DNA from: Pristiophorus japonicus
Taxonomy: Eukaryota
Assembly (NCBI RefSeq): GCF_044704955.1
Contig: NW_027251843.1
Location: 372,001 to 436,000 of the forward strand
Length of the DNA: 64,000 bases
Direction: 5' to 3'
The translations under genes and the position numbers were made by a program. A model generated the notes under the pieces. The model saw only the letters and a program-made list of their open reading frames with translations. It searched no databases and was not told where the DNA came from. Of this stretch, positions 1-64,000 are shown piece by piece (the stretch's first letter is position 1; each line of letters begins with the position of its first letter).

Positions 1-575
1 AGCAAAGAATGACTAAGAAGCAATAAAGAAAGGAAAGATAGATTTCAACCAATGCATCCACAATTTATGCATCCACTTCATTGAAGACCCTAGGATGCTG
101 GCCATCAGGTCCAGGGGACTTGTCCACCTTTAGTTCCATTATTTTACTGAGTACTTTTTCACGAATGGTAGCGATTGTTTTCTCAGCACAGAATCTCTCC
201 CAGCCAGGATCTCAGAACACACTGTTCTTCAAAAGGGTTCCTGTTTAAGGATTCATGGGATTTTGGGGGCGGAGAGAGGGGGCAGTAGGACATTGGCTGA
301 AAGGTCTGATTCTGTGAGTAGGACTATGTCAGGCTGGTGCTTGACTAGTCTGTGGGGCAGCTCTCCCACTTTTGGCACAAGTCCTCAGATGTTGGTGAGG
401 AGGACGTTGCAGGGTCAGCACTGAGCCTGGGTCCACTGTCCTAGCCGGTCCGAGCTGCTGTTATTCTGCCTGATTGGACAGTTATTATTAGATGCTCAGA
501 CCACAGCAGAAATCCTCCATGGAAAAAATAACTGAAGAGACTGTCAGATCGGAAGAATGAAACTTCACCCACAGA

Positions 576-585
576 GGAAGTGAAA
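576..585 (+). promoter_or_regulatory. Ets-IRF composite element (EICE, PU.1/Spi-B + IRF4/8), candidate B-cell enhancer motif
   Basis: GGAAGTGAAA matches GGAAnnGAAA. It lies in apparently non-repetitive DNA (~440-655) with an E-box CAGCTG (600-605) and a RUNX-type ACCACA (500-505). Confidence 0.35.
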
Positions 586-654
586 GAGGGAGGTTGTCAC
601 AGCTGTACGTTTGTTAACGACACGGGAGAAAACTGTGAACCGCGCTCACAGCCT

Positions 655-2580
655 AGAATCTTACAGCACAGAAGGAGGCCATTCAGCCCATCGTGCCTGT
701 GCCGGCTCTTTGAAAGAATTACCCAATTATTCCCACTCCTCCCCAGTTAAAGAACATAAGAAATAGGAGCAGGAGTAGGCCACAGGGCCCCTCGAGCCTG
801 CTCCACTATTTAATACGATCATGGCCGATCCGATCATGGACTCAGGTTAATTCCCAGCCCGCTCCCCATAACCCCTTATTCCATTGAGTGTTAAGAAACT
901 ATCTATCTCTGTCTTAAATATCTTCTCTGACCCAGCTTCCACAGCTCTCTCAGGCAGCGAATTCCACAGATTTGCAATCATCTGAGAGAAGAAATTCCTC
1001 CTCATCTCAGTGTCCTCTACTCTAAAGACTGATACAAAATATTTGTTCGGAGTTTCTGCCATCTCCATGTTTTCCATTATTAATTCCCTCGTTTTGTCCT
1101 CTCAGGGACCATCATTTACTTTAGCCACTCTTTTCCTTTTTATATACCTATAGAAACTCTTGCTATCTGTTTTTATATTTTGTGCTAGTTTACTTTCATA
1201 GTCTATCTTCCCTTTCTTAATCACTTTTTTAGTCATTCTTTGCTGGCTTTTAAAAGCTTCCCAATCTTCAGTCCTCCCACTAGTTTGGGACCCTTTGTAT
1301 GCCCTTGTTTTTAATTGGATACCGTCCTTTATTTCTTTAGTTAGCCACAGATGGCTATCTTTTCTTTTACACCATTTCCTCCTCACTGGAATATATTTTT
1401 CTTGAGAGTTGTGAAATATCTCCTTATATGTACGCCACTGTTCATCAGCCGTCCTATACTTTAATCTATTTTCCCAGTCCACTTTAGCCAACTCTGCCCT
1501 CATACCTTTGTAGTCTCCTTTATTTAAGCTTAGTACGCTGGTTAGAGATCCAACTTTCTCACTCCCCCACCCCATCTGAATTTGAAATTGAACCATGTTA
1601 TCATCACTCAGTCCAAGGGGATCCTTTACTAGGAGATTGTTTATTAATCCTGTCTCATTACACAGGACCAGATCTAAGATAGCCTGCCCCCTGTTTGGTT
1701 CCGTTACATACTGCTCAGGGAACCCATCTCTTATGCACTCTATGAACTCTTCCTCAAGACTACCCTGCCTGATTTGATTTATCCAATCAATGTGGAGGTT
1801 AAAATCACCCAGAATTATTGCTGTTCACTTTTTACAAGCCACCACTATTTCTTGCTTTATACTCCGACCAACAGAGTTGCTTCTGCTAGGGGGCCTATAG
1901 ACTACGCCCATCAGTGACTTTTTCCCTTTATTATTCCTTATCTCCATCCAAACTGTTTCAACATCCTGATCATTTGAGCCAATATCATTTCTCACTATTG
2001 CAGTGATTCCATCCTTTATCAATGGAGCTACCCCACCTCCTTTACATTTCTGTCTGTCCTTCCGGATTGTCAAGGACTCCTGAGTATTTAGTTCCCAGTC
2101 CTGGTCACCTTGCAACCACGTCTCTGTAATGGCTATCAGATCATATTCATTTGTATCTATTTGTGCCGTCAACTCATCTATTTTCTAATTTAGAAAAAGA
2201 GTCTTTGAATTTGTTTTTTACCCTTTTTATCTGCTTGTTTCCTCTTTCCTTCAAACTCACTTTATTTATTTTTGCTTTCTAATTCCAGCTTTAGTCCCCT
2301 CCCTACTGAATCTATTCTCAGGTTCCCATCCCCCTTCCAAGCTAGTTTAAACCCTCCCCAAAATGACTAACAAATGCTCCCCTCGAGGATATTGTCCCGG
2401 CTCTGTTGAGGAGCAACCCGGCCGGTTTGTAGAGGTCCCACCTCCCCAGAAACGGTCTCAATGCCTCAGGAAACTAAAGCGTCCCACCTGCACCATCTCT
2501 CCAGCCACGCATTCATCTGCTCTATCCTCCTGTTTCTGTATTCACTAGCTCGTGGCACCGGGAGTAATCCGGAGATTAGA
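655..2580 (-). mobile_element. Rearranged CR1-type LINE fragments (3' tail, ORF2 endonuclease region, ORF1 end)
   Basis: Minus ORFs contain TEMRRNFFSQ (ORF2 C-terminus), YDLIAITETWL...KGGGV and GVVYRPP (APE endonuclease). Tail AAGAACATAAGAA near 750. Confidence 0.85.
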
Positions 2581-2597
2581 GAATAATTAGAGATTAA

Positions 2598-3810
2598 AGA
2601 TTCTGAGAGAAGAAATTCTTCCTCATCTCACTCTCACCTCAGTCCCCTAGTTCTAGTCTCCCCTATCAGTGGAAACATCCTCTCTGCATCCACCTTGTCA
2701 AGCCCCCTCATAATCTTACATGTTTCGATAAGATCACCTCTCATTCTTCTGAATTCCAATGAGTAGATGCCCAACCTACTCAACCTTTCCTCAAAAGACA
2801 ATCCCCCTCAGCTCTGGAATTAATCTAGTGAACCTTCTCTGAACTGCCTCCAAAGCAAGTATATCCTTTCTTAAATATGGAAACCAAAATTGCACGCAGT
2901 ATTCCTCACCAATATCCTATATAACTGAAGCAAGACTTCCCTGCTTTTATATTTCATTCCCACTGCAATAATGGCCAAGAAACCATTGGCCTTCCTGATC
3001 ACTTGCTGTACCTGCATACTATCCTTTTGTGTTTCATGCACAATTACCCCCAGGTCCCGCTGTACTACAGCACTTTGCAATTTTTCTCTATTCGAATAAA
3101 ACTTGCTCTTTGATTTTTTTCTGCCAATGTGCATAACCTCACACTTTCCAACATGATACTGAATCTGCCAAATTTTTGCCAGCTCACTTTGCCTGTCTAT
3201 GCCTTTTTGCAGGTTTTTTGTGTCTTCCTCACACATTGCTTTTACTCCCATCTTTGCATCATCAGCAAACATGGCTACGTTACACTCGGTCCCTTCATCC
3301 AAATCATTAATATAGATTGCAAATAGTTGGGGTCCCAACACTGATCCCTGCAGCACCCCACTTGTTATGGATTGCCAACCCGAGAATGAACCATTTATCG
3401 TGACTCTCTGTTTTCTGTTCATTGGCCAATCCTCTATCCATTCTAATATACTACCCCAAACCCCGTGAACTTTTATCTTGTGCAGTAACCTTTTATGTGG
3501 CACCTTGTCAAATGCCTGCTGGAAGTCTTTATCCACCCTATTCGTTACATCCTCAAAGAACTCCAGAAAATTTGTCAAACATGACTTCCCCTTCGTAAAT
3601 CCATGCTGACTCTGCCTGACCGAATTTTGCTTATCCAAATGTCCTGCTACTGCTTCTTTAATAATGGATTCCAACATTTTCCCAACCACAGTTATGTTAG
3701 GCTAACTGGTCTATAATTTCCTGCTTTTTGTCTGCCTCCTTTTTTAAATAGGGGCGTTACATTTGCAGTTTTCCAAACTGCTGGAACCTCCCAAGAATCC
3801 AGGGAATTCT
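2598..3810 (-). mobile_element. CR1 LINE ORF2 reverse transcriptase fragment, degenerate
   Basis: ORF 2871-3689: QHGFTKGKSCLTN, GVLQGSVLGP, MFADD. Confidence 0.9.
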
Positions 3811-3829
3811 CAGTGTCCTGTCATGTAAT

Positions 3830-6540
3830 GTGTATTCATTTGCGTTGTTAGACTTCCCCAAATGCATTACCTCACAGTTCTCGGGATTGAATTCCTTTTG
3901 CCACAGTTCTGCCCACCTGACCAGTCCATTGATATCTTCCTGCTGTCTACAGCTTTCTTCCTCACTATCAATCGCACAGCCAATTTTTGTATCATCAGAA
4001 AATTCTTAATCATGTCCCCTACATTGAATTCTAAATCATTGGTGTATATTACAATGCGCAAGGGACTTAGTACTGAGCCCTGCGGAACAATACTCGAAAC
4101 AGCCTTCCAGTCACAAAAACACTTGTTGACCATTACCCTTTGCTTCCTGCCACTGAGCCATTTTTGGATTCAACTTGCCACTTGCCCTTGGATCCCATGG
4201 GCTTTTTACTTTTCTGCCATGTGAGACCTTGCCAAAAGCCTTGCAAAGATCCATGTAGACTATATCAAAAATGCAACACTCATCGACCCTCCTTGTTATC
4301 TCCGCAAAAAATTCAATCACGTTAGTCAGGCACAACATTCCCTTAACAAATCCATGCTTACTGTCCTTGATTAATCCGTCCCTTTCTATATGACAATTTA
4401 TCCTCTCCCTCGGAATTGTTTCCAATAATTTTCCCACCACCGAGGTTAAGCTGACTGGCCTGTTATTACTCGGCCTATCTCTTTCCCCCTTTTTAAACAA
4501 AGGTACCATGTTAGCAGTCCTCCAGTCCTCCGACACCTCACCTGGAAACAGGGTAGATTGAAAAATTATGGTCAGAGCCTCTGCTATTTCCTCCCTTGCT
4601 TCACTTAACAACATTGAATAGATTATATGCTAAACCCCTTAATACTTCTTCACTCACTATGTTTATCTCATCTAATATTTCACACTTGTCTTCCTTAATT
4701 ACAATGTCTGCATCGTCCCTCTCTTCTGTGAAGGTAGATACAAAGTATTCATTTAGAACTATTCCCACATTTCTGCCTCCACACGCAGGTTACCTTTTTG
4801 GTCTCCAATAGGCCACACTCTTTCTTTAGTTATCCTCTTGCTTTTCATGTATTTATTAAACATCTTTGAGTTTTTCCTGACTATACTTGCCAATATTTTT
4901 TCATACCCTCTCTTTGCATTCCTAATTTCCTTTTTAATTTCACCCCTGCACTTTCTATACACCTCTGGGCTTTCTGCAGTATTTAGCTCTGGGTATCTGA
5001 CATAAGCTTCCCTTTTTTGCCTTAACCTACCCTGTATGCCCTTCGACATCCAGGGGCTCTAGATTTGGGAGTGCCACCCTTTTCCTTTGTGGGAACATAC
5101 TTGCTCTGAACCCTCACTATCTCCCCCTTGAATGCGGCCCACTGCTCTGACACTGATTTACCTTCAACATAAGAACATAAGAAATAGGAACAGGAGTAGG
5201 CCATATGGCCCCTCGAGCCTGCTCCGCCATTCAATAAAATTATGGCTGATCTGATCATGGACTCAGCTCCACTTCCCCGCTCCCAATAACTCCTTATCCT
5301 CTTATCATTTAAGAAACTGTCAATCTCTGTCGTAAATTTATTCAATGTCCCAGCTTCCACAGCTCTCTGAGGCAGCAAATTCCATAGGTGTACAATCCTC
5401 TGAGAGAAGAAATTTCTCCTCATCTCAGTTGTAAATGGGAGGCCCCTTCTTCTAAGATCATGCTCTCTTGTTCTAGTCTCCCCCATTAGTGGAAACATCC
5501 TCTCTGCATCCACCTTGTCAAGCCCCCTCATAATCTTATATGTTTCCATAAGTTCACCTGTCATTCTTCTGCATTCCATTGAGTAGAGGCCCAACCTAAT
5601 CAACCTTTCCTCTAAAGTCAACCACCTCATTTCCAGAATCAACTGAGTGAATCTCCTGTGAATTGCTTCCAAAGCAAGTATATCCTTTCGTAAATATGGA
5701 AACGAAAACTGCACGCAATATTCCAGGTGTGGCCTCATCAATACCCTGTATAGCTGTAGCAAGACTTCCCTGCTTTTATACTCCATCCCCTTTGCAATAA
5801 AGGCGAAGATTCCATTGGCCTTCCTGATCACATGCTGTACCTGCATACTATCCTATTGTGTTTCATGCACAAGTACCCCCAGGTCCCACTGTACTGCAAC
5901 CGATCCAATCTTTCCTCATAACTAGATTTGGGAGTGCCACCCTTTTCCTTTGTGGGAACATACTTGCTCTGAACCCTTACTATCTCCCCCTTGAATGCCT
6001 CCCACAGCTCTGACACTGATTTACCTTCAAGTAGCTGTTTCCAGCCCACTTTTGCTAAATCACCTCTCAGCTTATTAAAATGGGCCTTACCACAATTGAG
6101 AACCTTTATTCCTGCTCCATCTTTGTCCTTTTCCATAACTACGCTAAATCTAACTGAATTATGATCACTAGCACCAAAATATCTTTCCCACCTGCCCAGC
6201 TTCATTCCCTAAAACTGAGCCCAGAACCGCCCTCTCCCTTGTTGGGCTTGCTACGTACTGGCTATAAAAGTTCTCCTGAATGCATTTGAAGAATTCTGGG
6301 ACCTCTATACCTTTGACACTGATTCCATCCCAGTTAATGTGAGGGGAGTTGAAATCCCCGACTATTGTTGGCCGATTGTTTTTGACCTTCTCAGCAATTT
6401 GCCGACATATTTACTCTTCGATCTCCCTCTGACTGTTTAGGGGTCTATATTACACACCCAGCAATGTGATTGCCCCTTTTATGTTAATCAGTTTAACCCA
6501 CATGGCCTCATTTGATGATCCTTCTAACATATCATCCCTC
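3830..6540 (-). mobile_element. CR1 LINE with a second CR1 3' fragment nested at 5168-5921
   Basis: RT motifs in ORFs 3867-4614, upstream ORF2 in 4759-5049 and 5828-6205. The nested piece encodes RPHLEYCVQF...TEMRRNFFSQ and is flanked by a 109-bp direct repeat. Confidence 0.85.
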
Positions 6541-7292
6541 TGTCAGAGGTCCTGTCTTTCAGATGAGACGTTAAACCGAAGTCCCGTCTGCTCTCTCAGG
6601 TGGACATGATAGATCTCATAATCACTACTGGAAGGGCAAGGGGATTCTTCCCAGTGTCCTGCTCAAAATTTATCCCGCAACCAACATAGTTAAAACCGAT
6701 GATCTGGTCAGGATCTCATTGCAGTCTGGGAACTTCATAGAATCAGAGAAATTTACAACATGTAAGGAGGCCATTCGGCCCATCGTGTCCGCACCGGCCG
6801 ACAAAGATCTATCCAGCCTAATCCCACTTTCCAGCTCTTGGTCCGTAGCCCTATAGGTTACAGCACTTCAAGTGCACATCTAAGTACTTTTCAAATGTGG
6901 TGATGGTTTCTGCCTCTACCACATTTTCAGGCAGTGAGTTCCAGACCCCCACCACCCTCTGGTTGAAGACATTTCCCCTCAAATCCCCTCTAAACCTCCT
7001 ACCAATTACTTTAAATCTATGTCCTGGTTGTTGACCTGTCTGCTCAGGAAAACTAGGTCCCTCCTATCCATGCTATCTCGGCCTCTCATAATTTTATACA
7101 CCTCAATAAGGTCTCCCCTCAGCCTCCTTTATTCCAAAGAAGACAATCCCAGCCTATCCAATCTTTCCTTATGGCTAAAATTTTCCAGTCCAGGCAACAT
7201 CCTCGTAAATCTTCCTGTGTGCAATTGGTTGTAAAGCACTTTGGGATGTCCTGAGTTTGTGAAAGGTGCTATATAAATTCAAGGCTTTCTTT
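6540..7292 (+). mobile_element. Deu-domain SINE fragment (SacSINE1-like) interrupted by a minus-strand CR1 3' end (~6737-7215)
   Basis: Shares gtctttcagatgagacgttaaac...ctctcaggtggac and the tail gtaaagcactttgggatgtcctgag with the SINE copies at 17441 and 33315. Confidence 0.6.
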
Positions 7293-7416
7293 CATTGAAG
7301 TGGGAGGGCCCTGATCCTGACCCTCGCCCATTGTCCATGCACTCTGACCTTCCAGGAGGTCTCGGGATCATTTGGGAGTAGTGACCCTGCCTGGCCCCGG
7401 TACACTGAGGCTAATT

Positions 7417-8950
7417 TGTAGAATTTACCAATATCTCGCAAAGATTCCAGATACCTTTCCCCTACAGAGGAGAAGAATCCCGTTCTGGGCTTTTAAAATG
7501 AGTTTAAAGGGGCAGACGAAGCCTGCGGGGGATAAAAGGGGATTCATTCATGGAGACCCCCCCCCGCAGTGTTTGGACTCATAGGAAAGGGAATTCAAAA
7601 TGCACCTAAATTACAGAAGCTTGAGATCCCCTAAACATCTATGGGAAGGAGCATATCGATTTTAAGATTCTACAACATTTTGGCTGCGAAAAAGAGTTAC
7701 CAAATACAGGAGGTGGAGCCAACGTCTGAAGCAAATTCGTGTAATAAGGATCCCAGACTGTCTGGGGGAACTATTCACCCCCTAAGAGATAATCGAATTA
7801 CCCAATCAAGTAAAATGGAAATCATGGTCAGAAAAACTGGACAATCCTAAAACAATGCAAAACCAGTGATAGCACATTCTCACACCCTAATCGAGTTACT
7901 GCTGACAAAGGAGACATTTGAAAATCAATGGACAGAACAGCTTAAACAGAGCCCAAGAGATTTGATGGGAGATAATGGAGCCTTTTTTTGGGATATATCT
8001 ATACCCCAGTTTTACAAGGAAAGCTAGCAGAACACAGGACTAGCAGAACACAGACTCGAACAGGACATAGACTCGAAAGGAACACAGACACGAACAGAAC
8101 ACAGACAGACACAAGCAGCCGGAGTGAAGAAATGGAGTCGTGAAGCAACCTACAAGAAATCATCAAGGACCGACCGAGCACGAGGCCCATGAAATGGAAG
8201 GTTGTCAGCAACCAAATTGACAAACCCGGGCCACCACAACCAGCGAAACGACCAACCGAAACCAACTCAGCAAAAACCGAAGAATCAACATTTATCTCCA
8301 CTCTACAATCTACTTCTGAACAGCCAACGGGTGAGAAATTACCAAAAGGGACTAACTAAAACCAAAGAAAGTGGGTACTTATCCCATACATCCGAAACGC
8401 AACTTACCGCATCAACGGACGCACCCCAACTGAAGACTACGCAGTCCGAAGTCCTCTCCTCCGTCCGGGGTATGACTCGCCTAGAAGGCCAAGTGCAGCA
8501 AACCCCGAAACCGTGATTCACCGACAACTGTCTAAAGGGATTGGTGAGCATAGCCCCTGAACCCTCAGAGCTATAACTTAGTTAGTTAGGGGAATTGGGA
8601 GGGGGGAGGCTGGGATAACTTGTGTAAATGTATCTGCATTCTCCTCTTTACCACATTTAGAGTTTAAGCTGTATTCTTTTCCCCACAGGCTGTAATTTGA
8701 CATTTTATTCAATGTGTTGTACCCTTCAGTGTGTATTGATCTGTGTGTGTGTTATTAAAGGTGTGCCTTTTACTTCTTTTTAAACACAATAAAGCCATAC
8801 CTGCTTCCTACCTTGAAACCGATTGTCTGTCCAAGTCTGTCACAGTCGCTTCATAATTCCAGTGTCTAGAACCAAGGGTGTAGGAGCGATTCGGAACCAC
8901 TCATATAAGGTCAGAAGGGAAAGCTGACCCTCTGCAAACCACCCCTTACA
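7417..8950 (+). repeat. 5' LTR (1534 bp)
   Basis: Direct repeat of 15493-17084. TG...CA ends, AATAAA at 8788-8793, internal ~20-bp tandem repeat at ~8020-8110. Confidence 0.95.
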
Positions 8951-8951
8951 C

Positions 8952-10784
8952 ATGGCAACCCAGATAGGACACTGGTACAAGGGACGTGATAAGAGAGAGA
9001 CTGGTTTCAGGAAACAAAGCAAAATGGAAGAGGAGATTTCCTCATATGTGTTTAAGAGGGTAAATGTGGCTAAGGAGTGGGTACTCGATTTATTGTATGC
9101 TGAGCATCCAGAAGATGCTGCAGCTCAATGGACCGATAACAAGGACCATAAAAGGACGATAGAGAAGGCCATTTGGCTAATTTGCCTTAAGCAACAGACC
9201 CGGCTTCGAGATGAGGAGAATGAGAAATTAAAGGGAGTATTGAGACAGGCAGAAGAGAGGTCCAGCGCAAGGGCCACAGTCGGGGAAAGGTTGTGGACAG
9301 AGGTGGGACAGTTAAAGGAAAGTAGAGAGCTCACTGAAGAAAGGCACAAAACCCAACTGGACCTTTTACGGTGTCAAATTATTGAAGCCAAGAATAGCAA
9401 ACGGGCGTTGCGGGAAGAGAATTCCTGCCTCGCCAAGCAAGTTAAAGAGTATGGGGAGAGGGTGAGACACATTCAGGTAGCCTATAAGGTAGCCAGTACC
9501 AGGGAATTTGAGGCAGGAGACCACGGCCCCTGCCAGCAGCAGATCCAAAGCTTGAACCTTGCTCTATCCCGGGCTAAAGGCATGGTGTGCCTGTTAAACC
9601 CGGGTTTAGCCCAGGAACACCTGGTTGGGCAAGGAGAAACCCCTCAGTCACCGCCTGTAGCTCCCAGGAACGGCCCGGAGCAGCAGGGGTGTCAGCCAGA
9701 GTGCGGGGCAGGCAAGGATTGCGAACTACCAACACCGGCAGCCCCGAGTTTTAACTCGGCTTGGCAGCAGGGGGAAGAGGGCAAGCCAATACAAGAAGGG
9801 CCGAAACCAGGGCCAATGGACCCGGTCCGGCAGCAGAAGTTTGGCCCGCCTGATGCCAATGGGGCAGCAGGACCCCTAGAATGCAACTTCGTAGTCCCCC
9901 ACGACACCCAAAAACTGAGGGCTATGATAGGCCACCTAAGTAAGCTCACCCAACAGGGGGATCCCTCGGTACACTTCCTGGAAGTGGAACACACAGGGGA
10001 TATTAACGGGTGCGATGATTCGGAGCAGGCTAAGCTGTTGCTCTTCTCACTAGACACCAAGCTGTGCCATTCCCTCTCTGCAGACAGCAGAAAGGGGCGA
10101 AACACGTACGCTACAGTTAAGGAGGAGGTTCCAGAGGCCATGGGTATGAACGACGGGAGTCCTTTCTCCCGATTGGAGAAAACAGTGCAGCTCTATGGGG
10201 AGACTCCACAGGCTTTCGCCGACAGGTTGTAGCCGGTCTACGAAAGGGCCTGTAGTGGGGTTCTTGACCGGGCCCACCTGAACCCTAACGAGCTGGCTCA
10301 CTGGCTCCGCAGCCTGGTGGCAAACAGCTTACCTGGAGTAAAGGCAAAAGTCGAGGTCTGGTTCGATCCAAGAGATCCCAGAACCACCGAGGAGACAGTG
10401 GTCAGACAGTTGACCCTGGCTTACCGGAACGGTAGAGGGACAGAGGAGCCCTCCTCTAAAGGGAGGGTCCATGAGATTAAACCCAGCCAAGGCAAGAGAG
10501 AGTGGCATCAGGAAAGTGGGAACCCTCCCCATAAAGGAGGCGAGTGTGTTGGGTGTGGGAAAAGTGGGCACTGGAGGAAGGACTGTAGGAACCCATGGAA
10601 AGAGACTAAGGGAAGGGCCACTCCAGCCCCAGCCCGTAAGGCCGGGGCAGGAACACCCGACTCATATGAGACACTCGTAGCCGCCCTACAGACACTCACA
10701 AACGGACAGGGAGCAGTAGCTATCGCAACTGGTGCAGTAGCCGGTACGGTAAAACCCTCTGCTCCAACCCACCCAGATGCATGA
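8952..10784 (+). pseudogene. gag: gag: N-terminal coiled coil, capsid-like region, CCHC zinc knuckle; premature TAG at 10230-10232
   Basis: ORFs 8952-10232 and 10317-10784 share a frame. Knuckle CVGCGKSGHWRKDC. Confidence 0.85.
8953..8970 (+). promoter_or_regulatory. Primer-binding site, tRNA-Arg(CCG)-like
   Basis: TGGCAACCCAGATAGGAC starts 2 nt after the LTR. It differs at 2 positions from TGGCGACCCAGATGGGAC, the complement of the vertebrate tRNA-Arg(CCG) 3' end as I recall it. Confidence 0.7.
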
Positions 10785-13700
10785 CTAAGGTCAGCGCAGC
10801 CTGTGTACCTGTGTTCCCGAGAGTATGATTCCTGGAAGAGACCTTGCGTTACGATGGAGGTGGAGAAAGTGAAAGGGACCTACCTGCTAGATACTGGTGC
10901 TTCCAGCACCCTTGTATATGTAGATAACCCAGCTACCTCACCTCTATCGAACGGGGTCCCGTACAGTCTAGTGGGGTTCACAGGCAATGAGCAAACTGGT
11001 TCGTTTTCCATCCTGCTCACCATTCAGTTAGGGACACTGAAAACCAAATGGAAGTGTGTCCTGATGGAATGGGAGCAGAAGGGAAAAGGGATCCTGGGGG
11101 CTGATTTTATCATTGCCCACCAGATCCTAGTGGATTTCAGGAACCACTGTCTATGGGGAGCCATAGTGACTGACAGGGAAGGTGAGGTGGCGGTGATCCC
11201 AGAAAAAGGGGCCAAGGGAACATTGTGTACCGTGAAGCCAAAGGAGGGTTATGACTTGGAATTACTGGTCAGTAACACCTCAGTGGAGTACCAGGCATAT
11301 GTATGGGCACACCTTGCAGCATTTGCCACCCACAAACATGACTGTGGTAGGGTAACGGGGGGTGGAAGTTAATATAGTAGGGGACCCCATTACCCGACCA
11401 CAAAAGCAATATAACTTCCCCAGGGAGGCAGAGGCAGACCTGACAACGGCGCTGGGATCACTGGTAGAGCAAGGGGTGTTAAGATCGATAGCCACCCATG
11501 TGAACTCTCCACTGTGGCCGGTTAAGAAACCGAACAACTCATAGAGGGCCACCGTGGACTATTGAATACTAAATAAGAATATCCCTGCCTGTGCACCCAC
11601 TGTAGCAGCCGTAGCGGATCTCATAGGGAGTATTCCAGCATCCACGACCACTTTCACGGTGCTGGACATTTCAAATGGGTTCTGGTCCATTCCTTTAAAA
11701 CCTTTAAGGGCCAACAATACACGTGGAACTGTCTTCCCCAAGGCTTCCACAACAGCCCCAGCATTTTTCACCAATGCATGGCGAACTGTTTAAAGGGCTT
11801 TAGCAGACCCCAGCAGTTGGTGCAGTATGTGGATGACCTGCTCCTGTTCACCGATCAGGGGGAGGAGCATGGCCCACTGCTGGCTGAGCTGCTGGAGCTG
11901 CTAAAAGAAGAAGGGTTTAAAGTAAACCCCAAGAAGGCACAGGTCGGCCAGAAGGAAGTCAAATTCCTGGGGCTGACTGTGCGTGCTGGGGAAAGGGCCA
12001 TAGACAAGGCTAGAAGGGAGGCAGTACAGGAGTTACCAGCCCCCAACACAGTGACAGGGGTAAGATCCTTTCTAGGGCTCACTGGGTACTACAGAGACTT
12101 CATTGAGGATTATGCAGCCACTGCAGCCCCTCTGCTCAGGCTCCTACACAAGGGTGTAGAGTGGGACTGGGATGAGGGTTGCGAGGCAGCATTTAATCAG
12201 CTCAAGAAGGACTTGCAGACCGCGCCAGCCTTGGGTACGATAGATGTAGGAAAGGAGTTTTTCCTGGAGGTGGCAGCCAGCGGGGACAATTTGAGCTCAG
12301 TGCTGCTTCAAGAGCAGCACGGCCTTACTGGCCTTAGTGGTTTACTCCTCCAGTATCCCAACAGATGTGGAGAAGTGGTACTCCAACTGTGAGAGACACC
12401 TCCGAGCCACACATTGGGCAGTGAAAAGATCTTTCATCTTCACGGGAGGGTCTCCTCTAACACTCCTAACCCACCACACACCGACTCAGATGCTCCTAGA
12501 TGGGAGGATTAAGGACAGGACGGTGAGCAGTGCCCGCATTGCTCGCTGGACACTGCTCCTCTCCCAGATGGACCTCAGAGTAGAAGGCCCCCGTGATCAA
12601 GGCTCGCAGCCAACCTAATCTATCCTGGGAATGCCCACAGGTGCTCCATAGAAGAGGTATGGGAGGTGAGCATTGGCCTTCAGGCTGGGTTACACCCTAC
12701 AGGCCGGGACATCTACGTGGACGGGTCCAGCACGGTATCTGTTGGCGAATGACTCACTGGGTGCGGAGTCTATGACCCAAGGGCAGATATTGCCCTGGCA
12801 ATCAAGCTGCCCAGCACCATGAGGGCCCAGCACGCTGAACTGTCCGCCGTAATGTACGTGGTGATCCACCCCGAGGAATTCCCTACTCCGTACACGATTT
12901 GCTCGGACAGTATGTTCACCTGCAATTCATGTACGGAGTACCTGGCTCTCTGGTCCCGTCGCGGATACATGTCCGCTGATGGGAGACCCCTGGCAATCAA
13001 GCCCCTGCTGGAGAAAATCTTGACAGCGGTGGGGGAAGAAAGAAAGGTCTACATACATAAGGTGAAGGCCCATTCAAAAACTGAACCCCTAGCAGAGGGA
13101 AACCAACAGGCTGACAAACTGGCCAAAGAAGGTGCCCGCACGGGAAAGTTCTGGGACCCCTATGACACCGGCCGCATAGCAGCGGTCAAGAATAAGAGCA
13201 GGGCAGCGGTGAGTACAGGTATAGCTTTGGCTCCGGACTTAAAAACAGTTCAGGCACAGGACCCAGTCCTGAAAGCTGTCCTGAATGCGCTAGCTAGAGG
13301 AGAGAGAGTAGAAGGTCCGTACGGCACAGCAGCCATTACCGTTAAGGAAGGCATGCTGTTTAAAGAGGGACAATGGGTCGTGCCACAGCAGCACCAGAGG
13401 GAATTCCTAAAACTGGCCCATGAGGGTCCAGGAGCGGGACACCCCGGGCCTGAGACCACCTGGCAACGGGTGGAACAGGCAGGATGGTGGCCGGGACTCA
13501 AGGAGGATGTCCGCGAGTTCTGTGCGAACTGCCTGGTGTGTGCTACGAACAACCCTGACCCCCAGAAAAGGAAGGTGTCCCTAGGACACGTCAGGAGGGT
13601 AGAGGGACCATGGCAGTCAATCCAAATTGACTACATCGGGCCCCTACCCACCGCCCAGGGAGGCTACTAATACTTCCGAGTCCTGATGGACGTGTTCTCA

Positions 13701-14933
13701 AAATGGGTTGAAGCCTTCCCCTGCCGAACAGCCACCGCACGAGGGACAGCTAAGATTCTAGTGAGGGAAGTGTTCTCCCAGTGGGGACTCCCACAGTATG
13801 TGGAGTCGGACCAGGGGAGTTATTTCACCGGGCAGGTAATGCAGGCAACCCTTAAGGTGCTCGGCATTGAGGGGAAATGGCACGTTGCCCACAATCCACA
13901 GTCACCTGGTATTGTGGAGCATTTAAACTGCACCATTAAAGAAAAGCTGCGGAAGGAAACGAGAGACTCACCCCAAAAGTGGGTGGAGGTCTTACCGTTG
14001 GTCCTAATGGGGATCCGAGCCCAGCCAGTCAAAGAGCATCGGATATTCCCCATACGAGCTCATGACTGGCCGGATCATGCGGAACCCCACCCATATCCGA
14101 ACCCCGGTGCTCACAGAAGGTCAGCTCAGAGAGGTGAACCGGGACCGGTTTGTCAGGAACCTGTTTGAACACCTCAAACAGATTCACTGGCAGGCTGCTA
14201 GTAACATGGGCAGACAGCATCAGGGGAACCGATTGCTGCTAGAACCCAGCAAACACCACGAATGGGAGATAGGGGACCAGGTCATGGTGAGGAACTATGC
14301 TCAGGTCGGTGTTTTTGAAGCATTATATATGGGGCCATACAGCATTGTGGACAAGGCAAGCCCGATGGTCTGTGCCATAAAGCTGCCCCACCGTACTAAG
14401 TGGTTCCACATCAACCAGTGCAAGCTTTACAACCCAGGGTCAGCCAAGCACAGAGGGCAGCCGGGAGGGGTGAACCGTCCTCAGGACAGGGACCCTCCGT
14501 TGGCCGCCCCCGACGGTGGAGGGCCACAGGGAATGTGGCAGGCTCAGAAACCGTGCCTATAGTGGCGGTGAATTGCAGTACTGGAGGGGCTATCCCACCC
14601 ATCGTTTGGGATTCGGACGCACCCCCAGTAACCCAAGCCCTGAGAAGGACCCTCCGTACACCACGGCCAAAGATACTGTGGTCACTGGCATCTGAGCCTC
14701 AGCGATTCTACCCTAGGAGAAGGGCAGCCCGACAGGAAAGGCCGAAGGTCAGAAGTACAGAGGCCGCTCAGAGTAGGGACCACCAGCCAGCCGCCTCCAG
14801 CGGTGAGGGTCTCACAGGAGCAGTAGCAATGAGCTGTCCCAGAGACAAGGGTCTCCAGCTCACCAGCTGCGGGGAAACCCTAGCATCCAGGCCGCTATCA
14901 GGCCGCACAAGGCATGGGCCTGACAGGAACTAA
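10785..14933 (+). pseudogene. pol: pol: protease, RT, degenerate RNase H tether, second RNase H, integrase with GPY/F and basic tail; several stops and frameshifts
   Basis: LLDTGAS, QYVDD, RSFLGLTGYYR, IYVDGS...AQHAEL...ICSDS...KVKAH...GNQQADKLA, HHCC (H..GH...CANCLVC), IDYIG/SDQG/VEHLN, MGPY. Confidence 0.9.
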
Positions 14934-15484
14934 CCAGGCCACCCGGAGACGGGTGGCGGTTGTACATAGCTCTAATTTTAGTTTAAGGCAGCTGACTGCA
15001 CCATTTTACATTTTAAGGTTTCGTTTAGAATTGAGGTTAATGTTGCAGTAATGTTGAGGTGATTATTTTGAGTTTGTCTTGTGTGTCAGCCAGCCTGAGA
15101 GCAGTTCTCAAGGGCAGGATCCAGACATTACCGGGTAATGGACAAACCTCAGGAGACCAATTGATGTTGTTTAATTTTAATCTATGTTTTTTTCCCTTCT
15201 GTAATGTGGTTGTACGTTGCCTATATGCTGGTGAATATAATGTAACTGAAATGAAATGTAACTGTGCTGAAATACAATTGTAGTGATTGAACCCCCTCCA
15301 AGCTGGGAGGGTATAAATGTAAAAAGTTTGTACCTGTAAAGGGAAAAGTGTGCATCTATGGTGATGTTACATAAGTGTAATGCATTTTGGGTATTAGTTT
15401 AGCTAATTTACGGGGAAGGTTATCTCTTGGGAGTCAGGAACTTTGCTCACCTCGAAGATGATACCATAAGTGATATGGTATCAC

Positions 15485-15492
15485 AGGGGGAA
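15485..15492 (+). promoter_or_regulatory. Polypurine tract
   Basis: AGGGGGAA directly before the 3' LTR. Confidence 0.75.
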
Positions 15493-17084
15493 TGTAGAAT
15501 TTACCAATATCTCGCAAAGATTCCAGGTACCTTTCCCCTACAGAGGAGAAGAATCCCTTTCTGGGCTTTTAAAATGAGTTTAAAGGGGCAGACGAAGCCT
15601 GCGGGGGATAAAAGGGGATTCATTCATGGAGACCCCCCCCCCCCCCCAGTGTTTAGACTCATAGGAAAGGGAATTCAAAATGGACCTAAATTACAGAAGC
15701 TTGAGATACCCTAAACATCTATGGGAAGGAGCATATCGATTTTAAGATTCTACAATATTTTGGCTGCGAAAAAGAGTTACCAAATACAGGAGGTGGGGCC
15801 AACGTCTGAAGCAAATTCGTGTATTAAGGACCCCAGGCTATTCACCCCCTAAGAGATAATCGAATTACCCAATCAAGCACAATGGAAATCATGGTCAGAA
15901 AAACTGGACAATCCTAAAACAATGCAAAACCAGTGATAGCACATTCTCACACCCTAATCGAGTTACTGCTGACAAAGGAGATATTTGAAAATCAATGGAC
16001 AGAACAGTTTAAACAGAGCCCAAGAGATTTGATGGGAGATAACGGAGCCTTTTTTTGGGATATATCTATCCCCCAGTTTTACAAGGAAAGCTAGCAGAAC
16101 ACAGAAGTAGCAGAACACAGGACTAGCAGAACACAGACTCGAAAGGAACACAGACTCGAAATGAACACAGACTCGAACAGGACACAGACTCGAACAGGAC
16201 ACAGACTCGAACAGGACACAGACTCGAAATGAACACAGACAGACACAAGCAGCCGGAGTGAAGAAATGGAGTCGTGAAGCAACCTACAAGAAATCGTCAA
16301 GGACCGACTGAGCACGAGGCCCACGAAATGGAAGGTTGTCAGCAACCAAATTGACAAACCCGGGCCACCACAACCAGCAAAACGACCAACCAAAACCAAC
16401 TCGGCAAAAACCGAAGAATCAACATTTATCTCCACTCTACAATCTACTTCTGAACAGCCAACGGGTGAGAAATTACCTAAAAGGACTAACTAAAACCAAA
16501 GAAAGTGGCTACTTATCCCATACATCCGAAACGCAAATTACCGCATCAACGGACGCACCCCAACTGAAGACTACGCAGTCCGAAGTCCTCTCCTCCGTCC
16601 GGGGTACAGCTCACCTAGGAGGCCAAGTGCAGCAAACCCCGAAACCACGATTCACCGGCAACTGTCTAAAGGGATTGGTGAGCATGGCCCCTGAACCCTC
16701 AGAGCTATAACTTAGTTAGTTAGGGGAATTGGGAGGGGGGAGGCTGGGATAACTTGTGTAAATGTATCTGCATTCTCCTCTTTACCCCATTTAGAGTTTA
16801 AGCTGTATTCTTTTCCCCACAGGCTGTAATTTGACATTTTATTCAATGTGTTGTACCCTTCAGTGTGTATTGATCTGTGTGTGTGTTATTAAAGGTGTGC
16901 CTTTTACTTCTTTTTAAACACAATAAAGCCATACCTGCTTCCTACCTTGAAACCGATTGTCTGTCCAAGTCTGTCACAGTCCCTTCATAATTCCAGTGTC
17001 TAGAACCAAGGGTGTGGGAGCGATTCGGGACCACTCATATAAGGTCAGAAGGGAAAGCTGACCCTTTGCAAATCACCCCTTACA
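15493..17084 (+). repeat. 3' LTR (1592 bp)
   Basis: Repeat of 7417-8950 with extra copies of the internal ~20-bp unit. AATAAA at 16922-16927. Confidence 0.95.
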
Positions 17085-17440
17085 AATTGTAGCCTCACCC
17101 TTGACCTCACCCCGGTGCTGGGCAGCAAGCTTTTAAATGCAATCTAGAAGCTTCTACACCGACACCCAACATGAAGCCTTGCTGAAGTATGTTTATATAA
17201 GTGTGCCGCAATGTTCCCGGATAAAGTTCTCCCGATCTGTGTGTGATCTGAGCTTTCTCACTGCTGAGCCTGTTTCCCCTGTATCCACCCATCTACAGTT
17301 CGAGCTTCCTGCCAGTGAACAGCGTCTTAACGGGACACTCAGTCTTTACGAACTCTTACTGTTAACCATTTCAGTGCTGAATGTGCGGCAATCCTGCACT
17401 GCAGATGTTTATACAACAGTCCAATATGATTTTCAGTATC

Positions 17441-17860
17441 AGCCGTGGCTCAGTGCGTTGCACTCTCGCCTTTGAGTCAGAAGGTTGTGGGGTTAATTCC
17501 CAGTCCAGCAACTTGGGCATAAAAATCTAGGCTGACACTCCAGTGCAATGCTGAGGGAGCACTGCATTGTCGGAGGTGCCGTCTTTCAGATGAGACATTA
17601 AACTGAGTCCCCGTCTGCCCTCTCAGGTGGATGTAAAAGATCCCATGCCACTATTTTGAAGAAGAGCAGGGGAGTTCTCCCCAGTCTCCTGGTCAATATT
17701 TATCCTTCAACCAACATGACAAAAGAACAGATTATCAGGTTGTTATCACATCGCTGTTTGTGGGAGCTTGCTGTGCACATTTTGGCTGCCGTGTTTCCAA
17801 CATTACAACAGTGACTACACTCCCAAAGTACTTCATTGTGTGTAAAGTGTTTTGATTTGT
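17441..17860 (+). mobile_element. tRNA-derived Deu-domain SINE (SacSINE1-like)
   Basis: tRNA-like head (agccgtggctcagtg...gagtcagaaggttgtgggg) and conserved core ctgagggagcactgcattgtcggaggtgccgtctttcagatgag. Confidence 0.7.
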
Positions 17861-18007
17861 CACCCTTAACATCAAACGCATTTATATTTAGACTAAACTT
17901 GTCAAGCCAAGCGAAGAAGATTAAGAATTAGTGTTGCTCACCTCTAATGGTTAATCACCAGACAGGAGTTCATTTACCCAGCTCTCCGTTATCAGATGTA
18001 AATTATC

Positions 18008-18027
18008 CACACACACACACACACACA
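18008..18027. repeat. (CA)n microsatellite upstream of the C-exon acceptor
   Basis: Direct inspection. Confidence 0.9.
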
Positions 18028-18069
18028 GACTAATATACACCTGTTAAACATCCTTCTCCTCCCTTTCAG

Positions 18070-18398
18070 GCCGAGGGAAGACACCACCCACGCTGACCCT
18101 GCTGCCCCCCTCCCCGGAGGAGGTCACGACCAAGGGCACTGCCACCCTGGTGTGCCTCGCCGATCACTTCTACCCCGATGCGGTGGAGGTGGAGTGGAAG
18201 AAGAACGTGGCGACCATTTCGGCCGGGGTCCAGACCAGCGACTACCTGCGAGCTTCGGACAACACCTACAGTGTCAGCAGCCTGCTGACCCTCTCTGGCT
18301 CCGACTGGGAGTCCAACGCCAGCTTCTCCTGCAGCCTCACCCACGAGAGCCTCTCCTCTCCCCTCAGCAAGGGAGTCAGGAGAGCAGAATGTGCGTAG
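18070..18398 (+). CDS. IGKC: Immunoglobulin light-chain constant exon, shark kappa-type (type III/NS4-like)
   Basis: Polypyrimidine tract and AG (ccttctcctccctttcag|G), phase 1. Translation (x)RGKTPPTLTLLPPSPEEVTTKGTATLVCLADHFYPDAVEVEWKK...YSVSSLLTLSGSDWESNASFSCSLTHESLSSPLSKGVRRAECA* has both C1-set cysteines, the core Trp, the FxCxxxH motif and the penultimate inter-chain Cys. The isotype call is from recalled similarity to horn and nurse shark kappa. Confidence 0.93.
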
Positions 18399-18557
18399 TG
18401 TGTCAGGGACAGTCCGCGGGGGAGACGCAACTTTAAATAGAACAGGGGGTGAGCCGGGAGGGCAAAGGTCATTGTCAGCACTGCATTTCTACTCTCTTCC
18501 TTCTCGGTACTGGGTCAGGGAAAGCATCTGAGGGTCAGGGGGTAAAGCACGTTATTG

Positions 18558-18770
18558 GGGCAGTGTCGAGGGAGCTTTACTCTGTATCTAACCCGTGCTG
18601 TACCTGCCCTGGGAGGGTTTGATGGGACAGTGTCGAGGGAGGTTTACTCTGTATCTAACCCATGTTGTACCTGCCCTGGGAGGGTTTGATGGGACAGTGT
18701 AGAGGGAGTTTTACTCTGTATCTAACCCATGCTGTACCTGCCCTGGGAGGGTTTGATGGGACAGTGTTGA
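18558..18770. repeat. ~65-bp minisatellite (about 3 copies) in the C-gene 3' UTR
   Basis: Unit cagtgtcgagggagctttactctgtatctaacccgtgctgtacctgccctgggagggtttgatggga. Confidence 0.85.
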
Positions 18771-19057
18771 CTCGTGCTGCCAAGTAAAACCTCTCGAAGG
18801 TGCTGAGGACTGTCAACAGAGTAAAACTAATGTTAAGCTGCGAAGTGCCGCTTCAGTAAGCAGACCTCCTCCCTGCTCACCCTGCTGTTACAATTCAAGG
18901 TTTTGTCCCCGTTTAAAGGGACAGGATTCTCATAGTGTGGAGAAAATCCCCACAACTGTTTTAAAAAAGCTGCATTCTCCCTGTGAATGTCCCCAGCTCG
19001 CTCTCGCTGGGCTGTTTATTCAAGTTTTGTTTCTGTAAATGTGAATCTGTAAAAGAC

Positions 19058-19063
19058 AATAAA
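19058..19063 (+). terminator. Polyadenylation signal of the light-chain transcript
   Basis: First AATAAA I found after the stop, ~660 nt downstream, followed by GT-rich sequence (ctgtgtctgg...gtgtttt). Confidence 0.7.
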
Positions 19064-19570
19064 CGTTAAGAATATTCAGTCTGTGTCTGGCAAGTGTTTT
19101 GGAAATGTCCCACCTCCCCCTCAGCTGGATTTGCTGCATTTCAGTAAGTGTCTGTCCTGATTGGCTGGGTGGGCTGTCAATCAATGGCACATCAGCAGGA
19201 GATTTGATTCAAAGCCAATTATCAATCATTTTAAAACGATCAATTTGACCTCGAACCCCTGGAATGCACAAGATTAAACACAGAGACTCTAAAAGCTGCT
19301 GGGATTAAACCCTCCCAGTCTGAGCATTGGTTCTCACTCTGCACACTGTGGGAGTTGGGGCAGCCCCCGATGGTGGGATCGCACTGTGCACTCTGTGCTG
19401 ACTGCTGGGGGCAAATTGGGAGCAGGTGGCCCCAGTCACAACGTTGCATTCTCTCTCCTTAACGTGTGGCACGTGGCAGCAGCACAAAACTGTACCGAGT
19501 GAGGCCTCAGCTTCGGGAGAGGAGCAGTCAGTGTATCACCATGTACATGTCCCTGAGTATTAGTGTGGCT

Positions 19571-19716
19571 NNNNNNNNNNNNNNNNNNNNNNNNNNNNNN
19601 NNNNNNNNNNNNNNNNNNNNNNNNNNNNNNNNNNNNNNNNNNNNNNNNNNNNNNNNNNNNNNNNNNNNNNNNNNNNNNNNNNNNNNNNNNNNNNNNNNNN
19701 NNNNNNNNNNNNNNNN
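19571..19716. other. Assembly gap (146 N)
   Basis: Run of N. Confidence 1.
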
Positions 19717-19729
19717 GTAGATGTGTGTG

Positions 19730-20385
19730 TGCCACTTTCCAACATTATACTCCATCTGCCAACTTTTTTCCCACTCACTTTGCCTGTCTATATACATTTG
19801 CAGATTTTTTGTGCCCTCCTCACAACTTGCTTTCCCACCCATCTATGTATCGTCAGCAAACTTGGCTACATTGCACTCGATCCCTTCATCTACGTTATTA
19901 ATGTAGATTGTAAATAATTGAGGACCCAGCACCGATCCTGCGGTAACCTACTAGTTACTGTTGGCCAACCGGAAAATGACCCATTTATCCTGAGTCTCTG
20001 TTTTCTGTGAGTTAGCCAATCCTCTATCCATGCGAATATATTACCCCCAACCCCTTGAACTTTTATCTTGTGCCTTTTATCTTTTAAGGGGGCTGCACCT
20101 TATCGAATACCTTCTGGAAATCCAAATACACCACATCCACTGGTTCCCATTTATCCACCCTGCTTGTTCCATCCTCAAGAATTCCAGCAAATTTGTCAAA
20201 CATGATTTCCCTTTCATAAAACCATGCTGACTCTGCTTGATTGAACTATGCTTTTCCAAATATCCTGCTACTGCTTCCTTAATAATGGACTCCAACATTT
20301 TCCCAATGACAGATGTTAGGCTAACTGGTCTATAGTTTCCTGCTTTCTGCCTGCCTCCTTTTTTAAATAGGGGCGTTACATTTGC
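19730..20385 (-). mobile_element. CR1 ORF2 RT fragment
   Basis: QHGFMKGKSCLTNLLEF and KFADD-region similarity to 2871-3689. Confidence 0.85.
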
Positions 20386-20451
20386 TGTGCGTACTTTGGA
20401 GAGGGCGTTAAAAGGAGCGGTGACATCCAGAATACCAGATTTTGCCTCAAT

Positions 20452-20850
20452 TCAACAACAACAACTTGTATTTATATAGCGCCTTTAACATAGTGAAACG
20501 TCCCAAGGCACTTCCCAGGAGTATTATGAGATACAAAATTTGACACCGAGTCACATAAGAAGAAATTAGTGTAGGTGACCAAGGAGGTATGTTTTAAGGA
20601 GCGTCTTGAAGGAGGAAAGAGAGGTAGAGAGGCGGAGAGGTTTAGGGAGGGAGTTCCAGAGCTTGGGGTCTTGGCAACAGAAGGCACGGCCACCAATGTT
20701 TGAGTGATCATAATCCGGGATGCTCAGGAGGGCAGAATTAGAGGAGTGCAGACATCTCGGGGGGTTGTGGGGCTGGAGGAGATTACAGGGAAAGGGAGGG
20801 GCGAGGTCATGGATGGATTTGAAAATAAGGATGAGAATTTTAAAAATCGA
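20452..20850 (-). mobile_element. L2-type LINE 3' end
   Basis: FKILILIFKSIHDLAP...GGRAF...PKLWNSLP...FKTLLKT, with a (TTG)n tail on the minus strand. Confidence 0.75.
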
Positions 20851-20914
20851 CCCCCCACGAGCCATTCTCCCCTCCCCCCAGGACTAGGCTCCCATCTCCC
20901 CCCGCCCCCCCGCC

Positions 20915-21302
20915 ATCGGCCCCTCGAGCCTGCTCCGCCATTCAATGAGATCATGGCTAATCTTCTACCTCAACTCCACTTTCCTGCACTGTCCCCATAT
21001 CCCTTGATTCCCTTAATATCCGAAAATCTATTGATATCCGTCTTGAATATACTCAAACACTGAGCATCCTCAGCCCTCTGGGGCAGAGAATTCCAGAGAT
21101 TCACCACCCTCTGAGTGAAGAGTTTTCTCCTCATCTCAGTCCTAAATGGCCGACCCATTATTCTGAGACTGTGATTCCTGGTTCTAGACTCCCCAGCCAC
21201 AGGAAACATCCTCCCTGCATCTACCCTGTCAAGCCCTGTCAGAACTTTGTATGTTTCAATGAGATCACCTCTTATTCTTCTCAACTCTAGAGAGTATAGG
21301 CC
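20915..21302 (-). mobile_element. CR1 3' end
   Basis: RRIRGDLIETYK...RTEMRRKLFTQRVVNLWNSLP. Confidence 0.85.
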
Positions 21303-21597
21303 TTGAAACTTGCGGAACCAAGGCGGGTAGATGGGGTTCAGATACAGATGAGCTGTGATCTGATTGAATGGCGGAACAGGCTCGAGGGGCTGAATGGCCT
21401 CCTCCTGTTCATTGTGTCCAGCAGCAGCTGTGTACCTCTCCGCAACCTCATCTTGACTTTTATCAGTCGCATCAGAGCCTTGATTCCCTCACCAGGAGGC
21501 TGGTGTTTCCAGATCAATGTCCAGCAGATCGATGCCATGAGTCAGACTCAGTGAGTGCTGTCAGCGGGTGGAAAGGCTGCTCTAACTGCAGCCTTGT

Positions 21598-22380
21598 TCT
21601 AATGCATTTGGGGAGGGGCAACAAGGCAAGGGAATACACAATAAATGTGAGGGTACTGAGAGGGGTGGAGGAACGGCGGGACCTTGGAGTGCAGGTCCAC
21701 AGATCCCTGAAGGTAGCAGGCCAGGTCGATAAGGTGGTTAAAAAGGCATACGGAATACTTGCCTTTATTAGCCGAGGCACAGAATACAAGAGCAGGGAGG
21801 TTATGCTTGAACTGTAGAAATTACTAGTTTGACCACAGCTGGTGTACTGCGTGCAGTCCTGGTCACCACATCACAGGAAAGATGTGATTGCACGAGAGAC
21901 GGTACAGAGGAGATTCACGAGGATGTTATCAGGACTGGAGAATTTTAGCTTTGAGGAAAGATTGGATCTGCTGGGCGTGTTTTCCGTGGAGGCTGAGGGG
22001 AGACCTTATTGAGGTATATAAATTTATGAGGGGTCTAGATAGAGTGGATAGAATGGACCCATTTCCCTTCGCAGAGGGGTCAACAACCAGGGGGCATAGA
22101 ATTAAAGTAATTGGTGGAAGGGTTAGAGGAAGATGAGGAAACAATTCTTCACCCAGAGGGTGATGGGGGTCTGGAACTCACTGCCTGAAAGGGAGTAGAG
22201 GCAGAAACCCTCACCACATTTACAAAGAACTTGGATGTGCTCTTAAAGTGCTGTAACCCACAGGGCTACGGACCCAGAGCTGGAAAGTGGGATTCGGCTG
22301 GGTAGCTCTTTGTTGGCCGGCACAGACACGATGGACCAAAATGGCCTCCTTCCGTGCTGTAATTTTCTGTGATTCTATGA
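21598..22380 (+). mobile_element. 5'-truncated CR1 3' end
   Basis: ERRDLGVQVHRSLK, RLRGDLIEVYK; ends in a TTCTGTGATTCTATGA tail. Confidence 0.85.
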
Positions 22381-22814
22381 TCGTGCTGGTGGTGTTGACC
22401 ACTTTAAAAGTCGCAGCATACATTTTATTGAAGCTATTTCCATCCCTGGTTTCCCCGCTGCCAATAATTGGATCAATCGATGATGTAGCTCCCCCTTGTG
22501 GTACATCTATATGGGCTCCACCCAAACCCTTGCTTTCAATCCTTGAACCCACATTGCCTACGCTAGCTGGAGCCCCGCTCCTTAATCACAGCATCTCACA
22601 GCACAGAGGGAGGCCACTTGGCCCACCAAACCTGTGCTGGCTCTTTGAAAGTCTGGACTACTATAGCCTGGACTAATAATACAGAGACACGAGTTCAAAT
22701 CCCACTACGGCAGCTGGGGAATTTAAATTCAATTAATTAAATAAATCTGGAATAAAAAGCTAGTGTCAGTAATGGTGACCATGAAACTGCCGGATTGTCG
22801 TAAAAACCCATCTA

Positions 22815-25510
22815 CCTGGCCTGCTACCTTCAGGGATCTGTGGACATGTATACCAAGGTCCCTTTATTCCTCTACAACTCTCATTGTCCGACCATTTAAT
22901 GCCCTGATAGCCCTCCCCAAATCCACTTCTCTGGATTGAATTCCATTCATTAATGTTCTCCCCACCTGACCAGTTGATTGATATTTTCCTGCTGTTTACA
23001 GGTTTCTTCTTCATTATCAGCCACACGGCCGATTTTGCTATCATCTGCAAACTTCTTCATTATACCCCCTACATTCAAGTCTAAATCATTGATATATACC
23101 ACAAAAAGCAAGGGATCTTGTACTGAGCCCTGCGGAACCCCACTGGAAACATCCTTCCAGTCACAAAAACACCCATCAACCATTACCCTTTGCTTCCTGC
23201 CTCTGAGCCAATTTTGGATCCAACTTGCCACTTTGCCCTGCATCCCATGGACTTGACTTTCGTGACCAGTCTGCCATATATCAAAAGCCTTGATAAAATC
23301 CATCTACACTACATCATATGCACTGTCCTCATGGACATTCCTTATTACAGCCTCGATGAATTCAATCAAGTTATTCAGATATGAGCTTCCCTGAACTAAT
23401 CCATGCTGACTGTCCTTGATTAATCCGTGTCATTCCAAATGAAGATTTATCCTGTCTCTCAGAATTTTTTCCAATAATTTTCCGAGCACCAAGGTTACGC
23501 TGACTGGCCTGTAATTACTCGATCTATCTCTTTCTCCCTTTTTAAACAAAGTTATAACATTAGCAGTCCTCCAGTCCTCTGGCACCACACCTGTAGTCAA
23601 AGAGGATTGGAAAATGTTGGTCAGAGCCTCTGCTATTTCTTCTTTTGCTTCTCTTAACAGCCTGGGATACATTTTATCCGGGCCTGGGGATTTGTCCACA
23701 TTCAAAGCTGCTAAGCCCCTTAATACTTCCTCTCTTACTATGTTTATTTCATCTAATATTTCACACTCCTCCTCCCTGATTGCAATGTCTGCATCGCCCC
23801 TCTCTTTTGTGAAAACAGGCGCAAAGTATTCCTTGAGAATCATACCCATGTCTTCTGCCTCCACACACAGATTACCTTTATGGTCTCTAATAGGCCCTAC
23901 TCTTTCTTTAATTATCCTCCTGCTCTTAATGTATTTGAAAAACATCTTTGTGTTTTCCTTGATTTTACTTGCCAAAATGTTTTCATGCTCTCTCTTTGCT
24001 TTCCTAATTTCCTTTTTAATTGCACCCCTGCACTTTCTATACCCCTCTAAAGTTCCTGCAGTATTGAGCCCTCGGTATCTGTCATAAGCCTCCCTTTTTT
24101 ACTTTATCCTACACTGTATATCCCTTGACATCCAGGGGCCTCTAGATTTGTTAGTCCCACCCTTTTTCTTTAAGGGAACAGACTTACTCTGAAACCACAG
24201 GATTTCCTCCTTGAATGCCTCCCACTGCTCTGACACTGATTTACCTTCAAGTAGCCGTTTCCAGTCCACTTTGGCCAAATCTCATCTCAGCTCAGCAAAA
24301 TTGGCTTTTCCCCAATTGAGAACTTTTATTCCTGCTCTATCTTTGTCCTTTTCCATAACAATCGTAAATCTAACTGAATTATGATCACTAGCACCAAAAT
24401 GCTCTCCCACTGATACCCCTTCCACCTGCCCCTCTTCATTCCCCAAAGCCAAGTCCAGAACCATCCCATCCCTTGTTGGGCTTATTACATACTGGCTAAA
24501 AAAGTCCTCCCAAAAGCATTTTAGGAATTCCGCACCCTCTATACCTTTCACACTAATTTTATCCCAGTTAATATTAGGGTAGTTGAAATCCCCTACTATT
24601 GCTGCCCTATAGTTTTTGCACTTGTCACAAATGTGCCTACATATTTGCTCTTCTCTCTCCCTCTGACGTTTGGGGGTCTATAGTACACTCCCAGCAGTGT
24701 GATTACCCCTTTTTCATTCTTCAATTCGACCTATATGGCCTCATTTGATGATCCTTCTGACATATCATCCCTCCTCACAGCTGTAATTGTTTCTTTCAAT
24801 TGTTTCACAACTGCGACCCCCTCCTTTTTTATCCCACTCTCTATCCCGTCTGAAAACCCTGTAACCAGGAATGTTGAGCTGCCATACCTGCTCTTCTTTC
24901 AGCCATGTCTCAGTAATATCTATAATATCGTACTCTCAAGTGTCTATCTGTGCTCTCAGCTCATCTGCCTTATTCCCTATACTCCATGCATTGAAGTATA
25001 TACCATTTAGCACTGCCAAACTGCCTTGTTGTCTATTTTCTAGGCTTTGTTTCCTTGGTCTTCCAAATTCACTGTCTAGTTTTCTGCTTTCCAATTCCAG
25101 CTTTGCTTCTTTCCCCTCTGAATCTATTCTCCGGTTCCCATCCCCCTGCCAAGCTAGTTTAAATCCTCCGCAACAGCACTACCAAAGCCCCCTGTGAGGA
25201 TATTGGTCCCGGCTCTGTGGAGGTGCAACCCATCCGGCTTGTACAGGCCCCACCTCCCTCAGAAATGGTCCCAATGTCTCAGGACACAAAAAACCCTCCC
25301 TCCTGCACCATCTCTACTGCCACGCATTCATCTGCTCTATTCTCCTATCTCTGTACTCACTAGCACGTGGCACCGGGAGTAATCCGGTGATTACTACCTT
25401 TGAGATCTTGCTTTTTAATCTCTCTCCTAGCTCCCAAAACTCTGTTTGTAGGACCTCATCCCTCTTTCTACCTGTCATTGATACCGATATGGACCACAAC
25501 CTCTGGTTGT
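22815..25510 (-). mobile_element. CR1 LINE (ORF2 and ORF1 C-terminus), split by the ERV; 5' part continues at 32587-33130
   Basis: RT motifs GVPQGSV and KFADD. ORF1 reads through the ERV insertion site. Confidence 0.88.
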
Positions 25511-26239
25511 TGTCGAAATCTCGACCTCCGAAAAGAATGACTCCGACACTTACAGCTCCGGCAGAAGTTTCTTTAATTTACTTGCTAGCAAGGGGCAGGT
25601 CACACTCAGTCAAGGGCTAAATGAACACCTCCGAAATGGTACAGTTTCACAAGATATTTATACAGTAAAACCCAAGTTATGGCCTCTCCCTGTGTATTGG
25701 CTCTGTCTCGTAGTCAGTGAATACAGATAAAGAGTTAATTACTACATCCTTGTCCTGACATGGTTTCCAGATATTTCCTTTTGTCAGGGTTATTCGTTGG
25801 CCAGCCGGCCATTACTCCATGAGAGTGAGGTAATGAGCTATTACCTGTCTTGCATTGTGTCAGGATTGTTCAGTTTCCTAGTCAGTTTATCTGTTTGCAT
25901 CAAATGGATGTGGTCTCTACAAGAGATAATGGCTGGTGGTTTGAGTCTCGAAGAAAAGGGTGGGGTGACATGGAACTCTTGTTGTGTAGACAATAGAGCA
26001 CCATGGGCGGGGTGGGGGGGGGGTACTTGTCTCAGCATGACTTGTCTCCTAGCTGTCTGATGGCCATCAGCCATCTCAAACCAGGTTTAGCTGCTTATGC
26101 AAGCTGACTGCTTTCATGCAGAAAGTTCTGGAAGGACCAGGACTCCATTTTGTTATATATATTGCAAAGGACACACAAATACCATATGGTATCAGCTTAG
26201 ATAAAAATACATTTCCACATTCCCCCATTTTGTCCTTCA

Positions 26240-27710
26240 CAAGGACAACTCAATCCATTCTGATCTTGTACAGTCTCTCCATTTCCATTTCCACACAAGA
26301 GCCTTCAGTAGTTGTTGCTACCATAACTCTAGCCGTGGTCTCGGTAGGTAATATGGTTTTTCCCACCCTGGCACAGCAACACTTAACCAAGACAAATAAT
26401 TGATACAGGGCGAAGACTATCAGTAGGAATATGATCAAACTCTGTACCACAGATTTCCCTAGGGATCCCAACCATCCCGATGCCCACCCCACAAGGTGAT
26501 ACCGTCCTGGCCAACTGTCTGTTTATACTCTATTACCTTTTTCCTGATATATTCAGCTAGACTGCCGATTTCTTCTGATTTATCTGGGCTATACGTACAG
26601 CATTCTTCACCTATTAATGCGCATGTCCCTCCCTCCTTGGCTAGGAGATAATCTAAGGCCATACGATTTTGGAGAGCCACTGTTCGAATAGCTACCATTT
26701 CATCAGTTACCCCTTCAAAGGCTTGGGAAGTTGCGTTGGCTACTGATTCAACTAAGTTAGCCAGTTACCGTAACTGCCATTCGGTTGATGCTATTCCATA
26801 AGGTGGCACCATTACCTTGAATATTCCGTTTAGCCATGTCAAATCCCGTTTAAGTCTATGACTTCCATCGGCATCCCTTAGAGTCTTTATTGATCTGATA
26901 AAGGGTACCACATATCCTAAGTAACAGGACCCTGTCCAGTTGGCTGGTAATCATGGGTAGGCTTTATGGCCACAAATAAAGTAGGTGCAATTATAGGACG
27001 TCAGCTCCTGGTCCTTTTGCGCCATCCCTACTCGAGTGGTCTCACCTTCCCACCCTTCACCTGGGGCTTTGTTATGGACCATTGTCCAGCCAACGGTTGC
27101 TATCTTTCTCTCAGTGGTATTAGTTGTGGCTTGCCATTTAGTCATTTGGGAACACTTGCTGCGTCCCATTTCTGGTCCTTTAGTTTCATTACTCACGAGG
27201 CATATTATACCTTCGGGATTTTCTATTCTGGGAGTAATACTTAGGAAGGGAGCCTGATGGTTATTATCATAATTGGGCTGGTACCATCCCTGGAAGGCTG
27301 TAAGTTTATACCCTGCCGACCTCCATTCTGTTTGCTCCTTCGTTTCTGGCCCCTTAGTTAGGTTTGTCCTATTCTACCATTTCTGATTCGTTAAAGGGGA
27401 CCGATCTCAGGGGAATGCCCCCTTCGGAGTGGACAGGTACATGGGAACATATCCAACAACTCGACAAGTTTCTTTCTTGAGCATACCTATGACTCAGTGC
27501 CATAAATACGTTTACTTGCAATTCCCTTCGGTGCCGGGTCTGTACCCCTGGTGTAATCAATAATGCAAAGTAAAACCCTGTCAAGCCAAGCACCATCAGT
27601 CCCCATAGTCCATACAGTTCCTTATTCAGTCTTCCTTTTTCTGTTCCTCTGATTCCTTCTTCCCTTCCTCCTGGTCGGGTGCCCGTTTGCAATGGGATGC
27701 ATGGATTCAT
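26240..27710 (-). pseudogene. env: Gamma-type env, with stops and frameshifts
   Basis: Signal-like segment, CWIC (CXXC), furin site RLKR (26846-26857), ISD LQNRMALDYLLAKEGGTC, CX6CC, transmembrane helix. Confidence 0.9.
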
Positions 27711-29820
27711 GTTGGTCTTTCCTTTACCTTGATTGCAGTATTGGTCGCCAGCAAGACCTGGTATGGTCCTTCGAATCTTGGCTGTAGACTGCTTTTTCTT
27801 TTAAAAATCTTGATGTAAACAAATTCCCCTGGCTCCAGGTTATGTCACTTCCTTCCGCTGGCTTGACTTGAGCTCCCTTTACCTGTGAATGAAAGCTGGA
27901 AATACATTTGGTTAGTGCAATACAATAATTCAACATATTTTCCTCCATTTTGTGGATGTCCATTTGTTTTGCAGTAAATGGTGCTGTAAAAGGTAGTCGT
28001 TGGGGACGTCCCATAACTATCTCATGCGGTGACAGGCCTGTTGTTCTGTTGGTTGCAGATCACATTACCATCAAAGCTAAAGGCAGCAGTTCTGTCCATT
28101 TCAGTCCAGTGTCATTGCATAATTTTGCCAGCTTATTTTTAAGCATTCCATTATATCTTTCAACAAATCCAGCTGATTGTGGATGATAACTGCAATGAAA
28201 ACGTTGATTAACCTGCAAAGCTTTACACATTTCTCTTATAACAGTTCCCGTTATCACTAGAAAGCATGGCAGGGATTCCGAAGCACGGTACGATTTCCTT
28301 TAACAAACATTTAGCAACAGTAGTGGCATTGGCCTTTTTACATGGAAAGGCTTCAATCCATCTCGAGAACACATCTACAATACCTAATACATACTTGAAT
28401 CCCATACACATAGGTAATTCAATAAAATCCATTTGTAAATGTACAAAAGGCCCAACTGGATTTGGGTGGGAGGCAGATTCTACTTTTTCCGTCTTACCCG
28501 GATTCATTGTCTGACAGGTAACACAATTTTCACAGATTTGTTTTGCAATTGCCGAAATACCTGGTGCATACCAAGTTGTCAAAATATAATCTGCCAATCC
28601 CCCTTTGCCCGCATGTGTGAATGTATGAACACATCGGGCTATCCATGGAAGTAAGGATCTAGGGGCCACCACACGGCCGTCATGGTGAACCCATATTCCT
28701 TCTGGATTTTTATAACATTGATCCTTCGTCCAGGTCACCACCTCCTCCGTACTGGCCTGTGTCTGAAAGGTCAGCACGTCATTAATAGTGGGTGGCGGGA
28801 CTGAGCAATTATTTTTCCTTAGTGGGAACAATGACACCTGCATCCCCCCTTTTGACACAGCTGCTGACTTAGCTGCATTATCAGCTCTGGCATTCCCAAG
28901 TGCCACCTCATTCGACTGGCCTGTATGTGCTTGGCATTTGATAATGGCAAGTTTCAAGGGGCATTGAATGGCTTGCAGAAGATTTTCCACTTTTGATAGG
29001 GGTTCCTGAAGAAGTCAGGTACCCGCGAATCTTCCAAATTTGTCCATAGTCATGTGATACCCCAAAAGCATACCTGGAGTCAGTGTAGATATTAACTGTT
29101 TGTCCTTCAGCCAGAATACAGGCTCGAATTAACGCAAACAATTCGGCTTGTTGGGCTGAAAAGGAGTCTGGAAGAGAGGCTGTTTCGACAACATTAAACT
29201 GGGTTACAATTGCATAAGCCGCTCTAGGTTGGCCCCTATCATTTCGTAGGGCTGATCCGTCAACATAGTACACTAAATCAGGGTTACACATTGGTACATC
29301 TGTTAGATTGATACGTGGTTTAGTCACTAATTCGGTTACCATTTCACATGAATGGGGTTCGCCGTCTTCTTCCGTGGGGAGTAGAGTGGCTGGATTTAAG
29401 GTAGTGCATCTTTTGATGATAAGGTTCGGATTTGATAACAGTTCGACTTCATATTTAGTGGTTCTTGCAGAGGTTAGGTGTTGGGTGGCACATTTAGTAA
29501 GTAAAATCTCGACAGAGTGTGGGATATACAAAATGGTCTGATGATTTAGAGTTATTGTCTGAGCCTGTTGCATAGCATAATAAGCTGCTGCCAACGAAGG
29601 AAGACATCTTGGTAGTCCGCGTGTCACTGGGTCTAGTTGGGTACTGAAATACGCTACCGGCCGCTGCCTGTCCCCATGTAACTGAGTCAAAACAGATTGT
29701 GCAAAACCCGACTTGTGATGCACAAATAAGTTGAATAGCTGAGTGTAATCTGGTAATCCCAAGGCTGGTGCTGAAGTGAGGGGCTGCCTAAGACTCTGGA
29801 AAGCATTCCGGGATACTTCA
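27710..29820 (-). pseudogene. pol: pol remnant: tether, RNase H, integrase (PR and RT absent)
   Basis: ALGLPDY, YYVDGS, SAQQAEL, YTDSRYAFG, QMDFIEL, SSDNG, YHPQSAG.VER, FEGPYQV. Confidence 0.9.
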
Positions 29821-29829
29821 TTCCAAATC

Positions 29830-30935
29830 CTTCTTTAAGCATTGTGAGAATATAGTAGGTTCATTCACAGCTCGTAGGTCATGGACAAACCTCCATTTGT
29901 GTGGGCTTCTGAACTGGAAGAATCAGTGTGTTACACGGATTTCTCATTTATGCTTATAGTGATTCACAGATCACAGAATGTAAAGTACTTGTTTTCTAAT
30001 CTTATTAAAAGGCTTCCAAACCCAAGATTTTTCCAATACACCCAAAATGTTGATCAAGGAGATCACCTCAAATATCTCAAAATCCCAATTCAACTATTGT
30101 ACTGCCACTCTTTATCAAAAAAAACAAATCCTCTTACTGAGCTAGAAGCTTTTGTACCAAGATTTTACACCAAGGACAATGAGAGTGTATTCCCCCAGCC
30201 TGCACCTCGAGAGACCCACAAAGGCTTTTTTTTTAAAAAAGGCATTACAACTTCCCAAGGCATTACAACTTTTAACCACCGGGACCATGTCTCAACAAAC
30301 CTACCCTTTGTGCATTTTCTAGCTCCGTAACTTCTCATCCGAATAAATCCACACCTGCGCTTCTAACTTAAAATGTCTTAAACTTCCCACATACAGGACA
30401 ACACTATGAAGGGTTAAAAAACTTCACTTTGTTTGAAAAAGTGGGTGGAGCTAAAACAAACAGGCAGCTCCACAACCCTTCCAAATAGGTTTCCAGACAC
30501 AAGAAAAAAAACACAGAAGCGCTCTCATTCAAAGACAAGACATTCACCACTCTCATTCAAAGACAAGACATTCACAAAAGTCTCTCTCCATTCAATAAAG
30601 CTTCTCCTTTTTTTAATCCATAAGTCACTATCAGGTTCTCTTATGGCATTTAATTTACTTCCTCTGTTAAATTTTACATGGGCTTGAAGAATCGGAACCC
30701 AGGCCTTTTCTATTACTTTCCTTTTTTTTCTACCTGGATCTCTGTTTATAAGACACTCCTCTAGACATGTTGTTCTCTCTAAATTAAATGAACCATCGGG
30801 TGGAAATGGCCTGTTTTCACCCTTAGTCCACTTTACCGTTTTTTTTCTTTGGTCAATTGAAGACTGACCACAATTCTGGAGCATGACATAGGCTGGTGTG
30901 CCTTTTGTGGTGTTTTAACTTGCTCTGGCACCCAT
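29830..30935 (-). pseudogene. gag: gag N-terminal (matrix) remnant
   Basis: ATG GGT GCC AGA GCA AGT (myristoylation-type MG start), then a disrupted frame leading to GTPAYVMLQNCG...WTKGE..PFPPDGSF. Confidence 0.65.
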
Positions 30936-31854
30936 TCTGCATGATTAAGATTTTCCACAGTTTCTGATCTCACAATCCTTTCGGCCAACCGAGTTCTCTA
31001 TGCCCACTTCTCCTGGCCGTTACGTGGCCTGAAAAGGCTCTTAATTCGGGCTCTGTCTGGGTGTGTGAGATATGTTGGCACAAACCAACCGTAGTTGATC
31101 AATCAGTTACTGTTTCTTTTCTCAATCAATCCTTGTTTTTTTTTCCGAATCACAATTTTCCTTAGTGATTCTTCCGGTTTCTCTAATGGCAATGTCGCAC
31201 AAAGGTATTGCACACGACAGTACAACAAGGACAGCTAGGACAAACAATATTCACGCGAGTATACAAATCATAACCTTACACTCTATCTAAACAAATAATC
31301 AATTCTCAGTCTGCGTTGTATGCCACTACAGACCGAGTCCTTAACTTATCCTAATAAAACTTATAAAACTTATGGTTCCATACCCTAACTCTTATCACAG
31401 AAGAACCTTTGATCGATTGCGCTTCTTTTTTTTTCCTACTCTTATCACATAAGAACCTTTTCCTAATTAAAAACAATAAAACTCTTATCACATAAGAACC
31501 TTCGATTGATTAGCGCTTTTTTTTTCTAATAAGAACCTTCAGGAACCTTTTTCGATCGACGAGCGCTCCCTTACCGACTGAAACCTTCCCCGGGCTGTTT
31601 CGAGATTTTTCCAGAACCCGTTCTCTTCTGCTTGCAAGTTGAGAAAGAAGTGGTTATAAAAAAATATCTTTAGGTTTTAAATGTCGAGTCTTGTAGATTG
31701 CAGTACCTCCCCTGTGGACAACAGATTACATATGCGATTCAACAGTGAAGAAACCTCTTGCGAGCAAAAGGCTCACCTTGTTTTGGCCACTGAAGCCTTT
31801 CACTGGAGAGGCACTATGCCTGTATCCGTTTTATTCACAGGACAGAGAGTATGC

Positions 31855-31872
31855 ATCTCGGTGGAACCTCCA
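31855..31872 (-). promoter_or_regulatory. PBS, tRNA-Gln
   Basis: TGGAGGTTCCACCGAGAT is the 18-nt complement of the tRNA-Gln 3' end (ATCTCGGTGGAACCTCCA). Confidence 0.9.
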
Positions 31873-32586
31873 AGAAGTAACTGTCGAAATCTCGACCTCC
31901 GAAAAGAATGACTCCGACACTTACAGCTCCGGCAGAAGTTTCTTTAATTTACTTGCTAGCAAGGGGCAGGTCACACTCAGTCAAGAGCTAAGTGAACACC
32001 TCCGAAATGGTACAGTTTCACAAGATATTTATACAGTAAAACCCAAGTTATGGCCTCTCCCTGTGTATTGGCTCTGTCTCGTAGTCAGTGAATACAGATA
32101 AAGAGTTAATTACTACATCCTTGTCCTGACATGGTTTCCAGATATTTCCTTTTGTCAGGGTTATTCGTTGGCCAGCCGGCCATTACTCCATGAGAGTGAG
32201 GTAATGAGCTATTACCTGTCTTGCATTGTGTCAGGATTGTTCAGTTTCCTAGTCAGTTTATCTGTTTGCATCAAATGGATGAGGTCTCTACAAGAGATAA
32301 TGGCTGGTGGTTTGAGTCTAGAAGAAAAGGGTGGGGTGACATGGAACTCTTGTCGTGTAGACAATAGGAGAGCACCATGGGGGGGCGGTACTTGTCTCAG
32401 CATGACTTGTCTCCTAGCTGTCTGATGGCCATCAGCCATCTCAAACCAGGTTTAGCTGTTTATGCAAGCTGATTGCTTTCATGCAGAAAGTTCTGGAAGG
32501 ACCAGGACTCCATTTTGTTATATATATATTGCAAAGGGCACACAAATACCGCATGGTATCAGCTTAGATAAAAATACATTTCCACA

Positions 32587-33130
32587 TTGTTCACCCTCCT
32601 CCCTCAGAATGTACTGCAGCCACTCAGTGACATCCTTGACCCTGGCACCAGGGAGGCAACATACCATCCTGGAGTCACGTCTGCGGCCGCAGAAATGCCT
32701 GTCTGTTCCCCAACTATCGAATCCCCTACCACTATTGCTCTTCCACTCTCCTTCCTCCCCCCTGTGCAGATGAGCCACCCGTGGTGCCGTGGACTTGGCT
32801 CTGGCTGCACTTCCTAGAGGCACCATCGCCCCCACCAGTACTCAGAACACAATACTGGTTGGAGAGTGAGATGGACTCAGGGGACTCCTGCACTACCTGC
32901 CTGGACCTCCTCTTCTGTCTGGTGGTCACCCATTCCCTCTCTGCCTGCACACTCTTAAGCTGCGGGTGGCCACCTCTAGAAACGTGCGATCCACGAAGTT
33001 CTCAGCCTCGCAGATACACCGCAGTGACTCCAGCCACCGCTCAATCTCCGACACGCGGAGCTCGAGTTGCTGTAGCTGGTGACACTTCCTGCACATGTGG
33101 TCGTCCAGGCCACGAGAAGCATCCAGGACA
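32587..33130 (-). mobile_element. CR1 ORF1 5' part (SGNH esterase-like)
   Basis: RAIVVGDSIV and VCCLPGARVKDV motifs. Confidence 0.8.
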
Positions 33131-33314
33131 GAACTGCCCTGCCATGCCTCTATTTAATAGACTAAGGACTAACTTAGCAGAAATAAATTCAAACTAAAAA
33201 AAAGCAAATAATGGTCTAGCCTACTTCATTCAGGCCATAATTTCTGGATTGTTCACCCGACTGAGGGCGAACACCATCGATGGGCCATTAATGGGCCTTT
33301 GGTTTTCAGCTCAG

Positions 33315-33920
33315 TCAGCTGTGGCTTAATGGGCAGCACACTCACCTCTGAGACCAAAGGTTGTGGGTTCTAAGTCCCATCCCTGAGACTAAGCTCCGAA
33401 ATCTAGACTGACAGTCCCAGTGCAGTACTGAGGGAGAGCCGCACTGTCGGAAGGGGCTGTTTTTCAGGAAAGAGGCTTGTCTGCCCTCTCAGGTGGACAT
33501 TAACTATCCTGTGCCACTATTTTTAAGAAGAGCAGAGGAGTTCTCAGCGGTGTCCCGGCCAATATTGATCCCTCAACCAACATCACAAAAGAACAGATTA
33601 TGCAGTCGGACACTCGCCCCCCCAAGCCCACCCCCAGGGGAAGTGCAGCGTGCCACATTGCGCTCCACTTCCTGTCAGGGGCCGTGATCCCAATTTCGCA
33701 TCCGTGGCGGCACTTGGGCGTGGGAAAAGTTACCGCCCCACTCGGGACGATACGCAATTTGGGCCCATTATCTGGTCATAGTCACATGTGGGGGCTTGCT
33801 GTCTGTCGTGTCTCCTCCATTGCCGCAGTGACTACACTTCAAAAGTACTTCATTGGCTGTAAAGCGCTTTGGGACGTCCTGAGGTGGTGAAAGGCGCTCT
33901 ATAAATGCAAGTCTTTCTTT
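33315..33920 (+). mobile_element. Deu-domain SINE with a GC-rich insertion at 33601-33766 (second copy ~51501-52108)
   Basis: Same head, core and tail as the 17441 SINE. The insert is flanked by ATTA on both sides. Confidence 0.65.
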
Positions 33921-35023
33921 CCAATTGAGCTCCACGTCTTTGAAACCCAAACCCGCGGACAGTGACGGACAGGTAAAGACCCTGTGGTCCATCCAGCCCG
34001 TCCCACACAATTGTGATACCTTGTGTATCACAGTATAGACTCTCCACCCCACCCAAAACTACCTGATCTCCTGGGAGAGGCGAAAAACCAGGGAAAAAAC
34101 CCATTGGGGGAAATAAATCTGGGAAACTCCTCTCCAACCACCCCCGCTCTCCCCCCAGGCGATGGAAACTAGTCCAGGAGGTGACTGTGGCCCTGAATTC
34201 CCTGCAGTAACTACCTTCTGTAAGTGGTGATCTCCGCACCGGCCACAAACAGGTCCTGCTCTCGCTTATGTACAGCTCATGGATTTAAAATTACAAGCTT
34301 TCCCCACAGTGTCAAGTGCTGCAAATACTGTGTTACATTATCAGGGTTATATTCTCACTGTCTGTCATTGTCACAACACTCGCTATATAAATGCAAGTTG
34401 TTGTTGTGTTCAGGGCCGCTGTATCTGGCTCAGGCTTCTTATCCATCCCCCCTTCCCTTCCCTCTCCATTGGGGGCCGTGCCTTCAGCTGCCTGGGCCCT
34501 AACTCCCTGCTCCCTAAACCTCTCTGCCACTCCACCCCTCTCCTCTTTTAAGACCTCCCTTCAAACCCAATCTGTGACTGAGGGTTTTGATCACCCTCCC
34601 AGCTCCTCCCCCTTTGGCTCAGCACCACTTTGACCAGATTACGCCTCTGTCAGCTGCCTCGGGATGTTGTTCTAATGTTCCAGTTGCTGTCGCAATGCGG
34701 GTTGTTGCTGCTGTACCTGGCGGCAGAGCGTCTCTGTGTGGATATACCCCGTGCACCGAGCTCCGCGGTGAGGCCTCCCACAGTGGAAAGGCCTGCTGAT
34801 GATCGCTGCAGTGCGGAGTGGCTGCTGACCCACCAATCGGTCTGAGACACCGCCTCACGAGCGGACAAGGAGATACACGCTGAGATCCATCATCAAATGA
34901 CACGTGGGGAACTGGAAATGATTCTGCAAACCTGACTGGAGGTTTGGTACAAACGGGTTTTACAAACCAATCAATTGAGTGACACAGAAATTGTCCAAAA
35001 ATTTGGTCTTTTCAGAACCAACA

Positions 35024-35054
35024 TCGCCCCCTTTTGGTATGAAGACAGCACTGC
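35024..35054 (-). promoter_or_regulatory. Candidate CTCF site with upstream module (second copy 53212-53242)
   Basis: Minus strand reads GCAGTGCT-N9-CCAAAAGGGGGCGA. Confidence 0.5.
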
Positions 35055-35334
35055 CAATTTCACTCACAATTTGAGCTGCAATTTTCAATGTCTCCTTACG
35101 TGGTTCGCTGTCAATCTTTATTTTGTAACACTCCTGTGAAGCACTCGGGGAGTTTTACTGTGTTAAAGGTGTTGTATAAAAGTTGCTGTTGTTGTTTGTT
35201 CTGAGTTAGCTGTTCCAACTGAGGTCGGGATATGACTCACAGCTCAGGCTGTGCGGCATCCAGTGATGCAATGTTGTATCGTGGGTTCAAGCCCCACTCC
35301 AGGGACCTGAGTGCAAAATAAAGCCATACACTAC

Positions 35335-35880
35335 TGTGCAGTCCTGAGGGAGTGTTGCACTGTCAGAGGGGCAGAACTGAGGGAGTGCTGCACTGTTAGA
35401 GGGGCAGGACTGAGGGAGAGCTGCACTGTCAGAGGGGCAGAAATGAGGGACCGCTGCACTGTCAGAGGGGCAGTCCTGAGGGAGTGCTGCACTGTCAGAG
35501 GGGCAGTACTGAGGGAGTGCTGCACTGTCAGAGGGGCAGTACTGAGGGAGAGCTGCTCAGTCGGAATGGCAGTACTGATGGAGTGCCACACTGTCTGAGG
35601 GGCAGTACTGGGGGAGTGCTGCTCTGTCAGAGGGTCAGTACTGAGCGAGTGCTGCACTGTCAGAAGGGCAGTACTGCGGGAGTGCTTCACTGTTGGAGGG
35701 TCAGTACTGAGGAAGTGCTGCACCGTCGGAGGGGCAGTACTGAGGAAGTGCTGCACTGTCAGAGGGGCAGTACTGAGGGAGTGCTGCACTTTCGGAGGGG
35801 CAGTACTGATGGAGTGCTGCACTGTCAGAGGGGCAGTACTGAGGGAGTGCTGCACTGTCGGAGGAGGTGTACTGAGGGGG
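35335..35880. repeat. 33-bp minisatellite (~16 units) derived from the SINE core; second copy ~53523-54035 has one unit fewer
   Basis: Unit gcagtactgagggagtgctgcactgtcagaggg, preceded by a SINE head at ~35240-35335. Confidence 0.9.
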
Positions 35881-35884
35881 TACC

Positions 35885-36989
35885 TGTAGGTGGTTTTCTC
35901 GGGCCTACTGAAAACGCACCTCCTACTACAAGTTCTGGACGATAGGGATTATATGGACAGATCAGACTCGGACACATGTTTTTCGGGCTCAACCGTATTG
36001 TGTTTAATAAGATTAACAACACCACTCATAAACAGTGCAAAACAGTACAACCCTGGCTTGTCCCCAATAAGCCCTGTCATGCTAAGTTACCACGGCTTAA
36101 TAAAAGAACCTTCCCGTGAAATAAACTAACACAGGACCCCCCCCCAGCACTAAAGCCCTTGGGTTTGGTTGGGACTTACAATCACCCCCTCACACAGCTA
36201 AGTGGTCTTGTGGATGTGTAGGCGCAGGCAATATGCTCACCCTGATTGCCCGTTGTCTTGCTTGCAGCTTCTTCCTGAACGTCTCGCTCCTGGGCTTTTT
36301 CCTGGGCTTTTTCCTGGACTTTTTCCTGGGCTTTTTCCGGAGCATTCTTCCTCCTGAGCTGGAGCTTGTTGCAAAGCGGCTCCTCATATCCCCAAAACCC
36401 ATCACCTCTCCTCCCGCCAATACTGACCAATGGATTGACTCCGGTGATCTGTCTGGACACTCCCACCGACCCGCCCCCCCCAAGGGCTGGAATGGCTCGA
36501 AATCTTTGTGAAAGATGATATTTTGTTTTCCCGCTCCCAGGCCTTGCATCTGGAGAGACAACGGGTGCTGATTACTGGATGTCTGTCGTTTCCTGAGTTG
36601 ATGGCCCCCATTAGCAGGTAATGGGTTTCGATCACAAACCGATCTTGCTTAACCGGCTTATCTCCTGGAAGACAATGGACCGGCCATTTCCTGCCTTGCA
36701 CCAGTTTGGGTTGGGACTGAGTCGTGACTGTGCTTTAATAATGTGAGGGCACAGTGTCTCTGAGTTACCTCTCGGGGTATTGTTCCCAGGAATCACTTTA
36801 GATGGTGATGACATCAATGGGCCTGGGTTCCCTGCCACCCAGCCTGTCAGTGTGAAATGTCCGGTTGTATATGAATGCACCTCAGTGCCACCACCACAAG
36901 CTCGCCAAACAGTACAGTTCTTTCTTGGGGATTTGGATTTAAGGATTTAAAGTATTGTTGATAGAAATGGCCAGAAAGCTGGTGCTACA
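35885..36989. mobile_element. Probable solo LTR, ~1.1 kb (second copy 54040-55144)
   Basis: TGTAG...CTACA termini, near-matching flanks GTACC/GTTCC, internal 12-bp repeat (ctgggctttttc)x~4. Confidence 0.5.
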
Positions 36990-37690
36990 GTTCCTCACCT
37001 CGGGGACAATAATGGTATGTTCCTCACCTGTCCTTTTCCTCTCCTCCCCTCCCCTCCCCCCCACACCCGGGGACAATAATGGCATTTTCCTCACCTCTCC
37101 CTCCTCTCCCACACGCAGGGACAATAATGGTAGGTTCCGCACTTCTCCATCTCCTCTCCCCCGCCGGTGACAATAATAGTATGTTCCTCACCTCTCGCTC
37201 TCCCCCCCCCCATCCCGGGGACAATAATGGTATGTTCCTCACCTCTCGCTCTCCCCCCCGGGGACAATTATGGCATGTTCCTCACCTCTCCGTCTCCTCT
37301 CAGCCCCCGGGGACAGTAATGGTATGTTCTTCATCTCTCCCACTCCTCTCACCCCCTGGGGACAATAATGGTATGATCCTATCCTTTCCTCTCCCCGCCC
37401 ACCCCACACCGGAGTCAATAATGGTATGTTTCTCACCTCACCCTCTCCCCTGACGGTTACAATAATTGTATGTTCCTCACCTTTCCCTCTCCTTTTCCAC
37501 CCCAGAGACAATAATGGTATGTTTAATGGTATGTTCCTCATCTCTCCCTCTCCCCCCGCCCCCCCCTCCCAGGACAATAATGTTACGTTCCTCACCTCCT
37601 CCCCACCTCCAGGGACAATGATGGTATGTTCCTCACCTTCCCATCCCCCCCCCCCCAACCCGGGGACAATAATGGTATGTTCCTTGTTAA
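36990..37690. repeat. Pyrimidine-rich variable-unit minisatellite (second copy ~55145-55845)
   Basis: Repeated ggggacaataatggtatgttcctcacct plus C/T-rich spacers. Confidence 0.85.
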
Positions 37691-37703
37691 ACTCATCATT
37701 AAG

Positions 37704-39480
37704 TGATGTAACTGAGTACTGTGGACAATGAGTAAGTGCGACCTTAGCTCCTTTAATTAAACTCCAGAGTGTCGGTACAGCGTGGGAGACCTGCTTACAT
37801 ACAGTGCTCCCAAGGGATGCTGGGGTCCCTTGGGACTCCAACAGGTAGGCCCTCTGGTGGTGGTATGATACAGGTTGCCAAGGGTTACATACATAACATC
37901 ACTCCCTCCCAAAGTCAATAGTACACTTATTTACAGGGTGAGACGATCTGGGGCTTTTCGCTCCCTTGTCGATCATCTCGGTACAAATGCAGGTTTGGGT
38001 GAGTTGATTGATTCTACGCTGGGCAGCTGGCCTTGCCGGACTGCTGGGGATGGTGAGTTCAGCTTTGTGGTCGACCGTGATGTCTGTTGCCACTTTCGTG
38101 TCTGTTGGAGGGTGAAAGTTGGTGATGTCCTCTTCGGGTTGCTCGTGGCTGTTTGTGAATTACAGTTTAGTTGAGTCCAAATGCTTTCTGCAAGTTAGTC
38201 CATTAGCCAGATTGACCTGAAACACCCTACTCCCTTCTTTGGCTATGATGGTGCCAGAAAGCCATTTGGGACCATGTCCATAGTTGAGTACAAATACATG
38301 GTCATTTACCTCAATATCGCATGACAAGTTTGCGCGATCATGGTACATGCTTTCTTGATGTCGACTGCCCTCGACGTGATCATGGAGATCAGGGTGGACA
38401 AGAGAGAGCCTTGTTTGAGTGCCCTTTTACAGCTCAGTTGGGGGAACCCCAGTGAGCGAGTGGAGTCTGGTGCGGTAGCTGAGCAGGACTCGGGACAGGC
38501 GGGTCTGCAGGGAGCCTTCCGACACATGTTTCAAATTTTGCCTGATGGGTTGGACTGCCCGTTCTGCCTGGCCATTGGATTCAGGCTTGAATGGGCCAGA
38601 TGTGATGTGCTTGATCCCATTGCGAGCCATCGTCGCTGACAAGGACATCAGGCAGGCCGTGTGGGGCGAACATGGCTCGTAGGCTTTCGATGGTGGCAGT
38701 GGACGTGCTTACAGATATTATTACACACTCAATCCATTTTGAATAAACATCCACAACAACCAAAAACATTTTGCCTAGAAATGGACCCGCAAAGTCAATC
38801 TGGATCCTAGACCACAGTTTGGAGGGCCATGACCACAAACTTAGCGGTGACTCTCTAGGTGCATTGTTCAGTTGAGAGCAAGTGTTGCATTGGCGCATGC
38901 AGGATTCCAAATCTGAGTCGATGCCAGGCCACCACACATAGGATCTGGCTATAGCTTTCATCATTACTATTCTTGGCTGGGTAATGTGTAGGTCACGTAT
39001 GAACGTTTCTCTGCCTTTCTTAGGCAAAACCACATGATTGCCCCACAAAAGACAGACCGCCTGTATGGACATTTCGTATTTGCACCACTGGAACGGCTTG
39101 ATCTCTTCATGCATCTCCGCTGGGACACTGGGCCAGCTCCCATGGAGGACACAGTTTTTTACAAGGGACAGTAAAGAATACTGGCTGGTCCAGGTCCTGA
39201 TCTGGCGGGCCGTAATGGGTGACATTTCGTTTTCAAATGCATCCATCGCCAAGAGCAAGTCTGCAGGCTGTGCCATTTCCACCCTGGTAGCCGACTGAGA
39301 GCATCAGCGCAGTTCTCTGTGCCTGGTCTATGCGGATTACATAGTTATATGCAGACAGCGTGAGCGCCCATCTTTGGATGCGGGCAGAGGCATTGGTATT
39401 AATCTCTTTGCTCTCTGAGAATAGCAATATGAGTGGCTTATGGTCAGTTTCTAACTCAAACTTGAGACCAAACAAATACT
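37704..39480 (-). mobile_element. Ty3/Gypsy 3' fragment (RNase H end, integrase, PPT, ~190-bp 3' LTR); second copy 55859-57635
   Basis: ETDHKPL, ARIQRWAL, ARSYVWWPGID..C..C, IDFAGPF, SNGQAERAV. PPT gggagggagtga on the minus strand next to the LTR at ~37704-37898. Confidence 0.88.
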
Positions 39481-40910
39481 GGTGTATTACTGCTAGTGTC
39501 TGTCACTGTAGGATATACTGAGTGTGGCTCATTAACGGTGTGGAACACTGTACCCCAGTGACCGTGTATTACTGGGAGTGTCTGTGTCTGTAGGATATAC
39601 TGAGTGAGTCTCACTAACGGTGTGGAACACTGTACCCCAGTGACCGTGTATTACTGGGAGTGTCTGTGTCTGTAGGATATACTGAGTGTGGCTCATTAAC
39701 CAGTGTGGAACACCATACCCCAGTGACCAGGTATTACTGGGAGTGTCTGTGTCTGTCGGATATACTGAGTGAGGCTCATTAACCAGTGTGGAACAACGTA
39801 CCCCAGTGACCGTGTATTACTGGGAGTGTCTGTGTCTGTAGGATATACTGAGTGTGGCTCATTAACCGGTGTGGAACACCATACCCCAGTGACCGTGTAT
39901 TATTGGGAATGTCTGTGACTGTAGGATATACTGAGTGAGGCTCATTAACCAGTGTGGAACACTGTACCCCATTGACCGTGTATTACTGGGAGTGTCTGTG
40001 TCTGTCGGATATACTGAGTGAGGCTCACTGACGGTGTGGAACACTGTACCCCAGTGACCGTGTATTACTGGGAGTGTCTGTGGCCGTAGGATATACTGAG
40101 TGAGGCTCATTAACCAGTGTGGAACAATGTACCCCAGTGACTGTGTATTACTGGGAGTGTCTGTGTCTGTAGGATATACTGAGTGAGTCTCACCAACGGT
40201 GTGGAACACCGTACCCCAGTGACTGTGTATTACTGGGAGTGTCTGTGACTGTAGGATATACTGAGTGAGGCTCATTAACCAGTGTGGAACACTGTACCCC
40301 ATTGACCGTGTATTACTGGGAGTGTCTGTGACTGTAGGATATACTGAGTGAGACTCATTAACCAGTGTGGAACACTGTACCCCAGTGACCGTGTATTACT
40401 GGGAGTGTATGTGACTGTAGGATATACTGAGTGAGGCTCACTAACCGGTGTGGAACAACGTACCCCAGTGACCGTGTATTACTGGGAGTGTCTGTGTCTG
40501 TAGGATATACTGAGTGAGGCTCATTAACCAGTGTGGAACAACGTACCCCAGTGACTGTGTATTACTGGGAGTGTCTGTGTCTGTAGGATATACTGAGTGT
40601 GGTTCATTAACCAGTGTGGAACAACGTACCCCAGTGACCGTGTATTACTGGGAGTGTCTATGACTGTAGGATATACTGAGTGAGGCTCATTAACCGGTGT
40701 GGAACACCATACCCCAGTGACCGTGTATTACTGGGAGTGTCTGTGTCTGTAGGATATACTGAGTAAGGCTCACTAACGGTGTGGAACACTGTACCCCAGT
40801 GACTGTGTATTACTGGGAGTGTCTGTGTCTGTAGGATATACTGAGTAAGGCTCATTAACCAGTGTGGAACACCATACCCCAGTGACTGTGTATTACTGGG
40901 AGTGTCTGTC
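39481..40910. repeat. 82-83-bp minisatellite, ~17 units (second copy 57636-58238, ~7 units)
   Basis: Unit ctgtaggatatactgagtgaggctcattaaccagtgtggaacaccgtaccccagtgaccgtgtattactgggagtgtctgtgt. Confidence 0.93.
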
Positions 40911-41669
40911 ACCATACAATTGTGCTGAGTGTGAGTCATTAAGCGGTGTGGAACAAATCGATTCTACTTTGAAATATTTGTTTTCGATGATCGACTTCTG
41001 AACTCCGTGGAGTTGCGTTCGTGTTTTGTGAAATGTAATCGTTGGCAAAGGGGGATATTGCAGCTGCTGGTTGAAGGTGTTTGGTTAGAAGTGTATCAAG
41101 TGAAATGCATTGATATTGCTGTTTCCTACTGAACTGCACCAATAGAAACAAACGTTAACTATTTACTGACCGGTGAACAGCAGGACAGCACTGTTACATT
41201 ATTCAGAAGCTCTGTATAATGAGTATAGTGACTGTAAACACTTTAATTGTTTTGGTGTTGATTAATCTCCTTCCCCCAACATGGTCCTGAGAATCTGTGG
41301 GTCCTGAGAGCTGAATTTAATGATCTTACTATTGCACAGGATGGATATTGGGCTGTGGTTATTGATTATTAAACTTCTGTAACTGATAAGAATATGATGG
41401 ATCAGATCTTATCTATGATTCAGATTCTCTACGCAGGTAACCTGCAGCGATCTCTGCCGCAAGCTCAGCGAGGTCTGTTTCTGGGAGCAGAGACACGTAT
41501 AACTGGAGAACATACATATCGGGTTTTCATAATAAACAGATCAGTCCGAGGGCAGGAAACAATTATATCAGTAATTGGTTAATAATGAAATATATAGTGC
41601 AATGCTTCAATAACTAAACTACTTCAATATCTGCAATGCTATGTCGAACTGATGACTGTGATTAATTAA

Positions 41670-43064
41670 TGTTATGCATGTAATTAGACCTTACCCAAAT
41701 GTAAGACTTGCCACCAGGGGGCACACCTGTGGGAGACCGAAGGGTCACCTGTGCACCCTGGGGCAAGCAGGTATAAAAGGTGACTCACTCTGGAGTCTGA
41801 AATAAAGAGACCAAGGACACAACAGTTTGAGCTTGCGATATAGTCCTGTGGATTTATTCTGAACATAACAAAGTGGCGACGAGTAATGGATCACAAACTT
41901 TCACGCAGCAATGACTGCCATTGGTATTCTTGAGGGTGATGATTGGGAAGCCTTCATTGAGTGCCTCGACCAGTACTTTGTGGCCAACGAATTGGACAAG
42001 GCTGAGATGGCGGCCAAGCATAGGTCGATTCTCCTCACCATATGTGGGTCATCGTTATATGGCCTCCTAAAAAACTTGCTGGCAATAGTCAAAATAATGG
42101 ACAAATCTTATGCAGAGCTATGTACGCTGGCTAGGGAACACCTCAAGCCAACAGAGAGCATCCTGATGGCCAGGTACCAATTTATACTCACCAGCCCTCC
42201 GAGGGCCAGAACATGGCGCGTTTTGTCACTGACCTAAGGCGCCTTGCGGGGCAGTGCAACTTTGCAGGATCCTTGGGGGAAATGTTGAGGGTCTTTTTTG
42301 TGCTTGGAATTGGCCACGAGGGCATTCTTCGCAAACTGCTGTCTGCCGAATCCCTAGATCTGAGCAATAGCCAAGCATCATGATAGCCCAAGCCTTCATA
42401 TCCATGAGCGATAACATGAAACAGATATCTTCACAGAATCGAAGCTCACTGGCGAGCACCGTGCACAAAATAACGGTTGCAGCAGGCAGAATGGTGTAGG
42501 GCAGGGCCCACCCGATTGCAGAGGCCAGACCTAGGCCTAGAGTGACTCAGAGTCCGCCGTAGGGCATGAATGCATATCCATTAGCACCATGTTGGTGCTG
42601 CGGGGGCAGCCATTGAGCTGATCAATGTCGATTGAAGCCCTATTTGTGCAAGGCCTGTGGAACAATGGGGCACCACCGGGTGGCAGAGTCAGGAGAGGAT
42701 GACCGATCCTGTGGGGATCACGATGAACGAGCAGGAGAGGCAACTGAACCTGAGGGTAAAGAGGAAGTAGAGGGATACACACCTTCACCGCCAAAAGCCC
42801 TCCGATAATGTTAAAAGTTGAACTTAACAGCCCTTCAGTCTCCATGGAACTAGACACGGGGGCAAGTCAATCAGTTATGAGCCAGAAGGCATTTGAGAGG
42901 CTGTGGGGCAACGAAACACAGAGACCCAAGCTGATCCCGATTCAGGAAAATCTGCGCACCTACACCAAGAAACTCATATCAGTTATTGGTAGTGCGGACA
43001 TAAGAGTATCCCATGAGGGAGCAGTGCACGAGTTACCACTGTGGATTGTTTCAGGTGATGGGCC
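41670..43064 (+). mobile_element. Ty3/Gypsy 5' part (LTR 41670-41870, tRNA-Ser-like PBS, gag, protease), cut by the duplication junction
   Basis: TGTTATG...CATAACA LTR, TGGCGACGAG at 41874, gag DDWEAFIECLDQYFVAN, protease MELDTGAS. Confidence 0.88.
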
Positions 43065-46000
43065 CTTCTTTCAGCCATGTCTCAGTAATATCTATAATAT
43101 CGTACTCTCAAGTGTCTATCTGTGCTCTCAGCTCATCTGCCTTATTCCCTATACTCCATGCATTGAAGTATATACCATTTAGCACTGCCAAACTGCCTTG
43201 TTGTCTATTTTCTAGGCTTTGTTTCCTTGGTCTTCCAAATTCACTGTCTAGTTTTCTGCTTTCCAATTCCAGCTTTGCTTCTTTCCCCTCTGAATCTATT
43301 CTCCGGTTCCCATCCCCCTGCCAAGCTAGTTTAAACCCTCCGCAACAGCACTACCAAAGCCCCCTGTGAGGATATTGGTCCCGGCTCTGCTGAGGTGCAA
43401 CCCATCCAGCTTGTACAGGCCCCACCTCCCTCAGAAATGGTCCCAATGTCTCAGGACACAAAAAACCCTCCCTCCTGCACCATCTCTACTGCCACGCATT
43501 CATCTGCTCTATTCTCCTATCTCTGTACTCACTAGCACGTGCCACCGGGAGTAATCCGGTGATTACTACCTTTGAGGTCTTGCTTTTTAATCTCTCTCCT
43601 AGCTCCCAAAACTCTGTTTGTAGGACCTCATCCCTCTTTCTACCTGTCATTGATACCGATATGGACCACAACCTCTGGTTGTTGTCGAAATCTCGACCTC
43701 CGAAAAGAATGACTCCGACACTTACAGCTCCGGCAGAAGTTTCTTTAACTTACTTGCTAGCAAGGGGCAGGTCACACTCAGTCAAGGGCTAAATGAACAC
43801 CTCCGAAATGGTACAGTTTCACAAGATATTTATACAGTAAAACCCAAGTTATGGCCTCTCCCTGTGTATTGGCTCTGTCTCGTAGTCAGTGAATACAGAT
43901 AAAGAGTTAATTACTACATCCTTGTCCTGACATGGTTTCCAGATATTTCCTTTTGTCAGGGTTATTCGTTGGCCAGCCGGCCATTACTCCATGAGAGTGA
44001 GGTAATGAGCTATTACCTGTCTTGCATTGTGTCAGGATTGTTCAGTTTCCTAGTCAGTTTATCTGTTTGCATCAAATGGATGTGGTCTCTACAAGAGATA
44101 ATGGCTGGTGGTTTGAGTCTAGAAGAAAAGGGTGGGGTGACATGGAACTCTTGTCGTGTAGACAATAGAGCACCATGGGCGGGGTGGGGGGGGGTACTTG
44201 TCTCAGCATGACTTGTCTCCTAGCTGTCTGATGGCCATCAGCCACCTCAAAACAGGTTTAGCTGCTTATGCAAGCTGACTGCTTTCATGCAGAAAGTTCT
44301 GGAAGGACCAGGACTCCATTTTGTTATATATATTGCAAAGGACACACAAATACCATATGGTATCAGCTTAGATAAAAATACATTTCCACATTCCCCCATT
44401 TTGTCCTTCACAAGGACAACTCAATCCATTCTGATCTTGTACAGTCTCTCCATTTCCATTTCCACACAAGAGCCTTCAGTAGTTGTTGCTACCATAACTC
44501 TAGCCGTGGTCTCGGTAGGTAATATGGTTTTTCCCACCCTGGCACAGCAACACTTAACCAAGACAAATAATTGATACAGGGCGAAGACTATCAGTAGGAA
44601 TATGATCAAACTCTGTACCACAGATTTCCCTAGGGATCCCAACCATCCCGATGCCCACCCCACAAGGTGATACCGTCCTGGCCAACTATCTGTTTATACT
44701 TTATTACCTTTTTCCTGATATATTCAGCTAGATTGCCGATTTCTTCTGATTTATCTGGGCTATACGTACAGCATTCTTCACCTATTAATGCGCATGTCCC
44801 TCCCTCCTTGGCTAGGAGATAATCTAAGGCCATACGATTTTGGAGAGCCACTGTTCGAATAGCTACCATTTCATCAGTTACCCCTTCAAAGGCTTGGGAA
44901 GTTGCGTTGGCTACTGATTCAACTAAGTTAGCCAGTTACCGTAACTGCCATTCGGTTGATGCTATTCCATAAGGTGGCACCATTACCTTGATTATTCCGT
45001 TTAGCCATGTCAAATCCCGTTTAAGTCTATGACTTCCATCGGCATCCCTTAGAGTCTTTATTGATCTGATAAAGGGTACCACATATCCTAAGTAACAGGA
45101 CCCTGTCCAGTTGGCTGGTAATCATGGGTAGGCTTTATGGCCACAAATAAAGTAGGTGCAATTATAGGACGTCAGCTCCTGGTCCTTTTGCGCCATCCCT
45201 ACTCGAGTGGTCTCACCTTCCCACCCTTCACCTGGGGCTTTGTTATGGACCATTGTCCAGCCAACGGTTGCTATCTTTCTCTCAGTGGTATTAGTTGTGG
45301 CTTGCCATTTAGTCATTTGGGAACACTTGCTGCGTCCCATTTCTGGTCCTTTAGTTTCATTACTCACGAGGCATATTATACCTTCGGGATTTTCTATTCT
45401 GGGAGTAATACTTAGGAAGGGAGCCTGATGGTTATTATCATAATTGGGCTGGTACCATCCCTGGAAGGCTGTAAGTTTATACCCTGCCGACCTCCATTCT
45501 GTTTGCTCCTTCGTTTCTGGCCCCTTAGTTAGGTTTGTCCTATTCTACCATTTCTGATTCGTTAAAGGGGACCGATCTCAGGGGAATGCCCCCTTCGGAG
45601 TGGACAGGTACATGGGAACATATCCAACAACTCGACAAGTTTCTTTCTTGAGCATACCTATGACTCAGTGCCATAAATACGTTTACTTGCAATTCCCTTC
45701 GGTGCCGGGTCTGTACCCCTGGTGTAATCAATAATGCAAAGTAAAACCCTGTCAAGCCAAGCACCATCAGTCCCCATAGTCCATACAGTTCCTTATTCAG
45801 TCTTCCTTTTTCTGTTCCTCTGATTCCTTCTTCCCTTCCTCCTGGTCGGGTGCCCGTTTGCAATGGGATGCATGGATTCATGTTGGTCTTTCCTTTACCT
45901 TGATTGCAGTATTGGTCGCCAACAAGACCTGGTATGGTCCTTCGAATCTTGGCTGTAGACTGCTTTTTCTTTTAAAAATCTTGATGTAAACAAATTCCCC

Positions 46001-49000
46001 TGGCTCCAGGTTATGACACTTCCTTCCGCTGGCTTGACTTGAGCTCCCTTTACCTGTGAATGAAAGCTGGAAATACATTTGGTTAGTGCAATACAATAAT
46101 TCAACATATTTTCCTCCATTTTGTGGATGTCCATTTGTTTTGCAGTAAATGGTGCTGTAAAAGGTAGTCGTTGGGGACGTCCCATAACTATCTCATGCGG
46201 TGACAGGCCTGTTGTTCTGTTGGTTGCAGATCACATTACCATCAAAGCTAAAGGCAGCAGTTCTGTCCATTTCAGTCCAGTGTCATTGCATAATTTTGCC
46301 AGCTTATTTTTAAGCATTCCATTATATCTTTCAACAAATCCAGCTGATTGTGGATGATAACTGCAATGAAAACGTTGATTAACCTGCAAAGCTTTACACA
46401 TTTCTCTTATAACAGTTCCCGTTATCACTAGAAAGCATGGCAGGGATTCCGAAGCACGGTACGATTTCCTTTAACAAACATTTAGCAACAGTAGTGGCAT
46501 TGGCCTTTTTACATGGAAAGGCTTCAATCCATCTCGAGAACACATCTACAATACCTAATACATACTTGAATCCCATACACATAGGTAATTCAATAAAATC
46601 CATTTGTAAATGTACAAAAGGCCCGACTGGATTTGGGTGGGAGGCAGATTCTACTTTTTCCGTCTTACCCGGATTCATTGTCTGACAGTTAACACAATTT
46701 TCACAGATTTGTTTTGCAATTGCCGAAATACCTGGTGCATACCAAGTTGTCAAAATATAATCTGCCAATCCCCCTTTGCCTGCATGTGTGAATGTATGAA
46801 CACATCGGGCTATCCATGGAAGTAAGGATCTAGGGGCCACCACACGGCCGTCGTGGTGAACCCATATTCCTTCTGGATTTTTATAACATTGATCCTTCGT
46901 CCAGGTCACCACCTCCTCCGTACTGGCCTGTGTCTGAAAGGTCAGCACGTCATTAATAGTGGGTGGCGGGACTGAGCAATTATTTTTCCTTAGTGGGAAC
47001 AATGACACCTGCATCCCCCCTTTTGACACAGCTGCTGACTTAGCTGCATTATCAGCTCTGGCATTCCCAAGTGCCACCTCATTCGACTGGCCTGTATGTG
47101 CTTGGCATTTGATAATGGCAAGTTTCAAGGGGCATTGAATGGCTTGCAGAAGATTTTCCACTTTTGATAGGGGTTCCTGAAGAAGTCAGGTACCCGCGAA
47201 TCTTCCAAATTTGTCCATAGTCATGTGATACCCCAAAAGCATACCTGGAGTCAGTGTAGATATTAACTGTTTGTCCTTCAGCCAGAATACAGGCTCGAAT
47301 TAACGCAAACAATTCGGCTTGTTGGGCTGAAAAGGAGTCTGGAAGAGAGACTGTTTCGACAACATTAAACTGGATTACAATTGCATAAGCCGCTCTAGGT
47401 TGGCCCCTATCATTTCGTAGGGCTGATCCGTCAACATAGTACACTAAATCAGGGTTACACATTGGTACATCTGTTAGATTGATACGTGGTTTAGTCACTA
47501 ATTCGGTTACCATTTCACATGAATGGGGTTCGCCGTCTTCTTCCGTGGGGAGTAGAGTGGCTGGATTTAAGGTAGTGCATCTTTTGATGATAAGGTTCGG
47601 ATTTGATAACAGTTCGACTTCATATTTAGTGGTTCTTGCAGAGGTTAGGTGTTGGGTGGCACATTTAGTAAGTAAAATCTCGACAGAGTGTGGGATATAC
47701 AAAATGGTCTGATGATTTAGAGTTATTGTCTGAGCCTGTTGCATAGCATAATAAGCTGCTGCCAACGAAGGAAGACATCTTGGTAGTCCGCGTGTCACTG
47801 GGTCTAGTTGGGTACTGAAATACGCTACCGGCCGCTGCCTGTCCCCATGTAACTGAGTCAAAACAGATTGTGCAAAACCCGACTTGTGATGCACAAATAA
47901 GTTGAATAGCTGAGTGTAATCTGGTAATCCCAAGGCTGGTGCTGAAGTGAGGGGCTGCCTAAGACTCTGGAAAGCATTCCGGGATACTTCATTCCAAATC
48001 CTTCTTTAAGCATTGTGAGAATATAGTAGGTTCATTCACAGCTCGTAGGTCATGGACAAACCTCCATTTGTGTGGGCTTCTGAACTGGAAGAATCAGTGT
48101 GTTACACGGATTTCTCATTTATGCTTATAGTGATTCACAGATCACAGAATGTAAAGTACTTGTTTTCTAATCTTATTAAAAGGCTTCCAAACCCAAGATT
48201 TTTCCAATACACCCAAAATGTTGATCAAGGAGATCACCTCAAATATCTCAAAATCCCAATTCAACTATTGTACTGCCACTCTTTATCAAAAAAAACAAAT
48301 CCTCTTACTGAGCTAGAAGCTTTTGTACCAAGATTTTACACCAAGGACAATGAGAGTGTATTCCCCCAGCCTGCACCTCGAGAGACCCACAAAGGCTTTT
48401 TTTAAAAAAAAGGCATTACAACTTCCCAAGGCATTACAACTTCCCAAGGCATTACAACTTTTAACCACCGGGACCATGTCTCAACAAACCTACCCTTTGT
48501 GCATTTCCTAGCTCCGTAACTTCTCATCCGAATAAATCCACACCTGCGCTTCTAACTTAAAATGTCTTAAACTTCCCACATACAGGACAACACTATGAAG
48601 GGTTAAAAAACTTCACTTTGTTTGAAAAAGTGGGTGGAGCTAAAACAAACAGGCAGCTCCACAACCCTTCCAAATAGGTTTCCAGACACAAGAAAAAAAA
48701 CACAGAAGCGCTCTCATTCAAAGACAAGACATTCACCACTCTCATTCAAAGACAAGACATTCACAAAAGTCTCTCTCCATTCAATAAAGCTTCTCCTTTT
48801 TTTAATCCATAAGTCACTATCAGGTTCTCTTATGGCATTTAATTTACTTCCTCTGTTAAATTTTACATGGGCTTGAAGAATCGGAACCCAGGCCTTTTCT
48901 ATTACTTTCCTTTTTTTTCTACCTGGATCTCTGTTTATAAGACACTCCTCTAGACATGTTGTTCTCTCTAAATTAAATGAACCATCGGGTGGAAATGGCC

Positions 49001-52000
49001 TGTTTTCACCCTTAGTCCACTTTACCGTTTTTTTTCTTTGGTCAATTGAAGACTGACCACAATTCTGGAGCATGACATAGGCTGGTGTGCCTTTTGTGGT
49101 GTTTTAACTTGCTCTGGCACCCATTCTGCATGATTAAGATTTTCCACAGTTTCTGATCTCACAATCCTTTCGGCCAACCGAGTTCTCTATGCCCACTTCT
49201 CCTGGCCGTTACGTGGCCTGAAAAGGCTCTTAATTCGGGCTCTGTCTGGGTGTGTGAGATATGTTGGCACAAACCAACCGTAGTTGATCAATCAGTTACT
49301 GTTTCTTTTCTCAATCAATCCTTGTTTTTTTTTCCGAATCACAATTTTCCTTAGTGATTCTTCCGGTTTCTCTAATGGCAATGTCGCACAAAGGTATTGC
49401 ACACGACAGTACAACAAGGACAGCTAGGACAAACAATATTCACGCGAGTATACAAATCATAACCTTACACTCTATCTAAACAAATAATCAATTCTCAGTC
49501 TGCGTTGTATGCCACTACAGACCGAGTCCTTAACTTATCCTAATAAAACTTATAAAACTTATGGTTCCATACCCTAACTCTTATCACAGAAGAACCTTTG
49601 ATCGATTGCGCTTCTTTTTTTTTCCTACTCTTATCACATAAGAACCTTTTCCTAATTAAAAACAATAAAACTCTTATCACATAAGAACCTTCGATTGATT
49701 AGCGCTTTTTTTTTCTAATAAGAACCTTCAGGAACCTTTTTCGATCGACGAGCGCTCCCTTACCGACTGAAACCTTCCCCGGGCTGTTTCGAGATTTTTC
49801 CAGAACCCGTTCTCTTCTGCTTGCAAGTTGAGAAAGAAGTGGTTATAAAAAAATATCTTTAGGTTTTAAATGTCGAGTCTTGTAGATTGCAGTACCTCCC
49901 CTGTGGACAACAGATTACATATGCGATTCAACAGTGAAGAAACCTCTTGCGAGCAAAAGGCTCACCTTGTTTTGGCCACTGAAGCCTTTCACTGGAGAGG
50001 CACTATGCCTGTATCCGTTTTATTCACAGGACAGAGAGTATGCATCTCGGTGGAACCTCCAAGAAGTAACTGTCGAAATCTCGACCTCCGAAAAGAATGA
50101 CTCCGACACTTACAGCTCCGGCAGAAGTTTCTTTAATTTACTTGCTAGCAAGGGGCAGGTCACACTCAGTCAAGAGCTAAGTGAACACCGAAATGGTACA
50201 GTTTCACAAGATATTTATACAGTAAAACCCAAGTTATGGCCTCTCCCTGTGTATTGGCTCTGTCTCGTAGTCAGTGAATACAGATAAAGAGTTAATTACT
50301 ACATCCTTGTCCTGACATGGTTTCCAGATATTTCCTTTTGTCAGGGTTATTCGTTGGCCAGCCGGCCATTACTCCATGAGAGTGAGGTAATGAGCTATTA
50401 CCTGTCTTGCATTGTGTCAGGATTGTTCAGTTTCCTAGTCAGTTTATCTGTTTGCATCAAATGGATGAGGTCTCTACAAGAGATAATGGCTGGTGGTTTG
50501 AGTCTAGAAGAAAAGGGTGGGGTGACATGGAACTCTTGTCGTGTAGACAATAGGAGAGCACCATGGGGGGGCGGTACTTGTCTCAGCATGACTTGTCTCC
50601 TAGCTGTCTGATGGCCATCAGCCATCTCAAACCAGGTTTAGCTGTTTATGCAAGCTGATTGCTTTCATGCAGAAAGTTCTGGAAGGACCAGGACTCCATT
50701 TTGTTATATATATATTGCAAAGGGCACACAAATACCGCATGGTATCAGCTTAGATAAAAATACATTTCCACATTGTTCACCCTCCTCCCTCAGAATGTAC
50801 TGCAGCCACTCAGTGACATCCTTGACCCTGGCACCAGGGAGGCAACATACCATCCTGGAGTCACGTCTGCGGCCGCAGAAATGCCTGTCTGTTCCCCAAC
50901 TATCGAATCCCCTACCACTATTGCTCTTCCACTCTCCTTCCTCCCCCCTGTGCAGATGAGCCACCCGTGGTGCCGTGGACTTGGCTCTGGCTGCACTTCC
51001 TAGAGGCACCATCGCCCCCACCAGTACTCAGAACACAATACTGGTTGGAGAGTGAGATGGACTCAGGGGACTCCTGCACTACCTGCCTGGACCTCCTCTT
51101 CTGTCTGGTGGTCACCCATTCCCTCTCTGCCTGCACACTCTTAAGCTGCGGGTGGCCACCTCTAGAAACGTGCGATCCACGAAGTTCTCAGCCTCGCAGA
51201 TACACCGCAGTGACTCCAGCCACCGCTCAATCTCCGACACGCGGAGCTCGAGTTGCTGTAGCTGGTGACACTTCCTGCACATGTGGTCGTCCAGGCCACG
51301 AGAAGCATCCAGGACAGAACTGCCTTGCCATGCCTCTATTTAATAGACTAAGGACTAACTTAGCAGAAATAAATTCAAACTAAAAAAAAGCAAATAATGG
51401 TCTGGCCTACTTCATTCAGGCCATAATTTCTGGATTGTTCACCCGACTGAGGGCGAACACCATCGATGGGCCATTAATGAGCCTTTGGTTTTCAGCTCAG
51501 TCAGCTGTGGCTTAATGGGCAGCACACTCACCTCTGAGACCAAAGGTTGTGGGTTCTAAGTCCCATCCCTGAGACTAAGCTCCGAAATCTAGACTGACAG
51601 TCCCAGTGCAGTACTGAGGGAGAGCCGCACTGTCGGAAGGGGCTGTTTTTCAGGAAAGAGGCTTGTCTGCCCTCTCAGGTGGACATTAACTATCCTGTGC
51701 CACTATTTTTAAGAAGAGCAGAGGAGTTCTCAGCGGTGTCCCGGCCAATATTGATCCCTCAACCAACATCACAAAAGAACAGATTATGCAGTCGGACACT
51801 CGCCCCCCCCCAAGCCCACCCCCAGGGGAAGTGCAGCGTGCCACATTGCGCTCCACTTCCTGTCAGGGGCCGTGATCCCAATTTCGCATCCGTGGCGGCA
51901 CTTGGGCGTGGGAAAAGTTACCGCCCCACTCGGGACGATACGCAATTTGGGCCCATTATCTGGTCATAGTCACATGTGGGGGCTTGCTGTCTGTCGTGTC

Positions 52001-55000
52001 TCCTCCATTGCCGCAGTGACTACACTTCAAAAGTACTTCATTGGCTGTAAAGCGCTTTGGGACGTCCTGAGGTGGTGAAAGGCGCTATATAAATGCAAGT
52101 CTTTCTTTCCAATTGAGCTCCACGTCTTTGAAACCCAAACCCGCGGACAGTGACAGACAGGTAAAGACCCTGTGGTCCATCCAGCCCGTCCCACACAATT
52201 GTGATACCTTGTGTATCACAGTATAGACTCTCCACCCCACCCAAAACTACCTGATCTCCTGGGAGAGGCGAAAAACCAGGGAAAAAACCCATTGGGGGAA
52301 ATAAATCTGGGAAACTCCTCTCCAACCACCCCCGCTCTCCCCCCAGGCGATGGAAACTAGTCCAGGAGGTCATTGTGGCCCTGAATTCCCTGCAGTAACT
52401 ACCTTCTGTAAGTGGTGATCTCCGCACCGGCCACAAACAGGTCCTGCTCTCGCTTATGTACAGCTCATGGATTTAAAATTACAAGCTTTCCCCACAGTGT
52501 CAAGTGCTGCAAATACTGTGTTACATTATCAGGGTTATATTCTCACTGTCTGTCATTGTCACAACACTCGCTATATAAATGCAAGTTGTTGTTGTGTTCA
52601 GGGCCGCTGTATCTGGCTCAGGCTTCTTATCCATCCCCCCTTCCCTTCCCTCTCCATTGGGGGCCGTGCCTTCAGCTGCCTGGGCCCTAACTCCCTGCTC
52701 CCTAAACCTCTCTGCCACTCCACCCCTCTCCTCTTTTAAGACCTCCCTTCAAACCCAATCTGTGACTGAGGGTTTTGATCACCCTCCCAGCTCCTCCCCC
52801 TTTGGCTCAGCACCACTTTGACCAGATTACGCCTCTGTCAGCTGCCTCGGGAGGTTGTTCTAATGTTCCAGTTGCTGTAGCAATGCGGGTTGTTGCTGCT
52901 GTACCTGGCGGCAGAGCGTCTCTGTGTAGATATACCCCGTGCACCGATCTCCGCGGTGAGGCCTCCCACAGTGGAATGGCCTGCCGATGCTCGCTGCAGT
53001 GCGGAGTGGCTGCTGACCCACCAATCGGTCTGAGACACCGCCTCACGAGCGGACAAGGAGATACACGCTGAGATCCATCATCAAATGACACGTGGGGAAC
53101 TGGAAATGATTCTGCAAACCTGACTGGAGGTTTGGTACAAACGGGTTTTACAAACCAATCAATTGAGTGACACAGAAATTGTCCAAAAATTTGGTCTTTT
53201 CAGAACCAACATCGCCCCCTTTTGGTATGAAGACAGCACTGCCAATTTCACTCACAATTTGAGCTGCAATTTTCAATGTCTCCTTACGTGGTTCGCTGTC
53301 AATCTTTATTTTGTAACACTCCTGTGAAGCACTCGGGGAGTTTTACTGTGTTAAAGGTGTTGTATAAAAGTTGCTGTTGTTGTTTGTTCTGAGTTAGCTG
53401 TTCCAACTGAAGTCGGGATATGACTCACAGCTCAGGCTGTGCGGCATCCAGTGATGCAATGTTGTATCGTGGGTTCAAGCCCCACTCCAGGGACCTGAGT
53501 GCAAAATAAAGCCATACACTACTGTGCAGTCCTGAGGGAGTGTTGCACTGTCAGAGGGGCAGAACTGAGGGAGTGCTGCACTGTTAGAGGGGCAGGACTG
53601 AGGGAGAGCTGCACTGTCAGAGGGGCAGAAATGAGGGACCGCTGCACTGTCAGAGGGGCAGTCCTGAGGGAGTGCTGCACTGTCAGAGGGGCAGTACTGA
53701 GGGAGAGCTGCTCAGTCGGAATGGCAGTACTGATGGAGTGCCACACTGTCTGAGGGGCAGTACTGGGGGAGTGCTGCTCTGTCAGAGGGTCAGTACTGAG
53801 CGAGTGCTGCACTGTCAGAAGGGCAGTACTGCGGGAGTGCTTCACTGTTGGAGGGTCAGTACTGAGGAAGTGCTGCACCGTCGGAGGGGCAGTACTGAGG
53901 AAGTGCTGCACTGTCAGAGGGGCAGTACTGAGGGAGTGCTGCACTTTCGGAGGGGCAGTACTGATGGAGTGCTGCACTGTCAGAGGGGCAGTACTGAGGG
54001 AGTGCTGCACTGTCGGAGGAGGTGTACTGAGGGGGTACCTGTAGGTGGTTTTCTCGGGCCTACTGAAAACGCACCTCCTACTACAAGTTCTGGACGATAG
54101 GGATTATATGGACAGATCAGACTCGGACACATGTTTTTCGGGCTCAACCGTATTGTGTTTAATAAGATTAACAACACCACTCATAAACAGTGCAAAACTG
54201 TACAACCCTGGCTTGTCCCCAATAAGCCCTGTCATGCTAAGTTACCACGGCTTAATAAAAGAACCTTCCCGTGAAATAAACTAACACAGGACCCCCCCCC
54301 AGCACTAAAGCCCTTGGGTTTGGTTGGGACTTACAATCACCCCCTCACACAGCTAAGTGGTCTTGTGGATGTGTAGGCGCAGGCAATATGCTCACCCTGA
54401 TTGCCCGTTGTCTTGCTTGCAGCTTCTTCCTGAACGTCTCGCTCCTGGGCTTTTTCCTGGGCTTTTTCCTGGACTTTTTCCTGGGCTTTTTCCGGAGCAT
54501 TCTTCCTCCTGAGCTGGAGCTTGTTGCAAAGCGGCTCCTCATATCCCCAAAACCCATCACCTCTCCTCCCGCCAATACTGACCAATGGATTCACTCCGGT
54601 GATCTGTCTGGACACTCCCACCGACCCGCCCCCCCCAAGGGCTGGAATGGCTCGAAATCTTTGTAAAAGATGATATTTTGTTTTCCCGCTCCCAGGCCTT
54701 GCATCTGGAGAGACAACGGGTGCTGATTACTGGATGTCTGTCGTTTCCTGAGTTGATGGCCCCCATTAGCAGGTAATGGGTTTCGATCACAAACCGATCT
54801 TGCTTAACCGGCTTATCTCCTGGAAGACAATGGACCGGCCATTTCCTGCCTTGCACCAGTTTGGGTTGGGACTGAGTCGTGACTGTGCTTTAATAATGTG
54901 AGGGCACAGTGTCTCTGAGTTACCTCTCGGGGTATTGTTCCCAGGAATCACTTTAGATGGTGATGACATCAATGGGCCTGGGTTCCCTGCCACCCAGCCT

Positions 55001-58000
55001 GTCAGTGTGAAATGTCCGGTTGTATATGAATGCACCTCAGTGCCACCACCACAAGCTCGCCAAACAGTACAGTTCTTTCTTGGGGATTTGGATTTAAGGA
55101 TTTAAAGTATTGTTGATAGAAATGGCCAGAAAGCTGGTGCTACAGTTCCTCACCTCGGGGACAATAATGGTATGTTCCTCACCTGTCCTTTTCCTCTCCT
55201 CCCCTCCCCTCCCCGCCACACCCGGGGACAATAATGGCATTTTCCTCACCTCTCCCTCCTCTCCCACACGCAGGGACAATAATGGTAGGTTCCGCACTTC
55301 TCCATCTCCTCTCCCCCGCCGGTGACAATAATAGTATGTTCCTCACCTCTCGCTCTCCCCCCCCCACTCCCGGGGACAATAATGGTATGTTCCTCACCTC
55401 TCGCTCTCCCCCCCGGGGACAATTATGGCATGTTCCTCACCTCTCCGTCTCCTCTCAGCCCCCGGGGACAGTAATGGTATGTTCTTCATCTCTCCCACTC
55501 CTCTCACCCCCTGGGGACAATAATGGTATGATCCTATCCTTTCCTCTCCCCGCCCACCCCACACCGGAGTCAATAATGGTATGTTTCTCACCTCACCCTC
55601 TCCCCTGACGGTTACAATAATTGTATGTTCCTCACCTTTCCCTCTCCTTTTCCACCCCAGAGACAATAATGGTATGTTTAATGGTATGTTCCTCATCTCT
55701 CCCTCTCCCCCCGCCCCCCCCTCCCAGGACAATAATGTTACGTTCCTCACCTCCTCCCCACCTCCAGGGACAATGATGGTATGTTCCTCACCTTCCCATC
55801 CCCCCCCCCCCAACCCGGGGACAATAATGGTATGTTCCTTGTTAAACTCATCATTAAGTGATGTAACTGAGTACTGTGGACAATGAGTAAGTGCGACCTT
55901 AGCTCCTTTAATTAAACTCCAGAGTGTCGGTACAGCGTGGGAGACCTGCTTACATACAGTGCTCCCAAGGGATGCTGGGGTCCCTTGGGACTCCAACAGG
56001 TAGGCCCTCTGGTGGTGGTATGATACAGGTTGCCAAGGGTTACATACATAACATCACTCCCTCCCAAAGTCAATAGTACACTTATTTACAGGGTGAGACG
56101 ATCTGGGGCTTTTCGCTCCCTTGTCGATCATCTCGGTACAAATGCAGGTTTGGGTGAGTTGATTGATTCTACGCTGGGCAGCTGGCCTTGCCGGACTGCT
56201 GGGGATGGTGAGTTCAGCTTTGTGGTCGACCGTGATGTCTGTTGCCACTTTCGTGTCTGTTGGAGGGTGAAAGTTGGTGATGTCCTCTTCGGGTTGCTCG
56301 TGGCTGTTTGTGAATTACAGTTTAGTTGAGTCCAAATGCTTTCTGCAAGTTAGTCCATTAGCCAGATTGACCTGAAACACCCTACTCCCTTCTTTGGCTA
56401 TGACGGTGCCAGAAAGCCATTTGGGACCATGTCCATAGTTGAGTACAAATACATGGTCATTTACCTCAATATCGCATGACAAGTTTGCGCGATCATGGTA
56501 CATGCTTTCTTGATGTCGACTGCCCTCGACGTGATCATGGAGATCAGGGTGGACAAGAGAGAGCCTTGTTTGAGTGCCCTTTTACAGCTCAGTTGGGGGA
56601 ACCCTAGTGAGCGAGTGGAGTCTGGTGCGGTAGCTGAGCAGGACTCGGGACAGGCGGGTCTGTAGGGAGCCTTCCGACACATGTTTCAAATTTTGCCTGA
56701 TGGGTTGGACTGCCCGTTCTGCCTGGTCATTGGATTCAGGCTTGAATGGGCCAGATGTGATGTGCTTGATCCCATTGCGAGCCATCGTCGCTGACAAGGA
56801 CATCAGGCAGGCCGTGTGGGGCGAACATGGCTCGTAGGCTTTCGATGGTGGCAGTGGACGTGCTTACAGATATTATTACACACTCAATCCATTTTGAATA
56901 AACATCCACAACAACCAAAAACATTTTGCCTAGAAATGGACCCGCAAAGTCAATCTGGATCCTAGACCACAGTTTGGAGGGCCATGACCACAAACTTAGC
57001 GGTGACTCTCTAGGTGCATTGTTCAGTTGAGAGCAAGTGTTGCATTGGCGCATGCAGGATTCCAAATCTGAGTCGATGCCAGGCCACCACACATAGGATC
57101 TGGCTATAGCTTTCATCATTACTATTCTTGGCTGGGTAATGTGTAGGTCACGTATGAACGTTTCTCTGCCTTTCTTAGGCAAAACCACATGATTGCCCCA
57201 CAAAAGACAGTCCGCCTGTATGGACATTTCGTATTTGCACCGCTGGAACGGCTTGATCTCTTCATGCATCTCCGCTGGGACACTGGGCCAGCTCCCATGG
57301 AGGACACAGTTTTTTACAAGGGACAGTAAAGAATCCTGGCTGGTCCAGGTCCTGATCTGGCGGGCCGTAATGGGTGACATTTCGTTTTCAAATGCATCCA
57401 TCGCCAAGAGCAAGTCTGCAGGCTGTGCCATTTCCACCCTGGTAGCCGACTGAGAGCATCAGCGCAGTTCTCTGTGCCTGGTCTATGCGGATTACATAGT
57501 TATATGCAGACAGCGTGAGCGCCCATCTTTGGATGCGGGCAGAGGCATTGGTATTAATCTCTTTGCTCTCTGAGAATAGCAATATGAGTGGCTTATGGTC
57601 AGTTTCTAACTCAAACTTGAGACCAAACAAATACTGGTGTATTACTGCTAGTGTCTGTCACTGTAGGATATACTGAGTGTGGCTCATTAACGGTGTGGAA
57701 CACTGTACCCCAGTGACCGTGTATTACTGGGAGTGTCTGTGTCTGTAGGATATACTGAGTGAGGCTCATTAACCAGTGTGGAACAACGTACCCCAGTGAC
57801 TGTGTATTACTGGGAGTGTCTGTGTCTGTAGGATATACTGAGTGTGGTTCATTAACCAGTGTGGAACAACGTACCCCAGTGACCGTGTATTACTGGGAGT
57901 GTCTGTGTCTGTAGGATATACTGAGTGAGGCTCATTAACCAGTGTGGAACACCATACCCCAGTGACCGTGTATTACTGGGAGTGTCTATGACTGTAGGAT

Positions 58001-60392
58001 ATACTGAGTGAGGCTCATTAACCGGTGTGGAACACCATACCCCAGTGACCGTGTATTACTGGGAGTGTCTGTGTCTGTAGGATATACTGAGTAAGGCTCA
58101 CTAACGGTGTGGAACACTGTACCCCAGTGACTGTGTATTACTGGGAGTGTCTGTGTCTGTAGGATATACTGAGTAAGGCTCATTAACCAGTGTGGAACAC
58201 CATACCCCAGTGACTGTGTATTACTGGGAGTGTCTGTCACCATACAATTGTGCTGAGTGTGAGTCATTAAGCGGTGTGGAACAAATCGATTCTACTTTGA
58301 AATATTTGTTTTCGATGATCGACTTCTGAACTCCGTGGAGTTGCGTTCGTGTTTTGTGAAATGTAATCGTTGGCAAAGGGGGATATTGCAGCTGCTGGTT
58401 GAAGGTGTTTGGTTAGAAGTGTATCAAGTGAAATGCATTGATATTGCTGTTTCCTACTGAACTGCACCAATAGAAACAAACGTTAACTATTTACTGACCG
58501 GTGAACAGCAGGACAGCACTGTTACATTATTCAGAAGCTCTGTATAATGAGTATAGTGACTGTAAACACTTTAATTGTTTTGGTGTTGATTAATCTCCTT
58601 CCCCCAACATGGTCCTGAGAATCTGTGGGTCCTGAGAGCTGAATTTAATGATCTTACTATTGCACAGGATGGATATTGGGCTGTGGTTATTGATTATTAA
58701 ACTTCTGTAACTGATAAGAATATGATGGATCAGATCTTATCTATGATTCAGATTCTCTACGCAGGTAACCTGCAGCGATCTCTGCCGCAAGCTCAGCGAG
58801 GTCTGTTTCTGGGAGCAGAGACACGTATAACTGGAGAACATACATATCGGGTTTTCATAATAAACAGATCAGTCCGAGGGCAGGAAACAATTATATCAGT
58901 AATTGGTTAATAATGAAATATATAGTGCAATGCTTCAATAACTAAACTACTTCAATATCTGCAATGCTATGTCGAACTGATGACTGTGATTAATTAATGT
59001 TATGCATGTAATTAGACCTTACCCAAATGTAAGACTTGCCACCAGGGGGCACACCTGTGGGAGACCGAAGGGTCACCTGTGCACCCTGGGGCAAGCAGGT
59101 ATAAAAGGTGACTCACTCTGGAGTCTGAAATAAAGAGACCAAGGACACAACAGTTTGAGCTTGCGATATAGTCCTGTGGATTTATTCTGAACATAACAAA
59201 GTGGCGACGAGTAATGGATCACAAACTTTCACGCAGCAATGACTGCCATTGGTATTCTTGAGGGTGATGATTGGGAAGCCTTCATTGAGTGCCTCGACCA
59301 GTACTTTGTGGCCAACGAATTGGACAAGGCTGAGATGGCGGCCAAGCATAGGTCGATTCTCCTCACCATATGTGGGTCATCGTTATATGGCCTCCTAAAA
59401 AACTTGCTGGCAATAGTCAAAATAATGGACAAATCTTATGCAGAGCTATGTACGCTGGCTAGGGAACACCTCAAGCCAACAGAGAGCATCCTGATGGCCA
59501 GGTACCAATTTATACTCACCAGCCCTCCGAGGGCCAGAACATGGCGCGTTTTGTCACTGACCTAAGGCGCCTTGCGGGGCAGTGCAACTTTGCAGGATCC
59601 TTGGGGGAAATGTTGAGGGTCTTTTTTGTGCTTGGAATTGGCCACGAGGGCATTCTTCGCAAACTGCTGTCTGCCGAATCCCTAGATCTGAGCAATAGCC
59701 AAGCATCATGATAGCCCAAGCCTTCATATCCATGAGCGATAACATGAAACAGATATCTTCACAGAATCGAAGCTCACTGGCGAGCACCGTGCACAAAATA
59801 ACGTTTGCAGCAGGCAGAATGGTGTAGGGAAGGGCCCACCCGATTGCAGAGGCCAGACCTAGGCCTAGAGTGACTCAGAGTCCGCCGTAGGGCATGAATG
59901 CATATCCATTAGCACCATGTTGGTGCTGCGGGGGCAGCCATTGAGCTGATCAATGTCGATTGAAGCCCTATTTGTGCAAGGCCTGTGGAACAATGGGGCA
60001 CCACCGGGTGGCAGAGTCAGGAGAGGATGACCGATCCTGTGGGGATCACGATGAACGAGCAGGAGAGGCAACTGAACCTGAGGGTAAAGAGGAAGTAGAG
60101 GGATACACACCTTCACCGCCAAAAGCCCTCCGATAATGTTAAAAGTTGAACTTAACAGCCCTTCAGTCTCCATGGAACTAGACACGGGGGCAAGTCAATC
60201 AGTTATGAGCCAGAAGGCATTTGAGAGGCTGTGGGGCAACGAAACACAGAGACCCAAGCTGATCCCGATTCAGGAAAATCTGCGCACCTACACCAAGAAA
60301 CTCATATCAGTTATTGGTAGTGCGGACATAAGAGTATCCCATGAGGGAGCAGTGCACGAGTTACCACTGTGGATTGTTTCAGGTGATGGGCC
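43065..60392. repeat. Tandem segmental duplication, unit 2 (17,328 bp)
   Basis: Copy of 24893-43064. The length difference is mostly ~10 fewer 83-bp units. Confidence 0.95.
43683..50772 (-). mobile_element. Epsilon-like ERV, copy 2 (LTRs 43683-44390 and 50071-50772, PBS 50044-50061)
   Basis: Same TSD (TTGT), flanks and internal deletion as copy 1, so it was duplicated rather than re-inserted. Confidence 0.95.
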
Positions 60393-60860
60393 AACGTCGC
60401 TTGGCAGGAGGTGGATGGGGAAGATTCGATGGAACTGGGAAGACCTCTGCATACCCTCTCCGGCGAACGAGGTCTCCCTTTCCCAAAGACCAAGCAAACC
60501 CCCTCTTCCAGCTGAACCAGGCATTGAAGTGCAGATCCAGCTGAACCAGGCACAGGCCACTCATCACAACCAAGAGGAGGTAAAGTTCAACCGAGCAGTG
60601 GTACAGGCGCGGTACCCACCACTCCAAGCCGACGATCCCTTCGCGACGATGCAAGAGGCTCCAGGTCGACCATTCGGAGTGGGACTCCGGCCAAAACAAT
60701 CCGAATGCGTCTTCCCGACACCAGAGGCAAAATACCTGGGGAAGAAGATTGCGGCAGTCGGCATCACGGACACGGACGAGAGGGCGTCCAGACCACGGGA
60801 CAAGAAGGCATCCAGACCACGGGACGAGAGTGCGCCCAGACCATGGGATGAGAGAACGCC
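58998..60860 (+). mobile_element. Ty3/Gypsy element (LTR 58998-59198, gag, protease, RT mostly deleted) running into a minisatellite
   Basis: ELDTGAS, GPTSLGRRW, RT C-terminal remnant GLRPKQSECVF..PEAKYLGKKIAAVGI. No YxDD seen. Confidence 0.85.
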
Positions 60861-63800
60861 AGATCATGGGCCGAGAGAGCATCCAGAGCATGGGACAAGA
60901 GAGCGTCCAGAGCATGGGACGAGAGAGCGTCCAGACCAGGGGACGAGAGAGCGTCCAGACCACGGGACGAGAGAGCGTCCAGAGCATGGGGCGAGAGCGC
61001 GTCCAGACCAGGGGACGAGAGAGCGTCCAGACCATGGGACGAGAGAGCGTCCAGAGCACGGGACGAGAGAGTGTCCAGACCACGGGACGAGAGAGCTTCC
61101 AGACCACGGGACGAGAGAGGGTCCAGTGCACGGGACGAGAGAGCATCCAGTGCATGGGACGAGAGAGCGTCCAGACCACGGGACGAGAGAGCGTCCAGAC
61201 CACGGGATGAGAGAGCGTCCAGACCACGGGACGAGAGAGCGTCCAGAGCATGGGACGAGAGAGCATCCAGACCAGTGGACGAGAGAGCGTACAGACCACG
61301 GAACGAGAGAGCGTCCAGACCAGGGGACGAGAGAGCGTCCAGACCAGGGGACGAGAAAGCGTCCAGACCATGGGACGAGAGAGCGTCCAGACCAGGGGAC
61401 GAGAGAGCGTCCAGAGCATGGGACGAGAGAGCGTCCAGAGCATGAGATGAGAGAGTGTCCAGATCATGGGACGAGAGAGCGTCCAGACCAGGGGACGAGA
61501 GAGCGTCCAGACCATGGGACGAGAGAGTGTCCAGACTATGGGACGAGAGAGCGTCCAGATCATGGGACGAGAGAGCGTCCAGACAATGGGACGAGAGAGC
61601 GTCCAGACCATGGGACGAGAGAGCGTCCAGATCATGGGACGAGAGAGCGTCCAGACAATGGGACGAGAGAGTGTCCAGACCAGGGGACGAGAGAGCATCC
61701 AGACCATGGGACGAGAGAGTGTCCAGACAATGGGACGAGAGAGCATCCAGACCATGGGACGAGAGAGCGTCCAGATCATGGGACGAGAGAGCGTCCAGAT
61801 CATGGGATGAGAGAGCGTCCAGACCACGGGATGAGAGAGCGTCCAGACCAGGGGACGAGAGAGCGTCCAGAACATGGGACGAGAGAGTGTCCAGACCAGG
61901 GGACGAGAGAGCGTCCAGAACATGGGACGAGAGAGCATCCAGAGCATGGGACGAGAGAGCGTCCAGATCATGGGACGAGAGAGTGTCCAGACCACGGGAC
62001 GAGAGAGCATCCAGACCAGGGGATGAGAGAGCGTCCAGAACATGGGACGAGAGAGCGTCCAGACCAGGGGACGAGAGAGCATCCAGAGCATGGGACGAGA
62101 GAGTGTCCAGACCACGGGATGAGAGAGCGTCCAGAGCACGGGAGGAGAGATCGTCCAGACCATGGGAGGAGAGAACATCCAGACCACGGGACGAGAGAGT
62201 GTCCAGATCATGGGACGAGAGAGCATCCAGAGCATGGGACGAGAGAGCATCCAGACCAGGGGAGGAGAGAGCATCCAAACCACAGGATGAGAGAGCGTCC
62301 AGACCAGGGGACGAGAGAGCATCCAGACCAGGGGACGAGAGAGCGTCCAGAACATGGGATGAGAGAGTGTCCAGAACATGAGACGAGAGAGCAGCCAGAA
62401 CATGGGACGAGAGAGCGTCCAGAGCACGGGACGAGAGAGCACCCAGACCAGGGGATGAGAGAGAGTCCAGACCAGGGGACGAGAGAGCATCCAGACCAGG
62501 GGACAAGAGAGCGTCCAGACCAGGGGACGAGAGAGCGTCCAGATAAGGGGACGAGAGAGCGTCCAGATCATGGGACGAGAGAGCATCCAGACCATGGGAT
62601 GAGAGAGTGTCTAGACAATGGGACGAGAGAGCATCCAGACCATGGGACGAGAGAGCGTCCAGATCATGGGACGATAGAGCGTCCAGATCATGGGATGAGA
62701 GAGTGTCCAGACCACGGGATGAGAGAGCGTCCAGAGCACGGGAGGAGAGATCGTCCAGACCATGGGAGGAGAGAACATCCAGACCACGGGACGAGAGAGT
62801 GTCCAGATCATGGGACGAGAGAGCATCCAGAGCATGGGACGAGAGAGCATCCAGACCAGGGGAGGAGAGAGCATCCAAACCACAGGATGAGAGAGCGTCC
62901 AGACCAGGGGACGAGAGAGCATCCAGACCAGGGGACGAGAGAGCGTCCAGAACATGGGATGAGAGAGTGTCCAGAACATGAGACGAGAGAGCAGCCAGAA
63001 CATGGGATGAGAGAGCGTCCAGAGCACGGGACGAGAGAGCACCCAGACCAGGGGATGAGAGAGAGTCCAGACCAGGGGACGAGAGAGCATCCAGACCAGG
63101 GGACAAGAGAGCGTCCAGACCAGGGGACGAGAGAGAGTCCAGATAAGGGGACGAGAGAGCGTCCAGATCATGGGACGAGAGAGCATCCAGACCAGGGGAT
63201 GAGAGCGCGTCCAGATCATGGGACGAGAGAGCGTCCAGACCAGGGGACGAGAGAGCGTCCAGAGCATGGGATGAGAGAGCATCCAGAGCATGGGACGAGA
63301 GAGTGTCCAGACCACGGGAGGAGAGAGCGTCCAGAGCATGGGAGGAGAGATCGTCCAGACCAGGGGAGGAGAGAGCATCCAGACCACGGGACGAGAGAGT
63401 GTCCAGATCATGGGACGAGAGAGCATCCAGATCATGGGACGAGAGAGCATCCAGAACATGGGATGAGAGAGCGTCCAGACCACGGGACGACAGCGGGTCC
63501 AGACCACGGGACGAGAGAGCATCCAGAGCATGGGATGAGAGAGCGTGCAGACCACGGGACGACAGCGGGTCCAGACCACAGGGCGAGAGAGCGACCAGAC
63601 CATGAGACGAGAGAGTGTCCAGACCAGGGGACGAGAGAGCGTCCAGAGCACGGGACGAGAGATCGTCCAGAGCATGGGAAGAGAGAGCTTCCAGACCATG
63701 GGACAAGAGAATGTCCAGACCAGGGAGGAGTGAGTGTCCAGACCACGGGACGAGAGAGCGTCCAGAGCATGGGATGAGAGAGCGTCCAGACCACGAGACG

Positions 63801-64000
63801 AGAGAGCGTCCAGAGCATGGGACGAGAGAGCGTCCAGACCACGGGACGAGAGATCGTCCAGAGCATGGGACGAGAGAGCGTCCAGACCAGGGGAGGAGAG
63901 AGTGTCCAGACCACGGGACGAGAGCGCGTCCAGACCAGGGGAGGAGAGAGCGTCCAGACCAGGGGAGGAGAGAGGTTCCAGATCATGGGACGAGAGAGTG
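60775..64000. repeat. 24-bp minisatellite, >130 units, runs off the window end
   Basis: Unit gggacgagagagcgtccagaccat. It accounts for the long repetitive ORFs on both strands. Confidence 0.97.

Follow-up and report, generated by a model that had tools for sequence, protein, structure and literature searches.

An env-less endogenous retrovirus family of the shark Pristiophorus japonicus, probably of a basal canonical branch and derived by env deletion

Structure of the element

The window (i.e., the whole analysed stretch of 64,000 nucleotides, positions 372,001 to 436,000 of the Pristiophorus japonicus contig NW_027251843.1) contains an LTR element at 7417..17084, with the following features:

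7413..7416, + strand: left target-site duplication AATT (same 4 bases as 17085–17088)
7417..8950, + strand: 5′ LTR (1.53 kb; K2P distance of 3.2% to the 3′ LTR)
8953..8970, + strand: primer-binding site for tRNA-Arg(CCG), differing at 2 bases from the form in other copies
9024..10784, + strand: gag, with N-terminal coiled coil, capsid region and one CCHC knuckle (predicted start codon)
10785..11150, + strand: aspartyl protease (DTG; weak Pfam matches)
11360..12250, + strand: reverse transcriptase (RT) with thumb (YVDD at 11826–11837; stops and frameshifts in the window copy)
12251..12600, + strand: tether, i.e., a Gypsy-type RNase H fold without catalytic acidic residues (Pfam RT_RNaseH, E = 7e-9)
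12708..13140, + strand: second RNase H with a complete catalytic motif set (PF00075, E = 1.7e-16)
13380..14430, + strand: integrase with HHCC, core and C-terminal SH3/GPY-type module (Pfam)
14431..14933, + strand: low-complexity pol tail (dN/dS of 1.2 in the part tested, about neutral)
14924..15492, + strand: env-less 3′ region (matches to a sister family at 14924–14968 and 15367–15516)
15485–15492, + strand: purine tract, directly 5′ of the 3′ LTR
15493..17084, + strand: 3′ LTR (1.59 kb)
17085..17088, + strand: right target-site duplication AATT (same 4 bases as the left flank)

The element thus carries the LTRs, tRNA primer site, purine tract, target duplication and tether-containing gag-pro-pol of Retroviridae, without env. 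Both the LTR length of ca. 1.5 kb and the target-site duplication given in a preliminary description of this DNA were borne out, and the LTR pair has TG..CA ends and 48 mismatches over ~1,520 aligned bases. The complement of the 18-nt primer-site form common to 5 of 20 fetched copies corresponds to the 3′ end of a host tRNA-Arg(CCG) gene. Contigs from four sequencing runs whose type is not recorded span the element and are uninformative as to expression or splicing; no RNA run was listed as containing it.

The copy in the window is defective: gag is interrupted by one stop, and pol by several stops and frameshifts. Its gag ends in TGA, after which pol continues in the same frame, and this junction is retained in 16 of the 20 fetched copies of the family. 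The coiled coil that had been described for Gag reappeared as a long N-terminal helix, the only part of a single-sequence model with a pLDDT >70, and the single CCHC knuckle was present as well. In Pol, the YVDD motif was located, the degenerate EVAAS/CERHL/LTHH motifs lie inside a Pfam RT_RNaseH/RT_RNaseH_2 domain, and the second RNase H holds every catalytic motif previously named for it and is followed by the integrase. The tether aligns with both the Ty3 RNase H and the MLV connection. No env-size ORF was found between pol and the purine tract, as the preliminary description had stated. A database protein assigned by its name to a sawshark contains a segment 76–85% identical to the element's integrase.

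Placement of the reverse transcriptase

In maximum-likelihood RT trees, the element fell into one branch with snakehead retrovirus (a 10,688-nt reference contig), foamy viruses, class I and class II (support 100/99), with Loki/Odin outside. These trees drew on one Odin-type and two foamy sequences and were built without ERV-L/ERV-S and CmiERV; 6 of 70 proteins were dropped for incomplete RT, and 23 more were removed before the foamy and class II rows were added. The AU test rejected a clade of the element with Loki/Odin (p = 0.0058). Moreover, the element's RT motifs agree with the snakehead retrovirus row of a published alignment and not with its Loki or Odin rows, and the one Odin-type RT (P0291, picked by eye against the published rows) grouped with Loki, while the element did not. 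On sequence evidence, the element is therefore assigned to a basal branch of the canonical retroviruses rather than to the lokiretroviruses.

By blastp, the RT scored 50–55% to amphibian/coelacanth-type pols and 47% (200 bits) to snakehead retrovirus, versus 35–43% (134–174 bits) to Loki. The amphibian and coelacanth pols, annotated as "protein NYNRIN-like" or "Gypsy integrase-like" (P0004–P0008, P0066), are the nearest named relatives, have the same domain order and grouped with the element in the RT tree (86/87); the coelacanth relative differs from the published Loki-Lch. The element was not sister to snakehead retrovirus, both lying at the poorly resolved base of Retroviridae, where bird and turtle pols, possibly of the ERV4 kind, also fell.

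The preliminary description took the tether and second RNase H to set the element apart from ordinary Gypsy elements and near retroviruses, and the trees agree, a 100/100 branch separating Gypsy. An ordinary Gypsy retrotransposon bearing an additional RNase H, as in plant Tat, would account for the missing env, and Ty3 was the best single PDB sequence match to the whole Pol by a small margin. MLV and foamy RT, however, align with Pol continuously across tether and RNase H, and with the RT trees refuting it this reading has a negligible probability. An element of the Gypsy type that keeps TDHKPL does occur in the window as described, the motif lying on the minus strand near 39448 and recurring near 57603.

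That description further proposed that the element, lacking env, may belong with Loki/Odin in the sister lineage of retroviruses, which the analysis does not support. The proposal has points in its favour: two RNase H domains without env, as in Odin (PMC9040795), a coiled-coil Gag as in zebrafish BHIKHARI, a tether scoring 80–86 bits to Loki versus 54 bits to snakehead retrovirus, an integrase scoring 197–204 versus 129 bits, and the Loki-like Env of the sister family (see below). The AU test nevertheless largely refutes it, together with the RT motifs and two maximum-likelihood trees. Quick integrase and RNase H trees, in which the deep order was not resolved, also left the element outside the Loki clade, the element lacks the long insert that Loki Pol has between protease and RT, and a Loki RT query returned nothing above 40% identity among 131 scored matches in this genome. 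We consider membership of this clade very improbable. A coiled-coil Gag does not single out that lineage, as the snakehead retrovirus protein has a coiled coil too.

Copies of the env-less family

The family is abundant: the genome gave 129 scored matches at 91–100% identity, and exact matching located 1,427 LTR starts and 336 junctions of purine tract and LTR. Its gag and pol show purifying selection (dN/dS 0.39–0.48). From several hundred copies, 23 were examined, along with 21 distance checks. None of the 20 fetched copies, which include three duplicate pairs, had an env-size insert, and all three over-long copies were explained by nested or unrelated inserts. The env of the sister family likewise gave no tblastn match on the window element or on the 23 copies, so that the lack of env first described for one copy extends to all those examined.

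An env-bearing sister family

The same genome harbours a sister family with env after pol (7 of 12 fetched loci). Its RT is 87–92% identical to that of the env-less family; in copies with both pol and env, the identity is 87–90% in RT, ~85% in RNase H and 82–85% in integrase. Since so close a relative carries env, the lack of env looks secondary. The element moreover matches the sister family directly before and after the env position (score of 69, with 100 shuffles reaching at most 46), and env was therefore likely deleted. The preliminary description was right in setting an env-less element near retroviruses, whereas its placement was contradicted by RT motifs, trees and AU test. The element points to a basal retrovirus that lost its env secondarily rather than to a missing link from before env.

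The sister env is itself abundant (119 scored matches), so env loss was not required for high copy number here. The sister Env could also have served the env-less family in trans. If env-less RNA had been packaged in infectious particles bearing that Env, spread would not have been purely by intracellular copying, and the abundance and similar divergence of the sister family (84–91% identity among copies) would suit this. Purifying selection on gag and pol, however, indicates that the env-less family supplied its own core proteins, and its copies are somewhat closer to one another (91–95%) than sister copies are; both observations leave room for Env in trans. We regard such complementation as improbable.

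The sister Env aligned end to end with the lokiretrovirus F-type Env (118/490 identities, 24%; z of 7–11) and was less close to the foamy virus Env (z of 0–3.4) and to that of snakehead retrovirus, which it resembles only weakly (z of 1.4–6.5). An hhalign comparison with Loki Env gave a borderline result (E = 0.012; score of 27.9, with 30 shuffles reaching at most 25.6). Searches with the sister Env gave no real match in Pfam, none in PDB sequences, and none at E ≤ 0.001 in Foldseek with an unusable AlphaFold model (pLDDT of 31). Pfam Fusion_gly, Spuma_A9PTase and the snakehead Env found nothing in the genome, in a search where no control gave a signal and Fusion_gly missed even the sister env, so that these negatives are uninformative. 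Neither single Loki proteins nor the sister Env matched anything in scans of viral and metagenome sequences. Judged from these alignments, the sister Env is likely related to lokiretrovirus Env.

This relationship could alternatively stem from recombination, whereby a basal canonical gag-pol captured the env of a donor resembling lokiretroviruses, and this env was later lost in the family of the window copy. Such a recombinant agrees with our preferred reading on env loss and differs only in the origin of env. The sister Env is nearer to Loki than to snakehead or foamy Env, which is the opposite of the RT order, domain swaps are frequent according to Wang and Han (PMC7947760), and this genome contains three degraded Loki-Env-like fragments. 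An identity of only 24% to Loki Env nevertheless fits an ancient split, a third subfamily combines the same Env (62% identity) with a related integrase, so that the pairing is old within the lineage, and foamy Env is F-like as well (PMC11468914). Capture from such a donor therefore seems rather unlikely.

Comparison with known retroviral lineages

Snakehead retrovirus, basal in Retroviridae, shares with the element its RT motifs, gag and pol in one frame across a single stop, a coiled-coil Gag and one knuckle. Its primer site is presumably also tRNA-Arg. The element differs in lacking env, in its 1.5 kb LTRs and in having TGA instead of TAG at the gag-pol junction. SnRV-like, clade Huo or class III ERVs are known from cartilaginous fish, including elephant-shark CmiERV lineage I (PMC4422223, PMC6001957).

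Lokiretroviruses have the dual RNase H and NYNRIN-like integrase similarity in common with the element (PMC7947760), whose RT nevertheless lies outside their clade and which has a short protease-to-RT region and no F-related env. Wang and Han found lokiretroviruses in none of three Orectolobiformes genomes and listed no chondrichthyan host (PMC7947760). Odin (PMC9040795) likewise combines two RNase H domains with the lack of env, but it has 1–6 copies versus hundreds for the env-less shark family; the element's RT is not sister to Loki, and its env appears deleted given the env-bearing sister. ERV4 of crocodilians and turtles (PMC4299795) is, like the element, a basal retrovirus outside class I/II. 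It has a 5-bp duplication, neither Gag knuckle nor GPF/Y module, and a retained env, whereas the 4-bp duplication, single knuckle and SH3/GPY-type module of the env-less element rule against ERV4. Ty3/Gypsy (Metaviridae) was rejected on the two RNase H domains and an RT that is not among Gypsy.

Proposed history of the family

With good confidence, we interpret the element as a broken copy of a high-copy ERV whose family belongs to a basal branch of the canonical retroviruses, outside class I/II and similar to snakehead retrovirus. Deletion likely removed env from this family, which then likely multiplied in the germ line by intracellular retrotransposition. By analogy with known retroviral biology, full-length RNA would be made from the 5′ LTR, Gag-Pol would arise by read-through of the single stop, and tRNA-Arg(CCG) would prime reverse transcription. 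The second RNase H would do the cutting, with the first as a structural tether, and integration would yield the 4-bp duplication. The gene lost by deletion may have been the one for an F-type fusion protein, which the sister family retains.

Implications

An ERV family without env, as found here, is a known state (PMC12440569), and the grade of retroviruses to which this one belongs had been reported from cartilaginous fish before. More weight attaches to the sister family, which pairs an RT of the canonical branch with an Env detectably similar to that of Loki. The origin scenario preferred by Wang and Han rests on the lack of detectable similarity between Loki Env and canonical retroviral Env (PMC7947760). 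We tentatively propose, as a possibility somewhat less likely than not, that sharks harbour a basal lineage of canonical retroviruses with an Env homologous to the Loki F-type Env by vertical descent, and that an F-type envelope was already present in the ancestor shared by Loki, Odin and Retroviridae. If so, Odin and the env-less shark family would each have lost env secondarily, and the published view that favours two separate gains of env would be mistaken.

Together with the F-like foamy Env (PMC11468914), the sister Env makes it possible to ask from sequence whether retroviruses began with an F-type envelope that was gained a single time. The pair of families also cautions that two RNase H domains without env may reflect secondary loss and not a missing link and, with env-bearing and env-less families in one genome, makes a direct comparison of two modes of spread possible.

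Structure and age of the element

The preliminary description of paired LTRs, a target-site duplication, dual RNase H, an integrase (IN) and a one-knuckle Gag was borne out by comparison of the LTRs and duplication and by Pfam domain searches, with the following landmarks in the window:

7417–17084: element, with two LTRs flanked by the 4-bp duplication AATT
8953: start of the primer site
directly 5′ of 15493: purine tract

The Pfam domain order was protease, RT, a catalytically dead RT_RNaseH-type domain (tether), a second RNase H (PF00075) and IN, and Gag combined a long N-terminal helix with a single knuckle. Both gag and pol are disrupted in the window copy, and its 5′ and 3′ LTRs diverge by 3.2%. 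The insertion age is loosely bounded, since this divergence corresponds to ~7 million years at a mammalian rate vs. ~73 million years if sharks evolve ten times more slowly, as PMC4422223 assumes.

Elsewhere in the window, 24890–43064 and 43062–60392 form a tandem duplication of ~18.2 kb units with ~99% identity, both of which carry class I-looking ERV pol pieces (tether, RNase H and IN; 28223–29834 and 46394–48005, minus strand). A long array of 24-bp tandem repeats (60760–64000), lying within a Gypsy-like protease region, leaves several frames open for >1,000 codons.

Genomic copies of the env-less family

With the RNase H–integrase stretch as query, the 5.9-Gb genome yielded 129 scored matches (91–100% identity), and exact-pattern counts set lower bounds of at least 1,427 LTR starts and at least 336 purine-tract/LTR junctions. 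All 20 fetched copies (including three duplicate pairs, and one copy stopping short of the 3′ LTR) were colinear with the window element and none had an insert of env size, in agreement with the lack of env initially noted. The RNase H-to-purine-tract spacing, worked out by hand, was 2.56–2.74 kb in 20 of 21 copies, and the extra length of three over-long copies (the spacing outlier and two more) consisted of nested LTR or unrelated inserts.

In 16/20 copies gag ended in a TGA with pol in the same frame, and five of the 20 had in common an 18-nt primer site whose complement is the end of a host tRNA-Arg(CCG) gene. Pairwise dN/dS over 15 copies (pairs being non-independent and stop codons skipped) was 0.39 in protease-RT-tether, 0.46 in gag and 0.48 in RNase H–integrase, against 1.2 in the pol tail. 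One natural copy with intact frames served as protein reference.

Two loci, L019 and L020, elsewhere on the window's contig and on a large contig, show the same insertion, 3′ flank and ORF pattern, reflecting either segmental duplication or unmerged haplotypes. Further loci displayed an own-family LTR nested in IN (L051), a tandem element pair with one common LTR (L023), and a 550-bp insert within the env-less 3′ region that resembles another element's solo LTR (L014:6446–6996).

Phylogenetic placement

The closest protein match to the element was at 80%, followed by frog and coelacanth 'NYNRIN-like' pols at 42–45%. The element had been proposed as kin of lokiretroviruses (Loki) and of Odin, env-less retrotransposons with dual RNase H. 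When set against the published RT rows of PMC9040795 (Data Set S2), however, its motifs agree with snakehead retrovirus, a basal canonical retrovirus, and differ from both Loki and Odin. Tree references were assigned by eye against rows of this data set (P0084 being snakehead retrovirus, with 99% to a 10,688-nt viral contig; P0073, P0009, P0275 and others Loki; and P0291 Odin-type). In the first careful ML tree, the element, snakehead retrovirus and class I shared a 100/99 branch, which was also joined by foamy and class II when these were added in the second. Loki/Odin formed a separate branch in both trees, and constraining the element with them cost 34.8 log-likelihood units (AU p = 0.0058); the proposed membership of Loki/Odin is not supported. 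Of the other two domains for which trees had been suggested, IN and RNase H placed the element outside the Loki clade in quick trees, with the deeper order not separated. Against canonical placement, the tether and IN scored better vs. Loki than vs. snakehead retrovirus.

Inside Retroviridae, the element grouped with amphibian and coelacanth pols at 86/87, the base of the family having no resolved order, and a sister relation to snakehead retrovirus was not recovered in the ML RT trees, whose set had no ERV-L row. Snakehead retrovirus has the gag-stop-pol layout, coiled coil and single knuckle in common with the element. A Loki RT query of the genome returned nothing above 40% among 131 scored matches, the top three being relatives of the element. 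The accessible text of PMC7947760 records no chondrichthyan Loki, and PMC4422223 reports a snakehead-related lineage in elephant shark.

Among the pol relatives, bird 'NYNRIN-like' pols (P0349–P0359) from ostrich, stork, crane and woodpecker are separated by very short branches, which suggests a conserved, possibly co-opted retroviral gene. The predicted protein of a frog relative (P0004) ends in a weak immunoglobulin-like domain (residues 1214–1291) that may be an env start or a fused host exon.

An env-bearing sister family

Adjoining one copy of the element, a sister ERV family was discovered (114 scored gag matches in the genome) with an RT 87–92% identical to the element's. In seven of 12 fetched sister loci, a long ORF 3′ of pol constitutes env, encoding a furin-like site followed by a heptad-like helix, as well as a region rich in cysteines and a hydrophobic segment towards the C terminus; the remaining five were interrupted, truncated or without env ORF within 10 kb. 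The sister env had 119 scored matches in the genome, and the env-bearing family is therefore abundant too. Together, env-bearing relatives of the element (sister loci L054–L075 and third-subfamily locus L091) exceed 100 copies in this genome, with Env aligning to the Loki F-type Env.

The window matches the sister family on both sides of env:

14924–14968: match to sister sequence immediately 5′ of its env
15367–15516: match to sister sequence immediately 3′ of its env

Because these flanking stretches are ~0.4 kb apart in the window vs. ~3 kb in the sister, the alignment points to loss of env from the window family by deletion.

Relationship of the sister Env to the Loki Env

Two fetched Loki loci with env served for comparison, their Env being close to the published Loki Env text and giving a weak Pfam Fusion_gly match. 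Four sister Env copies yielded z of 7–11 in all eight comparisons with these, and 0/500 shuffles scored as high. One sister/Loki pair had 118 identities over 490 colinear columns, cleavage-to-membrane distances were 408 vs. 401 residues, and phmmer gave E of 5.5e-5 and 1.8e-4 (among 26 ORFs). Three results count against homology: hhalign between both Envs was marginal, a Pfam search of the sister Env gave no match, and structure prediction gave no usable fold. Judging from these sequence comparisons, the sister Env is very probably homologous to the Loki Env, and an F-like fold would follow from that homology.

Querying the whole genome with Loki Env gave six matches, four of which were fetched. 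One (L091; E 0.0017) represents a third subfamily, whose Env shares 62% identity with that of the sister and whose IN is related. Three degraded fragments (L084–L086; wider loci L088–L090) matched Loki Env at 27–36% identity (E 4e-7 to 4.5e-11) and not the sister Env, had no pol on the same strand nearby, and may be relics of a further F-type lineage in the shark.

PMC9040795 favours independent env gains, on the grounds of no detectable similarity between Loki and canonical Env, and PMC11468914 describes an F-like Env in foamy virus. In the literature covered, most subscription papers lying outside it, we found no shark ERV of the canonical branch described with a Loki-like Env (further sources: PMC6001957, PMC4977317, PMC4299795, PMC11089739, PMC12440569, PMC12193657, PMC10435555, PMC12583693; preprints bioRxiv 2024.03.25.586437 and 2023.10.26.564294).

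For the element's history, we infer stop-codon read-through, priming and intracellular copying, as well as the sequence of events. Within genomes, ERVs that lack env spread widely. The most probable history is that a basal retrovirus, infectious and equipped with an F-type Env, entered the germ line of the shark, that env was then deleted in one branch, and that this env-less branch multiplied using its own Gag and Pol.
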